A DNA stretch of 64,000 bases from Anaeromyxobacteraceae bacterium (GCA_047602405.1 JASGHJ010000002.1:3360001-3424000), one strand, 5' to 3'. Shown: positions 1 to 64,000, counted from the first letter of the stretch. Translations and numbers: made by a program. Notes: generated by a model not told the origin, from the letters alone.

Positions 1-371
1 CACGAGCATCGCGCTCCTCGACGCGGAAGCCGTGCAGGGCGAGGAGCAGCTGCGCGCGACCGAGCAGGACCGGCGGCGCCGCCTCGAGGAGGCCGCGGCC
101 GACGTGCGCCGGGCGGGGCTGCCGGTCGCGATCGAGCTCCGGCGCGGGGCCGACGTCGTCGAGACCGCCGCGCGCACCGTGGGGGATCTCCTCCGCGGCC
201 GGTCCGCGGAGAGCCTCGTGCTCGGCTTCCGCTCGGCGCCGGAGGGCTCGGCGGTGGACCCGCTCCTGCGCGACGACCTGGCGGTGCGGCTGCAGGCGCG
301 GCTGCTCGCGGACGGGATCTCGATGGCGGTGGTCTCCGTGCCGCTCGAGAATCGCGCCGGCGGGCGCCTGA
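1..371 (+). CDS. 3' part of an unknown protein, possibly with a USP-like C-terminal domain; 5'-truncated by the window, stop uncertain
   Basis: Frame 2 reads as plausible protein (TSIALLDAEAVQGEEQ...VAIELRRGADVVET...SLVLGF...MAVVSVPLE). The in-frame stop is missing, but a TGA at 369-371 lies just before a strong hairpin, suggesting an indel. Confidence 0.5.
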   Translation, partial: RASRSSTRKPCRARSSCARPSRTGGAASRRPRPTCAGRGCRSRSSSGAGPTSSRPPRAPWGISSAAGPRRASCSASARRRRARRWTRSCATTWRCGCRRGCSRTGSRWRWSPCRSRIAPAGA

Positions 372-377
372 ACGAGA

Positions 378-412
378 CCGCCCGCCCTGGCGCGGCTGGC
401 CAGGGCGGGCGG
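378..412. terminator. GC-rich hairpin between convergent genes
   Basis: CCGCCCGCCCTGGC (378-391) pairs with GCCAGGGCGGGCGG (399-412), just past the amtB stop. Confidence 0.6.
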
Positions 413-436
413 GGAACCGGCGGGGGATGGAGGGGA

Positions 437-1879
437 CTACAGGGACGGGAGGGTGGCCGGGGCCTTCGCGCCGAGCGGGGGCGCGCCGCCCGGCGCACCG
501 ACCGGGAGCGGGCCCGCGTCGGTGGAGTAGCCGATGACGCCCATCTCCGGGATGTCGAGGCCGGCCACCTCGTCCTCGAGCGGGACGCGGTGCGCGGTGA
601 CCTTGCCGATGAGCCACCACGCGAGCGCGGCCACGGGGGCGACGTACGCCACGTTCGCGAGCACGCCGATGACGTCCGCCGCGAACTGGCCGGCGTCGCC
701 GTAGAGCAGGCCCGTCACCTTGCCGGCGACGCCGTTCAGGCCCTCGCCGTAGGTGCCGTTCGCGAAGATGCCCGTCGCGAGCGCGCCGAACAGGCCGTTG
801 ACGCCGTGGACGGCGGAGGCGCCGACCGGATCGTCGATCTTGAGCTTCGAGTCGATGAAGACCGCCGCGACGACCACGAGCACGCCGGCGATGGCGCCGA
901 TGAGGGCGGCCGCCCACGAGGAGACGAAGGCGCACGGGGCGGTGATGGCGACCAGGCCGGCGAGCATGCCGTTCGCGAGCCAGGACGGGTCCGGCTTCCC
1001 GAACTTCGCGACCACGAAGAGGTACGCCGCGAACGCGCCGGTCGCGCCGGCGATCATCGTGTTGGTCGCGACGACGGCGAGGCGGGTGTCCATGCCGGAG
1101 AGCGTCGAGCCGGCGTTGAAGCCGAACCAGCCGAACGCGAGGATGAACGTGCCGAGCATGACCTGCGGGATGGAGTGCGGCGCGATCGGGTGGATGGAGC
1201 CGTCCGGGCGGTACTTGCCGGCGCGGGGCCCGATGAGCTTCGCGATGACGAGCGCCATCACGCCGCCGGTGAGGTGCACGACCGAGGAGCCGGCGAAGTC
1301 GACGTGGCCATGGCCGAGGCCGAAGTTGGCGCCCAGCTGCGAGAGCCAGCCGCCGCCCCAGACCCAGTTCGCGTAGACCGGGTAGATGATGGTCGAGATC
1401 ACGAACGAGAAGAGGACGAAGGAGGTGAACTTCCAGCGCTCGGCCGCCGCGCCGGTCGGGATGGTGCAGGTCGTGTCCATGAAGCACATCTGGAAGAGGA
1501 ACGTCGTCGCGACGCCCGCCGTGAACATGTCGGTCGGGAGCATGAAGCCCGACATGCCGAAGAGCCCGAAGGGCTTCCCGGCGATCTCGATCACGAACTC
1601 CTTCGCGAGCAGCGGCTGCTCGCCGAACACCGCGCCGACGCCGCCCATCTGCAGGCCGAAGCCGATGAAGTAGAAGCCGATGATGCCGATCGAGTAGACG
1701 AGGAAGTTCATCGTCATGGTGTGCGCGGCATTCTTCGCGCGCGTGAGGCCGGTCTCGACGAGGGCGAAGCCGGCCTGCATGAACATGACGAGGAAGCCGG
1801 CCACCATCGTCCAGACGATGTTGAGGGCCGTCTGCGTGTCGGCGAGGTTCTTCGCCAGATCCGCGACCGTGGGTTCCAT
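437..1879 (-). CDS. amtB: Ammonium transporter (Amt family)
   Basis: Motifs FMQAGFALVETG, DFAGSSVVHLTGG, FGWFGFNAGS, NGMLAGLVAITA, DDPVGASAVHGVNG. Confidence 0.97.
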   Translation of the reverse strand: MEPTVADLAKNLADTQTALNIVWTMVAGFLVMFMQAGFALVETGLTRAKNAAHTMTMNFLVYSIGIIGFYFIGFGLQMGGVGAVFGEQPLLAKEFVIEIAGKPFGLFGMSGFMLPTDMFTAGVATTFLFQMCFMDTTCTIPTGAAAERWKFTSFVLFSFVISTIIYPVYANWVWGGGWLSQLGANFGLGHGHVDFAGSSVVHLTGGVMALVIAKLIGPRAGKYRPDGSIHPIAPHSIPQVMLGTFILAFGWFGFNAGSTLSGMDTRLAVVATNTMIAGATGAFAAYLFVVAKFGKPDPSWLANGMLAGLVAITAPCAFVSSWAAALIGAIAGVLVVVAAVFIDSKLKIDDPVGASAVHGVNGLFGALATGIFANGTYGEGLNGVAGKVTGLLYGDAGQFAADVIGVLANVAYVAPVAALAWWLIGKVTAHRVPLEDEVAGLDIPEMGVIGYSTDAGPLPVGAPGGAPPLGAKAPATLPSL

Positions 1880-1949
1880 GGGGTAAGACTCCGTCGCTCC
1901 CGGGCCAGTCCGGGTCGGTGGTGAGGGTGGCGTTGCGGGACGGTGTCAG

Positions 1950-1965
1950 TGCAGCGGGCGTGCCG
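1950..1965 (-). promoter_or_regulatory. sigma54 (-24/-12) promoter of amtB
   Basis: Minus strand CGGCACG-CCCG-CTGCA has correct GG-N10-GC spacing, about 70 nt upstream of the amtB ATG. Confidence 0.7.
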
Positions 1966-1995
1966 CGGGTGCGGATCGGCCCCGGACGCCCGGTC

Positions 1996-2121
1996 TGCGC
2001 GAACGCCGGGCAGGACGGCGTCGCCCGCTGCCCGCGAGCCGGGCAACCTCCGCCGGATCGTGACGGCGCGCGCGCGCGGGGAAGCCCGCGGGACGGGATC
2101 GGCCTGCCCGGAGGACGCGCA
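1996..2121. promoter_or_regulatory. Three NtrC-like 17-bp TGC-N11-GCA sites
   Basis: TGCGCGAACGCCGGGCA (1996-2012), TGCCCGCGAGCCGGGCA (2029-2045), TGCCCGGAGGACGCGCA (2105-2121), upstream of the sigma54 promoter. Confidence 0.5.
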
Positions 2122-2163
2122 GCGGCGGCGCCGGAGCGGCCGGCTGCCGGGCCAGGCGCGGCG

Positions 2164-3552
2164 TCAGCCCAGGTGCCGGACGAGCTCCCTGCGCACGATC
2201 TGGCGCGAGGCATCGTCCGGGGCGACCGGCAGGGCCCGCTCGAGCATCTCGGCGGCCTTGCGGCGGAAGCCGCGCTCCTCGTAGAGCGCCGCGAGCGCGC
2301 GCAGGGCCGCGAAGTGCGGGCGGAGCTCGGTCGCGCGCTCGAGCGCGGTCATGGCCCGGAAGTGCTCGCCCTTCGCGCGCCACGCGCGGCCCAGCTGGTA
2401 GTGGGCGTCCGCCGACCAGGCGTTCGCCTTCGTGGCCTGCTCGAGCGCCTCGACGGCCTCGGGGATCTGCCCGGCGGCGAGGAGCTCCCGGCCCTTCGAG
2501 AGCGCGGCGTCGCCCTCCGCGCTCGACGAGCGGCGTGCCTCGGTGGCGTCGATGGCGGACTCGGTGCGGCGGAGCAGGTCCTCGAGCCGGAACGGCTTCT
2601 CGAGGTAGTCCTCGGCGCCGTAGCTCTCGCGGACGTCCTGCGCGAAGCGCCAGCCGCGGTAGATGGCGGTCATCATGATGACCGGCACCTGGCGGGTGCG
2701 CGGGCTCGCCTTGAGCCGGCGGCAGGCCTCGAAGCCGTGCAGGCGCGGGAGCATCGCGTCGAGCAGCACGAGGTCGGGGACCACCGCCTCGGCCTTCTCG
2801 ACGGCCTCCTGGCCGTCGGCCGCGGTCTCGACCGCGTAGCCCTTCGCCTGGAGCGTGCGGGAGACGAGGAGGCGGATCTCCGGCTCGTCGTCGACCACGA
2901 GCACGAGGCGCTTGCCGTCGGGCCGGGCCGGCAGGGACGGGTCGGGTGGGACCTCGATCTCGACCTCGGCCATCGGCTGCAGCGCGTCGGCGGCGACGGG
3001 CAGGTCGGCGTCGAGGTCGAGGTCGAGGAGGTCGACGTCGCTCGTGACCTCCGGGGTGGCGGTGAGCGCGAGCCCGGCGCCCTCCCCCGCGGCCGCGCCG
3101 CGCCAGGTGAGCCCGCCGGCCTCCCGCGCGTCGTAGGCCTCCCGGATGGCGCGGACGAGCGCGGAGTGCACCGCGACGTAGCTCGACACCTCGCGGCCGG
3201 TGACGAAGCGGACCTCGCCGAGCGTCTGCTCGTCGAAGGGCTCGCTCATCGCGAGGTGCAGCCGGCCGCCCTCGAGCGACACCGGCAGCATGGTGTCGCC
3301 CTCGGCGACCGCGCGCGGGACGTACTCGAGCAGCGTGAGATCGAGGGCCGAGCGGGAGAGGTCGATGCCGGGGACGCCGTGCCGCGCGGACAGCGCCTCG
3401 GCGAGCCGCGCCTCGGGGACGCCGTCCTCGAGCAGCGCCGAGCAGAGCGGCACGCCGGCCGCTCTCGCGGCCCCGAGCGCGCGCTCCACGTGGTCGCGGG
3501 TCGCGATGCCCCGCTCCACGATCACATCGCCGATGCGGACGGTCGTCGCCAA
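2164..3552 (-). CDS. Response regulator with MshEN/GSPII_N-like N-terminus, REC domain and C-terminal TPR
   Basis: RIGDVIVERGI N-terminus; LVLVVDDE...PDLVLLDAMLP...EDYLEKPF receiver; TPR-like helices; TTG start with GGAGGG RBS. Confidence 0.85.
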   Translation of the reverse strand: MATTVRIGDVIVERGIATRDHVERALGAARAAGVPLCSALLEDGVPEARLAEALSARHGVPGIDLSRSALDLTLLEYVPRAVAEGDTMLPVSLEGGRLHLAMSEPFDEQTLGEVRFVTGREVSSYVAVHSALVRAIREAYDAREAGGLTWRGAAAGEGAGLALTATPEVTSDVDLLDLDLDADLPVAADALQPMAEVEIEVPPDPSLPARPDGKRLVLVVDDEPEIRLLVSRTLQAKGYAVETAADGQEAVEKAEAVVPDLVLLDAMLPRLHGFEACRRLKASPRTRQVPVIMMTAIYRGWRFAQDVRESYGAEDYLEKPFRLEDLLRRTESAIDATEARRSSSAEGDAALSKGRELLAAGQIPEAVEALEQATKANAWSADAHYQLGRAWRAKGEHFRAMTALERATELRPHFAALRALAALYEERGFRRKAAEMLERALPVAPDDASRQIVRRELVRHLG

Positions 3553-3651
3553 GCTTCCCTCCGGACGGACAGTCTACGCCCGCCCGGCGCCGGCCTTCCG
3601 TCCCAGGTTCGCGGCCGTGGGCGTTCCTCCCCCACGCCGGGCGTCCCTCGA

Positions 3652-4311
3652 TCACCCGACGGTGTCGGCGTAGGTCATCACGAGGTACAGCACGCTCTCG
3701 CCGCCCGCGCGGTTCCGGTACACGTGCGGGCGGTCCGCCTCGAAGACGATCGCATCGCCGGCGGAGAGCAGCTCCTTCTTGCCCTCGACCTCGATCTCCA
3801 CGGCCCCGGAGGCCACGACGAGGTTCTCGGTCGTGCCGGGGTTGTGGGCGTCCGCCTTCTCGACCCCGCCGGACGCGAGGCGCAGCTCGTAGAACTCGAC
3901 CCGGCGCGGCTCGTCGAACGGGAAGAGCGCCCGGGAGCTGAAGGAGCCGTCGGCGCTGCGGAGCAGCTTCGCCTGATCGGCGCGCAGCACGTGGGGGCCG
4001 GCGGACCCGCGGGCGCTGATGAGGGCCGAGAACGGCACGCCCAGGGCGGACGAGATCTTCCAGAGGACGTTGATGGTCGGGGCGCTCTGGCCGAGCTCGA
4101 TCTGCCCGAGCATGGCGCGCGACACGCCGGAGAGCTGGGAGAGCCGCTCGAGCGAGAGGCCGCGGTGGCTGCGCAGGCGGCGCAGGTTGCCGCCGACGAT
4201 GGGGGTGAGGTCCTGGGCCGGCGGGGGCGCGCCCTCGCGCTCCGGGGTGGGCCCCGCCGCCGGCCGGGTCGCCGCCCGGCGCCGCTTCGTCGTCTCCCGC
4301 GCGTTCTTCAT
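3652..4311 (-). CDS. XRE-family HTH regulator with cupin domain
   Basis: GNLRRLRSHRGLSLERLSQLSGVSRAMLGQIELGQSAPTINVLWKI; cupin with AHNPGTTE and FEADRPHVY. Confidence 0.92.
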   Translation of the reverse strand: MKNARETTKRRRAATRPAAGPTPEREGAPPPAQDLTPIVGGNLRRLRSHRGLSLERLSQLSGVSRAMLGQIELGQSAPTINVLWKISSALGVPFSALISARGSAGPHVLRADQAKLLRSADGSFSSRALFPFDEPRRVEFYELRLASGGVEKADAHNPGTTENLVVASGAVEIEVEGKKELLSAGDAIVFEADRPHVYRNRAGGESVLYLVMTYADTVG

Positions 4312-4320
4312 GGGGACGAG

Positions 4321-4349
4321 GTTTTCCGTTACAACGGAGGCCTTGTCAA
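4321..4349 (-). promoter_or_regulatory. Putative promoter and operator of the XRE gene
   Basis: TTGACA on minus strand (4344-4349); palindrome TCCGTT-AC-AACGGA (4325-4338) lies between it and the ATG. Confidence 0.55.
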
Positions 4350-5353
4350 CGCACGAGACCGCCCGCGGCCCCTGGCGGCTGACCCTCGTCACGAACCCGG
4401 ACGACTGTAACCTCGCGTGCGCGATGTGCCCCTGCTCGGCCCCGCGCCCCGCAGCCCGGCCGCGCAGGATGGATCCCGCGCTCGCGCTCGCCCTCCTCGA
4501 CGAGCGGCGGGGCTCCCACCTCGTGGAGGTCATCCCCTCCACGATGGGCGAGCCGCTCCTCTGGGCGGGCCTGCCGGCCCTCCTGGACCGCTGCGCCACC
4601 CTCGGCTTCGCCGTGAACCTCACCACGAACGGTACCTGGCCGGGGCTCGGGGTGGCCGGATGGGCGGCGAAGCTGCTCCCGGTCCTGTCCGACGTGAAGG
4701 TCTCCTGGAACGCCGCGACGCGGGCGACCGCCGCCGTCGTGATGCAGGGCCTCGACCTCGCGCGCGCCGAGGCGGACCTCGCGACCTGGGCCGGCCTGCG
4801 CGACGCCCACGCCGCCGCGGGCCACCGCCGCCCGACGCTGTCGTTGCAGGTCACCGTCCAGCGCGCGAACGTGGACGAGGTCCCCGCGATCGTCGCGCTC
4901 GCGGCGCGCCTCCGGGTGGACCGGGTGAAGCTGAACCACGTGCAGCCGCGCCCGGGGCTCGCCGTGACGACGGAAGGCTCCCTGCTCCGCGACGCGCGCG
5001 GCCTCGCGCGCTGGAACCGCGCCGTGGAGGCCGCCCACCGCGCCGCGGAGGCCTCGGCGAGGAACGGCTGGCCGCTGCGCGTCGAGAACGCGGTCCCGCT
5101 CCGCGAGGACCCGGACGACCGGGTCACGAGGGGCCGGTGCCCGTTCCTGGGCAGGGAGGCCTTCGTCCACTTCGACGGCCGCCTCGCCCCCTGCCCTCAC
5201 CCGGAGGCCGCCGCGCTCGGCGCCCTCGGCTCGGTGGCGGACGCGCCGCTCGGAGACCTCTGGGAGTCGGAGGCGTTCCGCGCGCTGCGCGACGGCTGGC
5301 CCTCCCACCCGCTCTGCCGGGCCTGCGCCTTCCGGGCGCCGGGCGGGGCGTGA
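4343..5353 (+). CDS. Radical SAM protein with SPASM/twitch domain
   Basis: CNLACAMC (CxxxCxxC), GEPLL, LTTNG; C-terminal CPF...DGRLAPC...CRAC; TTG start after GGAGG. Confidence 0.9.
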   Translation: MSTHETARGPWRLTLVTNPDDCNLACAMCPCSAPRPAARPRRMDPALALALLDERRGSHLVEVIPSTMGEPLLWAGLPALLDRCATLGFAVNLTTNGTWPGLGVAGWAAKLLPVLSDVKVSWNAATRATAAVVMQGLDLARAEADLATWAGLRDAHAAAGHRRPTLSLQVTVQRANVDEVPAIVALAARLRVDRVKLNHVQPRPGLAVTTEGSLLRDARGLARWNRAVEAAHRAAEASARNGWPLRVENAVPLREDPDDRVTRGRCPFLGREAFVHFDGRLAPCPHPEAAALGALGSVADAPLGDLWESEAFRALRDGWPSHPLCRACAFRAPGGA

Positions 5354-5368
5354 ACACGCGTGCCCCCG

Positions 5369-5519
5369 CCGTGGGCATCGGTGTCCGTGGGAGCCCTCCC
5401 CGTGGGCATCGGTGTCCGTGGGAGCCCTCACCGTGGGCATTGGTGTCCGTGGGAGCCCTCCCCGTGGGCATCGGTGTCCGTGGGAGCCCTCGCCGTGGGC
5501 ATCGGTGTTCGTGGGAGCC
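5369..5519. repeat. Tandem array of five 31-bp units
   Basis: Unit CCGTGGGCATCGGTGTCCGTGGGAGCCCTCN starting at 5369, 5400, 5431, 5462, 5493 (last partial). Confidence 0.95.
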
Positions 5520-5766
5520 AAACGGGCCTCCGCGACAGCGCTTGCTCGGACGGGTTTGAGACGGAACAGATCGCCGGAACCGTGGCTGTTCCACGGCGGT
5601 GATCGCGCAGCACGCCTGCGGACCATGTGCGCGTGACGGCGTCGTGCGCTCGAGCGCACGGCGCCGTCCCCGCGCGATGGTTCCTTGGCCTGCATTGCGA
5701 GATGTGGAGACGGTACCTCGCCCGTCGCTCGCTGCGCGCTGCTGCGGAGGCCCGTATGGCTCTCGG
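5510..5766 (+). repeat. ~250-bp structured element, copy 1 (MITE-like or ncRNA)
   Basis: Terminal IR AAACGGGCCTCCGC / GCGGAGGCCCGTAT; homologous along its length to the reverse complement of 5932-6190. Confidence 0.8.
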
Positions 5767-5931
5767 GCGTGGAGGACTGACGTCGGCCGTGACTGCTGGG
5801 TGCTGATGAACGACCAACGATGGACGATGGGCGATGGGCGATGGGCGTGTGGCAGTTTGCCCGCCGCATCTTCTTCACCATCAGTTCCGCACTTGCACCC
5901 CAGCATCATCGGCCGGCCTCAGGCCGCTACC

Positions 5932-6190
5932 TCCGAGGGCGAAACGGGCCTCCGCAGCGGCGCGCAGCGAGCGACGGGCGAGGTTCCGTCTCCACATCTG
6001 GGCATTGCAGGCCAAGCGACGAGGGCGTGTGACGGCGCCTGGCGCTGCGCGCAAGGCGTCGTCGCGCGCAACTCGCGTGCAGGCCTGCTGCCACGATCAC
6101 CGCCCTGGAACAGCAACGGTTCCGGCGATCTGTTCCGTCCCAAACCCGTCCGAGCAAGCGCCGTCGCGGAGGCGCGTTTCGCCCCCACGG
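5932..6190 (-). repeat. ~250-bp structured element, copy 2 (inverted)
   Basis: Reverse complement shares GCGCTTGCTCGGACGGGTTTG, GACGGAACAGATCGCCGGAACCGT, AGATGTGGAGACGG and CCTCGCCCGTCGCTCGCTGCGCGC with copy 1. Confidence 0.8.
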
Positions 6191-6206
6191 CACCGACCGC
6201 CGTCGA

Positions 6207-6239
6207 CCGCTCGTCCTTCGACGAGCTCAGGACGAACGG
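6207..6239 (+). repeat. REP-like palindrome (CCTTCGAC...GCTCAGG family)
   Basis: CCGCTCGTCCTTCGACGAGCTCAGGACGAACGG; related copies at 37264, 60020 and 48905. Confidence 0.7.
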
Positions 6240-6267
6240 GCACGGGCGAACGGAGAGGGCCCCCGCC

Positions 6268-6913
6268 TCACGCCCGCTCGACGCGGATCGCGTCCTCGAG
6301 CTCGTTCACGGGCGGCGTCGCCGCGCCGGGCTCGCGGGGGAAATGCACCGCCAGGCGGGCTCCGCAGAGCGCGATGGCCTCGACGAACCCGCCGGCGGGG
6401 TCGCCGGTCCCGAGCCGGGCCGTGAGCGCGCGGACGGCCTCGCTCCAGCCCGCCTCGCCAATCTTCTCGTGGATGCCGCGGTCGCCGAGGACGATCGCCT
6501 CGCGCTCGAAGACCGAGGCGAACACGAGCACGCCGGTGCCCTCGGCCGTCCGGTGCAGGCCGTGCTCGTGGAAGGCGCGCAGCGCCCGGGCGTGCACGGC
6601 CTCGTCCATGGAGCGCCGCCCCGCGAGGACCCGCTCGAATCGGATCCCATGCGCCGAGGAGGACGCCCAGGAACCCCGCGGCGAGCTGGACCGCGACGAG
6701 GCCCACCACGCCACCCTCGGGGTGCAGCACGAGCCACAGCCCGGTCGCGAGCGCCCCGAGGGCGAGGCCGCCGCGGGCCCGCGTCTCCGGGTAGGGGTCG
6801 CTCTTCTCGACCACCACCGGCACGATCTGCCCGCGCGAGAGCGCCTCCGCGCGGCGCACCGCCTCCTGCACCCGCGCCCGATCGGCGTCGCCGAAGGCCC
6901 TGTCGAAGTCCAC
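6268..6913 (-). CDS. TPM domain membrane protein, apparent frameshift near 6640
   Basis: VRRAEALSRGQIVPVVVEKSDPY in one frame continues as ARALRAFHEHGLHRT...GVLVFASVFEREAIVLGDRGI...VNELED in another; typical third gene of lemA-TPM-TPM. Confidence 0.8.
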
Positions 6914-6924
6914 GCGCGCGCCTC

Positions 6925-7696
6925 CTACCAGCGCCCCGAGGCGCCACCGCCCGAGAACCCGCCGCCACCTCCGGACCAGCCGCCGCCGCCGCCCCCGCCG
7001 CCGAAGCCGCCGAACCCGCCGCCGCCGATCCAGGGGCCGCCGCCACCCCACCAGAACCGGCGCCGGCGCCGGCCGAAGCCGAACACGCCGCGCAGCACCG
7101 AGGTGAGGACGATGAACGCGAGGAACGCCGCGAGCGGGAACTGCCCCGGGCGGCGCGCCGGCTGCGACCGCCGCGGCGCGGGGAGGTCCTGGACGGAGGC
7201 GCCGAGCGCGCTCAGGATTCTGGTGGCCCGCGTCGAAGAGGCCGTCGCCGTAGCGCCCCTCGCGGAAGGCCGGCGCGATCGCGTTGCGGATGATGCGGGA
7301 CGACTGCACGTCGGTGAGCGCGCCCTCGATGCCGCCGCCCACCTCGATGCGGACCGCCCGGTCCTGGACGGCGACCACCACGAGCACGCCGTCGTCGCAA
7401 TCCCGCGTCCCGAGCCGCCAGGCCTCCGCGACGCGCATCGAGAACGCCTCGATGGCCTCACCCTCGGTGGTCGGCACGAGCAGGAGCTGGAGCTGCGGAC
7501 CGGCGCCGCCGTTCGAGGCCTTGCCCGCGCGGGCGAGCTCCTCGAGGCGGGCGACGTCGGCGCGCGCCAGCACGCCCGCGCGGTCGACGACCGGGCCGGT
7601 GAGGGCCGGGACCGCGACCTCCGCGCGTGCCGGCCCGGCGGCGAGCGCCGCGAGGGCGAGCGCGCCCGCGGCCGCGAGGGTGCCGAGGCTGCGCAT
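6925..7696 (-). CDS. TPM domain (YgcG-like) protein with Gly-rich tail, apparent frameshift near 7225
   Basis: Signal peptide, VVDRAGVL, DDGVLVVVAVQDRAVRIEVGGGIEGALTD; C-terminus GGGGGFSGGGASGRW in another frame. Confidence 0.85.
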
Positions 7697-7707
7697 CGGG
7701 CGCGCCG

Positions 7708-8298
7708 TCACTTCCCGAAGTTGACCTTCGGGGCCTCGGCCGCGTTCGCGGTCGTGGCCGTGAACTGCGGCTTGGGCTGCTTGTGGTACATGAGCCCGTT
7801 CGTCCAGCTGGTGGGCGGCACGGTCACGAGGTTGTTGAAGCCCTGCACCTGCTCGATGTACCGGCGGCGGGCGGTGGCGATCCGGTTCTCGGTGCCCTCG
7901 AGCTGCGCCTGCAGGTCGCGGAAGTTCTCGTTGGCCTTGAGCTGCGGGTAGTTCTCGGCGACCGCGAGGAGCCGCCCGAGCGCGCCGCCGAGCTCCTGCT
8001 GGGCGGCCTCGAACTTCTTCAGGTTCTCGGGGGAGAGCTGGTCGGCGGTGATGTTCACCTGGGTGGCCCGCGCGCGGGCGGCCACGACCGCCTCGAGCGT
8101 CTCCCGCTCGTGGGCCGCGTAGGCCTTCACCGTCTCGACGAGGTTCGGCACGAGGTCCGCGCGGCGCTGGTACTGGTTCTCCGTCTCCGCCCAGGCGGCG
8201 GCGACGGCGTTCTCGGCCTGCGGGATCGACTGGAGCCCGCAGCCGGCGAGCAGGACGGCCGCGACGGGGACGGCGAGCCACGAACGGGTGCTGGTCAT
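7708..8298 (-). CDS. lemA: LemA family lipoprotein
   Basis: Lipobox LAGC; NQYQRRADLVPNLVETVK, ENYPQLKANENFRDLQAQLEGTENRIATARRRY. Confidence 0.95.
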   Translation of the reverse strand: MTSTRSWLAVPVAAVLLAGCGLQSIPQAENAVAAAWAETENQYQRRADLVPNLVETVKAYAAHERETLEAVVAARARATQVNITADQLSPENLKKFEAAQQELGGALGRLLAVAENYPQLKANENFRDLQAQLEGTENRIATARRRYIEQVQGFNNLVTVPPTSWTNGLMYHKQPKPQFTATTANAAEAPKVNFGK

Positions 8299-8360
8299 GC
8301 GGCCAAGCTAACGCACCCCGGAGAAGGCGCAAGCGGCGATACGGCGCGGCGGGGTTCCCC

Positions 8361-8906
8361 CTACCGCACGTCCACCGAAAGGATGCTCGAACCCGGCGGG
8401 CACCAGATCGGGTTCACCGGCGTGTAGACGAAGAGGACCGGCACCGACGCGGGGCAGAGCGAGCAGACCGTGTCGGGCGGCCCCGGCTCGAAGCGGACCT
8501 CGACGGCGTCGGGGTGCCAGGTCCACTGCGCGTCGCAGTCGGGCTCCGGGGCGAGCTGCAGCACGGGCAGGTTCGGCGTGGACGTGGGGTTCGAGAGCAG
8601 GACCTGCGCCTGCGAGATGAAGGTCGCCGAGGTGGTCCAGAGCTTCACGGTCTGCCCGCACGACTCGAGCACCACGAACGCACCGTGGGTGCGGTTCGCG
8701 CACGAGCCCGTCGTGAAGTCGGTGCAGGCACCGGAGACGCACGCCTTGCCGGAGCCGCAGACCGTGCCGCACGCGCCGCAGTGCTCGGGGTCGGCGGCGA
8801 GGTCGACGCAGGCGCCGTTGCAGACCTCGAGGCTGCCCGGGCACGGCTGGGCGTTCATGCAGCCCGCGAGGGCGGCGAGCGCGGCGGCGGAGAGGAGGCG
8901 GCGCAT
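8361..8906 (-). CDS. Lipoprotein with Cys-rich (Stig1-like) module and BP74-like C-terminal domain
   Basis: MRRLLSAAALAALAGC; CNGACVDLAADPEHCGACGTVCGSGKACVSGAC; WTWHPD...VC..CP...WCP. Confidence 0.7.
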   Translation of the reverse strand: MRRLLSAAALAALAGCMNAQPCPGSLEVCNGACVDLAADPEHCGACGTVCGSGKACVSGACTDFTTGSCANRTHGAFVVLESCGQTVKLWTTSATFISQAQVLLSNPTSTPNLPVLQLAPEPDCDAQWTWHPDAVEVRFEPGPPDTVCSLCPASVPVLFVYTPVNPIWCPPGSSILSVDVR

Positions 8907-8932
8907 CGCGCGAGATCGTAGCACCGGTCCGG

Positions 8933-9589
8933 CTACTCCGTGCTCTCGAACCAGCGGAAGTCGACGAGCACCGCGGCCCCCAGCAGGAGCCGGCGCAGGG
9001 GCGCGTCGGCGCGGCCGAAGCTCACGAGGAAGGTGTCGGCGTCGGTGAAGAGCTCCGAGACCGCGCCCGACCACCGCTTCTCGATCCGCCCGAGCTCGAG
9101 GTCCGACTCGCCGCGCGTCACCACGAACGTCCACGGCCGGAACCACGGGCCGGTGATGCGGGCGAGGAGCCGTCCGTCGGGCGCGACCACGTCGAGCCTC
9201 CGCCGGAGCAGGGAGAACCGCTGCTGGATCGTGCCGAGCGGCTGGCCGCCGTCGCCGGTGACCTCGAGGCGCGCGAACAGCCAGGTGAACGGCCGGTGGA
9301 GCTGGAGCGCGCGGGGCCCGGCGCCGCCGTCGGAGGCGGCGACGACGCGCATGTCGAACGGGCGGTTCGCCTTCAGGAACCAGCGCGCGAGCAGCCGGCC
9401 CGCACCGCCCGTCTCCTCGAGGGCCCAGCCGGCGAGCGCGCCGTCCTCGGTGAGGAGGGCGTAGCGGTTGGGGGACTCCCAGCCGACGAGCTCGGCCCAG
9501 TCGCGCGCCTGCCGGACGACGAGGCGCGGCGCGGCGTCGAGGGTGGTCGCGAGGGGGGCGGTGACGGAGGGCAGGGCGGCGCGGCGCAT
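8933..9589 (-). CDS. Scramblase/LURP-one-related (tubby C-terminal-like) protein
   Basis: ELVGWESPNRY, LGTIQQRFSLLRRR, GRIEKRWSGAVSELFTDADTFLVSF, LLGAAVLVDFRWFE. Confidence 0.85.
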   Translation of the reverse strand: MRRAALPSVTAPLATTLDAAPRLVVRQARDWAELVGWESPNRYALLTEDGALAGWALEETGGAGRLLARWFLKANRPFDMRVVAASDGGAGPRALQLHRPFTWLFARLEVTGDGGQPLGTIQQRFSLLRRRLDVVAPDGRLLARITGPWFRPWTFVVTRGESDLELGRIEKRWSGAVSELFTDADTFLVSFGRADAPLRRLLLGAAVLVDFRWFESTE

Positions 9590-9632
9590 GCCGCATCCTA
9601 CCCTACCCTCCGCCCACCTCGGCGCCCTGGCC

Positions 9633-12284
9633 TCAGCGCACCACGAGCTGGCCGATCGCGAAGTCGCCGAGCTCGGCGGTGTCCTTCCCGAGCCGGTCGC
9701 GCACGGCCGCGCGCGCGCCCGCGGCGAGCGCCGTCCCGTCGAGCACCGTGCCCGGGCTGGCGCCGGTCGCGAGCCTGAGGCGGACCGAGAACACGGTCGC
9801 GCCGAGGGCGAGCGTGGTGTCGGTGGTCTTCGCCCCGGCGCCCGCCGCCTTCTGCGACACGCCCGCGAGGAGCACGTTCGCCGCGGGGCCGGTGGTGGCG
9901 AGGGCCGCGGCCACCGCCTTCGGCGCCGTGCCCAGCGTGAACGCCACCGTCGCCGGCTCGACGAGGAGCGTCGCGTCGGCGACCACCTTGCCCGGCGCGA
10001 GCGGCAGCGCGAGGCCGGCCCCGTAGGAGGCGACGAGCCCGTTGCCGGTCACGAGGTCGAGCTGGACGACCGACGCCGTGGACGCGGCGTTGCGCACGAG
10101 CCGCACGCGGCCGCCCGGCGCGGGGTCGGTGTAGACGAGCCCGTGCACGGTCGAGGTGGCGGAGGCGGTGCGCGCGAGCGCGGTCGCGGTGAGCGACTGC
10201 GCGCCGAGCGTCGCGAACGTCATGGGCACCGGGATGCTCGGGGGCTGCGTGCCGTCGAGCACGATCGCCGGGGGCGCGGCGGCCCCCGGGTCCGAGGTCG
10301 CGAAGGTGACGGTCGCCGCGAACGCCGGGACCGCGTTGCCGTAGGCGTCCTTCACGGTGAGCGTCCCGGTGACCTCCTCCCCCGCGTTCGCGTCGGCGGG
10401 CAGCGAAAGCGCGAGGAGCGCCGCGCCGGGGTGCACCGTGAGCGTGGCGGTGGCGTCCGTCAGGCCGGCGGAGGAGGCGGTGAGCGCGGCCGTGGGCGCC
10501 GTCTCGAGCGTCACCGTCGCGAGCCGCACGCCGGCGTCGGCAGGCCCGGCGGCCGGCAGCCGCGCCGCGGGGTCGTCGGAGGTGAACGCGACCGCGCCGG
10601 TGAAGCCGGTGGCGAGGTTGCCGTGGAGGTCGCGGGCCTCCGCGGTGACCGCGAAGGCGTCGCCGGCGTCCACCGCGGAGGGCGCGCCGGCGAGCGCGAG
10701 GGCCACGGCCGGGGCCGGGACGATCGGGTGCTCCACCCGCCCCGTCAGCGCGCCCGAGGAGGCGAGGATCGTCTGGTCGCCGGCCGTGTAGAAGCGCACG
10801 CCGCTCACGGACCTCACGCCCTGGTCGCCGGGGGCGAACGCGACGTCCGCGATGGAGGGCGCGCCGAGGTCGGTGTTCGCGAAGGAGACCGTCCCGCCGA
10901 ACCCGGTGGCGACGTTGCCGTACGCGTCCCGCACCGTGGCGGTCAGGACGTGCGCGTCGTCGACGACGTAGCTGCCCGCGAGCTCGAGCCCGATGGAAGC
11001 CGGTGCGCCGTGGCCGACGGTGACGGTGGCGGTCGCCGGGGGGAGCCCCGCGGCGGTGGCCGTGACGGCGTGGGCCCCGGCGGTGCGGAGGGTCACGCCG
11101 ACGGCCGCCCTGCCCGCGTCGCCGGGGGCGAGCGTCACCGCGGCGGGCAGCTCCGCCGCGGGGTCGTCGCTCGCGAGGCCCACCGCGCCGGTGAGGCCGG
11201 CCGCGTTGCCGAAGGCGTCCCGCGCCTGCAGCACGAGGGCGAACGGCGTCCCGGCGGCGGTGGAGGCGGGCGCGCCCGAGAGCGCGAGGGAGGCCGGCGG
11301 ACCGGCGAGGACGGTCTTCGACACGCGCGCGACGAGCGCGCCGGAGGTCGCGGTGATCGCCTGCTCGCCGGCGGTGCGGAACTTCACCCCGGGCACGACC
11401 TTCACCCCGAGGTCGGGCGCCGCGAACGTGACGGCCGCGATCGCGGGCGCCGCCGCGTCGGTGCCGGTGAAGGAGACCGTCCCGGTGAACGCCGTGGCGG
11501 CGTTGCCGTACGCGTCGAGGGCGCGGACGGTGAGCGTGTGGGCGGCGTCGGCGACGCCGGTGCCCGCGAGCTCGAGGCCCAGCGAGGCCGCGGGGCCCGG
11601 CGCGACGTCGACGTTCGCGGTGACGGACGGGAGGCCGGTGACGGCCACCGAGACGGTGCGGGTGCCCGGGGTGCGCAGGCTCAGGCCGACGGCCTTCTCG
11701 CCCGCGTCGCCGGTCGCGAAGGTGACCGGCCCCGGCAGCACGGCGGCCGGGTCGTCGCTCGTGAAGGTCGCGGTGCCGGCGAAGCCGGTCGCGACGTTGC
11801 CCGACGCGTCCCGCGCCGTGAGCGTCGCCGCGATGGGCGCGCCCGGGGCGGTGGCCGCCGGGACGCCGGCGAGGACGACCGCGGCGGCCGCGCCCGGCGC
11901 GACCGTGGTCCCGGCGGCGCCGCGGACCCCCGCCGTGTCGGCGGCCGAGACGAGCTGCGCCCCCGCGGTCTTGAACGTGACCTGCACCGTCTTCGTGCCG
12001 GCGTCCGCTGCCGCGAAGACGAGCGGCGCCGGCAGCACGGCCGCCGCGTCGGTCGAGGTGAGGGTGACGGTGCCCGTGTAGCTCGCGAGCGTGCCGCCCG
12101 CGGTGCTCGCGACGGCGACGGTGACGCTCGCCGGCGTGCCCGCGGTCGCCGTGGCCCCGAGGGTCACGACGAGGCCCGCCGGCCCGGGCGGCGTCGGCTT
12201 CGGCTTCGAGTCCTTGGAGCAGGCCGCGAGCGCCGCGAGCGCGAGGGCGGCCACGACGAGGCGCGTGGAGGGGGTCGTCTTCAC
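9633..12284 (-). CDS. 883-aa lipoprotein with tandem Ig-like repeats and cohesin-like C-terminal domain
   Basis: GTG overlaps the upstream TGA (GTGA); lipobox LAAC; about 7 repeats with DAYGNxATGFxGTVxFTSxDP...TAGxQTIxA. Confidence 0.8.
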   Translation of the reverse strand: MKTTPSTRLVVAALALAALAACSKDSKPKPTPPGPAGLVVTLGATATAGTPASVTVAVASTAGGTLASYTGTVTLTSTDAAAVLPAPLVFAAADAGTKTVQVTFKTAGAQLVSAADTAGVRGAAGTTVAPGAAAAVVLAGVPAATAPGAPIAATLTARDASGNVATGFAGTATFTSDDPAAVLPGPVTFATGDAGEKAVGLSLRTPGTRTVSVAVTGLPSVTANVDVAPGPAASLGLELAGTGVADAAHTLTVRALDAYGNAATAFTGTVSFTGTDAAAPAIAAVTFAAPDLGVKVVPGVKFRTAGEQAITATSGALVARVSKTVLAGPPASLALSGAPASTAAGTPFALVLQARDAFGNAAGLTGAVGLASDDPAAELPAAVTLAPGDAGRAAVGVTLRTAGAHAVTATAAGLPPATATVTVGHGAPASIGLELAGSYVVDDAHVLTATVRDAYGNVATGFGGTVSFANTDLGAPSIADVAFAPGDQGVRSVSGVRFYTAGDQTILASSGALTGRVEHPIVPAPAVALALAGAPSAVDAGDAFAVTAEARDLHGNLATGFTGAVAFTSDDPAARLPAAGPADAGVRLATVTLETAPTAALTASSAGLTDATATLTVHPGAALLALSLPADANAGEEVTGTLTVKDAYGNAVPAFAATVTFATSDPGAAAPPAIVLDGTQPPSIPVPMTFATLGAQSLTATALARTASATSTVHGLVYTDPAPGGRVRLVRNAASTASVVQLDLVTGNGLVASYGAGLALPLAPGKVVADATLLVEPATVAFTLGTAPKAVAAALATTGPAANVLLAGVSQKAAGAGAKTTDTTLALGATVFSVRLRLATGASPGTVLDGTALAAGARAAVRDRLGKDTAELGDFAIGQLVVR

Positions 12285-15200
12285 GGCGTGCTCCCGAACT
12301 TCGCGAGGAGGGCGCTGAGATCGTCTTCCTGGATCAGCGCGGGGTTCGCGCCGCCGAGGTCGAGGTCGCTGTCGTAGAACGGGACGGTGGGGATCGCGAG
12401 GTTGCCGAGCGGGGGGACGCCCAGGCGGCTCGCGAGCGCCATGACGTCGAAGGGATTGACGAGCCCGTTCGCGTCGAAGTCGCCCGTGCCGGCAGTGGCC
12501 GAGGGCTCGCTCTTCACCTGCAGCTCCCACATCCCGCGCCCGAAGGTCGAGGCGCGCACGACGCCGCCGCTCCTCGAGATGGCGACGTCGGTCACGCGCA
12601 CGAGCGGGAGCCCGACGCCGACGCGGGCCCAGGTGAGCCCGCCGTCGGTGGTCCGGTACAGCCCGAGCTCGGTGCCCGCGTAGATCGTCTGGTCGGTCGG
12701 GTCGCTGTAGTCGTAGCGCACCACGTAGATCCCGACGTTGGGCAGGTCGAACCCCGTGCCGTTGCCGTGGAAGGCGGTCCAGGTGGCGCCGCCGTCGGTG
12801 GTCCGGAAGAGGCGCCCGACCTCCGCCGGGATGGGCACGACCGCGAAGTTGCTCGCGTTGAGCCCCGCCGGCGCGTTGGACGAGACGAGGTACGTGAGGC
12901 GCGGGTCGGCGCCGCCGAGGCTGGCCGGGTTGCGCGGCAGCGCGACCGAGCTCGTGAAGGACACGAGGAAGGCGTTGCCGCCCGAGTCGTTCGCCCGGAT
13001 CGACGTCGCCGCGCCGGTGACGGCCACCGTCCCGGCCTGCGTCTTCTCGGTCACGATCGCGGCGCAGCCGCCGTTGAGCGGGAGCCCGTACAGGCGGGCG
13101 GGCACCCCGTCCACGGTCGCGTTCGTCAGCACGGTGGGGCCGATCCCGCGGATCGTGCGGTTCGTCGCGCTGCCGCAGCCGGTGATCCCGTTCGTGAGCC
13201 GGCTGAACGAGACCTGGTCGTTCTCGTTCGGGCGGAAGCGCCAGACGTTCTGGTTGGTGACGGAGGACACCCAGCCGTCGCCGAGGTCGGCGTACCGGAT
13301 GAAGAACGGCTCGCCGTCGCCCGCGGGAAGGACGCCCGCGAGGCTGATCGACACCCAGTTCGTGCGCTCGGTGCCGCGCTCGATGCGCGTCGGCACGCCG
13401 CAGTCGCGCGCGCGGGGGCGGCAGAAGCGCCGGGACTGCTGCACCGAGGCCCAGAGCACCGGGTTCCGGCCGGCGGGGTCGAGCGCGACCGCGGTGCCGA
13501 TGCCGTCGCCCCCGATGAGCTGGTCCCAGACCTTGAGCTCGACCGAGGTCGAGATGACCTCGTTGTCGGTGTTGAGGGCCCAGCGGGTGCCGTTGTCCTG
13601 CAGGCCCGAGAAGAGGACGCCCGGGTTGCCCGTCGCGGGGTCCCCCGAGCCCACCGAGTACATGAGGTGGGTGGCCATGCCGTAGCCCGGCTGGTCCCAG
13701 TGCACCTGCTCGCCGACGTCGGCGTCGAACACGTCGCGGGAGAGGAAGAAGCCGCCGTCGTTGCCGCCGAGCACGACCGCCTTGCCGTTCACGCGGTAGA
13801 CCGAGGCGGCGTGCCAGTCGGCGTGGGCGTAGGGCAGCGGACCCTTCGCGGTGGTGCCGCGGCCGCTCGTGGGGAGCCAGTGGCTCACGAGCTCCCAGGT
13901 GGCGCCGCCGTCCCGGGACCGGACGCTGCAGAGGTCGCCGGCCGCGAACACGTTGTCGGGGTTGCCCGGGTCCACCGCGATCGCGAGGTCGTAGTAGGAC
14001 TGCGCGTGGCCGAGGTTCATGGTCTGGCAGTCGGCCGAGCCGGTGGTCGGGTTGATGGGCGCGGTCACCGGGGCGGTGTTCCGCGAGACCACGGTCCACG
14101 TCGCGCCGCCGTCGCCGGACCGGAGGATGCCGGCGGTCGAGTTGCCGTCGGTCTGGCTGGCCGCGAGCGCGTAGACCCGCGCCGTCGCCGGGTCGGCCGC
14201 GCGCGCCACGCCGAGCTCGATGCGGCCGATCGCGCCGGTCGCGAGGAGCGCGGCGTCGAGCGCGCCGGTGGTCCGGGCCGAGCTCCACGTCGCGCCTCCG
14301 TCGAGGGAGCGCCACACGTCGCCGAGGTTGCCGAGCGCCGCGTTCGGCGCCGGGCAGGCGGCGAGGTTGCCCATCTGCAGCGCCGTGTTGGGGCCGTTGA
14401 GGCCCGGGCAGGCGTAGACGCCGCTGACGACCCAGCCGTTCCCGCCGAGCGAGGCGACGGTCCAGAGCCCCTCCCGCGAGGCGGCGTAGGCCGCCGGCTT
14501 CGGCAGCGGGACGATCGAGCGGGTCGCGCCGCCGTCGGTGGTCACGAAGAGGCCGGCGTCGGTCGCGAAGAACGCGTGGTTCGCGTCGAGCGGATCGACC
14601 GCCACCTCGCGGACCGCGGACGCCGTGACGGTGGCGCCGTCCGCGGGGTGCACCGCGGTGAGCATCGACACGGGCGACCAGGTCGCGCCCCCGTCGATCG
14701 TCTTCGAGAAGGCGCCGAACTGCTGGTCGACGTGGTCGCCGAGCCCCACGTAGAGGACGTTGGGGTCGGTCGCCGCCACGTCGAAGCTGCCGATCGCGAG
14801 GGCGCCCAGCGTGTCCGTCAGCGGGATCCAGCTCGGCGTCGCCGGCGCGGCCGGTGAGCTGCCGAGGCCGGTCGTCTTCCACAGGCCGCCGCCGGAGGTC
14901 GCCGCCCAGGCGATCGCCGGGTTCGTCGGGTGCAGGCGCAGCGCGTTCACGCGACCGGCGTCGGCGGCCTTGTAGTAGGTGCCGTTGAACTGGTTGCGCG
15001 CCCAGTACGGGCCCATGGTCCGCCAGGGCGCCGCCCCCTGCACCGACGGGCTCTGGCCGGCCGGCACCGGGCCACCGGGCGCGAGCGCGGGGTCGGTGAT
15101 CCAGCGCGTCGCCTCGAGCCCGGCGATCCGGGCGAGGTCGGCGAGGTACTCGGGGCCCGGCACGCCGAGCTCGATGGCCGAGTAGAGGCCCCTCAGCAGC

Positions 15201-15469
15201 GCCTCGTCCTGCTCCTCGCCGGGCGCCTCCTGGCCGGGCTGGTCGCCCTCGAGCAGCGCCATGAGGCCGCTCTCCGCCTCGGGCTGCGGCAACCCGGTGG
15301 GGAGGTCGTCGATGCCGCGGCGGGCGGCGTCGAACGCGGCGGCGGCGAGCGCGCGCAGGCGCTCCTCCTGGTAGGCGCGGTAGGCGCGCGCGACCGCGGG
15401 CGCCGCGGCGAGCGCGGCGAGCACGGCCGCGAGGCCGGCGAGGGCCACGGTCCGGCGAGGCTTTCTCAA
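12281..15469 (-). CDS. Secreted BNR/Asp-box beta-propeller protein with C-terminal dockerin-like module
   Basis: TTG start after GGAGG; signal peptide; many S/TxDGGxTW boxes; C-terminal GDFDANGLVNPFDVMALASRLG...DDLSALLAKFG. Confidence 0.85.
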   Translation of the reverse strand: MRKPRRTVALAGLAAVLAALAAAPAVARAYRAYQEERLRALAAAAFDAARRGIDDLPTGLPQPEAESGLMALLEGDQPGQEAPGEEQDEALLRGLYSAIELGVPGPEYLADLARIAGLEATRWITDPALAPGGPVPAGQSPSVQGAAPWRTMGPYWARNQFNGTYYKAADAGRVNALRLHPTNPAIAWAATSGGGLWKTTGLGSSPAAPATPSWIPLTDTLGALAIGSFDVAATDPNVLYVGLGDHVDQQFGAFSKTIDGGATWSPVSMLTAVHPADGATVTASAVREVAVDPLDANHAFFATDAGLFVTTDGGATRSIVPLPKPAAYAASREGLWTVASLGGNGWVVSGVYACPGLNGPNTALQMGNLAACPAPNAALGNLGDVWRSLDGGATWSSARTTGALDAALLATGAIGRIELGVARAADPATARVYALAASQTDGNSTAGILRSGDGGATWTVVSRNTAPVTAPINPTTGSADCQTMNLGHAQSYYDLAIAVDPGNPDNVFAAGDLCSVRSRDGGATWELVSHWLPTSGRGTTAKGPLPYAHADWHAASVYRVNGKAVVLGGNDGGFFLSRDVFDADVGEQVHWDQPGYGMATHLMYSVGSGDPATGNPGVLFSGLQDNGTRWALNTDNEVISTSVELKVWDQLIGGDGIGTAVALDPAGRNPVLWASVQQSRRFCRPRARDCGVPTRIERGTERTNWVSISLAGVLPAGDGEPFFIRYADLGDGWVSSVTNQNVWRFRPNENDQVSFSRLTNGITGCGSATNRTIRGIGPTVLTNATVDGVPARLYGLPLNGGCAAIVTEKTQAGTVAVTGAATSIRANDSGGNAFLVSFTSSVALPRNPASLGGADPRLTYLVSSNAPAGLNASNFAVVPIPAEVGRLFRTTDGGATWTAFHGNGTGFDLPNVGIYVVRYDYSDPTDQTIYAGTELGLYRTTDGGLTWARVGVGLPLVRVTDVAISRSGGVVRASTFGRGMWELQVKSEPSATAGTGDFDANGLVNPFDVMALASRLGVPPLGNLAIPTVPFYDSDLDLGGANPALIQEDDLSALLAKFGSTP

Positions 15470-15668
15470 GGTGACCTCCGGGTGACGGGAGAGCGAGCGG
15501 GCGGCAGGGTGGCATGCTCCGCCTCCGGACGCCGCGACGTAAAGCCACACCGTCACGCGACAGGTCCCTGATCTCGAACACCTGCGCGGCCCCCTGACGG
15601 GGCGGAGGGCGCGTTGACGCGGACTCGGGGAGGGGGTTTCATGCCCCGGCCATGAGGCTCGCCGGCGC

Positions 15669-16112
15669 GTGATGCGCTTCCCCGAGGGCTGGCGGGATAT
15701 CTTCGCCGCCGTGCGCCGCATCCCGCGCGGCCGGGTGGCGACCTACGGGCAGGTGGCCGTCGTGGCGGGCCGGCCCGGCCGCTCGCGCCTCGTCGGCCAC
15801 GTGCTCGGCGCGCTGCCCGGCACCGGCGAGAAGGTGCCCTGGTTCCGGGTGATGGGTCAGCGCGGCCGCGGCCACGCCGGGATCTCCATCCTCGACCCGA
15901 TGGGCGCGGGCGTGCAGCGGGACCTGCTCGAGCGCGAAGGCGTGGAGTTCGACGCGCGCGCGCGGGTCGACCTCGGACGCTTCGGGTGGCGGCACCCGGC
16001 GCTCGTCGCCCTCGCTACTCCTCGGCGCGCACCGGCGAGAGGTGCCAGATCTCGTCGGCGTACTGCCGGATCGTCCGGTCGGAGGAGAAGCGACCGGAGC
16101 GGGCGACGTTGA
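15669..16112 (+). CDS. Alkyltransferase-like protein (Atl/YbaZ, MGMT family)
   Basis: VRRIPRGRVATYGQVA, VPWFRV (Trp replaces the catalytic Cys), QRDLLEREGVEF; last ~30 codons overlap glgP. Confidence 0.85.
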   Translation: MMRFPEGWRDIFAAVRRIPRGRVATYGQVAVVAGRPGRSRLVGHVLGALPGTGEKVPWFRVMGQRGRGHAGISILDPMGAGVQRDLLEREGVEFDARARVDLGRFGWRHPALVALATPRRAPARGARSRRRTAGSSGRRRSDRSGRR

Positions 16113-18531
16113 GGATCGCCATCCGGTTCCACCGCTCCGCGTCCTGGTAGGCCGCGTTCACCTGGTCCTGGCAGGCGCAGTACGCCGCGAAGTCGGCCAG
16201 CACGAGGTACGGGTCGTGGTCGAGCAGCGCGTCCACGACCGGCTTGAAGAGCCCCGGCTCGCCCGGCGAGAAGACGCCCGAGGCGATGGCGTCGAGGGTC
16301 TCCTTGATCCGCGGATCGGCGTAGTAGCGCTCGCGCGGGTGGTAGCCCTTCGCCTTCAGCGCCTCGACCTCCTCCACGGTCATGCCGAACAGGAAGAAGT
16401 TCTCGGCCCCGACCTCCTGGCGGATCTCGACGTTCGCGCCGTCGAGCGTGCCCACGGTGAGCGCGCCGTTCATCGCGAACTTCATGTTGCCTGTGCCGGA
16501 CGCCTCGGTGCCGGCGGTCGAGATCTGCTCGGAGACCTCCGCGGCCGGCATGATCCGCTCGGCGAGCGAGACCCGGTAGTTCCTGAGGAACAGGACCTTC
16601 AGCTGGTCGCGGGTGGCCGGATCGGCGTTCACGACGTCGCCGATGGAGTTGATGAGCTTGATGTGCCACTTCGCCATCGCGTAGCCGGGGGCGGCCTTCG
16701 CGGCGAAGAGGTAGGCGCGCGGGTGCGGCCGGTAGCTGCGGTCCGCCTTCATCCTCAGGTACTCGGAGGCGATCCGGACCGCGTTGAGGAGCTGGCGCTT
16801 GTACTCGTGGAGGCGCTTCACCTGCACGTCGAAGATGGCGTCCGGGTCGAGCGCGACGCCGTGCTCGGCGAGCGCGATGGCGGCGAGCTTCTCCTTGTTC
16901 TGGCGCTTCACCCGCCGGAAGAGGCGGCGGAAGCCGGCGTCCCCGGCGAGCGGCGCGAGCCCGGTGAGCCGGGACGCGTCGGTCACCCACTCCGGCCCGA
17001 GGGCCTCGGTGATCGCGCTCGCGAGCTCGGGGTTCGCCTGCTGGAGCCAGCGGCGGGGGGTGACCCCGTTCGTCTTCGAGTTGAACTTCTCCGGCCAGAG
17101 CTGGTTGAAGTCCTTGAAGAGGACCTTCTTGAGGAGGTCGGTGTGGAGCTCGGCCACCCCGTTCACCGAGCGGGAGCCCACCACCGCGAGGTTCGCCATG
17201 CGGACCGACTTCGTCGCCCCCTCCTCGATGAGGCTCATCCGCTGCACCGCGGCCTCGTCCACCCGGCCGGAGGCGCGCATCTCGTCGAGGAAGCGGCGGT
17301 TGATCTCGTAGACGAGCTCGAGGTGGCGCGGCAGGACTCGCCCGAAGAGGTCCACCGACCACTTCTCGAGCGCCTCGGGCATGAGGGTGTGGTTCGTGTA
17401 GCCGAACACGCCCTGGCAGATCTTCCAGGCCCGCTCCCACTCGAGCTCGTGCTCGTCGACGAGCACGCGCATGAGCTCGGCGATGGCGATCGAGGGGTGG
17501 GTGTCGTTGAGCTGGATCGCGACCTTGTCGGCGAAGGTGTCGAAGTCGCCGTGCACCTTCACGTGGCGGTGGACGATGTCGTGGATCGAGCAGGAGACGA
17601 AGAAGTACTGCTGCTGGAGGCGGAGCTCCTTCCCCATCACCGTCACGTCGTTCGGGTAGAGGACCTTCGAGATGTTCTCGGAGAGGTCGCGGTCCTCCAC
17701 CGCGGCGAGGTAGTCGCCCGCGTTGAAGTCGGCGAGGTCGAGCTCCTGCGCGGCGCGCGCGCGCCACAGGCGCAGCGTGTTGACGGTGCCGTTCCTGTAG
17801 CCCGGGATCGGCACGTCGTACGGCATGCCCATGACGTGGCGGGCGTCGACCCAGCGGACCTTCTGCTTGCCGTTCTCGACCGCGTGCTCGGTCCGGCCGT
17901 AGAGCGACACCGGGACGACGCGCTGCGGGCGCGGCAGCTCCCAGGCGCTCCCGAAGCGGAGCCAGTCGTCGGGGCGCTCGACCTGGTAGCCGTTGCGGAT
18001 CTCCTGGTCGAAGATGCCGAACTCGTACCGGATGCCGTAGCCGTAGGCGGGGTACGCGAGCGTCGCGAGCGAGTCGAGGAAGCAGGCGGCGAGGCGGCCG
18101 AGGCCGCCGTTGCCGAGGCCGGCGTCGGGCTCCTGGTTGAGGAGGTCGGTGAGCTCGATCCCGAGGTCCTTGAGCGCGGCCTTGAGCGGCTCGTACAGCC
18201 CGAGGTTGATGAGGTTGTTCTCGAGCGCCTTGCCCATCAGGAACTCGAGCGAGAGGTAGTAGACCCGCTTCGCGTCCTGCTTGTAGTAGGTCTGCTGCGT
18301 CTCGATCCACCGGCGCATGAGCCGGTCGCGGACGACGTGCGCGACGGCCTGGTAGCGGTCGAGCGCCGTCGCCTTGTACTCGTCGACGCCCAGCGTGAAC
18401 TGCAGGTGGTCGGCGAACGCGCGGGTGAGCGCGATCGAGTCCGACGCCGTCCGCGCGTTCGGCAGCTCGCGGGCGCGCTCGAGCGCGGCCGCTTCCTGGG
18501 GTGCGGAGACGGTCTTCCGGGGCGGGCTCAT
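16015..18531 (-). CDS. glgP: Glycogen/starch/alpha-glucan phosphorylase
   Basis: GLGNGGLGRLAACF, QLNDTHP, QVKRLHEYKRQLLN, PLP site EASGTGNMKFAMNG. Confidence 0.98.
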   Translation of the reverse strand: MSPPRKTVSAPQEAAALERARELPNARTASDSIALTRAFADHLQFTLGVDEYKATALDRYQAVAHVVRDRLMRRWIETQQTYYKQDAKRVYYLSLEFLMGKALENNLINLGLYEPLKAALKDLGIELTDLLNQEPDAGLGNGGLGRLAACFLDSLATLAYPAYGYGIRYEFGIFDQEIRNGYQVERPDDWLRFGSAWELPRPQRVVPVSLYGRTEHAVENGKQKVRWVDARHVMGMPYDVPIPGYRNGTVNTLRLWRARAAQELDLADFNAGDYLAAVEDRDLSENISKVLYPNDVTVMGKELRLQQQYFFVSCSIHDIVHRHVKVHGDFDTFADKVAIQLNDTHPSIAIAELMRVLVDEHELEWERAWKICQGVFGYTNHTLMPEALEKWSVDLFGRVLPRHLELVYEINRRFLDEMRASGRVDEAAVQRMSLIEEGATKSVRMANLAVVGSRSVNGVAELHTDLLKKVLFKDFNQLWPEKFNSKTNGVTPRRWLQQANPELASAITEALGPEWVTDASRLTGLAPLAGDAGFRRLFRRVKRQNKEKLAAIALAEHGVALDPDAIFDVQVKRLHEYKRQLLNAVRIASEYLRMKADRSYRPHPRAYLFAAKAAPGYAMAKWHIKLINSIGDVVNADPATRDQLKVLFLRNYRVSLAERIMPAAEVSEQISTAGTEASGTGNMKFAMNGALTVGTLDGANVEIRQEVGAENFFLFGMTVEEVEALKAKGYHPRERYYADPRIKETLDAIASGVFSPGEPGLFKPVVDALLDHDPYLVLADFAAYCACQDQVNAAYQDAERWNRMAILNVARSGRFSSDRTIRQYADEIWHLSPVRAEE

Positions 18532-18715
18532 GGGGGCCGAATCTTAACCGCGGGAGGGCCCTCGGGGGCGGTCACGCGGCCACCCGACGCGCGCGCGGGG
18601 GCGTTTTGAGATTGTTTGCATCCCTGGCCCGGGACAGCTCCCTGGCCGCAACGCGGCAATCGGCCTCGCCCCCCGGGGGAAGGGCGCTATCGCCTGGGCA
18701 GCGCCGGGGCCCCCC

Positions 18716-20113
18716 TCAGCGGCGCGGCAGCGCCGAGGCAAGGTCGCCGTACAGGTGGATGGCGCTCTTCACGGCCTTGTGGAAGTCGGAGACGAGCAGG
18801 CTCTCGTTCTCCGAGTGCGGGTTCGAGAGGGGGTCCTCCACGCCGATCAGCAGGGCGGGCACGCCGCCGAGCGCCTTCGCGAACGGCTCCACGAAGCCGA
18901 TCGACCCGCCGCAGCCCACCGGCAGCGCCGGCCGGCCGTAGCCCTTCTCGAGCGCGCCGAACGCCGCCTTGAACGCGGGGTGGCCGACGTCGGTGATCCA
19001 CGGCGCGCCGCTCGTGAGGTGCTTCACGGACACCTCGACGCCCCACGGCGCCACGCGGCGCAGGAAGTCCTCGAGCATGCGGGCGACCTCCTTGTCGTCC
19101 TGGTCGGGGACGAGCCGGATGCCGACGCGCGCCCAGGCGGAGTCGTTGATGATGTTGCGGGCGTCCTTGCGTGAGGACGCCTGGATGGCGTTCACGCCGA
19201 CGGCCGGCTGCCACCAGTTGATCTCGAACGGGTGAGCGCCGCCGAGGAGCTGCACGCCGGGCTTCATCCTCACCTGCTTGCGGAACTCGTCCTTCGAGAT
19301 CGGCAGCTGCTCGATGCCGCGCTTCTGCTCGGGCGAGAGCTTGCGGACCCGGTCGTAGATGCCCGGGATGGCGATGCGGCCGTCCTCGGTCTGCAGCGCC
19401 GCGAGCATCTTCGCGAGCGCCATGGCCGGATCGGGCACCGGGCCGCCCCACATGCCCGAGTGGACGCTCTGATCGAGCGCGCGGACCTCGACCTCGACCG
19501 TGACGAGGCCACGCAGCGCGATGGTCACGCTCGGCACGCCCTGGTCGATGTTGCCCGTGTCGGTGAGCACCATCGCGTCGGCGTCGAGCTTGGAGCGGTA
19601 CTTCTCGAGGAACTGGCCGAGGTGATCGCTGCCGATCTCCTCCTCGCCCTCGACGACGATCTTCACGTTGAGCGGCATCCGCCCGGCGGTCTTCACCCAG
19701 GAGTCGACCGCGGCGGCGTGGATGAGGATGCCCGCCTTGTCGTCGGCGGTGCCGCGGCCCCAGAGCCGGCCGTCCTTCTCGACCGGCTCGAAGGGCTTCG
19801 TCTTCCAGAGCTCCTCGTCGCCCGCGGGCTGCACGTCGTGGTGGGCGTAGAGGAGGAGCGTCGGCGCCTTCGGGTCCTCGATGCGCTCGCCGAAGACGTA
19901 CGGGTGGGTGCCCTCGACGCGGAGCACCTCGACCTTCTGGAAGCCGCGGCCGGCCAGCACCTTCGCGGCGGCCTCCGCGCTCCGGACGACCTCGGCCTCC
20001 GGGAAGCCCGGGAAGGAGACGCTCGGGATGCGCACGAGGTCCTTCAGCTCTTCCAGGTAGGTCTTCGCGTGCTGTTCGTAGTGCGAGAGCGCCTTCTCGA
20101 CGGGGGAGGACAT
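18716..20113 (-). CDS. M20/M25/M40 metallopeptidase (dipeptidase-like)
   Basis: YAHHDVQP, GRGTADDKAG, EGEEEIGS, HSGMWGG, HSENES. Confidence 0.93.
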   Translation of the reverse strand: MSSPVEKALSHYEQHAKTYLEELKDLVRIPSVSFPGFPEAEVVRSAEAAAKVLAGRGFQKVEVLRVEGTHPYVFGERIEDPKAPTLLLYAHHDVQPAGDEELWKTKPFEPVEKDGRLWGRGTADDKAGILIHAAAVDSWVKTAGRMPLNVKIVVEGEEEIGSDHLGQFLEKYRSKLDADAMVLTDTGNIDQGVPSVTIALRGLVTVEVEVRALDQSVHSGMWGGPVPDPAMALAKMLAALQTEDGRIAIPGIYDRVRKLSPEQKRGIEQLPISKDEFRKQVRMKPGVQLLGGAHPFEINWWQPAVGVNAIQASSRKDARNIINDSAWARVGIRLVPDQDDKEVARMLEDFLRRVAPWGVEVSVKHLTSGAPWITDVGHPAFKAAFGALEKGYGRPALPVGCGGSIGFVEPFAKALGGVPALLIGVEDPLSNPHSENESLLVSDFHKAVKSAIHLYGDLASALPRR

Positions 20114-20135
20114 GCCGGGGTGTATAAACCGGTTG
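20114..20135. promoter_or_regulatory. Overlapping back-to-back -10 boxes (bidirectional leaderless promoter)
   Basis: TATAAA (+, 20123-20128) is 7 nt before the ycaO ATG; TATACA (-, 20121-20126) is 7 nt before the peptidase ATG. Confidence 0.55.
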
Positions 20136-21251
20136 ATGCCGTCCGTCAGCGCGCCCTCTCGGGACCCCTCCGCCGCGGCCCGGGCCGTCCTGGCCGCCAG
20201 CCTGGGGGTCACCCGCATCGCCCGGATCACCGGGCTCGACCGCCTGGGCGTGGAGGTCGCGAGCGCGATCCGCCCCGGCGGGCACGTCCTGCAGGTCACG
20301 AACGGCAAGGGGACCTCCCGCGGGATGGCCGCCCTGGGCGCGCTCCTCGAGGCCGCCGAGCTCGTCGGCGCCGAGCGTGCGCGGCTCGACCGCTGGGGTG
20401 ACGAGGCGTCGCTCGCCGCGCGCGGGACCGCGGTCATCGGGCCCGGCGCGCTCGACCCGGCCCTCGGCGAGGAGGCCCGGCGGGTCCGGATCGCCTGGCG
20501 GCTCGGCGAGGACCTCGTCGCGGGCGGCCCGGTGCTCGTGCCGGCGCAGGCCGTCCACTGCCCGCCCCCGGACGGGCCCTCGCTGGGCCCTGCCCTGCTC
20601 TCCTGGACCTCGAACGGCATGGGCGCCCACACCTCGGTCGCGGCCGCCGTGCTGCACGGCGTGCTCGAGCTCGCCGAGCGCGACCAGCTCGCGCGGGCGT
20701 TCCCGGAGGGGTTCACCGAGCGCGAGGTGCGGCGCCGGCTGCTCGACCCCGCCTCGCTCGTCGCCGCGGCCCCCGAGGCGGCCGGCCTCGCCCTCGAGCT
20801 CGAAGCGCGCGGCCTGCGCGTGATGCTGCTCGACGCGACCGGTGAGCTCGGGTTGCCGTGCGCCGCGGCCTTGCTGCTGGAGCCCGAAGGCCCGGTCCCG
20901 CTCGCCGCCGGCTACGCGTGCCGGACCGGGCGCGACCGGGCGCTCGTCGCCGCGCTCCACGAGGCCTGCCAGTCGCGGGCGACCGAGATCCACGGCGCCC
21001 GCGAGGACGTCGACGAGGCCGGCGAGCGGGAGGAGGAGCTGGACGTGCCGCTCATCCAGGGCCGCCGCGACGCCGCCGCCATGCCGGACCTCCGGGTCAC
21101 GACGCCGGAGAAGGCGCTGAAGGCCGTGCTCGCGAGGTTCGCGAAGGCCGGGATCGGGCAGGTCGCCGCCGTGCCCCTCGACGCGCCCGCCGGCTTCCAC
21201 GTGGTCCGCGCCGTGGCGCCGGGGATGCTGGTGTCGCCGCTGTTGATGTAG
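20136..21251 (+). CDS. ycaO: YcaO-family protein, TfuA-associated (thioamide) type
   Basis: LGVTRIARITGLDRLG, NGKG, TSNGMGA, ELAERD, EACQSRATEIHGAREDV; no PxPxP C-terminus. Confidence 0.88.
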   Translation: MPSVSAPSRDPSAAARAVLAASLGVTRIARITGLDRLGVEVASAIRPGGHVLQVTNGKGTSRGMAALGALLEAAELVGAERARLDRWGDEASLAARGTAVIGPGALDPALGEEARRVRIAWRLGEDLVAGGPVLVPAQAVHCPPPDGPSLGPALLSWTSNGMGAHTSVAAAVLHGVLELAERDQLARAFPEGFTEREVRRRLLDPASLVAAAPEAAGLALELEARGLRVMLLDATGELGLPCAAALLLEPEGPVPLAAGYACRTGRDRALVAALHEACQSRATEIHGAREDVDEAGEREEELDVPLIQGRRDAAAMPDLRVTTPEKALKAVLARFAKAGIGQVAAVPLDAPAGFHVVRAVAPGMLVSPLLM

Positions 21252-21275
21252 GCCGGCGCCCCGGCGCATGGATCC

Positions 21276-21324
21276 ACCCCCCTCTCCCTCAGCTCCACTG
21301 GGAGTAGAGGTCCGGGGCGAGGGG
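21276..21324. repeat. Palindromic intergenic element (CCCCTCTCCC...GAGGGG type)
   Basis: CCCCCCTCTCCCTCAGCTCCACTGGGAGTAGAGGTCCGGGGCGAGGGG between convergent genes. Confidence 0.4.
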
Positions 21325-21352
21325 AGCAGACAGAGACGATCTTCGTCAGCCC

Positions 21353-24300
21353 TCACTTCTCCAGCTTCACCGTCCCGAGATCGAGCTCCTGTCCGGCCAG
21401 CAGGCTGACCGTGCGGGACCACGGTTTATAACCCCGCGCGAAGATCCGGACCGTCTCCTCGCCCGGCGCGAGCCCTCCGACCCGGAGCACACCCGACGCG
21501 GCCGCACCAGGGTCGAAGGGCATGCCTTCGGGGTCGCTCGAGACGTTGCGGATCCCGGCGCCCAGCATCGCCGGCAGCGGCTTCCCGCCGGGATCGACGA
21601 CCCGCGCCACGAGCCTCGCCGGAAGTTCCACCGGGATGTCCGCGACGAGTGCCTCGCCCGAGTGAAGGTGTGCATCCCGAGCTCCCGTCCTGCCGTCTTC
21701 CGTGAGCACGATCAGCCTCGCCGGGATGGCAGGGACCTCCGCGAGCTCGAACCGGTCGGACGCGAAGCGCCTCGTCAGCACGTCGGTCGTGAGCCCTCCG
21801 CCCGAGGGGTAGACGAGTACGAGCGTGAAGCCCCTCACGGGCTTCCCCACCGGATCGCTCACGCGGCCCCGGAGCGGTGCACCCGGCCCGAGCTCGATGC
21901 GCACCGGGTTCTCCCCGGGCGCCACCACCTTCCTCGTCGCGCGGCAATCCGACCGCGCGTAGACGGTGACTCCGACCGTTTCCGCCGAGACCTGGAGCCC
22001 GACACGGCCCTTCTCGTCGGCGCGCAGCAGCGTCGAGGACTGGTCGCGTTCGACCCGCACCGACGCGAACGCGGCGGGGGACCCTCCAGGCTCCGTCACC
22101 TCGACGGTGAGTGAAGGTGGCGTCACCGGCAACGTGAGCTCCACGTGCTCCGTCCCCCCCGCGGTGACCTCGAAGGATCTGAACTCGCGCCTGGCCATCG
22201 ACGCGGGGTTGTCCGTGCGAACCGCGAACGCCTTCCAGGCGCCCGCCGAGACGCGCGCGCGGAACCGACCTCCCCGGTCGACGCGCGCCTTCACGGACTC
22301 GACATTCTGGTTCCAGAGGCCGAAGCGCTCCGGGGCGATGAAGGCCTGCACGACGCCCTCCAGGGGGCGACCGTCCTCTCTCGTGACCGACCCCTCGACG
22401 GTCCCGAGTGGTGCGAGCACGAAGTCGCTCCGTGCCGCCTTGCCAGGCTCGACCCTCAGGACGCGAACGGCGGGCGAGTCGCCGTCGCCCAGCCAGGCCC
22501 GCACGATGGTCTGGCCGGGCCTCACGGTAGGAAGACGGTAGCGACCGTCCGTACCGCTCACGGCGCGCGCCTCGCCTTCACCGCCCGACCAGATCGTGCC
22601 GCCCCGGATCCGCGCACCGGCGACCGGATTTCCGTCGGGATCGGTCACGCTGCCCTCGACGCTCCCGTTGGCCTCGAGACGGAAGTCCTGGAGGAATCGC
22701 TCACCGGGGAGGAGCGTGATCCCGCTCGCCATCAACTTCGCCCGCCCGTCCGCGTTCGCGTCCACGTCGTACTCGCCGGCCGCGAGCGGGCCGAACGCGT
22801 ACCGGCCATCGGCGCCGGTCAGGGCGCGCGCGAGCTCCCCGTCCCGCTCCCGGTTCGAGAGCAGCATGACCGCACCGGCGATCGGCGTCCCCTCTGCGCC
22901 GGTGACCCTGCCCTCGATCCCCGCGCCCGCGCCGAGCCGGAGCACGATCCCCTTCACGGCCTGGCCGGCCGCAAGAACGAGCTGCGACGGCAGCGCCCCG
23001 GTCTCTCCGCTCGCCTTCGCGGTGAGAACGTACGCACCGGGCACCACCTCGACCGCGAAGCCCCCCGAGGGTCCAGCCATGGCCGTGAACACCTCTCCCG
23101 TGCCGGAGAGCACGAGCTCCGCGTTCGGCGCGGCCCTGCCCTGCGAGTCGACCACGCGGCCCTCGATCGTCGCGGCAGCCTCGAGCTCGACCACGAGCGG
23201 GCTCGACGTCGGGAGCTCGAGCTTCCGCACGGCCGTGCGCGCCCGGCCGGGCGCCTCGGCCGCGAGCACGTAGGTGCCAGGGCCCGCGTCCGGGAACGCG
23301 AACGCACCCGTGGCGTCCGCCACGGTCCCCGCGCGCTCCTCCACGGGCGTGTCAGTCTCGGAGCGCCAGGACAGCGCTCGAACCAGCACGAGCGTCGCGA
23401 GTGGTACGACCGCACCGCCCGGACGCTCGATCACCTTCCCCGTGAGCCCCACCGCCGGCTCGAGCGCGAGCGCTACCGGCGTCGCGGGCTCGCCCTCAGG
23501 GCGCACGAGCTCGACCTGCTTCGCGGCGAGCCGCGCTGCGCGCGCGGAGACCATCCAGCGCCCCGAGGCAGCGGGGACGTCGACCGCGCCGTCCTCGCCG
23601 GTGTCCACCTCCGCCGCGAGCCGCCAGGCGGGACGATCGGCGGCGGGCGCCACCGGGAGCTCGCGCCAGGCGCGGACCCTCGCGCCTGCGACGGGTTTCT
23701 CGGCCGAGGTGACACGCACGCGGAGCACGCCGGACGACGCCGGCGGCGGTTCGTCGCGCGGGGTCGGAGGAGTGTCGCGGTCTCCCGGCGCGCGCTCACC
23801 GGGCGGACGCGCGACGGTGATCGCGCCGGGGGCCGGTCCGGAGCCGCCCCCGGGACCGCCCGCGCGCGGAAGCAGCCCGATGAGGAACGCCAGGGCGACG
23901 GCGCCTCCGATCGCGGGGAGCGCCCACTTCGGCGCGCTCGTCAGCGCGGCCGTCGCCGTACCGGCCACGGCACCCGACGCGGACGCCGGCAACGCCGCCA
24001 CGACCGCAGCTCCGAACGCCGCGCCGGGCGCGCCCGCCTCCGCGGCGTCGGCGAAGCGTCGGAGGAGATCCTCACGTAGCTTCCCGCGCGCCCGGGAGAG
24101 CCTCTGGTGCACGGCGGCTTCGCCGAGCCCGAGGAGCTCCCCCAACTGCGCGGTCGACCTACCCTCCAGGTAGTACAGCGCGAGCACCTCGCGCGCGTCC
24201 TCCGGCAATGCGTCGAAGGCCTCGTGGAGGATCGTGCGGCGTTCCTCGGCGAGCAGCCGGTCCTCCGGCGCGGGCCCCTGGTCCGCGGCGTTCGCGAGCG

Positions 24301-24610
24301 CGGCCTCGGCGGGCTCGCCGCCCAACGTCCGCCCGCGCCGTTCCGCGACCCGGCGGGCGCGCTGGCGGGTGACCTCGCGCAGGAACGGCAGGAACGAGCG
24401 GGGGCTGCGAAGCTTCGGGAGGTCGGCGTGGACGAGCAGGTAGACGTCCTGCGCGACGTCCTTCGAGGCCTCCGGATCCCGGAGTTCGGCGAGCGCGATC
24501 GCGGACACGAGGCGGCTCGTGGCCTCCACGAGCCGGCGAAACGCGTCGCGATCACCGCCGGCGGCGGCGACGACGAGCGGCTCGAGGGTTGAGGCGGAGG
24601 GATCGGTCAT
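21353..24610 (-). CDS. ECF sigma factor fused to a TM helix and multiple carboxypeptidase-regulatory-like domains (1085 aa)
   Basis: sigma2 (GDRDAFRRLVE...DVAQDVYL) and sigma4 (LPEDAREVLALYYLEG...VHQRLSRARGKL); TM IGGAVALAFLIGLL; repeated IEGRVxDxxGxPxxGA beta-sandwiches. Confidence 0.88.
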   Translation of the reverse strand: MTDPSASTLEPLVVAAAGGDRDAFRRLVEATSRLVSAIALAELRDPEASKDVAQDVYLLVHADLPKLRSPRSFLPFLREVTRQRARRVAERRGRTLGGEPAEAALANAADQGPAPEDRLLAEERRTILHEAFDALPEDAREVLALYYLEGRSTAQLGELLGLGEAAVHQRLSRARGKLREDLLRRFADAAEAGAPGAAFGAAVVAALPASASGAVAGTATAALTSAPKWALPAIGGAVALAFLIGLLPRAGGPGGGSGPAPGAITVARPPGERAPGDRDTPPTPRDEPPPASSGVLRVRVTSAEKPVAGARVRAWRELPVAPAADRPAWRLAAEVDTGEDGAVDVPAASGRWMVSARAARLAAKQVELVRPEGEPATPVALALEPAVGLTGKVIERPGGAVVPLATLVLVRALSWRSETDTPVEERAGTVADATGAFAFPDAGPGTYVLAAEAPGRARTAVRKLELPTSSPLVVELEAAATIEGRVVDSQGRAAPNAELVLSGTGEVFTAMAGPSGGFAVEVVPGAYVLTAKASGETGALPSQLVLAAGQAVKGIVLRLGAGAGIEGRVTGAEGTPIAGAVMLLSNRERDGELARALTGADGRYAFGPLAAGEYDVDANADGRAKLMASGITLLPGERFLQDFRLEANGSVEGSVTDPDGNPVAGARIRGGTIWSGGEGEARAVSGTDGRYRLPTVRPGQTIVRAWLGDGDSPAVRVLRVEPGKAARSDFVLAPLGTVEGSVTREDGRPLEGVVQAFIAPERFGLWNQNVESVKARVDRGGRFRARVSAGAWKAFAVRTDNPASMARREFRSFEVTAGGTEHVELTLPVTPPSLTVEVTEPGGSPAAFASVRVERDQSSTLLRADEKGRVGLQVSAETVGVTVYARSDCRATRKVVAPGENPVRIELGPGAPLRGRVSDPVGKPVRGFTLVLVYPSGGGLTTDVLTRRFASDRFELAEVPAIPARLIVLTEDGRTGARDAHLHSGEALVADIPVELPARLVARVVDPGGKPLPAMLGAGIRNVSSDPEGMPFDPGAAASGVLRVGGLAPGEETVRIFARGYKPWSRTVSLLAGQELDLGTVKLEK

Positions 24611-24696
24611 GGCGGGGCTCCCTGGGGAGGCGCCGTGGCGCCTTCACGCATAGCACAGGGAGCCCACCGTTCCTGACCGAACCGCTCCGGCCGGGG

Positions 24697-25047
24697 CTAC
24701 TTCAGGCAGACCGCCTCGACGTTGTTCCCGTCCGGGTCGACGAGGAACGCGGCGTAGTACCTCGGATTGTAGTCCGCGCGGATGCCGGGCTTGCCGTTGT
24801 CCTTGCCGCCCGCGGCGAGGCCGGCGGCGTGGAAGCGGTCGACCGACGCGCGGTCCTTCGCCTGGAAGGCGAGGTGGACGCCGCGGTCGCCCTTCGCGCC
24901 GTCGTAGATCCACAGCGCGGGCGCGCCGGGCGGGCCGAAGCCCGCGCCCGAGGCGTCGGGGACGAGCCCGAGCGGCTCGAGGGCGGCGGTGTAGAAGCGG
25001 GTGCTCGCGCGGGCATCCTTCACCCGCAGGCCGACGTGATCGAACAT
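24697..25047 (-). CDS. VOC/glyoxalase family protein
   Basis: MFDHVGLRV, HLAFQA, GGKDNGKPGIR, YYAAFLVDPDGNNVEAVC. Confidence 0.93.
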   Translation of the reverse strand: MFDHVGLRVKDARASTRFYTAALEPLGLVPDASGAGFGPPGAPALWIYDGAKGDRGVHLAFQAKDRASVDRFHAAGLAAGGKDNGKPGIRADYNPRYYAAFLVDPDGNNVEAVCLK

Positions 25048-25073
25048 GGTGTTCCTCCTCGTGTGGAGGAACC

Positions 25074-25919
25074 CTAGGACCTCGCGGCGAGCCGCTCTTG
25101 GAGGATCTTGCGGTCCCCGCGGGACGCGCGCCGGAACGCGCCCGGCGAGGCGCCGGCGGCGCGGCCGAAGGTGCGGACGAAGTTCGAGAGATCGGAGAAG
25201 CCGGCCTCGAGGGCGACCTCGGTGACCGGGCGGTCCGGCGTCCTCGCGAGCAGCGTGGCGGCGCGGCGGAGGCGGGCGCGCACGAGGTACTGGTGCGGGG
25301 TCGCGCCGACGACGGCCTGGAAGATGCGCAGGAAGTGGAAGGTGCCGAGGCCCGCCCTGCGTGCGGCGCCGGCGAGGCCGCTCGAGTCCTCGGGGTGATC
25401 GTCCAGGTACAGGGCGGCCTCGGTGGCGCGGCGGCGGTCGGCGGGGCTCGCGCGCGGGAGCCGGAGCGGCTTGCCCGTGGCCGTGCGCGCGAAGCGGGCG
25501 GCGAGCGTGAGGGCGGCCTCGTCCACCCCGAGCTCCGAGCGGCCCAGCGCGGCGTGCGCGGCGAGCTCGGCGAGGACGGCGAGCGCCGCGCAGGGCGGGA
25601 GCGCGCCGAGCCGCCAGGCTCCGCCGGCCTGCAGGGACGCGGCGAGCCCCGGTGAGAGGGCGATCGAGAGACACACGTCGCCGCCCTGGCCGTGGTCGTG
25701 CGTGCACGTGTACTCGTCGCCGGGGTGACCGACCAGCACGGAGCCGGGGACGAGCTCGTGGCGGTGGCCGCGGGTCAGGACCGAGAAGGTGCCCTCGCGG
25801 ACGAGGGAGATCGTGTGCGCGACGTGGGACTCGGGCGACGAGCGGGAGTCCGGGCCTTCCTCGCAGAGGTAGGTGGAGACGCGGAGGTCGGGGTCCTGGT
25901 GGTGGACCGTGCGGCGCAT
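25074..25919 (-). CDS. AraC family transcriptional regulator
   Basis: [19 protein letters not shown]...[32 protein letters not shown]. Confidence 0.93.
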
Positions 25920-25992
25920 GAGCCCGGTGTAACCGGGGCGGACGTGGGGTGCAGGGGAAGCGAAACGCCGGGCGTCCGGCCCCGTCGCTGGC

Positions 25993-26880
25993 TCAGCGGT
26001 ACGCCGCCCACATCTGGTTCGCGCGGGTGTCCTGACCGGCGGTGAACTCGAACATGCAGGCGTCGTCCGTGTAGTCCATGAAGTTGTGGATCGGGTCGAG
26101 GCCGGGGCTGCGGCGGTTCGGGCAGGAGTCGCGGCCGGTCGGGCAGCCGAAGGCGGCCGACTTCTCGGCGGGCGTGTCGCTCACGCCGTCGCCCTTGTTA
26201 CAGCCGCCCTGGAACGTGTGGTAGAGGCCGAGCCAGTGGCCGACCTCGTGGGTGGCCGTGTCGCCCTCGTTGTACGGCGCCGCGCTCCCGCCCGGCACCG
26301 ACGCATAGAGGATGACGACGCCGTCCATCGACGGGCTGCTCGCGTAGCTCCAGGGGAAGGTCGCCCAGCCGAGCAGGCCGCCGCCCATGTCGTTGGAGTA
26401 GACGTTGAGCGCGTTCGAGCCCCCCTGGCGCAACGCCGTCTTCATCTGGGTCTCGCAGCTCCCGCCGGTGCACGTGTACCAGGCGTCGTTGGCCGTGACG
26501 TCCGTCCCGGCGAGGGTGAAGGAGAAGCCCGAGGGGAGGTACGCGTCGTTGAGCACGGAGAGCTGGGCGCTGATCTGCGCGGCCGTCGCCATGCCGCCCG
26601 TGCCGCTCGAGTTCGTGATGTTGTGCCAGTACACCGGGATGCTCTTCGAGGCGGTCAGCGCCTGCTCGGAGACGCCCCCGATCGAGCGGAGGATGGCCTC
26701 GGTCTGCGCCTCGACCAGCGCGAACTCGATCTCCGACAGATCCGCGACCCCGCAGGTGCGCAGGGTCGCGGGCAGCACCTCGCCTCCGCCGGCGGGGGCG
26801 AGCTCCTCGGGAGATCCGCAGGCGGTGAGGAGCGCGAGGGGGACGGCGATCAGCGCGGCGACGCGCGGGAGGGCGTTCAT
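25993..26880 (-). CDS. Zinc metalloprotease, M43 (pappalysin/ulilysin-like), lipoprotein
   Basis: [28 protein letters not shown] Met-turn, lipobox LTAC, propeptide RTCG. Confidence 0.93.
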
Positions 26881-27000
26881 GGGGCGGCCTTTCCTGTGAG
26901 GGAGGAAGCCATCCTGAGGTGTGGGTGCGCCCGCGCGCGGGCAAGCGCCCCTTCCGGCCAGGCCCTGCCCGGCGCGCCCCTCGAGGTGCCGCGCGCCGCG

Positions 27001-30000
27001 TCAGGGCACCGGCGCGAACGCGCGGCAGGTGCCGAGGTGGTCGAGCAACAGCCGCACCCTCCCCGCCGCCACCGTGAACCGCGCCCCGGTGCCGGTCGAG
27101 AGGTCCCCATCGGCGTCGCGCGGGAGCTCGACCCACGTCTCCGCGGGCAGCCAGCGCGTGCGGCCGTCGGCGGTGCGGGCGAGGCCGCCTGCGCCGTCGC
27201 CGGCCCACCCGGTGGTCTCGCGGCAGACGACGCGCGCCTGCGTCGCGGTCCAGTCCGTGCCGGCGGTCGTGCCGTAGAGCGGGAGCTCCACGCCGACGAG
27301 CGTGCCGGCGCCCCACGACGCGAGCTGCGAGCGCGCGGTCACGACGCGTCCGGCGGCGCCGTCGGAGGCGTCGGAGAGCCAGTCGCCCTCGATCCGCCAG
27401 GGCTTCGTCACGGCCTTCCACCCGGCCGCGAGCGGCATCACCGCGGCCGCGAGCATGCGGTCGACGAAGCCGTCGCGGCTGGCGCGGGCGGACCCGAGCA
27501 GGCCCGAGCGATCGGCGTCGGGCCTGAGGACGAGGTCGAGCGCGCGCGGCCTGCCGAAGCGATCGGTGGCCGCCGGACCGGCGGCGCCCGGGCGCACGGT
27601 CGAGAGCGCCTGCGACGACGTCCAGGCGGGCACGCCGAGCCAGCGGGCGCCCGGGAAGCCCAGCACGGTGTTCGTGACGGTGTTCCCGCTCGTCCCGTAG
27701 AGCTCGGGGATCCCGTCGCGGTCCGCGTCGCCCGCGCCCCACGCGTCGCCGCTGACCGTCATGCCGGTCGCGATCGGTGGGCCGAAGTCGCCGCTCGGCT
27801 TGCCGGACGTCTCGAGCCCCATCTGCACCCAGACCGGGAACGGCCCCACCGTCGCGCCGAAGCCGACGAGGTCGAGCGTGCCGTCGGCGTTCACGTCGAC
27901 GAGCCGGATGTGGTTGAGGCCGCTCGCGGAGGTCGAGGTCTTCTCGAGGGCGAGCGGGCACGCGCCGGTGAAGCCGTGGACGTACACGGCCGCGGCGGTC
28001 GTCACGACGAGCTCGTTGCGGCCGTCGCCGTCGACGTCGCCCACCGCGGCGTCGAGCACGGCGCCGGGCTCGGTGAGCGTGCAGGGCGCGGCGAAGCGCG
28101 TCCCGCCGCCCGGGGTCGCGATCCAGGCGGCCACGTTCGTGCCGCCCGTCGCGACGAGGTCCTCCACGCCGTCGCCGTCGAGGTCGCCGAGGGCCACCCG
28201 GTCGACCGAGAAGCCGGGGTTCAGCTGGAAGGTCACCCAGGACGTCACCGGCCCCCGCGCCGCGGCGCCGCGGGCGAGCGCGATCCAGAGCGCGCCGCTC
28301 TCGTGGTAGAGCGCGTCCTCGCGCCCGTCGTCGTCGAGGTCGGCGCCGTCCACGAACCCGAACTTCTGCGTCCCGCCGCCGGCGTTCACGAACACACCGC
28401 GCGCGAAGTGGAACGGGTCGGCGGGGCCGTTCGCGGCCGTCACGAAGAAGCTCCCCGGCTCGCCGCTGAGCAGGACGTCGAGCGCGCCGTCCCCGGTCAC
28501 GTCCGCGAAGCCCACGTAGTCGGACGCGGCCTGATCGGCGATCCCGTCCGGGAAGAGCAGCGTGGGGTTCGCCGCGGCCTCGAGCCCGAGGGCGCCCTGG
28601 CCTCCGCGCGAGGTGCCGAGGAACGGCGCGACCGTGCGGAGGCTCGCGCGCGTCGCGTCCGCGACGAGCACGTCGGCGAGCCCGTCGCCGTCCACGTCGC
28701 CGGCGAGGAGGCCGCGCGTGCCCGGCGCCGCGGGGGCGCTCCCGTACGCGGCGAAGCTGCCCGCGGGGATCGCCGCCGCGCTCGAGTCCGCGAACACCCG
28801 CGCGGCCGTCGCGGTCGTCACCACCGTCGCGGGCTGGACGCCCTTCGCGCCGAGCCGCACCACGCGCTGATCCACGCCCGCGCCGGCGAGCGGCTGCGCC
28901 GCGAGCCGGAGGAGCTGCGCGTCCACGTCGTACGCCCACGCCGTCGTCGCGCCGGCGGCGGCGACCACGAGCCGGCCGTCGTCGAGCGCCGGCCCGGGCG
29001 CGTCCCAGTGGATGGCGAGCGCCGTGCCGGGGGTCTCGGCCTGCGCGAGCGCGTGCCAGCCGCCCGTGCGCGAGAGGACCCGCGCGCGCAGCGTGCCCAC
29101 GAAGTAGATGTCGGCCGCGAGCAGCTCGTCCACCCCGTCGCCGTCCACGTCTCCCGCGGCGAGCGCCGCGTCGACGGGCGAGGTCGAGTCGACGAACGTC
29201 GCGAGCCCCGTCGCGACGTCCTCGGCGGTCGCGGAGACCAGCCCGGCCTTCCCGCCCTTCACGCCGCGGCGCACCTGGATCGCGATGGGCACGCGCTTCG
29301 AGCCGGTGGGATCGCCGCTGCCCGAGCCGCCCAGGAAAGCGTAGGCGAGGTCCCCCGCCCCGTCGCCGTCGAAGTCGCCGATGGCGATCGCCCAGGGCAT
29401 GCCGACCGCGAGGTCGAGGTCCTGGGTGAACGTGCCGTCGCCGCTGGCGTGGAAGAGCCGGAGGCCGGTCGGGGTGCTGACCGCGAGGTCGTCCTTCCCG
29501 TCGCCGTCGAGGTCGCCCGCGGCGATCTTGGCGGCCACCGTGTTCAGGGAGCCGCTCGTCAGCACCTGCGGGGAGAGCGTGAGGCCGCCGGCCCCGCCGA
29601 GCGCGAAGCGCGCATCGTCCACCTCGGTCCGGATGGCGAGGTCGTCGAAGCCGTCGCCGTTGAAGTCGCCCACCGCGGCGCGCATGCGCCCGCTGACGCC
29701 GGCGAGGTCCGCGGCGGCGCCGAGCCCCCCCGCGGCGGTGCCCGGCCAGAACCGGATGCCTCCCAGGGACGTGCCCACCGACACGAGGTCCACGAGCTTG
29801 TCGCCGTTGAAGTCGCCCGCGAACAGGAGCGGCGAGGTCCCCGCCACCGTCAGCGTCTGCGCCTCCCGGTGGGTCGCGTCGAAGGCGCGCACGGAGTCGA
29901 TGCCGACCGCGAACGGCACGCCCACGACCACCCAGCCGCTCGCGGCGGTGTCGTCGGCGGCCCGCACGCGCACCTCCACGTCGTCCGCCCGGTCGGGCAG

Positions 30001-31276
30001 GTCGGCGCCCACGTCCCAGGCGAAGACGTGGAGCGTGGCCGTCGTCGCGTCGGCGTCGGTCGCGAGCCCGTGCCGGCCGGAGTGCTGCGGCGACGGATAG
30101 GCCGTCGCGGCGCGCCAGGTGGCCGCCCCGGCGCGGCGCCACTCCACCTCCACGTCGACCGGATCCCGCTGGCGATCGACGACCTGGTACTCCACGAACG
30201 CGAGCCCGGACGCCGCGCCGTTCTCGCCGCCGTACAGGGTCACGCTGCCCACGACGGGCGGGGACTGGTTCACGACGTCGACGGTCGCCTGCGCCCACGG
30301 GCCGTACACCGGCGCGCCCGGGAGCGCGTGGTCGACCGCGCGCGCGCGCACGAGGACGCCCGCCGCGTTGGTGAGCCCGACGCCGCCCGGCGTCGCCGCG
30401 GTGCCGAGCGCCGCGTCGGTGTGCCAGACCACGAGGCTCGGCTGCGCCGCGTCGAGCGTCGCCGCCGAGACGAGGTCGGTCACCGCGCCCTGCAGCGCCG
30501 GCAGGCGCCAGGCGTCGGCCGGATCGGAGGCGAGCCGGAACTGGACCTCCACGTCCACGAGGTCGGCCGCGGCGTCCACCGCGCGGAGCGTCACCGGCAC
30601 GGCGAGCGAGACCGTGGGCCCGGCGATCTCGAGGGCGGCCACCGGGGCCTGGTCCCCGACCGCGAACGGCTCGCCGAGCGCGGGAGCGCTCGACTGGGCG
30701 GGCGTGCCGTCGTCGGTGGCGACGACGCGCAGGCGGACGCCGGCCGTGTACGCCACGATCGTGGCGGGCGTGCCGTCGCCGGTGCGGTCGAGCTGGACCA
30801 CCGCCAGGCTGCACGCGGCGGACTGCGTGCCGCCCGCGGTGGAGTCGGCGAGCAGGTCCCAGGTGAGCGTGTGGGGGGCGCCCGCGGCGGTCGCCGCGAG
30901 CCCCTTCGGCTCCGCGGTGAGCGTCGCCGGGCAGAACGTCACGCCGTCGAGCGTGTAGGAGACCGCGAGGTCGACGTGGCTCTGGCCGGCGGGCGCGCCG
31001 TCCGCGTCGGAGACCACCACCTCGAAGTCGAGCGCGGTCGCCGCGCGCGTCGCCGTCGCCACCGCGCGCACCGTGGTCACCGGCACGGAGTTCGTGTCGC
31101 CGCCCTGGCAGCGGTTGCGGTTCGTGTTGCAGCGCCAGCCGGAGGGGCAGTCGGCGTCGCTCGCGCAGGCGAGCTGCGCGCCTTCGGGCAGATCGAGCCC
31201 CACGCTGCCAGCCGGCGGTCGCGACCACCAGGGCCAGGCCGAGGACGGGGAGCGGGTTCGCCGGTCGCTTCGCCAT
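27001..31276 (-). CDS. Large FG-GAP/VCBS repeat lipoprotein with N-terminal Cys knot; apparent frameshift near 31210
   Basis: MAKRPANPLPVLGLALVVATAG joins SVGLDLPEG...CASDADCPSGWRC if one G is removed, restoring a lipobox Cys; many GDxDGDGxxDL repeats. Confidence 0.8.
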
Positions 31277-31443
31277 GCGGTGCACCTCCGGGGTCACCGC
31301 CAGACTAGCCCAGGGTCCGGGGATCCCACCGTGCGCGGCGTCACGGAGCAGCGGCCCGACGCCCCTGGCGGGCGTCGCCGGGTCCCGCGATCTCGGGACC
31401 GGTCCGCCCCCGGGCCCGGCCGCGGGCGTGGTAAGCACGGGCC

Positions 31444-32631
31444 ATGTCCCGCCGCGACGAGCTCGTCGTCTTCCTCGGCCCGTCCCTCCCCGCCCCGGTC
31501 GCGGAGCGCCTCGCCCCGTGCACCGTGCTGCCGCCCGCGCGGGCGGGCGACGTGGTCGCCGCGCTCGCGGCCCGGCCGCTCGCCATCGCGCTCGTCGACG
31601 GCTACTTCGAGACGGTGCCCTCGGTCTGGCACCACGAGCTCCTCGAGGCGCTCGAGGCCGGCGTCGCGGTGTTCGGCGGCGCGAGCCTCGGGGCGCTGCG
31701 CGCGGCGGAGCTCGAGCGCCACGGCATGGTGGGCGTCGGGCGCATCTTCCGCTGGGTGAAGTCGGGCGTGGTGGAGGACGACGCCGAGGTGGCGCTCCTC
31801 CACGCCCCGGCCGAGTGGGGCTTCCGGCCGATGACCCTGCCGCTCGTGAACGTGCGCGCGGCCGCCGAGGACGCGCGGACCGCGGGGGCGCTGAAGCCAG
31901 CCGAGGGGCGCGCGCTCGTGGCGGCCGCCGAGGGCATCCACTTCACCGAGCGCACCTGGCCCGGCGTGATCGAGCGGGCGGGGCTGCGCGAGGCCGCGCG
32001 CGAGCGGCTCCTCGCGTTCCTGCCGGAGGCCCCCGACCCGAAGGCGGAGGACGCGAAGGCGACCGTGCGCGCGGCGGCCGAGTACGTGAAGGCTCGCCGC
32101 GCGGGCGCCCCCGGCCTCGAGGGGCCGCGGCGCCGGCCCTCGACGCACCTGAGGCGCCTCAAGCTCGACCGCTCGACGGCGGTGGTGCAGGGCGGCGCCG
32201 GGGTCGCGGCGCGCGACGTGCTCGACGCCCTCGCGGTGCGGCCAGACGCGGGCCGCCTCGCCGCGGACGGCGTGCGCCGGGCCCTCGTCGTCGCGCTCGC
32301 GCGCTCGGCGGGGCTCGAGCCAGGGCCCGGCGAGGCCGACGCGGCGCTCGACGCGTGGCTCGGGGGGCTGGGCCTGAGGCCCGGGGCGCGTGAGGCGTTC
32401 CTCGCGACGTCCGCGCTCGACGCCGCCGACGTGCGGCGGCTCGCCGAGGACCTCGCGCTCGAGGCGGCGGTGCTCGCGGACGCCGCGCGGTTCACGCCGG
32501 ACGGGCCGGGCTGGCGCGAGGGGCTCGCGCTCGCGGCGCGCCTGTCGGGCGCCTTCGCGGAGACCGCCGCGCGGCTCGGGAAGGCGCCGCGCGCGCCCGC
32601 CGGGAAGCGGGCCCGCGGGCGGCGCCGTTAG
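31444..32631 (+). CDS. tfuA: TfuA-like protein with C-terminal extension
   Basis: FLGPSL, PPARAGDV, LVDGYFETVPSVWHHEL, GGASLGALRAAEL, EDDAEVALLH, PLVNVR. Confidence 0.92.
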   Translation: MSRRDELVVFLGPSLPAPVAERLAPCTVLPPARAGDVVAALAARPLAIALVDGYFETVPSVWHHELLEALEAGVAVFGGASLGALRAAELERHGMVGVGRIFRWVKSGVVEDDAEVALLHAPAEWGFRPMTLPLVNVRAAAEDARTAGALKPAEGRALVAAAEGIHFTERTWPGVIERAGLREAARERLLAFLPEAPDPKAEDAKATVRAAAEYVKARRAGAPGLEGPRRRPSTHLRRLKLDRSTAVVQGGAGVAARDVLDALAVRPDAGRLAADGVRRALVVALARSAGLEPGPGEADAALDAWLGGLGLRPGAREAFLATSALDAADVRRLAEDLALEAAVLADAARFTPDGPGWREGLALAARLSGAFAETAARLGKAPRAPAGKRARGRRR

Positions 32632-33999
32632 GAGACGGCCCGCACGATGCGCGGCTGGAGGGCCGGCGGGGTGCCGCCGCCCTTCCGCGCGAGGGTGCGC
32701 AGGTAGCTGCGCGGGTGGCGCGCGAAGGAGGTGAGCTCGAGGAGCCGCTCCAGGGCGACCGGCGACGGGTCGTCCGGGGTGCGGGACGGGTCGGTGACGG
32801 CCTCGCCCTGCGCCTCGATCCAGGCGTTCCAGCGGCGGCGCTCCTCGCGCGTCATGCCGCCGCTCAGGCGCTGCCCCCGACATCAGGATCTTCACCGACA
32901 TGCGGTGGATGTAGACGCGATCGGAGTGCGGCTTCGTGGCGGCCACCTGCGCGACCCGGCGCAGCTCGTCGACCTGGCCGGTCGCGCCGAGGTACGCCAT
33001 CCACGGCAGCGGCAGCCCGCGCTCCACCTCGTAGGCGATGTGGTTGTAGACGCGCGGGTTGAAGTCGATGAAGAGCTTGCGGCCCTCGCTCTCGGCGAAC
33101 TCGGCGTCGAACATGCCGTGGAAGCCGGTCGAGAGGCAGAGCTTGCGCAGGCCCTCGTGGATCTCCGCCGGCACGGGCGCGCCGGTGAAGATGATGCCGG
33201 GCCCGTTGCCGCGCGGGCGCTGCAGGATCTTCACGCAGCCCATGGTGACGAAGATCTCGCCGGTCGGGTCGCAGAACCCGTCGACGGTGTAGATGCGCTC
33301 GGTGGCCCCCGCGTACGACTGGATCATCGGGAACTCGAGGCCCTCGACGACCCCGCGCGCCTCGGGCGAGACGACCGCGGTCGCCATCCAGTGCCGCCAC
33401 CGCCGGCGGAGGTCGTCGGCGTCGGGCACCCGCGCGCCCTTCTTCTCGTCCACCTGGATGAACTGGCTGCGCCCCTTCATGAAGACCGGGAAGCGGAGCG
33501 CCGGGATGAGCTGCTCGAGCTCGGCCTCGCTCCGCGGGCAGAAGGTGTCGGGCATGTCGAGCCCGGCCGGCTTCGCGTGCGTCGCCATCCCGTACTTGTC
33601 GAGGATCCGCGCGAGGGCGGCGAGCGGCGGCGAGTAGAGGGCGAAGTGCTGCGAGAGCTCGTCGCGGCGGCTGGAGGCCACCCAGGCGGCGTCGTCGCTC
33701 GTCGGGTAGTAGACGTGGCCCGGCTCGCGCGCGCCGAACGCGGCGAGCCAGTCACCGAAGCGCGACTGCTCGCGGGTGGGCGGGCAGGCGACGTTGCGCG
33801 CGACCGCCCGCGACCAGCGCGCCGGCGCGAAGCGGGTGTCGCTCGCGAGCACGACCGGCACGCCTCGCCCCGCCACGTCGCGGGCCGAGGCCAGCGTGCC
33901 GTACCAGCTCGCGTCCGTCAGGAGGAACGGACGGGCCGTCTGGGCCTGCGGGGAGGACGACTGGGCGAGGTCGAGGACGGCGCCCGAGACGATCGGCAT
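32628..33999 (-). CDS. ATP-grasp ligase (D-aspartate ligase/carboxylate-amine ligase-like); apparent frameshift in a G-run near 32876
   Basis: YPTSDD, ILDK, FPVFMKG, GFHGMFDAEF...FIDFNPR; C-terminus continues in ORF 32628-32855; start uncertain. Confidence 0.75.
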
Positions 34000-34092
34000 G
34001 ATGCAAGGAGGTAACACGACCGACGCCGGACAAGACGTCGCGCCCCCTCGGGACAGCGCACCGCACGGTGAGTGCGTGTGGGATACCGTCGT

Positions 34093-35826
34093 TCAGGGAC
34101 GGCGCACCGCGGGATTCGCCTTGAAACGCCGCGTGACCCCCTTCAGGCGCGACAGACCGCCACGCCCGAAGACCCCACGCACGAGCCCCTTCGCCACGCC
34201 CTTCGCGCGGTTCTTCCAGACCTCGGCGGGATCCCCGAGCACGACCTCGACGAGGTTCACGCCCTCCGCCGCGAGCGCGGTGCGGAGCCCCTCGGTGACG
34301 TCCTCCCCGACGCGCAGGTAGCCCGCGCCCATGCCGAGGGCCATCGCCTCGAAGTCCGGGTTGAGGAGGTTCACGGCGACCTCCTTCCCGTAGGTGGCGA
34401 GCTGCTGCATCCGGATGCGGTTGAGCTGGCGGTCGGCGAGCACGATCACGGTGAGGCGCAGCCGCTCGCGGACCGCGGTGAGCAGCTCGAGGCCGGTCAT
34501 CGCGAACCCGCCGTCCCCGATGACCGCCACGACCGGCCGGTCCGGGGCGGCGAGGCACGCGCCGATGGCGGCCGGCAGGCCGAACGCCATCGACTGGAAG
34601 TCGCTCGGCACGATGAGCCCGCGGGGCGAGAGCACCGGCGTGTGGCGCCGGAGCATGGTCTGGTGGAGGCCGGAGTCGGCGACGAGGATCGCCTCGCGCG
34701 GGAGCACCGCCCGGAGCGCGCCGAAGAACCGGGCGGCGGTCGAGGGCTCGCACTCGGTGAACCTCGGCTCCTCCGGGAACGCGCCCGGGCCGGCGAGCCG
34801 GGCCCGGAGCGCGGCGACCTCGGCCTCGGAGAAGCCCGGCGCGGGCGCCGGCGGCAAGGCGGCGAGGAGCGCGGGCAGCGCGTCCTCGGCGCGGGCGGCG
34901 AGCGCGTGGCGGGCCGGATAGTTCGCGGCGAGCACCTCGGCGGAGGCGTCGATGCGCGCGAGGCGCTCCTCCGGGAGCTTCAGCCGGAACATGCTCGTCC
35001 CGGCCTCGCAGAGCTTCGCGCCCACGACGAGCACGCAGCCCGCGCCGGCGAGGAGCGCGTTCACCGCGTCCATGCCGCCGCGGACCGGCTCGAAGCCGAG
35101 GGCGAGCGGGTGGTCCTCGGGGAGGACGCCGCGGCCGGAGGTGGAGGTGAGGACGGGCGCGTCGAGCCGCTCGGCGAGGCGCGCGAGGTCGGCGGCGGCG
35201 CCCGCGGCGCCCTGCCCGGCGTAGATGACGGTGCGGCCGGCCGCGGCGAGCGCGGCGATGGCCGCGACGGCGGCGGGATCGGGCGGCGCGGCCGGCGCGG
35301 GCGCCGGGGCGGGGGCGCTCCCCGCCGCGCCCTCGAGCGCCTCCTCCGTCCACGACAGCACCACCGGCCCCGGCTCGCCGCCCGCGGCGAGGTCGAAGGC
35401 CCGCGCGGTCGCGGCGGCCACGTCCCCGGCACGCGTGGCCTCGACGACGCCCTTCACGATGGGCGCGGCCATCGCGCGCTGGTCGACCGACTGGAACCGG
35501 TGCGGCCGCGTGGCCGGCGGCGGCGAGCCCACGAGGTGGAGGTAGCCGGCGGAGTCGTGCGCGGCCTCGGCCACGCCGGTGAGCGCGAACGTGAACCCGG
35601 GGCCCGGGATGGTGGCCACCGGCGCGATGCGGCCGCTCGCGCGGTGGTAGCCGTTCGCCATGAACGCGGCGGCGAGCTCGGTGGTGGTCAGGACCGGCGT
35701 GAGGCCGCTCGTGCGGACCGCCTCCCACAGCGCGAGGTTCTGCGTGCCCGGGATGCCGAGCACGTGGGTCACGCCGCGCGCACGCAGGACCTCGCAGAGC
35801 CGTTCCGCGCCGTTCGAGTCGCTCAT
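34093..35826 (-). CDS. Thiamine pyrophosphate-dependent enzyme (acetolactate synthase large subunit-like)
   Basis: GVTHVLGIPG, ELAAAFMANGYHR, PGPG, SMAFGLPAAIGA, GDGGFAMT. Confidence 0.9.
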   Translation of the reverse strand: MSDSNGAERLCEVLRARGVTHVLGIPGTQNLALWEAVRTSGLTPVLTTTELAAAFMANGYHRASGRIAPVATIPGPGFTFALTGVAEAAHDSAGYLHLVGSPPPATRPHRFQSVDQRAMAAPIVKGVVEATRAGDVAAATARAFDLAAGGEPGPVVLSWTEEALEGAAGSAPAPAPAPAAPPDPAAVAAIAALAAAGRTVIYAGQGAAGAAADLARLAERLDAPVLTSTSGRGVLPEDHPLALGFEPVRGGMDAVNALLAGAGCVLVVGAKLCEAGTSMFRLKLPEERLARIDASAEVLAANYPARHALAARAEDALPALLAALPPAPAPGFSEAEVAALRARLAGPGAFPEEPRFTECEPSTAARFFGALRAVLPREAILVADSGLHQTMLRRHTPVLSPRGLIVPSDFQSMAFGLPAAIGACLAAPDRPVVAVIGDGGFAMTGLELLTAVRERLRLTVIVLADRQLNRIRMQQLATYGKEVAVNLLNPDFEAMALGMGAGYLRVGEDVTEGLRTALAAEGVNLVEVVLGDPAEVWKNRAKGVAKGLVRGVFGRGGLSRLKGVTRRFKANPAVRRP

Positions 35827-35877
35827 GACCGACCCCTATAGCACCCGCGGCGGAGCCACGGGGCGTCCGGCCGGGGA

Positions 35878-36804
35878 TCAGGCTGTCGGGCTTCCGTGGG
35901 GCGGCGGCGTCTTCCACCGCTGGTGCATCCACACCCACTCGGTGGGGTGCCGGCGGATCGCGGCCTCCTGCACGGCCGCGCACGCGGCGGTCAGGCGCAG
36001 CACCTCGGCCTCGTGATCGGGAGCGTCGGCGTCGTACGGCACCTCCACGACCTCGAGCCGGTGCCCGCCCTCCGGCCGGCGGTGGCAGGTGAGCACGAGC
36101 ACGGCCGCGCCGAAGCGGAGCGCGAACTCGGCGGCGCCGCGCGGCGTGGCCGCGGGCCGGCCGAAGAACGGCACCCACACGTTCTGCACGCCGCCGATGT
36201 CCTGGTCGATGAGGAGCCCGAGCGTGCCCCCCTCCCGGAAGAGCCGCAGGATCTTCCGGCCGGTGTCGCGGTCGTCGCGCCAGAAGGTCTGCACGCCGGT
36301 GCGCGCGCGCGCCGCCTCGGCCCACGCGTCGAGGCGCGGGTGCCAGGAGCGCTTCGCGATGGCGGCGTTCGGCTGGACCTCGGGCGAGAGCCGGCAGGTG
36401 AGCTCCCAGTTCCCGATGTGGCCGAAGACGAGCACGATGCCCTTCCCTCGCGCCCGCGCGGCGCGCACGGCCTCGAGCGTCTCCGGCGCGATGGCCACGT
36501 AGCCGTCCAGGCGATCGAGCCACCGCGGCAGCGTCACGACCTCGGCCATGGTCCGGCCGAGGTTCACGAGGCTCGCGCGGGCGAGGGCGTCGCGCTCGGC
36601 CGCGGTGCGCTCCGGGAACGCGACGGCGAGGCTCGCGCGCATGTCGCGGCGGACGCCGGGCGAGGCCCACCACGCCGCGCGGCCCAGGGCGGCGCCGACC
36701 GCGAGGGCCACGGAGAGCGGGATCCGGGCGAGGATCCCGGCGAAGGCGACGATGACGGCGGCGCGGGCGGCCCGGCGCGCGCGCTTCCAGGGGGAGGCGG
36801 CCAC
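35878..36804 (-). CDS. Lipid A late acyltransferase (LpxL/HtrB family)
   Basis: [39 protein letters not shown]. Confidence 0.9.
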
Positions 36805-36953
36805 GGAGGTGCAGCCTACCTCGACACCCGGGCTTTGACTCCGATTCACGCACCGGCTATAGGTGCGCCTCCCCAGCCCACTTCAGGGCTGGCGAGGGGA
36901 CGCGGCGCCACTGCGGCGCGCCCCCGATCACCGCAAGAAACGAGTACATCAGC

Positions 36954-37157
36954 ATGGCGACCGGTTCCGTGAAGTGGTTCAACGACGCGAAGGGCTTCGG
37001 CTTCATCACGCAGGACGGCGGTGGCGAGGACGTGTTCTGCCACCACACGGCCATCCAGGCGCAGGGCTTCCGCACCCTCGCCGAGGGCCAGAAGGTCGAG
37101 TTCGAGGTGGTCCGCGGCCCGAAGGGCCTGCAGGCTGCCAACGTCCGCCCGGTCTGA
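36954..37157 (+). CDS. Cold-shock protein (CspA family)
   Basis: [15 protein letters not shown]...DVFCHHTAI...[10 protein letters not shown]. Confidence 0.97.
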
Positions 37158-37206
37158 ACCACGGACCGCGAGCCGCCCGGCGCGAGCCGGCGCGGTCAGC
37201 ACCCGG

Positions 37207-37237
37207 AGCCCGGCCGATCGGCCGGGCTTCGTTCGTT
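37207..37237 (+). terminator. Probable intrinsic terminator of the csp gene
   Basis: AGCCCGGCC-GATC-GGCCGGGCT followed by TCGTTCGTT. Confidence 0.55.
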
Positions 37238-37263
37238 CAGGGCTCCGGCGTCCGCCCGACGGG

Positions 37264-37291
37264 CGCCCTTCGGCAGGCTCAGGGCGGACGG
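37264..37291 (+). repeat. REP-like palindrome (CCCTTCG...GCTCAGGG family)
   Basis: CGCCCTTCGGCAGGCTCAGGGCGGACGG. Confidence 0.7.
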
Positions 37292-37326
37292 ACAACCACG
37301 CAGGGCCGGGTTAGAACGGAAGCCCG

Positions 37327-38733
37327 ATGCCCGCGAGCGCCCTCGAGCTCTTCAAGATCGGGATCGGCCCCTCGTCCTCCCACACCGTCGGGCCGATGAA
37401 GGCCGCCCGCGGGTTCGCTCTCGCGCTCGAGGCCGCCGGCCTGCTCGACCGCGTCGCGGGCGTCCGGGCGGAGCTCCACGGCTCGCTCGGCGCCACGGGG
37501 CGCGGGCACGGCACCGACCGCGCGGTGATCCTCGGCCTCCTCGGCGAGACCCCCGAGGACGTCGACGTCGACGCCGTCCCCCGCCTCCTCGCCCGAGTCC
37601 GCGAGTCGCAAAGCCTGCCGCTCCTCGGCCGGCACGCCGTTCCGTTCGTGGCGGCCGAGCACCTCCAGTTCCTGCGCACCGCGCTCCCCTTCCACCCGAA
37701 CGGGATGCGCTTCGTGGCGCTCGACGCCGCCGGCACGGAGCTCGCCGCCCGCACCTCCTTCTCGGTGGGCGGCGGGTTCGTGGTCGCGGAGGGCGACCCG
37801 CGCGCCGGCGCCGCCGAGGCCCGCCCGGTCCCTTACCCCTTCGCGACCGGTGACGAGCTCCTCGTGCGCTGCCGCGCCGCCGGCCTCGGCCCCGCCGCGG
37901 TCGTGCTCGCGAACGAGGAGGCGCTCCGGCCCGGCGAGGACGTGCGGGCGAGCCTGCTCCGCATCTGGGCGGCGATGCAGGCGTGCGTCGACCGCGGCCT
38001 GAGGACCGAGGGCGTGCTGCCCGGCGGCCTCGCGGTGCCCAGGCGCGCGCCGGCGCTCCTGCGCTCGCTCACCGGGCGCGCGAGCGGGCTCATGGGCCCC
38101 GATCCGCTCGCGGCCATGGACTGGGTGAACCTCTGGGCGCTCGCCGTGAACGAGGAGAACGCCGCGGGCGGGCGCGTCGTGACCGCGCCGACGAACGGCG
38201 CCGCGGGCATCGTCCCGGCCGTGCTGCACTACTACCGGCGGCTCGTGCCGGACGCGGACGACGCGGGCGTGGTGCGGTTCCTCCTCACCGCCGCCGGCGT
38301 CGGCGGCCTCATCAAGGAGAACGCCTCCATCAGCGGCGCCGAGGTCGGCTGCCAGGGCGAGGTCGGCTCGGCGGCCTCGATGGCGGCCGCGGGCCTCGCC
38401 GAGGTGCTCGGCGGCACGCCCGAGCAGATCGAGAACGCCGCCGAGATCGCGATGGAGCACAGCCTCGGGCTCACCTGCGACCCGGTGGGCGGGCTCGTGC
38501 AGATCCCGTGCATCGAGCGGAACGCGATGGCCGCGGTCGGCGCCATCAACGCCGCGCGCATGGCGCTCCGCGGCGACGGCACGCACTTCGTCTCGCTCGA
38601 CCAGGTCGTGCGCACGATGCGCGAGACCGGCGCCGACATGAAGGCGAAGTACAAGGAGACCGCCCGGGGCGGCCTCGCCGTGAACGTGCTCGACGGGCCG
38701 CTGCGGATCGGGGTCAACCTCCCCGAGTGTTAG
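37327..38733 (+). CDS. sdaA: L-serine ammonia-lyase (Fe-S dependent)
   Basis: [72 protein letters not shown]. Confidence 0.97.
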
Positions 38734-38744
38734 CCGTGTATCTG

Positions 38745-38845
38745 GGGGGCCGTAGGCCCCCCTCCCGTGAGCAGAGCTCACGGGGCCCCTCCCCTGGATC
38801 AGCTCCGCCTGGCCGCAGCCTTCGGCTGCGGCGTAGGCTTCGCTG
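38745..38845. repeat. Multi-hairpin intergenic element between convergent genes
   Basis: GGGGGCC-GTA-GGCCCCC, CCGTGAGC-AGA-GCTCACGG, CCGCAGCC-TTC-GGCTGCGG. Confidence 0.55.
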
Positions 38846-38854
38846 GGAAGCCGC

Positions 38855-39310
38855 TCAACTGTCCTTGAGCTGCGACGGCGTCAGCCACCGCGCCTGCGCA
38901 AAGCCGCCGACCCACTGCGCCTCGGTCGGCTCGACCTTCCAGAGGCGGAAGTCGAGCTCGAGGAGCTGCGCGGCGGCCGGGTGGCGGGCGAGGTAGCGGT
39001 CCTTCGCGACCGCCGCCTCCGCCGCGGGCAGGCGGCGGGCCCGGCCGTAGATCGCGAGCCGGGGCGTGGCGCGGACGTCCTCGCCCGGCGCGTCGGCGAC
39101 GAAGAAGCAGACCCGGTCGTCGGCGTCGAGGTTCCGCGTGTGCTCGGCGATGTCGGAGAGGAGCACGAGCGGCGAGCCGTCCGTGTCGAGCGCGTAGGGC
39201 ACGAACGAGGCGGCCGGCCAGCCTTCGTGGCGGCGAGAGAGCGAGGTCAGGGTGGCGGCGGGCGCGTGCGCGAGGAGCGCCGCGGGCCCGCCCGGGGTCG
39301 GAGTGGCCAT
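38855..39310 (-). CDS. Pyridoxamine 5'-phosphate oxidase-like (HugZ/HutZ-type split barrel) protein
   Basis: GWPAASFVPY, LLSDIAEHTRNL, RYLARHP, DF...WVGGFAQARW. Confidence 0.85.
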   Translation of the reverse strand: MATPTPGGPAALLAHAPAATLTSLSRRHEGWPAASFVPYALDTDGSPLVLLSDIAEHTRNLDADDRVCFFVADAPGEDVRATPRLAIYGRARRLPAAEAAVAKDRYLARHPAAAQLLELDFRLWKVEPTEAQWVGGFAQARWLTPSQLKDS

Positions 39311-39411
39311 GTCCCGATCATCGCGCGGGCCGGGCCGCGGTGCGCGGAAATCGGGGGGCCCCGCCGGCGGGGGTCGGGACGCGCCCGGGGCATCCGGTTA
39401 GAGACCCGACC

Positions 39412-40032
39412 GTGCTCCGGAACAAGCTCGCCTCCCTGCTCGGCCTCGCGCCGGTCGGCGTCTGGACGGTCTGGCACCTGTGGAACAACCTGCAGGCCTG
39501 GCGCGGCGGCGAGGCCTGGCAGGCGGCGGTGACCGCGCACCCGAGCCCCGCGCTGCAATTCGCAACCTACGCCATGGTGCTCGTCCCGCTCGCCATCCAC
39601 GCGCTCTGGGGCGCCTGGCGCGTGCCGTCCACGCGGCTCGCCGCCGCCACGGGCGCGTTCGCGAACGTCCGGCACGTCCTCCACCGGCTCGCCGGCCTGG
39701 GCGTGCTCGCGTTCCTCGGCGCGCACCTGTGGCTCGCGCTCCTGCGCCCGCGGCTCGTCGCGGGCGGCCCGGAGCGGTTCGAGGACATCGCCCGGGAGAT
39801 GCGCTTCCACGGGCCGACGCTCGTCGTCTACGTGCTCGGCGTGCTCGGCACGGCGTACCACCTCGCGAACGGCGTGCAGGCGGTCGCGGTGGCGTGGCTG
39901 CCGGCGCGCTTCAGCGGCGGCGGCACGATGAACCGCCTCTCGCCGCTCGCCGCGGCGGTCTTCGCGGCGGCGCTCCTCCTCGGCTGGGGCGCCGTCGCCG
40001 CGCTGTGGCACGCGGGCGGACTGGCGGGCTGA
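39412..40032 (+). CDS. Succinate dehydrogenase cytochrome b558-like membrane subunit (orphan)
   Basis: ASLLGLAPVG..HL..N, PLAIHALWG, LHRLAG...FLGAHL, YHLANG: five TM helices with heme-type His residues. Confidence 0.75.
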   Translation: MLRNKLASLLGLAPVGVWTVWHLWNNLQAWRGGEAWQAAVTAHPSPALQFATYAMVLVPLAIHALWGAWRVPSTRLAAATGAFANVRHVLHRLAGLGVLAFLGAHLWLALLRPRLVAGGPERFEDIAREMRFHGPTLVVYVLGVLGTAYHLANGVQAVAVAWLPARFSGGGTMNRLSPLAAAVFAAALLLGWGAVAALWHAGGLAG

Positions 40033-40057
40033 GCCGGGGCCGGGCCAAGATGGCGGC

Positions 40058-40813
40058 ATGACGACCGCCTCCTGGAAGACGGCCCTCCTCACCCCGGTGC
40101 AGGTGGTGCTCACGCTCCTGCTCTTCGCGGAGGTGATCCTGGTGTGCGGCGTCGCGCTCGCGCCGGGGGTCGCGCTCCTCGGGTGGGCGGCCGACCGGCT
40201 CCCGGCGGAGGGGCTCCCCCGCGCGGTGGGGCTCGGGGTGGCCGGCGCCGCCGGCTACTTCGCCTTCGGGCTGTCGCTCCTCTTTCTCCTGCCGGTGGTG
40301 CGCTGGCTCACCTTCGCGACCGGCACGCCGGTCGGGCGCTTCCCGTTCCTGTCGATGGGGGCGTGGCGGTGGGCGAGCTACAACGCGCTCACGCTCGTGT
40401 TCCGGTTCGCCTTCGTCAACTGGGTGCGGGTGACGCCGTTCCTGCCGCTCTACCACCGGCTCATGGGCGCGAGGATCGGCAAGCGCGTGCAGATCAACAC
40501 CGCGGTCATGGCCGACCAGAACCTCGTCGAGATCGGCGACGACTCGGTCATCGGCGGGGACGTCACGCTCGTCTGCCACGCCGCGGAGCGCGGGAAGCTC
40601 GTCACCGCGCCGGTGAAGATCGGCAGGAACGTCACCGTGGGGCTCATGGCGGTGATCTTCCCGGGCTGCACCATCGGCGACGGCGCGGTGATCGCCGCGG
40701 GGGCGGTGCTGTCGAAGGGCGCCAAGGTCGGCGCGGGCGAGGTCTGGGCCGGCGTGCCGGCGCGGCGGGTGGGCGGGAAGAGGAAGGCTCCCACTCACGA
40801 CGAGCCGGCGTAG
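40058..40813 (+). CDS. Membrane-anchored hexapeptide-repeat acyltransferase
   Basis: Two N-terminal TM segments; LMGARIGKRV, EIGDDSVIG, VKIGRNVTVG, IGDGAVIAAGAV, WAGVPAR. Confidence 0.85.
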   Translation: MTTASWKTALLTPVQVVLTLLLFAEVILVCGVALAPGVALLGWAADRLPAEGLPRAVGLGVAGAAGYFAFGLSLLFLLPVVRWLTFATGTPVGRFPFLSMGAWRWASYNALTLVFRFAFVNWVRVTPFLPLYHRLMGARIGKRVQINTAVMADQNLVEIGDDSVIGGDVTLVCHAAERGKLVTAPVKIGRNVTVGLMAVIFPGCTIGDGAVIAAGAVLSKGAKVGAGEVWAGVPARRVGGKRKAPTHDEPA

Positions 40814-40854
40814 GCGTCCGGAGTACGCTGACGCCACGCACATTTCCGTTCCCT

Positions 40855-41808
40855 ATGTTGCCCACCCAAACCGCATCTCGGCCGTCAGCAGGTACGACGC
40901 GGTACCTGCTCGACGGGCTGTCGGTGATCGCTCAGTACGACACGGCCGGCACACGGCAGGCTTGGTACACGCAGTCGCTCGCGCGGATCGACGAGGTGCT
41001 GAACGTCGTCAACGCGAGCGGGAAGTTCTGGTACCAGAGCGACGCCCTCGGCTCCGTCTACGCGCTCACCACCCAGGGCGGGGAGGTCCGAGCTCGCGGC
41101 GGCTACGACGTGTTCGGGGAGTCGGTTGCCCTCTCAGGCACGGCCGTAGGACAGCCGTTCGGGTTCACGGGGCGGGAGCACGAGGCAGACTCGGGGCTCG
41201 TGTATGCGAGGGCACGCTATGCCCGCCCCGCTTCCGGTCGCTGGCTGGCGCCGGATCCCCTCGGGTTTGTCGACGGACCCAATAGATACGCATACGTACA
41301 GGCCAATCCGACCATCTATACCGATCCTAGCGGGCAGGTCATATTCGTGGATTCAGTCCGCAAAGGCATTGGCATGTTCGCCGCTTCAGCGGAACAGGAA
41401 GCAGGCATCCGATTGATCGGAGTCGGGCTAGTGGACTTCAACCCGATGATCGTCGCGTACGGTCTCTCTCACCTGATGACCGGCATCTATGTCGAGGTTC
41501 TCAACGGGGGGTGTCCAGCGCTCACTCCTCAGGGACGAGGACTTTGGGTCGAGGAGCGGGTCTCCAACCTGTTCCGCAGTGCTGGGTACGTAGTCCAGCG
41601 AGGTCGACGCATCATGACCCCGTTCGGCGAGCGCGTCGTCGACCTTGTCGTGTTCCGTCCTGGAACCACCGTTCTCAAGTTCGAAGACGCGCTCTTCACG
41701 ATCGAGGTCAAGTTCGGCCGATTCGCGAAGTGGGACAAGATTCAACGAGTCAAGGATCTGTTCATCGAGAACGTAAGCAGTGTCATCCACTTTGTTGTCC
41801 AAGGGTGA
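40855..41808 (+). CDS. Orphan RHS core tail + C-terminal toxin A (PD-(D/E)XK nuclease-like)
   Basis: FGFTGREHEADSGLVYARARY, YAYVQANPTIYTDPSG (DPxG cleavage motif); C-terminal E...VDLV...IEVK; lacks the N-terminal RHS shell. Confidence 0.85.
   Translation: MLPTQTASRPSAGTTRYLLDGLSVIAQYDTAGTRQAWYTQSLARIDEVLNVVNASGKFWYQSDALGSVYALTTQGGEVRARGGYDVFGESVALSGTAVGQPFGFTGREHEADSGLVYARARYARPASGRWLAPDPLGFVDGPNRYAYVQANPTIYTDPSGQVIFVDSVRKGIGMFAASAEQEAGIRLIGVGLVDFNPMIVAYGLSHLMTGIYVEVLNGGCPALTPQGRGLWVEERVSNLFRSAGYVVQRGRRIMTPFGERVVDLVVFRPGTTVLKFEDALFTIEVKFGRFAKWDKIQRVKDLFIENVSSVIHFVVQG
40880..41198 (+). repeat. Left arm of a 319-bp inverted repeat (RHS core tail), partner 44062-44380
   Basis: Near-identical to the reverse complement of 44062-44380, with scattered mostly synonymous differences. 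Confidence 0.92.
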
Positions 41809-41814
41809 GCTGCT

Positions 41815-42219
41815 ATGAGCGTGTCGCGCGTGATCGGGAAGGAATTGGAACGAGCCCTCGCCCCGCACGGGTTTGCGCGGCGTGGCTTGACTTTCGTCCT
41901 ACACAGGGAGCCCAACTACTGGGTCGTGCGCGTGTTCAACGACAAGAGGCGAGGCGTGGGGCTTGTCGTGAGGGTTATTTCCGAGCTCGAGTCGCGCGCC
42001 AAGGGCTTACCTGTCGCGGATCCCTTCCGAGACGGTGTTTCAAACTGGGAGTCGGGGCCGGCCTTCTTGTCGGCGCCTGAGTTTGCCGAGTGGGAGATTG
42101 TGTCCAACGAAAGCGATGCGGCTCTGCTCGCCACTCGCTGGGCAAGATGGGTGACGGAAGTCGGCTTCAGATTCTTCTTGGAGGGCTCTCGCGAACTGAA
42201 TGAGCGTTATCGCGCTTAG
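41815..42219 (+). CDS. Putative immunity protein for toxin A (DUF4304-like)
   Basis: 134 aa, starts 6 nt after the toxin stop; IGKELERALAPHGFARRG N-terminus. Confidence 0.7.
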   Translation: MSVSRVIGKELERALAPHGFARRGLTFVLHREPNYWVVRVFNDKRRGVGLVVRVISELESRAKGLPVADPFRDGVSNWESGPAFLSAPEFAEWEIVSNESDAALLATRWARWVTEVGFRFFLEGSRELNERYRA

Positions 42220-42350
42220 GTCCACACTCCAGGACAACCGGCTCGTCGGCATCGCGCTGCCGAACGGCGTCTCGAATGCCTTCGAGTGCGACGCCAACGG
42301 GCTGAGGACGAAGAAGACCGACTCGACCGGAACGACGCGATTCCTGGTGC
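42220..42350 (+). pseudogene. RHS/YD core fragment
   Basis: QDNRLVGIALPNGVSNAFECDANGLRTKKTDSTGTTRFLV ends at the GTTR(Y/F)L position where both orphan toxins begin. Confidence 0.8.
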
Positions 42351-42669
42351 AGAACCGCGCTATTGAGTCCTGTGCGCCAGATGAAAGGCGCTAGGTCGAC
42401 CGGTACCGCGTCGTACCGGTCGTGGTCACTAAGTCTGAGCCTGCCCCTTCTTACGCTTGGTGAGGTACCTGTCGAGGAACAGGCCCGCCGTGCCAAGCCA
42501 TGAGGCCCCTGGCCAACACCCAAAGCCGGCGATGCTGGCGTTGGAGGTGGCCTGGATAGGCTCCGGCCGCTGCGGTCAGGAATGCCAAGAGCGCGAGAAT
42601 CGTTAGCCAGCCAGAATGAGTTGTGGGCAGCGTCTTGCCGGCGTTTATCGGGTGTCAGCCCGGCCCGAC

Positions 42670-43359
42670 TCACGCTCGCACAACCCACCGGACATTGCTG
42701 ACCCGCAGAGACTCGACTGCCGTCTTGAATTCCTGTGACGCACCGATCCGGAACGTGTATCCCTCATAGAACAGGTCTCCGGCGGGGACGATGGTCGTCG
42801 TTGGGCCATCGGGTACATTAGGATATCCGCATTCTGCGCACTCTTTCGCTGCCCTTTCGATGGCCAGCAGGGGTTCATAGTCGGGGATGAGTTCAACGTA
42901 GTCGGCTGCCCCACCACCCACCATGGTAGTGGGGCACATCGCGAATCCGGATAGCCCATTTACCTGTTCTGCCACCCGTCGTGACACCACCAGTGTTGCG
43001 GGAATCGTCCAGATGAAGTCCGCAAGCGTCCGGGGCGCGTCCACGATGGTCGCCGGCACCCAGGCATCGCCGGGGCGAAGATCAGGCTGAGTAAGATTCG
43101 CCTTAGCAGTCGCTGTAGCGACCCGTGCAGAGAGAGCCCGGAACACCTCCGGTTGCACGGGACTCGGGTCGTTCAACTCGGGCCATTCTAATAGCTCGGT
43201 CGGCAGAGGCACCGGGATCACACGCCTTCCGGCCCAGGTGCGTCCGCAAACCGGACATTCGACTCCCGGCATCCCTATCGCATGCTCGGCCTTGCCAGCG
43301 CGGCCACCTACGCCTGCCGACCCGGGCTCAATTAGATACGAGTGCCCTGATGGGAGCAT
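42670..43359 (-). CDS. Double-CXXCG motif immunity protein (SitI6/Gmx_para_CXXCG-like)
   Basis: PGVECPVCGRTWAG and CAECG; LRPGD; directly downstream of toxin B. Confidence 0.8.
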   Translation of the reverse strand: MLPSGHSYLIEPGSAGVGGRAGKAEHAIGMPGVECPVCGRTWAGRRVIPVPLPTELLEWPELNDPSPVQPEVFRALSARVATATAKANLTQPDLRPGDAWVPATIVDAPRTLADFIWTIPATLVVSRRVAEQVNGLSGFAMCPTTMVGGGAADYVELIPDYEPLLAIERAAKECAECGYPNVPDGPTTTIVPAGDLFYEGYTFRIGASQEFKTAVESLRVSNVRWVVRA

Positions 43360-43436
43360 CGTGTGCCCTCACTCTCTACCCCTACAGCGAGTTCGGTTGC
43401 TTACCCACCTAAGTCCCGCGGCGCACCGCCGCTCGC

Positions 43437-44380
43437 TTACCGCAAGGTAACTACGTCGAGCGCTTTCCACAGCTCGAGGCCGAACTCTCGCATCATCTTC
43501 GTGAGCTGCACCAACACCTCCACCCGCGTAGCGTTCGGTCGGGCCCGGAAGAACTCGCGCCACACCACGTTCCAGCTGTCGGGTCCGTTGTGTATGCCGA
43601 CGCCCTTCTTGTTGTGCAGGCTGGTCGGAAGTCGGATCTTGTACTTTTCGATATCAATGCCAAGCCGCTGGAAGTCTCTCCTGAATTCGCGCGGGAGCAG
43701 ATGATGCTCTTGCGGCTTCCCCATCCATTCTCCGCACCTCGCGCACATCAGGACCATTTCGATGCCGCCGAACAGATAAGCAATGCCAAGCTCGGCGAAG
43801 TCCTCGTCGATGCCGCTGTCGAACGTCGAGGAGACAGCCAGGTACCTAATGCCCACAGTCATGAATGAGATGCCGGCCAGACACGTAACAGCGCGTCCCA
43901 GCGCGATGGCGTACACTGAATACCGTCCGGTCGGATCGCTGAGGAGCGTCGGCCGTCCAGTGACGTAGCCATACAGACCAGGGCCGTCCACGTCGCCGAG
44001 CCGATCCACCTGCGACCATCGGCCGAAGGCCGCCTGCATGTAGCGGTCTCGGTAGTACGTCAGCCCCGAGTCCGCCTCGTGCTCCCGCCCCGTGAATCCG
44101 AACGGCTGCCCGACGGCCGTCCCCCCGAGCGCGACGGACTCCCCGAACACGTCGTAGCCGCCGCGCGCGCGGACCTCACCGGCCTGGGTGGTGAGCGCGT
44201 AGACGGAGCCGAGGGCATCGGCCTCGTACCAGAACTTCCCGCTCGCGTTGACGACGTTCAGAACCTCGTCGATCCGGGCGAGACTCTGCGTGTACCAAGC
44301 CTGCCGCGTGCCCGCCGTGTCGTACTGAGCGACCACCGAGAGCCCGTCGAGCAGGTACCGCGTCGTACCTGCTGATGGCC
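43437..44380 (-). CDS. Orphan RHS core tail + C-terminal toxin B (SitA6/DUF2380, HH-type nuclease-like); start unclear
   Basis: FGFTGREHEADSGLTYYRDRY, RPTLLSDPTG; C-terminal EHHLLPREFRRDFQRLGIDI...LH...IHNG..WNVVWREF. Confidence 0.82.
44062..44380 (-). repeat. Right arm of the 319-bp inverted repeat
   Basis: Partner of 40880-41198. Confidence 0.92.
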
Positions 44381-44530
44381 CGGGTGAGCCCGCAACTGGC
44401 AGAGTCGGCCAGTTCGACTCGAACCCAGACCTTCCCCAGGAGCTCTCCGCAAGGACCCCCACGGCAAGATTCTAGCCCCTGTTCGTGCGGCCTTTGCCCT
44501 TGAGTCCGTCGAGCAGCAGATGCACTCGCG

Positions 44531-44562
44531 AAAAATGGAAGGGGCCCGCCGAGGCGGGCCCC
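44531..44562 (-). terminator. Intrinsic terminator of uraA
   Basis: GGGGCCCGCC-GA-GGCGGGCCCC followed on the minus strand by TTCCATTTTT. Confidence 0.75.
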
Positions 44563-44589
44563 CCAAGGGTGCTGCGCGGTTCCGTCCGT

Positions 44590-45885
44590 CTACCCGGCGG
44601 CCTTCTCCGCCGCGCCGTCCGCCTTCGCGTTGAGCGACTTCGGCAGCACGAGGTTGAGGAGGACGCCGACGTAGGTCGCGAGCGACATCTCGCCGACCTC
44701 GAGCTGGCCGATGTGCAGCTTCGCGCCGCCGATGCCGATCACGAGGATGACGGAGGCGATGATGAGGTTGCGCTTCTCGGAGAAGTCGATGCCCGCCTCG
44801 ACGAGCATGCGGATGCCGGCGGAGGCGATGATCCCGAAGAGCAGGATGCAGATGCCGCCCATGACCTGCACCGGGATGGAGCGGATCAGCGCGCCCACCG
44901 GCGGGAGGAACGACATCACGATGGCGATGACCGCGGCGAGGCCGATGACCCACACGGAGAAGACGCGGGTGATCGCCATGACGCCGATGTTCTCGCCGTA
45001 GGTCGTGGACGGCGGGCCGCCGAGCATGCCGGCCACCGCGGTCGCGACGCCGTCGCCGGCGAGCGAGCGGTGCAGGCCCGGGTCCTTCACGAAGTCGCGC
45101 CCGACCACCTTGTTCGTCACGATGAGGTGGCCGATGTGCTCGGTGATGACGACGAGCGACACCGGGGCGAGCAGCAGGATCGCGCCGAGGTCGAACTTCG
45201 GGAAGACGAACGGCGGCACCGCGAACGCCGAGGCGTTCTTCACGCCGGAGAGGTCCACCTGGCCGGCGAGGGCGGCGACGACGTAGCCGCCGATGATGCC
45301 GATGAGCACCGGGATGACGCCGAGGAAGCCCTTGAAGAAGACCGCGGCGAGCACCGCGATGGCGAGGGAGGCGAGCGCCACCATGAAGTACGACTGGTGG
45401 TACTCCTGCGTCGCGCCCTTCGTCGCCATGCCGACGGCCACGCCGGCGAGGCCGAGGCCGATGACCATGACGACCGAGCCGATCACCACCGGCGGGAGCA
45501 GCACGTCGATCCACTTCGTGCCGAACTGCGCGATGAGGAGCGCCACGACGATGTAGATGATGCCCACCGTCACGCAGCCGCCCATCGCGACCGCGATGCG
45601 GTCGGGCCCGGCGATGTTGCCGGGGGCCACGCCGAGCAGCGCCGTGAGGCCGCTGATGAACGCGAAGGAGGAGCCGAGGTAGGCCGGGATCTTGCCCTTC
45701 GTGATGAGGATGTAGATGAGCGTGCCGACGCCCGACGAGAAGAGCGTCACGCTCGTGTCGAGGCCGACCAGGAAGGGCACGAGCACCGTCGCGCCGAACA
45801 TGGCGAAGAGGTGCTGCAGGGACAGCGGGAGCGCCTGCAGGAACGGCGGGCGCTCGTGGACGTCGATGGTGCGCGTGGAAGCCAT
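44590..45885 (-). CDS. uraA: Uracil/xanthine permease (NCS2)
   Basis: SLQHLFAMFGATVLVP, IPAYLGSSFAFI, EHIGH, TTYGENIGVMAITRVFS. Confidence 0.93.
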   Translation of the reverse strand: MASTRTIDVHERPPFLQALPLSLQHLFAMFGATVLVPFLVGLDTSVTLFSSGVGTLIYILITKGKIPAYLGSSFAFISGLTALLGVAPGNIAGPDRIAVAMGGCVTVGIIYIVVALLIAQFGTKWIDVLLPPVVIGSVVMVIGLGLAGVAVGMATKGATQEYHQSYFMVALASLAIAVLAAVFFKGFLGVIPVLIGIIGGYVVAALAGQVDLSGVKNASAFAVPPFVFPKFDLGAILLLAPVSLVVITEHIGHLIVTNKVVGRDFVKDPGLHRSLAGDGVATAVAGMLGGPPSTTYGENIGVMAITRVFSVWVIGLAAVIAIVMSFLPPVGALIRSIPVQVMGGICILLFGIIASAGIRMLVEAGIDFSEKRNLIIASVILVIGIGGAKLHIGQLEVGEMSLATYVGVLLNLVLPKSLNAKADGAAEKAAG

Positions 45886-45993
45886 GCTTGCTCCGGGTGG
45901 GCGTGGAGGACGGAAGAGAGATGTGAAACCGGCGCCGCCGCTGCGGGGTTCCCCGCCACGACGGCGCCGATCAGGCGACGCTCGGGCGCGGGG

Positions 45994-46812
45994 CTAGTGG
46001 AGGTTCCACTGCACCATGACCTGCGGCGCGGAGATCGTCTCGCCGCCCAGGTCCGCGTCCGCCGCGTTGTAGTGCAGGTACCACTCGACGCCGAGCCAGA
46101 GCGAGCCGCGCGGCGCGCCGGCGAGGCCGCCGACGTCGAAGAGCAGCTCGGGCTGCGCCATCACGTCGAGCTTCTTGTCCTTGCCGCCGAAGTCCTTGAG
46201 GGGGGTGATGTCGACGAAGCCCGTGAAGAGGGCGGAGACCGGGCCGATCGCGAAGGGGATGCCCCACGACGGCGAGAGCTGCCAGGTCTTGTTGCCCACG
46301 TGGCCGAAGCTCGGCGCGAACTGCACCGAGTCCTGACGGTAGAAGAGGTTCACCGACAGGAAGGAGTACTGGATGGGCAGGTCGATGTCGCAGCCGATGC
46401 CGGCGAGGTACGCCCAGAAGTTCTTGCCCTGGTTGACCTCGAACGCCGGGCCCCAGTTCTTGAAGATGCCGAGCGTGTTGCCCTCGTGCCCGACCATCTT
46501 GTTGACGAAGAAGCGGGGGTGCCACTCGGTGTAGACGGTCGACTGGCTGTTCGTCTCGAGCTTCGTGCCGGGCACGAGGTAGTCCGCGCGCGACATGTCG
46601 ACGAACGCGAAGTTGTCGCCGTACTTCCACACCGAGAAGTGGTTCACGGTCAGCGTGAGCTGCTGCCCGTCCTTGGCGTTGTAGTCGAGGATCTTCTCCT
46701 TGAAGCCGGACAGGCCGTAGAGCGCCTGGACGTTCGTGGTGGCGAACTGGGCGGAAGCGACGGCCGGCGCGAGCGCGGCGACGAGCGCGAGCAGCGTGGT
46801 GCGAGCGGACAA
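45994..46812 (-). CDS. Tsx/OmpK-like nucleoside-specific outer membrane channel
   Basis: TTG start after GGAGGG; signal peptide; TLTVNHFSVWKYGDNFAFVD, YTEWHPRF, GFVD, QPELLFDVG, LGVEWY; upstream of uraA. Confidence 0.75.
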   Translation of the reverse strand: MSARTTLLALVAALAPAVASAQFATTNVQALYGLSGFKEKILDYNAKDGQQLTLTVNHFSVWKYGDNFAFVDMSRADYLVPGTKLETNSQSTVYTEWHPRFFVNKMVGHEGNTLGIFKNWGPAFEVNQGKNFWAYLAGIGCDIDLPIQYSFLSVNLFYRQDSVQFAPSFGHVGNKTWQLSPSWGIPFAIGPVSALFTGFVDITPLKDFGGKDKKLDVMAQPELLFDVGGLAGAPRGSLWLGVEWYLHYNAADADLGGETISAPQVMVQWNLH

Positions 46813-46964
46813 GGGAGATCCCTCCGGGTTGGTGGCGAATGTGGGACGGCGGTAGCGGTGAGTACCGTCCGGGTCTGACAGGAGCGGGGCATGGATCCAT
46901 GCCCACACCGGCCGCGCCTGCGGTCGATCGTCGCAGCCACCAGGAAGTACGAGGACTTGGGGTG

Positions 46965-48974
46965 CTACCGCGGGACCGCGGCGACGCCGCCGGCCACGAC
47001 CGAGTACCCCGCCGAGCGCAGGTCCCGGGGGCCGGAGAGGCCCAGCCGCAGCGACGGCAGCGACGGATCCAGCCGCCCGAGGTCGATCGCCGGCAGGGGC
47101 GCCGACCCCATCGCCGACCCGAGGAGGTCCGCGAGCTTGGCGCGCAGGATCCCGGCCATGAGCCCCTCGGTGAGCGACCGGCTCGCCGGCAGATCGCCCC
47201 AGTCCACCGAGGCGAGCTCGACCGTGACCTCCGGCGCCTCCGCGAACGCCGGACGGAACGTGCCGGTCGCGGGGTCGACGCCGAGCCCGTCGAGCCCGAT
47301 CACGATCGAGAGCCAGCCGGTGACGTGGGCCGAGCCGCGAGGCCCCTCGAGCGCCACGTCGAAGGCGAGCTCGCCCCAGCCGAGCTCGAGGCCGGCGCTC
47401 CCGTCCCGCCGCGGCATCACGACCGGGGGGAGCGCCGGGGCGACGCTCACGACCGCCCGCACGCCCGGGGAGCCGGGCACGCCGCCCTCGAGCGCGAGCC
47501 GGGATACGTCGAGCGCGCCGGCGGCCCACGCCGCGTGGAGGAGCTGGTTGAGCGCGTCGTCGGCGAGGCCGAGGGCGAGCGCGTCGCCCGCGAGCGCCGC
47601 CTCCGCGGGCAGGCCCCCGCCGAGCCGCATCGCGCCCCGCGCGCCCGCGTGGAGCGCGCCGCCGGCGCCGTCGGGCGGCCGGATCCGCACCCGCAGCCCG
47701 ACGAGCGCCCGCTCCGGCGTGAAGTCGGCGAGGTCGAGCCCGGCCTCGAGCGCGAGCGCGCCACCGCCGAGCGCCGGGGGCAGCTTGATGGCGCCGCCCA
47801 CCGCGGCCACCGCGGGGAGGAGCCGCCGGAGCCGCGCGTCGACCGCGACGCGCACGCCGTCGCGGAGCGCCGCCTGGATCGGCCCGCGCACCACCGACTC
47901 GATGCCGTCGCCGATGAGGCTCCCGAGGCCGGTCCAGTCGACGAGCCGGCCGAGGGCGATGTCGATGTCGAGGCCGTCGAGCGAGGCCGAGGTGGAGGTC
48001 ACCTCGAGCGTCGGCAGGCCCGCCGCGCCCGCCGCGACGGCGGCGTGCGCCTCGAGCGTGAGCGCGCGGACGGTCACGTCCCCGTGGACCGAGTCCTGCG
48101 CGTCGCCGAGGCAACCCGAGTCGACGTTGCCGGTCACGCCGAACGGGACCCGGAGCGCGTGGACCGTGATCCGCGCGACGACGCCGCCCTGCTCGAGCGC
48201 GAGCCCGTCGACGGTGATGGGGCCGCGGGTGAGCGGCCCGTCCTTCCAGGCGACGTAGCCGGTCCGCTTGTTCGTGACCGTGTAGAGCGCGCAGGAGTAG
48301 CGCTTGGTGTCGAGCTGGCCGTCGCCGTTCGCATCGGGCGAGGCGATGCGCTGGGCGCCGACCTCCGCGTCGAGGTCCTGCGCGTCGAGCACCGTCTGCA
48401 CGACGGTCGCGACGTCGTCGGGCGTGGCGCGATCGCCGTCGTCGAGGAAGCGCGGCCCGAGGCGGACGAGGAGGCCGCTCCCGGCGGACGCGCCGGCGCC
48501 GTCGGCGTCGAAGAACCCGGGTGCGACGAGCACCGCCTGCGCGAGGGTGCCGCGCTCGCCGGCGTCGTTCACGACCTCGCCGCGGAGCACCTGCAGGCCG
48601 ACGCCGGGCGTCACCTCGGCCGCGAAGGTCCGGCAGGACCCCGAGCCCGTGAGCGCCAGCGCCGAGCCTGCGAGCGTCGCGGACGTGATCGCGTGGACGT
48701 CGTCGCAGGCCCGGCCCGCGAGCGCCAGGGGCCCGGCCCCGTCGAGCATGGCGCCGCGCGCGGGTGCGTCGAGCGCGAGCGTCGGGCCGAGGTAGCCCGG
48801 GGGGTCCGCGGCGGGCGGCAGTGAGGGCGGTGGTCCGGAAGCGCCCTGGCGGCCGCCGTCGTGGCAGGCCGCGAGGGCGAGCGCGAGCACGAGGGCACCC
48901 TCTACCGTACGCCCCGAGCGTAGGGCCGCGAAGCGGCCCGGAGACGAGGGGCCCGAAGACGAGGGTCGCCTCAC
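46965..48974 (-). CDS. Lipoprotein, possibly with an LBP/BPI (TULIP)-like fold
   Basis: GTG overlaps the upstream TGA; lipobox LAAC; ALGLADDALNQLLHAAWAAG. Fold assignment is inference. Confidence 0.65.
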   Translation of the reverse strand: MRRPSSSGPSSPGRFAALRSGRTVEGALVLALALAACHDGGRQGASGPPPSLPPAADPPGYLGPTLALDAPARGAMLDGAGPLALAGRACDDVHAITSATLAGSALALTGSGSCRTFAAEVTPGVGLQVLRGEVVNDAGERGTLAQAVLVAPGFFDADGAGASAGSGLLVRLGPRFLDDGDRATPDDVATVVQTVLDAQDLDAEVGAQRIASPDANGDGQLDTKRYSCALYTVTNKRTGYVAWKDGPLTRGPITVDGLALEQGGVVARITVHALRVPFGVTGNVDSGCLGDAQDSVHGDVTVRALTLEAHAAVAAGAAGLPTLEVTSTSASLDGLDIDIALGRLVDWTGLGSLIGDGIESVVRGPIQAALRDGVRVAVDARLRRLLPAVAAVGGAIKLPPALGGGALALEAGLDLADFTPERALVGLRVRIRPPDGAGGALHAGARGAMRLGGGLPAEAALAGDALALGLADDALNQLLHAAWAAGALDVSRLALEGGVPGSPGVRAVVSVAPALPPVVMPRRDGSAGLELGWGELAFDVALEGPRGSAHVTGWLSIVIGLDGLGVDPATGTFRPAFAEAPEVTVELASVDWGDLPASRSLTEGLMAGILRAKLADLLGSAMGSAPLPAIDLGRLDPSLPSLRLGLSGPRDLRSAGYSVVAGGVAAVPR
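48905..48955 (-). repeat. Degenerate REP-like element within the 5' end of a CDS
   Basis: CCCCTCGTCTCC-GGGCCGC-TTC-GCGGCCC-TACGCTCGGGGCGTACGG resembles CCCTTCGAC...GCTCAGGGCGAACGG with an inserted hairpin. Confidence 0.5.
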
Positions 48975-50044
48975 GGCACCTCCGAGGCCCAGCCCGCATC
49001 CCCGCGCGCCTGCGCCGAGAGCCAGTCGAGGAGCGGGACACCCTGGGTGAACCTGGCCGGGGCGCCGAGCATGGTGTGTCCGTCGCCCGGCACGAGGAAC
49101 GCCGCCGCGCCCGGCACCGGGCCGAGGTCGTCGGCGACGGCCGCGCGGAGCGCCGCCTCGAACTCGGCGGGCGCGAGCTGGAAGTAGCCGGAGACGACCT
49201 GGTCCCGCACCGAGGAGAGCAGCGCGAACCGGTCGCCTGGCCAGCGCGCGGCGAGCTTTCCGACGAGCGGCCCGAAGCCGGCGTCGCAGGCGCTCCCGCA
49301 GAGCGGGGCGAGGAACGCGTCGACGCCCCAGCTCGCCCGCCACGCGGAGAGCACCGCCGGCGGCACCGCGCCGTCGGGCAGCGGCGGGCCGGAGTCGTCC
49401 ACGAGGAGCCCGAGGGCGTGCGGCCAGGTGGAACGGAGGAGGTCGTAGTCGAGGAGCGCGCCGAAGCCGCCCGCGGAGGAGCCGGCGACGACGAGCCGGC
49501 GCGGCGAGGGGAAGGTCGCGGCGAGGCGCGGCAGCGCGGCCTCGAGGTTGAGCCGGCCGACGTGGTGGTACGCGCGCGCGCCCTCCGCGCCGGTGTACGT
49601 CGCGACGTGGACGCCGGCGTGCACGTCCCCGGTGCAGTACGGCACGAAGACGAGCGACGCGTCGGCGTAGGGGTTGCCGGCGACGGCGCGGTCGAGGATC
49701 GAGCCGGGGAGCCGGGAGGTCCCGAGCGCCTGGAACTCGGCCTCGCCGAACGGCCCGGTCGCGGCGAGGTCCAGCACGTAGCAGGAGAGCCAGTCCCAGC
49801 AGGCGCCGCCGCCGTTCAGGAAGACGACGAGGTCGGGGCCCGCGCCCGGGCTGACCGCGACGCCGGTGGGCGTGCCGTCCTCGCAGCGCGCGCCGTCGAC
49901 GGGCACCCAGCTCCACGCGCCGGCCGTGAGCCCCGGGATGGGCTGCGCGCCCGCGAGGGTACCGCCGGCATGGGGCGGGCCGTCCCCGCAGGCGGCGAGG
50001 ACGGCCGCGAGGGCGAGGGCCGCGGATCGGCCGGGGCTCGGCAC
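48971..50044 (-). CDS. Pectin acetylesterase/Notum-family hydrolase, lipoprotein
   Basis: CEDGTPTG, FLNGGGACW, FVPYCTGDVHAG, AGSSAGGFG, DDSG; lipobox LAAC. Confidence 0.88.
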   Translation of the reverse strand: MPSPGRSAALALAAVLAACGDGPPHAGGTLAGAQPIPGLTAGAWSWVPVDGARCEDGTPTGVAVSPGAGPDLVVFLNGGGACWDWLSCYVLDLAATGPFGEAEFQALGTSRLPGSILDRAVAGNPYADASLVFVPYCTGDVHAGVHVATYTGAEGARAYHHVGRLNLEAALPRLAATFPSPRRLVVAGSSAGGFGALLDYDLLRSTWPHALGLLVDDSGPPLPDGAVPPAVLSAWRASWGVDAFLAPLCGSACDAGFGPLVGKLAARWPGDRFALLSSVRDQVVSGYFQLAPAEFEAALRAAVADDLGPVPGAAAFLVPGDGHTMLGAPARFTQGVPLLDWLSAQARGDAGWASEVP

Positions 50045-50110
50045 ACCGAGCAGCACGCCCCGTACATTAGGCCCGAGGCACCTGTGGCGCTGCGCAGGAC
50101 CCGCCGGGGA

Positions 50111-51259
50111 TTAACGCACCGCGGCCGCGAGCCTCTTCACGAGCGACCTGCGCTCGGCGTCGTTCCAGAACTGCAGGTTGGTCGTGAACGCCACGACCGT
50201 GCCGTCGGCGGGATCGATCCAGAGGAATGCGGACGCTCCGACCGACGAGCCCGCGTGCTCGGCGGCAGGCGGCGACGCCGGCAGCCCGAACCCGAGGCCG
50301 TAGCCCGTGGAGGCGCCGTCCGCGAGGTGCTGCGGCGTCCAGAGCGCCGCGCGCGAGCCGGGCGAGACGAGCCCGCCGAGGAGCGCGCGGCCGAAGGCGA
50401 CGAGGTCGCTCGGCGTGGAGAGCCACCCGCCCGCCGGCCACCGGTTCGAGAGATCCACGAGCGCCGCGTTCCACAGCCGGCCGCCGCGGCCGAGCTCGTA
50501 GCCGCGCGCGCGGTGCGGGACGATCGCCTCGGGCTCATCGAGGAGCGTCGAGATCATCCCCGCGGGCTCGAGCACGTGCTGCCGCACGAGCTCGGCGTAA
50601 CGCGCCTGGCCGGCGCCCTCGAGCGCGCAGCCGACGAGGTCGTAGCCGTAGACGCTGTACTGGTAGCGTGCGCCGGGCGCGGCGACCGGCGGGTCCGAGG
50701 AGAAGTAGCCGACGAGCTCGGGGAAGCTCTCGAAGTGGCGGCGCGAGACGAACTCGCCGCGGCCGGCGTCGTAGTCGCGCACCCCGCCGAGATGGCCCAG
50801 CAGGCGGCGCACGGTGACGCCCTCGCGGCCGGCGGGGAAGGCCGGGCAGTAACGCTGCACCGGGGCGTCGAGGTCGAGGACGCCGTGCTCGGCGAGCGCG
50901 AGCGCCGTCACGGCGGTGAGGGGCTTCGAGACCGAGCCGACGCGGTAGACGGTGTCGACCGTGGCGGGGACGCGGTGCTCGAGGTCGGAGAAGCCCGCGG
51001 CGTAGGCGATCGTCTCCGCGCCCGGCCGCGCGACCGCCACCGAGAGCGACGGCAGCTTCTCGGCGGCGAGCGTGTCCTCCACGATCACGCGGACGCGCTC
51101 CAGCGGGCCGGCGGCCGGCCCCGGGACCGTCGCTGCCGCGACCGGGACCTCGGCTGGGCCGGGGGCGGGCGGCGGGCGGACGGCGGCCGTGGTCCCGCAG
51201 CCGGCGGAGAGGACGCCGGCGAGGGCGGTGACGAGCGGGAGCGCGCGGCCGAGGTTCAC
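50111..51259 (-). CDS. Serine hydrolase (beta-lactamase/AmpC-like family), lipoprotein
   Basis: GSVSK (SxxK), LLGHLGG, YQYSVYGY, HAGS; lipobox SAGC; GTG overlaps the kynA TGA. Confidence 0.88.
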   Translation of the reverse strand: MNLGRALPLVTALAGVLSAGCGTTAAVRPPPAPGPAEVPVAAATVPGPAAGPLERVRVIVEDTLAAEKLPSLSVAVARPGAETIAYAAGFSDLEHRVPATVDTVYRVGSVSKPLTAVTALALAEHGVLDLDAPVQRYCPAFPAGREGVTVRRLLGHLGGVRDYDAGRGEFVSRRHFESFPELVGYFSSDPPVAAPGARYQYSVYGYDLVGCALEGAGQARYAELVRQHVLEPAGMISTLLDEPEAIVPHRARGYELGRGGRLWNAALVDLSNRWPAGGWLSTPSDLVAFGRALLGGLVSPGSRAALWTPQHLADGASTGYGLGFGLPASPPAAEHAGSSVGASAFLWIDPADGTVVAFTTNLQFWNDAERRSLVKRLAAAVR

Positions 51260-52374
51260 GTACCGGCAGGGTACGACGCGCCGGGGCTCCCCGTGAAGCG
51301 GAACCCCAGCCGCTGCTCCATCTCCGGGGGGAGCGCCGGCAGGGCGGAGCGGGAGATGAGGAAGGTGGAGAGGTCGTACAGGTCGCCGAACACCTTGTTC
51401 CGCTCGACCGTTGCGAGGAGGTACCGGTGCCCCGACGACCCGCCGGTGCCGATCTTCGTGCCGATCATCCGGTGGACCATGAGCGCGTGCCGGTAGCGCC
51501 AGGTCGCGAGGAGCTCGTCGACGTCGACGAGGAGGGTCAGGAACCGGAACGGCAGGTGGAGGATGGGCTGGTCGCGGTAGAGGTGGATGAAGAGCGCCGC
51601 GCGGGTGGCGCGGTGCGAGAGCCGCCGCGACCCCTCCCCCACGAGCTTCGCGTGCGCGGCCTCGTCGAGCACCGCCGCGAAGGACGCCTCCGTCCGCTCG
51701 AGCTCGGCGAGCTGCGCGCGCCGCTCCACGTCTCCGAGCGTCGGGTTCGTGCGGATGGTCTCGCGGTCGGCGCCGATCATGTCCGCCACGGCCGCCGCGT
51801 ACCGCTCCCAGAAGTCCCACCCCGGCACCCCCAGGAACGGGGTCCGCTCGAGCCAGCGCTCGACGAGCGTGAAGAGCGACGGCCCCGCCTCGGATGCGCG
51901 CAGGGCCTCGCGCTGCGGCTCCGAGAGCTTCGCGCCCGCCGGCGAGCGCTCCATCCGCGCGCGGCCCGCGTCGCGCAGGCCGAGCTTGTTCTCGATGAGC
52001 CGGAACTGCACCGACTGGAAGCCGGAGGCCGGCACGAGGAGGTCGCGGAAGTCGAGGAAGTCGAGCGGCGTCATCGTCTCGAGGACGCGCAGCTGATCGA
52101 CGAGGATCTTCTGGATCTCCACGACGCGCTGCAGCCGCGACACCGCGACGCCCACGCTGCGCTCGTCGACCGAGTCGGCGCGGAAGAGCGCGAGGAGCGA
52201 GTCGAGCTCGTGGAGGATCTGCTTGAACCAGAGCTCGTAGGCCTGGTGCACGACGATGAAGAGGTGCTCGTCGTGCGCCGGCCGGCCGAGCTCGACCGAG
52301 CGCGGCGCCTGGCTCCCGAGCAGCCGCTCGAGGTGGAGGTACTCGCCGTAGTCGACGGGTGGATACGCGGGCAT
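51256..52374 (-). CDS. kynA: Tryptophan 2,3-dioxygenase
   Basis: YGEYLHLERLL, HDEHLFIVVHQAYELWFKQ, PASGFQSVQFR, WRYRH...GTGGSSGHRYL. Confidence 0.96.
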   Translation of the reverse strand: MPAYPPVDYGEYLHLERLLGSQAPRSVELGRPAHDEHLFIVVHQAYELWFKQILHELDSLLALFRADSVDERSVGVAVSRLQRVVEIQKILVDQLRVLETMTPLDFLDFRDLLVPASGFQSVQFRLIENKLGLRDAGRARMERSPAGAKLSEPQREALRASEAGPSLFTLVERWLERTPFLGVPGWDFWERYAAAVADMIGADRETIRTNPTLGDVERRAQLAELERTEASFAAVLDEAAHAKLVGEGSRRLSHRATRAALFIHLYRDQPILHLPFRFLTLLVDVDELLATWRYRHALMVHRMIGTKIGTGGSSGHRYLLATVERNKVFGDLYDLSTFLISRSALPALPPEMEQRLGFRFTGSPGASYPAGT

Positions 52375-52483
52375 GGAGGCCTCCGGGCGCGGGGAGGCCG
52401 GGTTGTAGCCGCGCCGGGAGGGCGGCGCCGGGCCCGACGGTGGTGCAAGGGGACACCGCCCGCCGGGCCCGGCCCTTCCCCCT

Positions 52484-52660
52484 CTACGGAACCGTCCGCG
52501 CGAGCACCTGCAGCGCGCCCGCCGACGACTCCCCCCGCAGGAGATCCACCGCCACGACCGCGAGGATGACGGCGCACACCGCGATGACCGCGACGTCGCG
52601 CACGACGGAGAGGCGCGTGGGCTTCACGACGAAGTGCAGCTCTCCCCGTTGCCCGGTCAT
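52484..52660 (-). CDS. 58-aa single-TM protein (absent from the ORF track), paralog of 57937-58128
   Basis: MTGQRGELHFVVKPTRLSVVRDVAVIAVCAVILAVVAVDLLRGESSAGALQVLARTVP; GAGG RBS. Confidence 0.75.
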   Translation of the reverse strand: MTGQRGELHFVVKPTRLSVVRDVAVIAVCAVILAVVAVDLLRGESSAGALQVLARTVP

Positions 52661-52759
52661 GGTGCGGTCCTCGGTGGGCGGCGGGCTTCGTGCCCGCTCA
52701 CCTTCCTGGACAGCGCATCGGGTCGACCTTGACGGGGCCCCTTTCCGGGCTCCCTCGGC

Positions 52760-53327
52760 TCACTCGAGCAGCCCCTGCTCGCGGGCGAGCTTGCTGAGGC
52801 GCTCCTTGAGCCGCTCGTAGCGTTTCGCGAGCGTCACCGCCGTCGCCGGGCTGCCCCCCTCCGCGAGGACGTCCGCGATCTCGTCCCAGGAGAGCTCCTG
52901 GTCGGCGCGCAGGAAGAGGCAGCGTCTGCTCGTCCGGCGTGAGGAGCTTCCTGAGCTCGAGGACGCGCTGGCGGCGCCGCTCCACCTTGACGGCCGAGGC
53001 GGTGCGCAGCGACTCCGCGAGCCGCGAGGCCTCGCCCGTCTCGAAGCGCCGGACCTTCCGCGCGTGCGCCTGGTTCTTCAGGTTGAGCACCACGTTGCAG
53101 GCGAGGCGCAGGCACCAGGTCTTGAGCGACGAGCGGCCCTCGAAGCCCGGGAGGCCCTTCCAGACGTTCTCCGCCCAGATCGAGAACGCGTCCTTCACGT
53201 CGTCCTCGTCCCGGAGCACCGGCCGCAGGTAGCTCAGCACCGTCGGGCCGAGGGCCTCGATGACCGCGGTCGCGGCCCCCCTCGCGTCACCGGACGCGAG
53301 AAGGGTCTGGATGTGGGGGAGGAGCAT
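52760..53327 (-). CDS. ECF sigma factor, myxobacterial kinase-associated type, copy 1; apparent frameshift near 52919
   Basis: GPTVLSYLRPVLRDEDDVKDAFS...WKGLPGFEGRSSLKTW; sigma4 FLRADQELSWDEIADVL...LAKRYERLKERL in another frame; TGATG overlap with upstream gene. Confidence 0.85.
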
Positions 53328-54856
53328 CAGTCGCCGATCTTCGTGTAGCAGACGCCACCGACCGGGGTTCCTTCCAATACGTCGTCGCACCATGCTGGCG
53401 CGTTGGCGTCCGCACAGCAGGCAGGTGGGCCTGGCAAGAACCCCACCGCATCCAGAGCTGGGGCCTTCTTCTCGTCGCCCCTCCCGTCAAGCCTGATGCT
53501 GAGGACGTTGGGGCCCGCGCCGCCTGCCGCTTCCTTCTGCAAGATCACCGGATAGACCTCAAGCCAGCCGAAGCCCTCGTCTCGCCGCAACGTGCTCCAC
53601 CTGAGGGGGACCTCAACCGGCGAACCCGCACCATCCCGGACGAATACGGTCGTCTCGTTACCGGGCTTCGGCGGTCGACCGTCCTTGTCAGTCCGGAACC
53701 TGATCATCGCCGTGAACTTCGAACCCGACGGCACGCTGGCTTTGATATCGCGAAGGACCACCTCCACCGCTGACTTCTCTCCGAGTTGCACCGTCCCTTG
53801 AGATGGTGCCGTCGGCGGAGGGCCGCTCTCGCCACCGCAGACGCTCGCCGCCAAGACCATTGGATCATAGGTCCCGACGCACGCCGACCTTCGATCGACA
53901 CCAGCCTTCGGCCACTTGCAGTGCGAATTCCTGAGCGCCGCCTTCGTACCGCGCTCGATCAACTGCGTTGGCAGGGCCGGCTGATTGGCCGAGGACCAAG
54001 TCTCCTCGAGGTTGACCAGGCGCATTCCGTAAACGAAGAGCGGCGGATACGTCTGAGCCGTGCTGCAAGAGGAATACGGATTGCCAGGACACACCCGCTG
54101 GCCATTCGCAGCGAACCAAGTCGACGCATCTTGACACCGGCCGAGTTGACGGACCCATCCCGCGCCATCGAAGTCAATGGTCCGACCAAGAGCCACGTTC
54201 GGCGGGTACCAGTTGCTCTTGTCCAGATCGAACCCGACGGGCAGGTTGCTACTCAGCGTATAGAGCGGCTGTGGTGAGGCAAACAGGTCCCCGAAGAAGA
54301 CTCCTTCCGGCTGATCCAATGCAAACGCCTCTCCCGGCGAAACACTCAGGCTGGCTCCGCGAAGCGAGATGGGTTGGCGGGCGTGGCGCTGGTTCGCGTG
54401 AGCCAGAAGACACGCCGTAATCCTCGCCCTTGAATCTGCATCCGCGAGGGGCTTCCGACGTGTCCCACCCAAGCCGAACCGCCCCTCCCAAGAAAGGCCG
54501 CCATATGAGACCCACTGCCCTTGGTCATAGGCGCACCGGACGAGGTAGGTCATAACTTCCGCTGAGCCCAAATGCGCGGTGTCACCGAACCACTTGACGA
54601 AGCCCGCGTTCGCGGGTTCGAAAGCGTAGATCTCCCAAGCCTTCTTGCCCTGATCGTAAACGACCTCAAGGCCACCGATGGACGCCAGGCTCGTTCTCAG
54701 TGCGCTCGCGGAAAGGTCGAGGCTATTACGGCCCATCTCCAACCGACTGTAGGTGGCACAAGGCGCTTCTCCCTCCTTGGTCTTCTTCACATCAGCAGCG
54801 ACGTCGTCCGCCACTGTCACCGCTAGCAGAAGTGCCACCACGTTCATCGGTCTCAT
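53327..54856 (-). CDS. Secreted Cys-rich hypothetical protein (myxobacterial family)
   Basis: Signal peptide; YLVRCA, ITACLLAHAN, ISLRG, EGVFFGDLF; lower GC than flanks. Confidence 0.7.
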   Translation of the reverse strand: MRPMNVVALLLAVTVADDVAADVKKTKEGEAPCATYSRLEMGRNSLDLSASALRTSLASIGGLEVVYDQGKKAWEIYAFEPANAGFVKWFGDTAHLGSAEVMTYLVRCAYDQGQWVSYGGLSWEGRFGLGGTRRKPLADADSRARITACLLAHANQRHARQPISLRGASLSVSPGEAFALDQPEGVFFGDLFASPQPLYTLSSNLPVGFDLDKSNWYPPNVALGRTIDFDGAGWVRQLGRCQDASTWFAANGQRVCPGNPYSSCSTAQTYPPLFVYGMRLVNLEETWSSANQPALPTQLIERGTKAALRNSHCKWPKAGVDRRSACVGTYDPMVLAASVCGGESGPPPTAPSQGTVQLGEKSAVEVVLRDIKASVPSGSKFTAMIRFRTDKDGRPPKPGNETTVFVRDGAGSPVEVPLRWSTLRRDEGFGWLEVYPVILQKEAAGGAGPNVLSIRLDGRGDEKKAPALDAVGFLPGPPACCADANAPAWCDDVLEGTPVGGVCYTKIGD

Positions 54857-54905
54857 GATTTTCCCCCACATTCAGCGAACACACCGAACCTGCATGGCGA
54901 CCGCG

Positions 54906-57860
54906 TCATTCTCGCCCGAGTTCCAAGCTGGTCTTCCTCGCCTCCTCCAGGCCGGGTTGTGATGAAGCCGCTTCACCCCACATCCCCAGAAGCAAGCCGA
55001 TGTTTCGGCGCGCCCTCTTCGGCATGCCCTCCCGCGCCTGCGCCTTCGCCAGCGCGAGCAGAGCGCGCGGGTATTCCCAGCTCGGGTAGTTGAGTGGAAA
55101 GCCGAGGAACCTGGTCAATACCTCGACTGCCTCAGCGTTCCTCCCCTGCTCCACGAGCATCTCGCCGAGGACGAAGGCCGGGTGCGGCATCGCCGGGTCC
55201 ACGCTGAACGGCGTGTGCCTGACAACTGCGTGGAGCTCCTCGATCGCCTTCACACGGTCGCCCTGCCTCCAGTGCACGATCGCGCGATAGGTGGCCGCTC
55301 GTGGTGAGTCGACGGGCAGGTATGCCGCGAACTCGGCGGCGCGCCGGAGATCCCCCAGGTACGCTAGGTGGGGTGCGACGTGGGTCACGAGCGCGGGGTC
55401 GAGCTCGAGCGCGAGGAGCGCCTCGCGATGGGCCACATCTGCGTCGCCCGAGCCTGCGACCGCCTCGAACCACCCCGCCTGGAGCCACGCGTCCTTGAAA
55501 CCGTGGATAGTCTCTCCGGTCTTGGCCAGCTCCTCCCAGCGTCCCTCCTGGACCTGAAGCAGCACGCGCATGAACGGACCGAAGCTGTTCAGCGATTGCC
55601 CCTCGGACATCTGGGTCACGAGGCGGTGCAAGCGGTCGCGCTCGCCCGCGTGAAGCAGCGCCATCGCGAAGAACTGGGTCCCCGCCGCGTCCGCTCCTCC
55701 GGCCGACGCCTTCTCGCAGGTCGCGAGCGTCGAGGGAGCGCCGGCCCAAAGCCGGATGAAGCAGAGGCCAGCCCTCGTGGCGGGGGACTCCGGAAGGGCC
55801 GCCACCCTGGTCTCGAGCGCCGCGAGTCCATCGCGATCGTCGAGCGCGCCGAGCGCGATAGCGAGGTGCTCGACGCCCTCGGGCCACGCGGGGTCGAGCT
55901 CGCTCACTCGTTCGAAGATCGGAGCCGCCTCGGCGAACTCATCGCGGTGGAATGGGACCTCGCCCGCGCGACGCCAAGCGAACTTGTCGTCACCCGCCCT
56001 GATCGCGGCCTCCTTCAGGAGGCGCTTCGCCTCCACGTCCTTGCCGTCGAGGAACGCCGCCCAACCCTTCACGCGCTGCTGATGACTCGGAGGAATGCGA
56101 TCGAGCAGGCGCAGGGCGGGCTCGAGCGCGCTTCTCTGCTCCGCCCGGCTCAGCCCGAGCGAGTAGGAGACCTCGGACGTCAACAGGTGCGCGAGTCCGA
56201 ACTCCGGATCGATCGCGGTGGCCCGCTTGAACTCCTCGAGGCAGGGTCCATAGCCGACGAAGAAGCCCGACTGCTCGACGCAGGCCTGACCACGGGCGAA
56301 GTGCGACCAGGCCTCGAGGCTCCTGGTGACCGACCTCGCGAGTGCGATGGAGGTCTCCCGGATGGCCTCGGGTGCCTCACCGAGGCCCAGCCGCACTCGC
56401 TCGGAGACACGGTCCACAAGGTCTGGGAGCCTCTCCTTCTCGGTCTCCTGCTCACGCAATGACAGGAGGCGAGCGCCGGAACTTGGGTCCGTGACCCTGA
56501 CCTCCGCGACGTACAGCGCACCCAACCTTCTGAGGATCGGCACCACCACTGCCCGGGCGCGAACTCTTTCGGCAGCGGCAGTGGCCCTGTCGGCGTCGAG
56601 GGGTTCTCCCTTCTGGAAGGCGTCTCGTCCAAACAGGTCTATGAGGCGGACGCGGGGCAAGACGTCGATCTTGCGCGACTGCTCGAGCGACGTGGCCAGC
56701 ATTCCCGAGAGCCCATCAAGTTCGCGGTCGCCCGTGCCGTTCTCCACGTCCGCTACCGCGAGCACGATCCGCTCGTCCGCGGCCGGCGCGATCGTCGCCT
56801 TCCGCGCCATCCTGACCGCCACCCCCAGCGCCGCCGCCGCGATCACCACCGCCGCGATCGCCGCGATGCCCGCGACGCGCGTCCGCCACCACGGCGCGGG
56901 CTCCCGCCGGCGCACCACGACGGCCTCCGGCCCCGGCGCGGACTCGCCCGCGCCGCGCAGCACCTGGCCGACGAGCTCGAGCGCGCGCAGGACCACGCCG
57001 CCATCGCGCGGCCGGTGCACGGGGTCCTTCTCGAGCATCGTCGCGACGAGCTCGCCGAGCGCGGGCAGGCCGGCGACCTCGAGGTCCGGTGCCGGCGACG
57101 GGCCGGTGACCTCGCCGGGATTCTCCGGCCGGAACGGCAGCCGGCCGGAGAGCATCCGGTAGAGCACGACGCCGAGCGCGAAGACGTCGGTGCGCTCGTC
57201 CTCCGGCGCGCCGGTCCACTGCTCGGGCGCCATGTACGCTGGCGTGCCGCCCTCGGTGCGCTTCAGGCCGAACGCGTGCGCGAGGCCGAAGTCGAGCACC
57301 TTCACGCCGCCGTCGCTCGTGAGGAACACGTTCCCGGGCTTGAGGTCCCGGTGCACGACGCCGCGCGCGTGCGCGTGCGAGAGGCCGCGCGCGATGCCGG
57401 TCGCGATCCGCACGGCCTCGACCGGCGGCACGACCCCGCGCTCGACGCGCGCCTGCAGCGTCTCGCCCTCGAGGAGCTCGAGCACGAGGTACGGGCCGTG
57501 CTCGGAGCGGCCGAGGTCGAAGAGCGTGACGATGTTCGGGTGGGCGAGCCGCGCCGCGGCCTCGGCCTCCTCGAGGAGTCGCTCCCGCCTGAGTTCGTCG
57601 CGGTGACCCGTGCGAACGGCCTTCAGCGCGACCTTGCGCTTCAGCTCGGAGTCCTCGGCCTCGAAGACGACGCCGAACCCGCCGCGGCCGAGCTCCCGGA
57701 TCAACCGAAAGCGACCGATCCGCTGGCCGGGGACGAGCGCGACCTCCCAGCCGCCGCCGTCCGGCGGCACCTCGTCCGCGGCGAGGTCCTTGAGGAGCGC
57801 GGACAGCGTCCCGGGCAAGGGCCCCGGCCCAGGTTCCTCCGTGGCGGGGTCCTCCTTCAA
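54906..57860 (-). CDS. Ser/Thr protein kinase with TM, TolB-N/FlgO-like and TPR domains
   Basis: LGRGGFGVV, VALK, HRDLKPGN, DFGLA, GTPAYMAPE, DVFALG; TM IAAIAAVVIAAAALGVAV. Confidence 0.95.
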   Translation of the reverse strand: MKEDPATEEPGPGPLPGTLSALLKDLAADEVPPDGGGWEVALVPGQRIGRFRLIRELGRGGFGVVFEAEDSELKRKVALKAVRTGHRDELRRERLLEEAEAAARLAHPNIVTLFDLGRSEHGPYLVLELLEGETLQARVERGVVPPVEAVRIATGIARGLSHAHARGVVHRDLKPGNVFLTSDGGVKVLDFGLAHAFGLKRTEGGTPAYMAPEQWTGAPEDERTDVFALGVVLYRMLSGRLPFRPENPGEVTGPSPAPDLEVAGLPALGELVATMLEKDPVHRPRDGGVVLRALELVGQVLRGAGESAPGPEAVVVRRREPAPWWRTRVAGIAAIAAVVIAAAALGVAVRMARKATIAPAADERIVLAVADVENGTGDRELDGLSGMLATSLEQSRKIDVLPRVRLIDLFGRDAFQKGEPLDADRATAAAERVRARAVVVPILRRLGALYVAEVRVTDPSSGARLLSLREQETEKERLPDLVDRVSERVRLGLGEAPEAIRETSIALARSVTRSLEAWSHFARGQACVEQSGFFVGYGPCLEEFKRATAIDPEFGLAHLLTSEVSYSLGLSRAEQRSALEPALRLLDRIPPSHQQRVKGWAAFLDGKDVEAKRLLKEAAIRAGDDKFAWRRAGEVPFHRDEFAEAAPIFERVSELDPAWPEGVEHLAIALGALDDRDGLAALETRVAALPESPATRAGLCFIRLWAGAPSTLATCEKASAGGADAAGTQFFAMALLHAGERDRLHRLVTQMSEGQSLNSFGPFMRVLLQVQEGRWEELAKTGETIHGFKDAWLQAGWFEAVAGSGDADVAHREALLALELDPALVTHVAPHLAYLGDLRRAAEFAAYLPVDSPRAATYRAIVHWRQGDRVKAIEELHAVVRHTPFSVDPAMPHPAFVLGEMLVEQGRNAEAVEVLTRFLGFPLNYPSWEYPRALLALAKAQAREGMPKRARRNIGLLLGMWGEAASSQPGLEEARKTSLELGRE

Positions 57861-57936
57861 CGCTGCGTCCCCTTTGCTGAGCGTGAGGAGACTCTACCAA
57901 GCGTACGGATGACCCCGCCACCGGGCGCTCGAATAT

Positions 57937-58128
57937 TCACGCGCGGAGGTGCACCCGGCCGCCGCGCTCCATGGCCTGGAACGACTCCGGCGGGGGGCCC
58001 CTCCAGAGGTCGGCCACGAAGCTCGCCACGATGGCGACGCAGACCGCGACCATCGCGAGATCGCGGAGCGTCGCGAGGCGGCTCGTGCGGAGCGGAAAGT
58101 AGAGCTGGGAGCGGTTCTCGGAGGTCAT
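57937..58128 (-). CDS. 63-aa single-TM protein, paralog of 52484-52660
   Basis: MTSENRSQLYFPLRTSRLATLRDLAMVAVCVAIVASFVADLWRG; GAGG RBS. Confidence 0.75.
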   Translation of the reverse strand: MTSENRSQLYFPLRTSRLATLRDLAMVAVCVAIVASFVADLWRGPPPESFQAMERGGRVHLRA

Positions 58129-58210
58129 GTCCTCGTCCTTTCGGAGGCGCATCCGTGCGCCTTCGAAGGTGAGGACCGGGGCTCCCGCGGTTTCCGACAG
58201 GCGTCGGCAG

Positions 58211-58780
58211 CTACCGCACGAGCCCCCTCTCCCGGGCGAGCTTCGCCAGCCTCGCCTTGAGCCGCTCGTAGCGCTTCGCGAGCGTGTCGGCCGAGACGGG
58301 CTCCCCCGTCCCGGAGAGCACCTCGCTGATCTCGTCCCACGAGAGCCCCTGGTCGGCGCGGAGGAAGAGGAGGGTCTGCTCCTCGGGCGTGAGCTCCTTG
58401 CGAAGCTCGAGGAGGTCCGCGCGGTGCCGCTCCACCCGCACGGCCGAGGTCGTGCGGATCGACTCGGCGAGCGCGGAGGCCTCGCCGCTCGCGAAGCGGC
58501 GCACGCGCCGCCGGTGGGCTCCGTCCTTCATGTTGAGGGCGACGTTGCACGCGAGGCGGATGCACCAGGTCTTGAGCGACGAGCGCCACTCGAAGCCGGG
58601 CAGCCCCTTCCAGACCCGCTCCGCCCACTCCGAGAAGGCGTCCGCGACGTCGTCCTCGTCCTTCAGCATCGGGCGGAGGTACGAGAGGACGACCGGACCG
58701 AGCTGCTGGATGACGGCGGTCGCCGCCTCGCGGTCGTCGCCCGCCGCGAGCCGCTCCTTCACCTGCTCGTCGAGGGTCAC
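58211..58780 (-). CDS. ECF sigma factor, copy 2
   Basis: GPVVLSYLRPMLKDEDDVADAFS...WKGLPGFEWRSSLKTW...FLRADQGLSWDEISEVL...LAKRYERLKARL. Confidence 0.9.
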   Translation of the reverse strand: MTLDEQVKERLAAGDDREAATAVIQQLGPVVLSYLRPMLKDEDDVADAFSEWAERVWKGLPGFEWRSSLKTWCIRLACNVALNMKDGAHRRRVRRFASGEASALAESIRTTSAVRVERHRADLLELRKELTPEEQTLLFLRADQGLSWDEISEVLSGTGEPVSADTLAKRYERLKARLAKLARERGLVR

Positions 58781-58921
58781 GGCGGAGATGGTGCAGGGGT
58801 CGGGGGCCGGCGCGCATCGCCCCCAGGGAGGAGCCGCGCCGGGAGGCGGCGTCGGATCCCGTGGCGGCCCCGGTCCACCTCTCGAACGGCGCGAGGCGCT
58901 CGCGCCAGAAAGGAACCTGCC

Positions 58922-59239
58922 GTGACCCACCCCTCCGCCGCCCTCCGCCTCGCCGCCCTCACCTCCCTCCTCGCGCTCGCCGCCTGCGGCGACGCGCCGG
59001 CCGACCCGTCCGTCGTCCGCGTCGCCGACGACGTCCTCGTCCCGGGCGGCTGCCCGGACGGGCGGGACCTGCTCGTCACGTTCGAGGACGTGGACGGAGA
59101 GACCGTCGTGCGCGGCCGCTGCATCGGCAAGCTCGCGCAGCACATCCCGGGCGACCCGAGCCACGACCTCCCGTCGCCCATGCGCCCCGAGGCGCCGGAC
59201 GGCCCCGGCCCCGGGCGCCTGCCCGCCGCCGACCGCTGA
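58922..59239 (+). CDS. Small hypothetical lipoprotein
   Basis: Lipobox LLALAAC; AGGAA RBS; two further Cys. Confidence 0.65.
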   Translation: MTHPSAALRLAALTSLLALAACGDAPADPSVVRVADDVLVPGGCPDGRDLLVTFEDVDGETVVRGRCIGKLAQHIPGDPSHDLPSPMRPEAPDGPGPGRLPAADR

Positions 59240-59278
59240 GGAGGCCCCCGCCGCGGCCCCGGTGTAAGCTCCGGGGCC

Positions 59279-60842
59279 GTGGCGACCAAGAAGCTCGGCG
59301 AGATCCTGGTGGCGCGCGGCGCGAGCACGCCCGCCCACGTCCACGAGGCCTTGCAGAACCAGGTCATCTTCGGCGGCCGCCTCGGCACGAACCTCCTCGA
59401 GCTCGAGGGCGTGACCGAGGCCGCGCTCGCCGAGGCGCTCCACGTTCGCTGGGGCGTGCCCGCGGTGCAGGGAGACGACCTCGAGCCGGACCCCGACGCG
59501 CTGGCGCTCATGACCCCCGACGTGGCCGATCGCTGGGACGCGATCCCGTTCGCGGTGCAGGACCGCAAGCTCGTCCTCGTCGCGGTCGCGCCGAGCGACT
59601 TCGGGATGCTCGACGAGGTCGCCTTCGCCACGAACAGGAACGTGGTCACGATGGTCGCGCCGGAGGCCCGGGTCTGGGCGCTCCTCAAGCGCCACTACGG
59701 CATCGACCGCCAGCTCCGCGGCATCGAGGTCGACTTCCAGCCCGGCGCGACGATCCGGCCGCCGCCGCGCGCCGAGGAGCGCACCGCCGCGACGGGCGGC
59801 GACCTGATGGATCAGGCGGAGTTCGACTCGCTCTACGCGGGCGTCGCCGGGCCGTCCGCGGGCGCGCCGCCGCTCGCGTCGCGCCCCGCCACCACGCCGA
59901 CGCCGACCGCGGCACCTCCGCGGCGACCGCCGGCCGGGATGCGGCCGAGGGCACCCGCCCCGGCCCCGCCGCCGCGCGCTCCCGCCCCGCCGCCGCGCCC
60001 GGTGGCCCAGGCCGCCCCTCCGCCCGCCCTTCGACCGGCTCAGGGCGAGCGGGACCTGCCGCCGGCCGACGACGTCATCGATCTCACCGAGCTCCTGGAG
60101 GCCGAGCCGGAGCCCGCGCTGCCACCGCCGGCGGCGCCGCCGCCGAGGCCGGCCGGCGCCCGCCCGATGACGCGCGCCACCGCGATGGCGCTGAAGGCCG
60201 TGCTCACCGGCGGCGCCGGCCCGGCCCGCCCGCGCCCGCCTCCGACGATGGTGCTCCCGGCCATCGACCCCGTCACGCTGAAGCCCGTGGATCAGCCCGC
60301 CGCCGCGCCCGCCGCCCCGGCGAGGCCGCCGCCGCGCGCGCCCGAGCCCGAGCCCACGCCGCTCGGCTTCCAGGAGGCCCTCGCCGCGCTCGCCGGGGTC
60401 GAGGACCGCGACCAGAATCGCGCGCACCGTGCTCCGCCATGCGCGCTCGCGGTTCCGCCGCGCGGTGCTCCTGCAGGTCCGGCGCGGCGCCGCGTGGGGC
60501 TGGGCCGGCCTCGGGGAGGGCCTCGCCGCGCCCGCGGTGCGCCGCATGAAGCTCGGCCTCGGCCAGCCCGGCGTGCTCGACACCGTCGTCTCGACGCGCG
60601 CGCACTTCCTGGGACCGCTCGGCAAGACCGAGGCGAACGTGCGCCTCCTGAAGCAGCTCGGGGGCGGCGTCCCGCGGAGCGCCATCCTGCTCCCGATCCT
60701 CGCGCAGGGACGGGTGGTGAACGTGCTCTACGCGGACATGGGGCGCGGCGAGCAGGTCGACCCGGCCGCCGTGGGTGACCTCCTCATCCTGGCGACCCGC
60801 ATCGCGCAGAGCTGGGACCGGCTGCTCTCGCGCGTCACGTAG
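59279..60842 (+). CDS. MshEN/GSPII_N-domain protein with Pro-rich linker and FrgA-like C-terminus; apparent frameshift near 60418
   Basis: KLGEILVARG...ALQNQVIFGGRLGTNLLEL; C-terminus VEDRDQ / RAVLLQVR..AWGW...HFLGP...LLPILAQGRVVNVLYAD. Confidence 0.75.
60020..60052 (+). repeat. REP-like palindrome lying in frame within a CDS
   Basis: CCGCCCGCCCTTCGACCGGCTCAGGGCGAGCGG, encoding PPALRPAQGER. Confidence 0.65.
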
Positions 60843-60934
60843 CCGGCCCCGACGTCGGGGAGGCGGCGGCCGGACCGCGGGTCGAGCCACGCGGCCCGGC
60901 ACGGGTCAGCCGCCCTGGGTGCGCAGCCACCGGG

Positions 60935-61543
60935 GTGGCACGCGCCCCGCTCGCGGCGCTCCTGTCCGCTCATGGCGGCCGCCTTCGTTCCGGGCAGCGT
61001 CGAGCCCGCGACCGTGGTCGCCCCACGCGTGGTCGAGCCGGCGCCCGCGCCTCCCCACCCCCCGTGGTCGTCGCGGCCGCGCCGCCGCCGACCGCCTCGG
61101 CGCCGCCGCCCGAGCCCGAGCAGGCGCCCGCGCCAGTGCCCGCGCCGGCGCCCGTCCCCGCCGAGCCCGTGAAGGCCGTCCTCGAGGGCAACCGCATCGT
61201 CATCCTCGAGCAGGTCCACTTCGCGACCGGCAAGGACGTGATCCTCCCGGAGTCGAACGAGCTGTTGCGGCAGGTCGCGAGCATCCTCTCCACCCACCCG
61301 GAGATCGCGGGGGTCCGCGTCGAGGGGCACACGGACGACCAGGGCCGACCCGAGAAGAACCTCGACCTGTCGCGCCGTCGCGCCGCGAGCGTCCGCCAGC
61401 GGCTCGTCGCAGAGGGCATCGACGGCGCCCGCCTCGTGCCGGAGGGCTTCGGCCAGACCCGGCCGATCGTCCCGAACACCACCGCGACGGGCCGGGCGAA
61501 GAACCGGCGCGTCGAGTTCACCGTGTTGCCCGGGCAGCCGTAG
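60935..61543 (+). CDS. OmpA-family peptidoglycan-binding protein; N-terminus uncertain, likely frameshifted
   Basis: VHFATGKD, VEGHTDDQG, NLDLSRRRAASV, GFGQTRP, NRRVEF. Confidence 0.85.
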   Translation: MARAPLAALLSAHGGRLRSGQRRARDRGRPTRGRAGARASPPPVVVAAAPPPTASAPPPEPEQAPAPVPAPAPVPAEPVKAVLEGNRIVILEQVHFATGKDVILPESNELLRQVASILSTHPEIAGVRVEGHTDDQGRPEKNLDLSRRRAASVRQRLVAEGIDGARLVPEGFGQTRPIVPNTTATGRAKNRRVEFTVLPGQP

Positions 61544-61790
61544 CCCTCCCTGTCTCCGGACGCCCCGGGCCGCCGCGCGCCGCGGGGCGTTCACGGTCCC
61601 GTCCCGGGACCGTGTGCACGTCGAGTCCTGGTGATTTCGTCGATGTGTTGGACCCTGGAGCGCCCGGTAGGGGCTCGCTGGGCAGTGTACCCACCCTGGG
61701 GGGTACCTCCCTTTTGACACTCGGTGCTAGGGGTAGGTCTCAGGCCCACACGCCAGCGACTCAACGGTCTCGAAGTGGCCAGGGAGCCGG

Positions 61791-64000
61791 ATGTCTCCCA
61801 GCGCGCCTCGCGCCCTCGCGGCGCTCGCCGCCGCGCTCGCCCTCACCTCGTGCGGCGGGTCGGGACCCGCTCGCCCGCTCGCCACCGAGGCGCAGGCGCT
61901 CGACTACACCATCATCACCACCGTCGGCCTCGGCGGCGGCACGGTCGTCTGCACGCCCAACCCCGTCCCCGAGGGCGGCTCCGCGACGTGCGCCATCACG
62001 CCGGACCCCGCGCACCACGTCGTCGACGTGGTCGTCGACGGCGTCTCGCAGGGGCCCATCACCTCCTACCCGTTCGCGAACGTCGTCGCTGCGCACACGC
62101 TCGACGCGACCTTCGCGATCGACACGTTCACGGTCACGCCCAGCGCCGGCCCGAACGGCTCCATCTCGCCGTCGACCGTGCAGACGGTGAACCACGGCGG
62201 CAGCGTGGGGTTCACCATCGCGCCGGTCGCGAATCACCAGGTGGCCGACGTGCTGGTGGACGGGAGCTCGGTGGGCGCGGTCACGAGCTACACCTTCACC
62301 AACGTCACCGCGAACCACACCATCGCGGCGTCGTTCGCGATCAGCACGTACACCATCGCGCCGAGCGCCGGCGCGAACGGCTCCATCTCGCCGGCGACCA
62401 CGCAGACCGTGAGCCACGGCGGCAGCGCCACCTTCACCCTCACCCCGGACACCGGCTACCACGTCGCCGACGTCCTCGTGGACGGCGGCTCCGTCGGCGC
62501 CGTCACGAGCTACACCTTCTCGGGCGTCACGGCGAACCACACCATCGCGGCGACGTTCGCGATCAACACGTACACGATCACGCCCAGCGCGGGTGCGAAC
62601 GGGTCCATCTCGCCGGCGACCGTCCAGACCGTCGACCACGGTTCGAGTGCCACCTTCACCTTCACGCCGACCACGGGCTACCACGTCGCGTCGGTCACCG
62701 TGGACGGCTCCGCGGTGGCGGTCGCGTCGAGCTACGCCTTCACGAACGTCAGCGCCAACCACACCATCGCGGTCGCCTTCGCGATCGACACGTTCACCAT
62801 CACTGCCTCGGCCGGCGCGAACGGGTCCATCTCGCCGAGCGGTGCGGTGGGCGTGAGCTACGGCGGCAACCAGACCTTCACCTTCACGCCGGCCACCGGC
62901 TGTCACGTCGCGTCGGTCACCGTGGATGGCGCCAGCGTCGCCGTCGCCCCGAGCTACGCCTTCACGAACGTCACCGCGAACCACACCATCTCGGCGTCGT
63001 TCGCGATCAACACGTACACGATCACGCCCAGCGCGGGTGCGAACGGCTCCATCTCGCCGTCGACCGTCCAGACCGTCGACCACGGTTCGAGCGCCGCCTT
63101 CATCTTCACGCCGACCACCGGCTATCACGTCGCGTCGGTCCTCGTGGACGGCGCCGCCGTCGCGATCGCGTCGAGCTACGCCTTCACGAACGTCACCGCC
63201 AACCACACCATCGCGGTCACCTTCGCCATCGACACCTTCACCATCACCGCCTCCGCCGGCGCGAACGGCTCCATCTCGCCGAGCGGCGCGGTGGGCGTGA
63301 GCTACGGCGGCAACCAGACCTTCACCTTCACGCCGACCACGGGCTACCACGTGGCCACGGTCACCGTGGACGGCTCCGCGGTCGCCGTCGCCTCGAGCTA
63401 CGCCTTCACGAACGTCACGGCGAACCGCACCATCGCGGTCACCTTTGCCATCGACACGTTCACCATCACCGCCTCGGCCGGCGCGAACGGCTCCATCTCG
63501 CCGAGCGGCGCCGTGGGCGTGAGCTACGGCGGCAACCAGACCTTCACCTTCACGCCGGCCACTGGCTACCACGTCGCCGCGGTCACCGTGGACGGCTCCG
63601 CGGTCGCCGTCGCCTCGAGCTACGCGTTCACGAACGTCACCGCGAACCACACCATCTCGGCGTCGTTCGCGATCAACACGTACACGATCACGCCCAGCGC
63701 GGGTGCGAACGGGTCCATCTCGCCGGCGACCGTCCAGACCGTCGACCACGGCTCGAGCGCCACCTTCACCTTCACGCCGGCCACCGGCTACCACGTCGCC
63801 TCCATCACCGTGGACGGCGCCGGCGTCGCGGTCGCCCCGAGCTACGCCTTCACGAACGTCACCGCCAACCACTCCATCGCGGTCACCTTCGCGCTCGACA
63901 CCTTCACCATCACCGCCTCCGCCGGCGCGAACGGCTCCATCTCGCCGAGCGGCGCCGTGGGCGTGAGCTACGGCGGCAACCCGACCTTCACCTTCACGCC
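61791..64000 (+). CDS. Large surface lipoprotein with tandem 74-aa InlB-B/Flg_new-like repeats; runs off the window
   Basis: ATG after GGGAG; MSPSAPRALAALAAALALTSC; repeats TITASAGANGSISPSG...FTPATGYHVASVTVDG...YAFTNVTANHTIAVTF every 222 bp; missing from the ORF track because there is no stop. Confidence 0.9.
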   Translation, partial: MSPSAPRALAALAAALALTSCGGSGPARPLATEAQALDYTIITTVGLGGGTVVCTPNPVPEGGSATCAITPDPAHHVVDVVVDGVSQGPITSYPFANVVAAHTLDATFAIDTFTVTPSAGPNGSISPSTVQTVNHGGSVGFTIAPVANHQVADVLVDGSSVGAVTSYTFTNVTANHTIAASFAISTYTIAPSAGANGSISPATTQTVSHGGSATFTLTPDTGYHVADVLVDGGSVGAVTSYTFSGVTANHTIAATFAINTYTITPSAGANGSISPATVQTVDHGSSATFTFTPTTGYHVASVTVDGSAVAVASSYAFTNVSANHTIAVAFAIDTFTITASAGANGSISPSGAVGVSYGGNQTFTFTPATGCHVASVTVDGASVAVAPSYAFTNVTANHTISASFAINTYTITPSAGANGSISPSTVQTVDHGSSAAFIFTPTTGYHVASVLVDGAAVAIASSYAFTNVTANHTIAVTFAIDTFTITASAGANGSISPSGAVGVSYGGNQTFTFTPTTGYHVATVTVDGSAVAVASSYAFTNVTANRTIAVTFAIDTFTITASAGANGSISPSGAVGVSYGGNQTFTFTPATGYHVAAVTVDGSAVAVASSYAFTNVTANHTISASFAINTYTITPSAGANGSISPATVQTVDHGSSATFTFTPATGYHVASITVDGAGVAVAPSYAFTNVTANHSIAVTFALDTFTITASAGANGSISPSGAVGVSYGGNPTFTFT

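Follow-up and report, generated by a model that had tools for sequence, protein, structure and literature searches.

Palindromes at the boundaries of two orphan RHS toxin/immunity modules in an Anaeromyxobacteraceae genome, possibly template-switch scars at a conserved coding block

Introduction

Bacteria obtain new weapons and antidotes from a reserve of orphan toxin/immunity modules, and the setting of module boundaries is usually ascribed to homologous recombination, without more detail. Mutation by template switching at quasipalindromes was reportedly described by Ripley in 1982. Homology-facilitated illegitimate recombination combines a short homologous anchor with an illegitimate join at microhomology and is usually described for natural transformation. 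In Salmonella, according to the accessible part of PMC3967940, orphan rhs tips are reused by homologous recombination over a shared core of 522 bp at 95%. For quasipalindrome template switching, the signature given in the accessible part of PMC7202029 is a complex change that perfects a stem. Here we describe a locus in a 64,000-nucleotide stretch of the genome (the window), in which two orphan RHS modules begin at palindromes that lie within a conserved coding block.

An island with two convergent orphan modules

The island (Table 1) carries two convergent orphan RHS tip-toxin/immunity modules and is absent, by blastn and junction reading, from a close relative (G010) that is 93% identical. 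Its outer junctions show GGAAGG microhomology only, with none of the repeats or att-like sites that were looked for there, and the insertion altered the final codons of the hexapeptide-repeat transferase on its left. A sequence-only reading had described a lower-GC island with four related sites, S1 to S4, at its junctions. The composition stands, as the toxin and immunity genes have 58–62% GC against 74% for the genome, but the island edges defined against G010 lie beyond the sites, about 100 bp outside S1 on the left and about 155 bp outside S2 on the right.

Both modules show the features of orphan rhs genes, with the end of the Rhs core and a variable toxin domain present and the N-terminal shell/delivery part absent. 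TIGR03696 matches the two module ORFs with 78 and 58 bits. In module A the RHS homology starts at 40885 and in module B at 44375, with no RHS match by blastx in the flanks outside these positions, while the two tip cores become homologous to each other from 40880/44380, which agrees with the claim that both orphan genes begin at the site. The tips are 82% identical and diverge abruptly at about 41200/44060. Matches of module B to SitA6 and SitI6 fall below the curated cut-offs (34 versus 86 bits and 32 versus 100 bits), so that the gene 3′ of its toxin is SitI6-like only at a sub-threshold level; no family match was found for the C-terminal domain of module A, a putative toxin, nor for the ORF that follows it. 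The RHS fragment 3′ of immunity gene A, which matches a full-length RHS gene of the relative G005 (blastx E 1.5e-14), finishes at S4 as had been read, and is the beginning of a next orphan module that has since been lost.

The module frames are open, with an in-frame ATG or GTG 10 and 29 codons ahead of the motif. No promoter-like site was found across 40600-44700, and no Shine-Dalgarno sequence is visible ahead of either module start. Between the tip cores of A and B, dN/dS is 0.15 and dS is 0.28. As the two tips share one identical capped boundary at this divergence, the boundary must be old, and the low dN/dS indicates that the modules remained under purifying selection. In its present state the locus is a relic, inactive and of an ordinary kind, and we take the island to be a pair of orphan rhs C-terminal toxin/immunity modules that arrived by horizontal transfer and are inactive. 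This genome has no delivery shell for them.

Table 1. Features of the island and its surroundings (positions counted from the first letter of the window)
Feature	Position	Strand	Description
Left chromosomal neighbour, hexapeptide-repeat transferase	40058..40813	+	
Inserted island	~40778..44533	.	~3.75 kb; blastn and junction reading versus L043
Orphan module A	40855..41808	+	ATG 10 codons ahead of motif; RHS tip (Rhs_assc_core, TIGR03696)
Left arm, inverted repeat of the two tip cores	40880..41198	.	319 nt, 91%; partner arm 44062-44380
S1 hairpin	40887-40910, with outer stem 40882..40916	+	9-bp arms AGCAGGTAC / GTACCTGCT around GACGCG
Putative immunity gene A, 134 aa	41815..42219	+	Position 3′ of toxin; no family match
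RHS core fragment DNRLVGIALPNG...FECDANGLRTKKTDSTGTTRFL	42233..42346	+	Stops at motif (S4); RHS/YD repeat matches
S4	42324..42348	+	Ordinary non-palindromic motif allele, GGA ACG ACG CGA TTC; 5/9 pairs
S3	42397-42422	-	Perfect palindrome, 10-bp arms, same GACGCG core
Immunity gene B, SitI6-family double-CXXCG protein	42670..43359	-	Pfam PF09535, TIGR02264
Orphan module B	43437..44462	-	RHS tip (TIGR03696) and SitA6/DUF2380-like toxin domain; RHS homology from 44375
S2	44350-44373, with outer stem 44344..44378	-	Inverted S1 copy; one G-to-A in outer stem
Right chromosomal neighbours	44539..45885	-	Terminator hairpin 44539-44564; xanthine/uracil permease 44590-45885

Palindromes at the module boundaries

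Exact reading of S1, S2 and S3 agrees with the sequences and strands first claimed for them, including the 5-bp outer stem of S1, CCGTC/GACGG, with its one bulged C. All three have arms of 9–10 bp around the 6-bp spacer GACGCG, and S4 does not have these arms. Folded as single-stranded DNA, S1 reaches -16.3 kcal/mol (z -4.7; 0/200 shuffles as good), S2 -11.5 kcal/mol (z -2.2; 4/200) and S3 -11.8 kcal/mol (z -2.4; 3/200). S4 gives -4.3 kcal/mol (z +0.6), matched by 148 of 200 shuffles, and its standing as a site hairpin has to be given up. The exact 14-mer GTACGACGCGGTAC occurs three times in the 6.16-Mb genome, each time inside the island. As a control, the 16-mer GGTACGACGCGGTACC was inspected at 111 other metagenome places, where the palindrome exceeds the 5-bp arms by at most 3 bp and by 4 bp or more in none (0/111); beyond the same 5-bp arms it continues for 4 bp in S1/S2 (a further 5 after the bulge) and for 5 bp in S3. 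S1, S2 and S3 are thus real palindromes, far above chance expectation. Because S1 and S2, which have the bulge and an upstream GGCC(G/A)TC in common, are copies of one site, the independent palindromes number two rather than four.

The two differ in their arms outside GGTAC, which read AGCA in S1 and CGACC in S3, each complementary to its own partner. The right arm of S1 belongs to the conserved coding sequence of rhs (Y-L-L-D-G), and the left arm encodes S-A-G-T through three rare codons. S3 is a micro-fragment of RHS, about 30 nt long and isolated, in which the left arm is rhs-like (T-G-T-T-R-Y) and the right arm reads GTACC-GG-TCGAC against GTACC-TGC-TCGAC in rhs, a frameshift that leads to a stop (Y-R-S-T-stop). 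RHS-like sequence covers both arms of S1, S3 and S4, and homology stops 0–7 nt beyond them. The positions and strands of the four sites do place each cassette between two sites in direct orientation, as originally described.

A recurrent boundary at a conserved coding block

In frame, the site translates as S-A-G-T-T-R-Y-L-L-D-G, in keeping with the earlier statement that it encodes GTTR(Y/F) within the RHS core. In an alignment of seven sequences that includes proteins of 48% identity, the longest invariant DNA run of the tip is the site block CGACGCGGT.CCTGCTCGA.GG, in which 20 of 22 columns do not vary. The public protein collection yielded 63 short RHS-tip proteins; in 20 of them RHS homology starts from -9 to +13 residues relative to the motif, a range in which evenly spread starts would place about 3.6. 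This boundary is found in at least four sequence contexts in other organisms (M-SAG, MAL-STG, MTPG-STG and RRV-DG), and the start codons of other motif-bounded homologues lie 0–11 codons ahead of the motif. At the protein level, then, the motif is a recurrent, non-random module boundary. The expectation that other orphan modules would break at the motif holds for these 20 of the 63 proteins but not for the orphan modules of relatives read as DNA, which start 74 to about 380 residues upstream. A targeted mechanism fits the recurrence in several contexts at least as well as the explanation that we prefer.

The palindrome itself is a different matter, and the prediction that it would be preserved across rhs homologues fails. 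At the homologous position in five rhs sequences from relatives it is absent; these natural alleles form 4–5 of 9 pairs in the same register (G005:C8 being counted by hand), where S1 and S2 pair 9/9 and S3 10/10 over its 10-bp arms, and their mismatches fall exactly on three third-codon positions. Four folded homologues have no predicted hairpin (z -0.25 to +1.2), and none was seen in the orphans of G005, L050 and G032. Across 363 genomes of the order, a 24-mer like S1 with up to 3 mismatches was found in this genome and in 0 of the 362 others, and the suggested scan of relatives did not bring up further S1-like sites.

Possible template switching at a natural quasipalindrome

We consider that the locus as a whole is best explained by inactive, acquired orphan modules whose palindromes are template-switch scars at a natural quasipalindrome, with the conserved block acting as boundary, and we hold this reading with about even confidence. 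The site would mark the 5′ boundary of the best-conserved DNA block in the rhs subfamily, coding G-T-T-R-Y-L-L-D-G, and this block would form a weak quasipalindrome by nature, since the self-complementary GTAC occurs in it twice, 6 nt apart, and codon positions 1 and 2 of S/A-G-T complement those of Y-L-L. Intrastrand template switching during DNA synthesis may have perfected the imperfect repeat in this lineage. In S1/S2 the right arm would have served as the template for correction of the left, with three third-position changes that produced rare codons, and the outer stem may have arisen by a small deletion; in S3 the left arm would have been the template and the right arm the one corrected (TGC to GG, with a frameshift).

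Comparison with homologues points in the same direction. S1 differs from them at three third positions, each of which completes a pair, and S3 shows a complex substitution with loss of 1 nt, which perfects the stem and breaks the frame. The S1 and S3 changes are clustered, all lie toward complementarity and appear templated by the opposite arm, although the direction of change is our reading of the alignment. This pattern probably marks quasipalindrome template-switch mutation, and we infer such an origin for the palindromes. The natural quasipalindrome is weak, given the four folded homologues without a predicted hairpin, and its fragility is assumed.

The same block may also account for where the modules end. 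It would be the minimal segment in which diverged rhs genes have the identity needed for recombination to be anchored, and its hairpin might cause synthesis to stall, strands to slip and illegitimate joins to form at the hairpin foot; module boundaries would then coincide with the block because of both this probable anchor role and such joining. A recent neutral scar, however, does not predict a boundary that is old and under selection.

Alternative origins of the hairpins

All three corrected S1 positions are synonymous, and selection for the hairpin could be an alternative cause. The hairpins would in that case be functional parts of a long-lived, motif-bounded 'tip-only' toxin/immunity lineage, either as a 5′ mRNA stem (for transcript stability or as a throttle on toxin translation) or as a 3′ end structure, and the common boundary would stem from descent and selection rather than from a mutational hot spot. 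The purifying selection between the tips, the two open frames and the start codons placed shortly ahead of the motif in other homologues would all be expected, and S1 and S2 show 0 differences over the 35-nt site, against an expectation of about 3 (P about 0.04). Salmonella orphan rhs genes are also reported as toxin-antitoxin modules in the accessible part of PMC7043789. Against such a function, the modules lack the promoter-like and Shine-Dalgarno sequences that were sought, S3, which comes after 250 nt of non-coding DNA, does not resemble a terminator, the S2 outer stem is already one pair down, and the relatives' orphans carry no hairpin. An RHS tip that lacks its shell has, to our knowledge, no delivery route. 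We regard selected hairpins as unlikely.

Lower still is the probability that we give to palindromes as caps left by the repair of broken DNA, a doubtful reading in which a 3′ end finishing in GTAC snaps back on the upstream GTAC, primes 6–11 nt of synthesis on its own strand and is joined to unrelated DNA, so that rhs truncation and second arm arise in a single step. Its appeal is that truncation and palindrome are accounted for together: GTAC-N6-GTAC is present in all alleles with the Gly codon GGT, and at each site one arm runs into rhs while unrelated DNA begins 0–7 nt past the other. Yet the supposedly copied left arm of S1 reads S-A-G in frame, and natural alleles, the full-length G005 gene among them, have these residues too, which makes an rhs origin likelier than new synthesis. 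The right arm of S3 likewise retains rhs-like TCGAC, a primer stem of 4 bp is very weak, and the cap is common to two tips with a dS of 0.28.

No support for a dedicated recombination system

The sequence-only reading had proposed that a dedicated recombinase or a hairpin-dependent mechanism moves RHS tips; in that case a structure-specific system, integron-like, Xer-like or HUH-type and encoded elsewhere, would shift cassettes between hairpin sites, with a full-length rhs gene as acceptor. The observation in that reading that the window encodes no recombinase is confirmed, as neither a tyrosine recombinase, a serine recombinase nor a HUH transposase was found in the 64 kb. The nearest profile matches are 233 kb (PF00589) and 143 kb (PF01797) away, and all PF01797 matches are weak (≤24 bits), so the search for a linked tyrosine recombinase, integron integrase or HUH gene came up empty within 140 kb. 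The genome (assembly of 2 contigs, 98% complete) contains no full-length rhs related to the tips. Its sole other RHS gene, an SpvB/FG-GAP/RHS gene on the other contig, shows 30–35% tip identity, and the proposed in-frame fusion of a tip to a full-length shell has no related acceptor here.

Several features do speak for such a system. Each cassette runs from site to site in direct orientation, the arms vary in sequence with pairing kept, S1 carries a bulged base as attC sites do, and the motif is the boundary of 20 of the 63 short homologues. In one relative (G005:C8) a tyrosine recombinase and the 5′ end of an orphan rhs are separated by about 125 bp, and Bacteroidales have recombinase-associated orphan immunity arrays with integron-like repeats, as the accessible part of 10.1101/471110 describes. 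Yet that G005:C8 orphan is palindrome-free, with a start 74 residues upstream of the motif, and the integrase family concerned has no match in this genome at E 1e-40 or better and is co-located with none of the other rhs-tip matches. Besides the distant recombinases and the missing acceptor, the palindrome is absent from the five homologous rhs sequences and the 362 other genomes, RHS homology covers both arms with no switch within the core, the inserted DNA ends elsewhere than at the sites, and the cassettes face each other, which is not the layout of a one-way array. We consider the proposed system improbable.

A tyrosine-recombinase core site fits S1, S2 and S3 in their spacer and inverted arms, but the arm sequence is not conserved between sites, no recombinase is nearby and the junctions lie outside the spacer; moreover, arms that differ between S1 and S3, each matching its own partner, are not predicted by a fixed recombinase target. 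An integron would have an IntI integrase with attI and a cassette promoter, and there is no recombinase in the window and no promoter-like site across the interval searched. Judged as integron-type hairpins, the sites do show differing arms and a bulged C, on two independent hairpins that lie in coding sequence between convergent cassettes. Hairpin elements of the IS200/IS605 or REP/RAYT kind were likewise set aside, as the site is confined to the island and the nearest PF01797 match is both weak and distant.

A dedicated recombination system for tip shuffling is therefore not supported, and we infer that no enzyme is dedicated to the site. The related notion of a dedicated or hairpin-dependent mover of tips survives in its second half, in the loose sense that template switching depends on a hairpin; the first half does not, for want of a recombinase and an acceptor. 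There is little to recommend, equally, the idea that G-T-T-R-Y-L-L-D-G is a true exchange point, with cassettes bounded by a single-stranded DNA hairpin that is recognised by a recombinase or nuclease encoded elsewhere, or by a host replication/repair activity specific to it. Such cassettes could be excised, kept in store and joined in frame to whichever full-length shell is available. Were it true, this would be an integron-like system within coding sequence, and the 20/63 clustering in several sequence contexts would be its footprint.

Finally, the amino-acid motif by itself yields 4–5/9 complementary positions, but a coincidence of codon choice, without history or function, is hardly credible given three rare codons in a row that each supply the stem-completing base (TCA, GCA and GGT make up 3/127 Ser, 20/317 Ala and 23/295 Gly codons in related full-length rhs, a product of about 1e-4, and 0/30, 0/88 and 0/83 in two flanking host genes), a second, different perfect 10-bp palindrome with the same core 1.5 kb away, and 0/111 control sites with such arm length.

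Comparison with known systems

The locus suggests that a short, invariant, naturally near-palindromic coding block may be both a homology anchor and a hot spot of mutation or breakage, and may so fix the ends of modules. Such a hot spot, if it holds elsewhere, would explain why many modules of one rhs subfamily start at the same codon; should palindromes prove conserved at other modules, the cassette idea would regain force.

Homology-facilitated illegitimate recombination would agree with the invariant block as well as with the GGAAGG at the island junctions, and is a candidate parallel. Integron attC x attI recombination and rAID-1 (10.1101/471110, accessible part) are alike in having cassettes with imperfectly conserved, bulged palindromes and in storing toxins and immunity genes. 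The present locus differs from them in having no integrase, attI/Pc platform, one-way array or repeated site family, and in that its palindromes sit within the coding sequence of toxin genes. With the myxobacterial SitA/SitI toxins, delivered by outer-membrane exchange (PMC5562445, as far as its accessible text goes), module B shares a toxin match to SitA6 and an immunity match to SitI6, but it scores below the curated cut-offs and its toxin is joined to an RHS tip rather than to a lipoprotein leader.

In quasipalindrome template switching, as the accessible part of PMC7202029 presents it, an imperfect inverted repeat is likewise perfected by a cluster of changes templated by the opposite arm, frameshifts included. 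Here, by contrast, the process is deduced from comparison of homologues, and its presumed sites fall on module boundaries, an outcome that classical template switching alone does not give. Closest are the orphan rhs-CT/rhsI modules and C-terminal displacement arrays (PMC2935791, PMC3150448 and PMC3967940, from their accessible parts), which also are truncated rhs 3′ ends that retain the conserved core, carry a varied toxin domain followed by an immunity gene (a putative one here), are of low GC and horizontal origin and lack translation signals; the known ones are reused via recombination over the common core. Relative to these arrays, the main rhs gene is missing here from locus and genome, and perfect palindromes, of which we found no description in the literature searched, stand at the boundaries. 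The modules are also convergent rather than tandem, and both begin at one precise motif.

Palindromes around the rhs tip motif

The three palindromes S1, S2 and S3, which the sequence-only reading had described around a shared GACGCG core, match the sequence exactly, and S1 does have its outer CCGTC/GACGG stem, in which a single C is bulged. The site was said to encode GTTR(Y/F), and at the start of two open frames it indeed reads S-A-G-T-T-R-Y-L-L-D-G; the G-T-T-R-Y-L-L-D-G coding block, in the tip (the C-terminal end of the RHS core), is referred to here as the motif. Folded as single-stranded DNA, S1 reaches -16.3 kcal/mol (z -4.7, matched or bettered by 0 of 200 shuffles), S2 -11.5 kcal/mol (z -2.2, 4 of 200) and S3 -11.8 kcal/mol (z -2.4, 3 of 200). 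S4, proposed as a fourth, degenerate member, forms no hairpin (-4.3 kcal/mol, z +0.6, 148 of 200 shuffles as good). Because S1 and S2, with the same bulge and the same upstream GGCC(G/A)TC, are copies of one site, the independent palindromes number two, not four. A role of S3 and S4 as transcription terminators was considered and is not supported.

Palindromic sites and the two RHS modules, in window coordinates
Feature	Position	Strand	Basis
S1 palindrome	40887-40910	+	sequence reading
S2 palindrome	44350-44373	-	sequence reading
S3 palindrome	42397-42422	-	sequence reading
Module A, RHS tip gene	40855-41808	+	
Module A, putative immunity gene	41815-42219	+	
Module B, RHS tip gene	43437-44462	-	
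Module B, putative immunity gene	42670-43359	-	

The 14-mer GTACGACGCGGTAC has three copies in the 6.16-Mb, 74% GC genome, every one of them inside the island. As an outside control we used metagenome occurrences of the 16-mer GGTACGACGCGGTACC, 111 among the matches listed. In these 111 listed matches the palindrome extends past the 5-bp arms by 3 bp in two cases, 2 bp in five and 0-1 bp in the remainder, and none attains the further 4 bp of S1 and S2 or 5 bp of S3. Essentially all of the listed matches lie in unrelated contexts, with one inside a YD repeat (L131), and no further rhs boundary site was found among them.

One metagenome contig (L169, 292-317) is identical to S3 over 26 of 26 nt (window 42399-42424). 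The match is intergenic and in unrelated context, between a divergent regulator-like (TetR) ORF and a P450-like ORF, in a region with two operator-like palindromes CGGTAC-N6-GTACCG. As a single case in an unrelated context, this identity, though unexpected, is probably due to chance, and S3 was not taken as a mobile hairpin or operator on its account. A 15-nt right-arm repeat near the right island edge (44502-44516 versus 44340-44354, 14/15) was weighed as a possible remnant of a third site and rejected, chance repeats of similar size being abundant.

Codon choice and complementarity of the arms

In natural alleles, the mismatches fall at the third position of each S-A-G codon. S1 carries TCA, GCA and GGT there: TCA accounts for 3 of 127 Ser codons, GCA for 20 of 317 Ala codons and GGT for 23 of 295 Gly codons of the related full-length rhs, and neither flanking host gene uses any of the three. 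At each of these codons, the third base is the only one able to complete the pairing with the conserved right arm. For S3, the left arm is the rhs-like one and the right arm is altered (GTACC-GG-TCGAC versus GTACC-TGC-TCGAC in rhs), a change by which the stem is perfected, one base is lost and the frame runs into a stop. The arms are thus unlike between sites, yet each complements its own partner, which is not predicted by a fixed-target recombinase and is predicted by intrastrand templating. Since GTAC is self-complementary, GGT ACG ACG CGG TAC offers a built-in nucleus for pairing. PMC7202029 describes quasipalindromes as hot spots where the nascent strand copies itself and the repeat turns 'perfect or more perfect'; complex changes and frameshifts are frequent in the process.

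Two tip modules in an inserted segment

Both open frames are RHS tips (TIGR03696, 78 and 58 bits) without any shell. The tips are 82% identical over ~105 residues and unrelated thereafter, and their cores form a 319-nt inverted repeat (91%); the toxin and immunity genes have 58-62% GC. Module B has a C-terminal SitA6/DUF2380-like domain followed by a SitI6-like double-CXXCG gene, while neither the C-terminal domain of module A nor the subsequent 134-aa ORF gave a family match. Because the tip cores differ by dS 0.28 (dN/dS 0.15; 5/4/20 differences by codon position) and yet have one boundary in common, this boundary is old. An RHS fragment had been reported to stop at the site after immunity gene A, and a 38-residue core piece (blastx E 1.5e-14) indeed terminates at S4. 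Ahead of S3, the opposite strand is rhs-like over only ~30 nt. Immediately upstream of S2, 'VRVELADSA' in another frame weakly resembles the RHS core (blastx E 1.8); this likeness was not counted as evidence. The ~250 nt between immunity gene B and S3 (42423-42669, minus strand) have no family match; in one frame they encode the hydrophobic stretch GWLTILALLAFLTAAAGAYPG, which may represent a small membrane peptide, or else a remnant.

The island edges were located by comparison with a relative's genome (G010, read as stretch L043), which has 92-93% nucleotide identity on both flanks. There the hexapeptide-transferase gene directly adjoins the terminator/permease, window positions 40777 and 44534 corresponding to 12812 and 12823 of L043, from which the inserted segment is ~40778-44533. 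Its left edge falls ~100 bp beyond S1 and its right edge ~155 bp beyond S2, and the two show only GGAAGG microhomology. The palindromes do not bound the island, contrary to what had been supposed of the four sites. GGAAGG stands at both outer junctions (40783-40788 and 44537-44542), overlaps GAAGGGG of the empty site in G010, and looks like microhomology at an illegitimate insertion.

The motif in relatives

When the genome collection was scanned for the tip protein and the order was searched as well, close homologues came only from one relative's genome (G005) and one small MAG contig (L050), and none of these has the palindrome. At the motif, the nearest full-length rhs, a 2375-codon gene of G005 with 73% tip identity, has TCC GCG GGG GCG ACG CGG TAC, and L050 reads alike; an orphan in G005 reads GCG GGC GGC ACG ACG CGG TAC, and two orphans in another relative (G032) read ...GGC ACG ACG CGG TTC. 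In the S1 register the relatives' alleles pair at 4-5 of nine positions (the site on G005:C8 counted by hand), and four relatives' sites that were folded form no hairpin (z -0.25 to +1.2). Conservation of the palindrome at synonymous positions across rhs homologs, the lack of which had been named as refuting the shuffling idea, is not seen. Among 363 genomes of the order, only the window's own has an S1-like 24-mer with at most 3 mismatches.

The motif as a module boundary

We aligned 63 short homologues (174-555 aa) from a public protein collection to the full-length RHS of G005. Relative to the motif, homology starts at -293 to -16 residues in 29, at -9 to +2 in 10, at +7 to +13 in 10 and at +24 to +91 in 14. 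The 10 proteins starting at +7 to +13 have no N-terminal overhang; among them is a gene as called in the window itself, the actual boundary of which lies at 0. Hence 20 of 63 starts fall within 23 residues at the motif against ~3.6 expected from an even spread, a comparison limited by the roughness of gene-call starts as a proxy and by the length window, which restricts how far upstream a start can fall. Of these 20, two come from the window itself and four make up one orthologous group. Several events are involved, because the boundary contexts differ (M-SAG, MAL-STG, MTPG-STG, RRV-DG). The orphans of relatives that were read as DNA begin upstream of the motif, by 74 (G005:C8), ~83 (L050) and up to ~380 residues (G028:C63). 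In a comparison of seven sequences, the motif block also stands out as the tip's longest invariant stretch of DNA (20 of 22 columns).

Four orphan RHS tips from JGI metagenomes (P0021, P0030, P0034, P0036), the orthologous group of four counted above, have a common 71-residue upstream stretch and a different toxin domain in each. The 71 residues resemble the RHS core in another frame, and the sequence is back in frame at RRVDG-TTRY, a pattern that suggests a frameshift hot spot just ahead of the motif, with toxins exchanged behind a boundary that stays in place.

Partner genes and recombinases

No full-length rhs related to the tips was found in the genome. Its sole other RHS gene, of SpvB/FG-GAP/RHS (Tc-like) type, has 30-35% tip identity and lies on the other contig, C1, about 8 kb from the contig end, as two overlapping frames (5058-8756 and 8413-11181, together 5058-11181 of L001, G000:C1:2374500-2394422). 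A genome-wide search with the Phage_integrase, Resolvase and Y1_Tnp profiles bears out that the window encodes no such recombinase: every match is outside, the nearest 233 kb and 143 kb away. Six weak Y1 (IS200/HUH) transposase matches of ~22-24 bits each (C2:3137187, 1325570, 2524469 and 3257262; C1:2221901 and 1420915) may be a small paralogous family; four span nearly equal profile positions (~24-26 to 107-109), the other two different stretches.

In a same-genus MAG, contig G005:C8 (L023) has a tyrosine recombinase gene (3241-4305, plus strand; Pfam 133 bits) divergent from an orphan RHS module (1989-3410, minus strand) and ~125 bp from its 5' end. This recombinase may be the sign of an integrative element that carries the rhs fragment or has truncated it. 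No match to its family at E 1e-40 or better occurs in the window's genome, and the family does not lie beside the other rhs-tip matches. On a second G005 contig, C225 (L185), an integrase sits downstream of an rhs 3' end, at a distance of 2.4 kb; with these two cases alone, integrase linkage was rejected as a general feature.

Possible origins of the sites

The explanation that we prefer, and to which we give about as much belief as doubt, is that of an orphan relic with a template-switched quasipalindrome and with boundaries gathering at a conserved block. The locus would be the relic of a pair of acquired orphan rhs modules, and the motif both the most conserved block of the subfamily and a natural quasipalindrome, which template switching would have perfected in this lineage. 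Boundaries may gather at the motif as the minimal homology anchor between diverged rhs genes; the hairpin could add to them by promoting slippage and illegitimate joins at its foot.

That selection instead maintains the palindromes as regulatory hairpins, in a lineage of tip-only modules that has long persisted, seems unlikely to us, and snap-back capping of broken ends quite improbable. A dedicated structure-specific recombination system, in the spirit of the sequence-only reading, is very improbable: the old boundary common to both tip cores, the short homologues that begin at the motif in differing contexts and the recombinase beside the G005:C8 orphan speak for it, but no palindrome accompanies that orphan, and the window's genome has no match to the recombinase family at E 1e-40 or better. 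Chance is scarcely credible.

According to PMC3967940, orphan tips of Salmonella are reused via homologous recombination over a shared core (522 bp at 95%), and C-terminal displacement is the accepted model for orphan rhs arrays (PMC2935791). A full-text literature search found no description of perfect palindromes at orphan rhs boundaries, which is weak evidence of absence. Compared with the defining features tested for recombinase core sites and for integrons, the locus clearly shows only the bare inverted-arm geometry. With orphan rhs-CT/immunity modules it shares most features, the exception being the missing main rhs.
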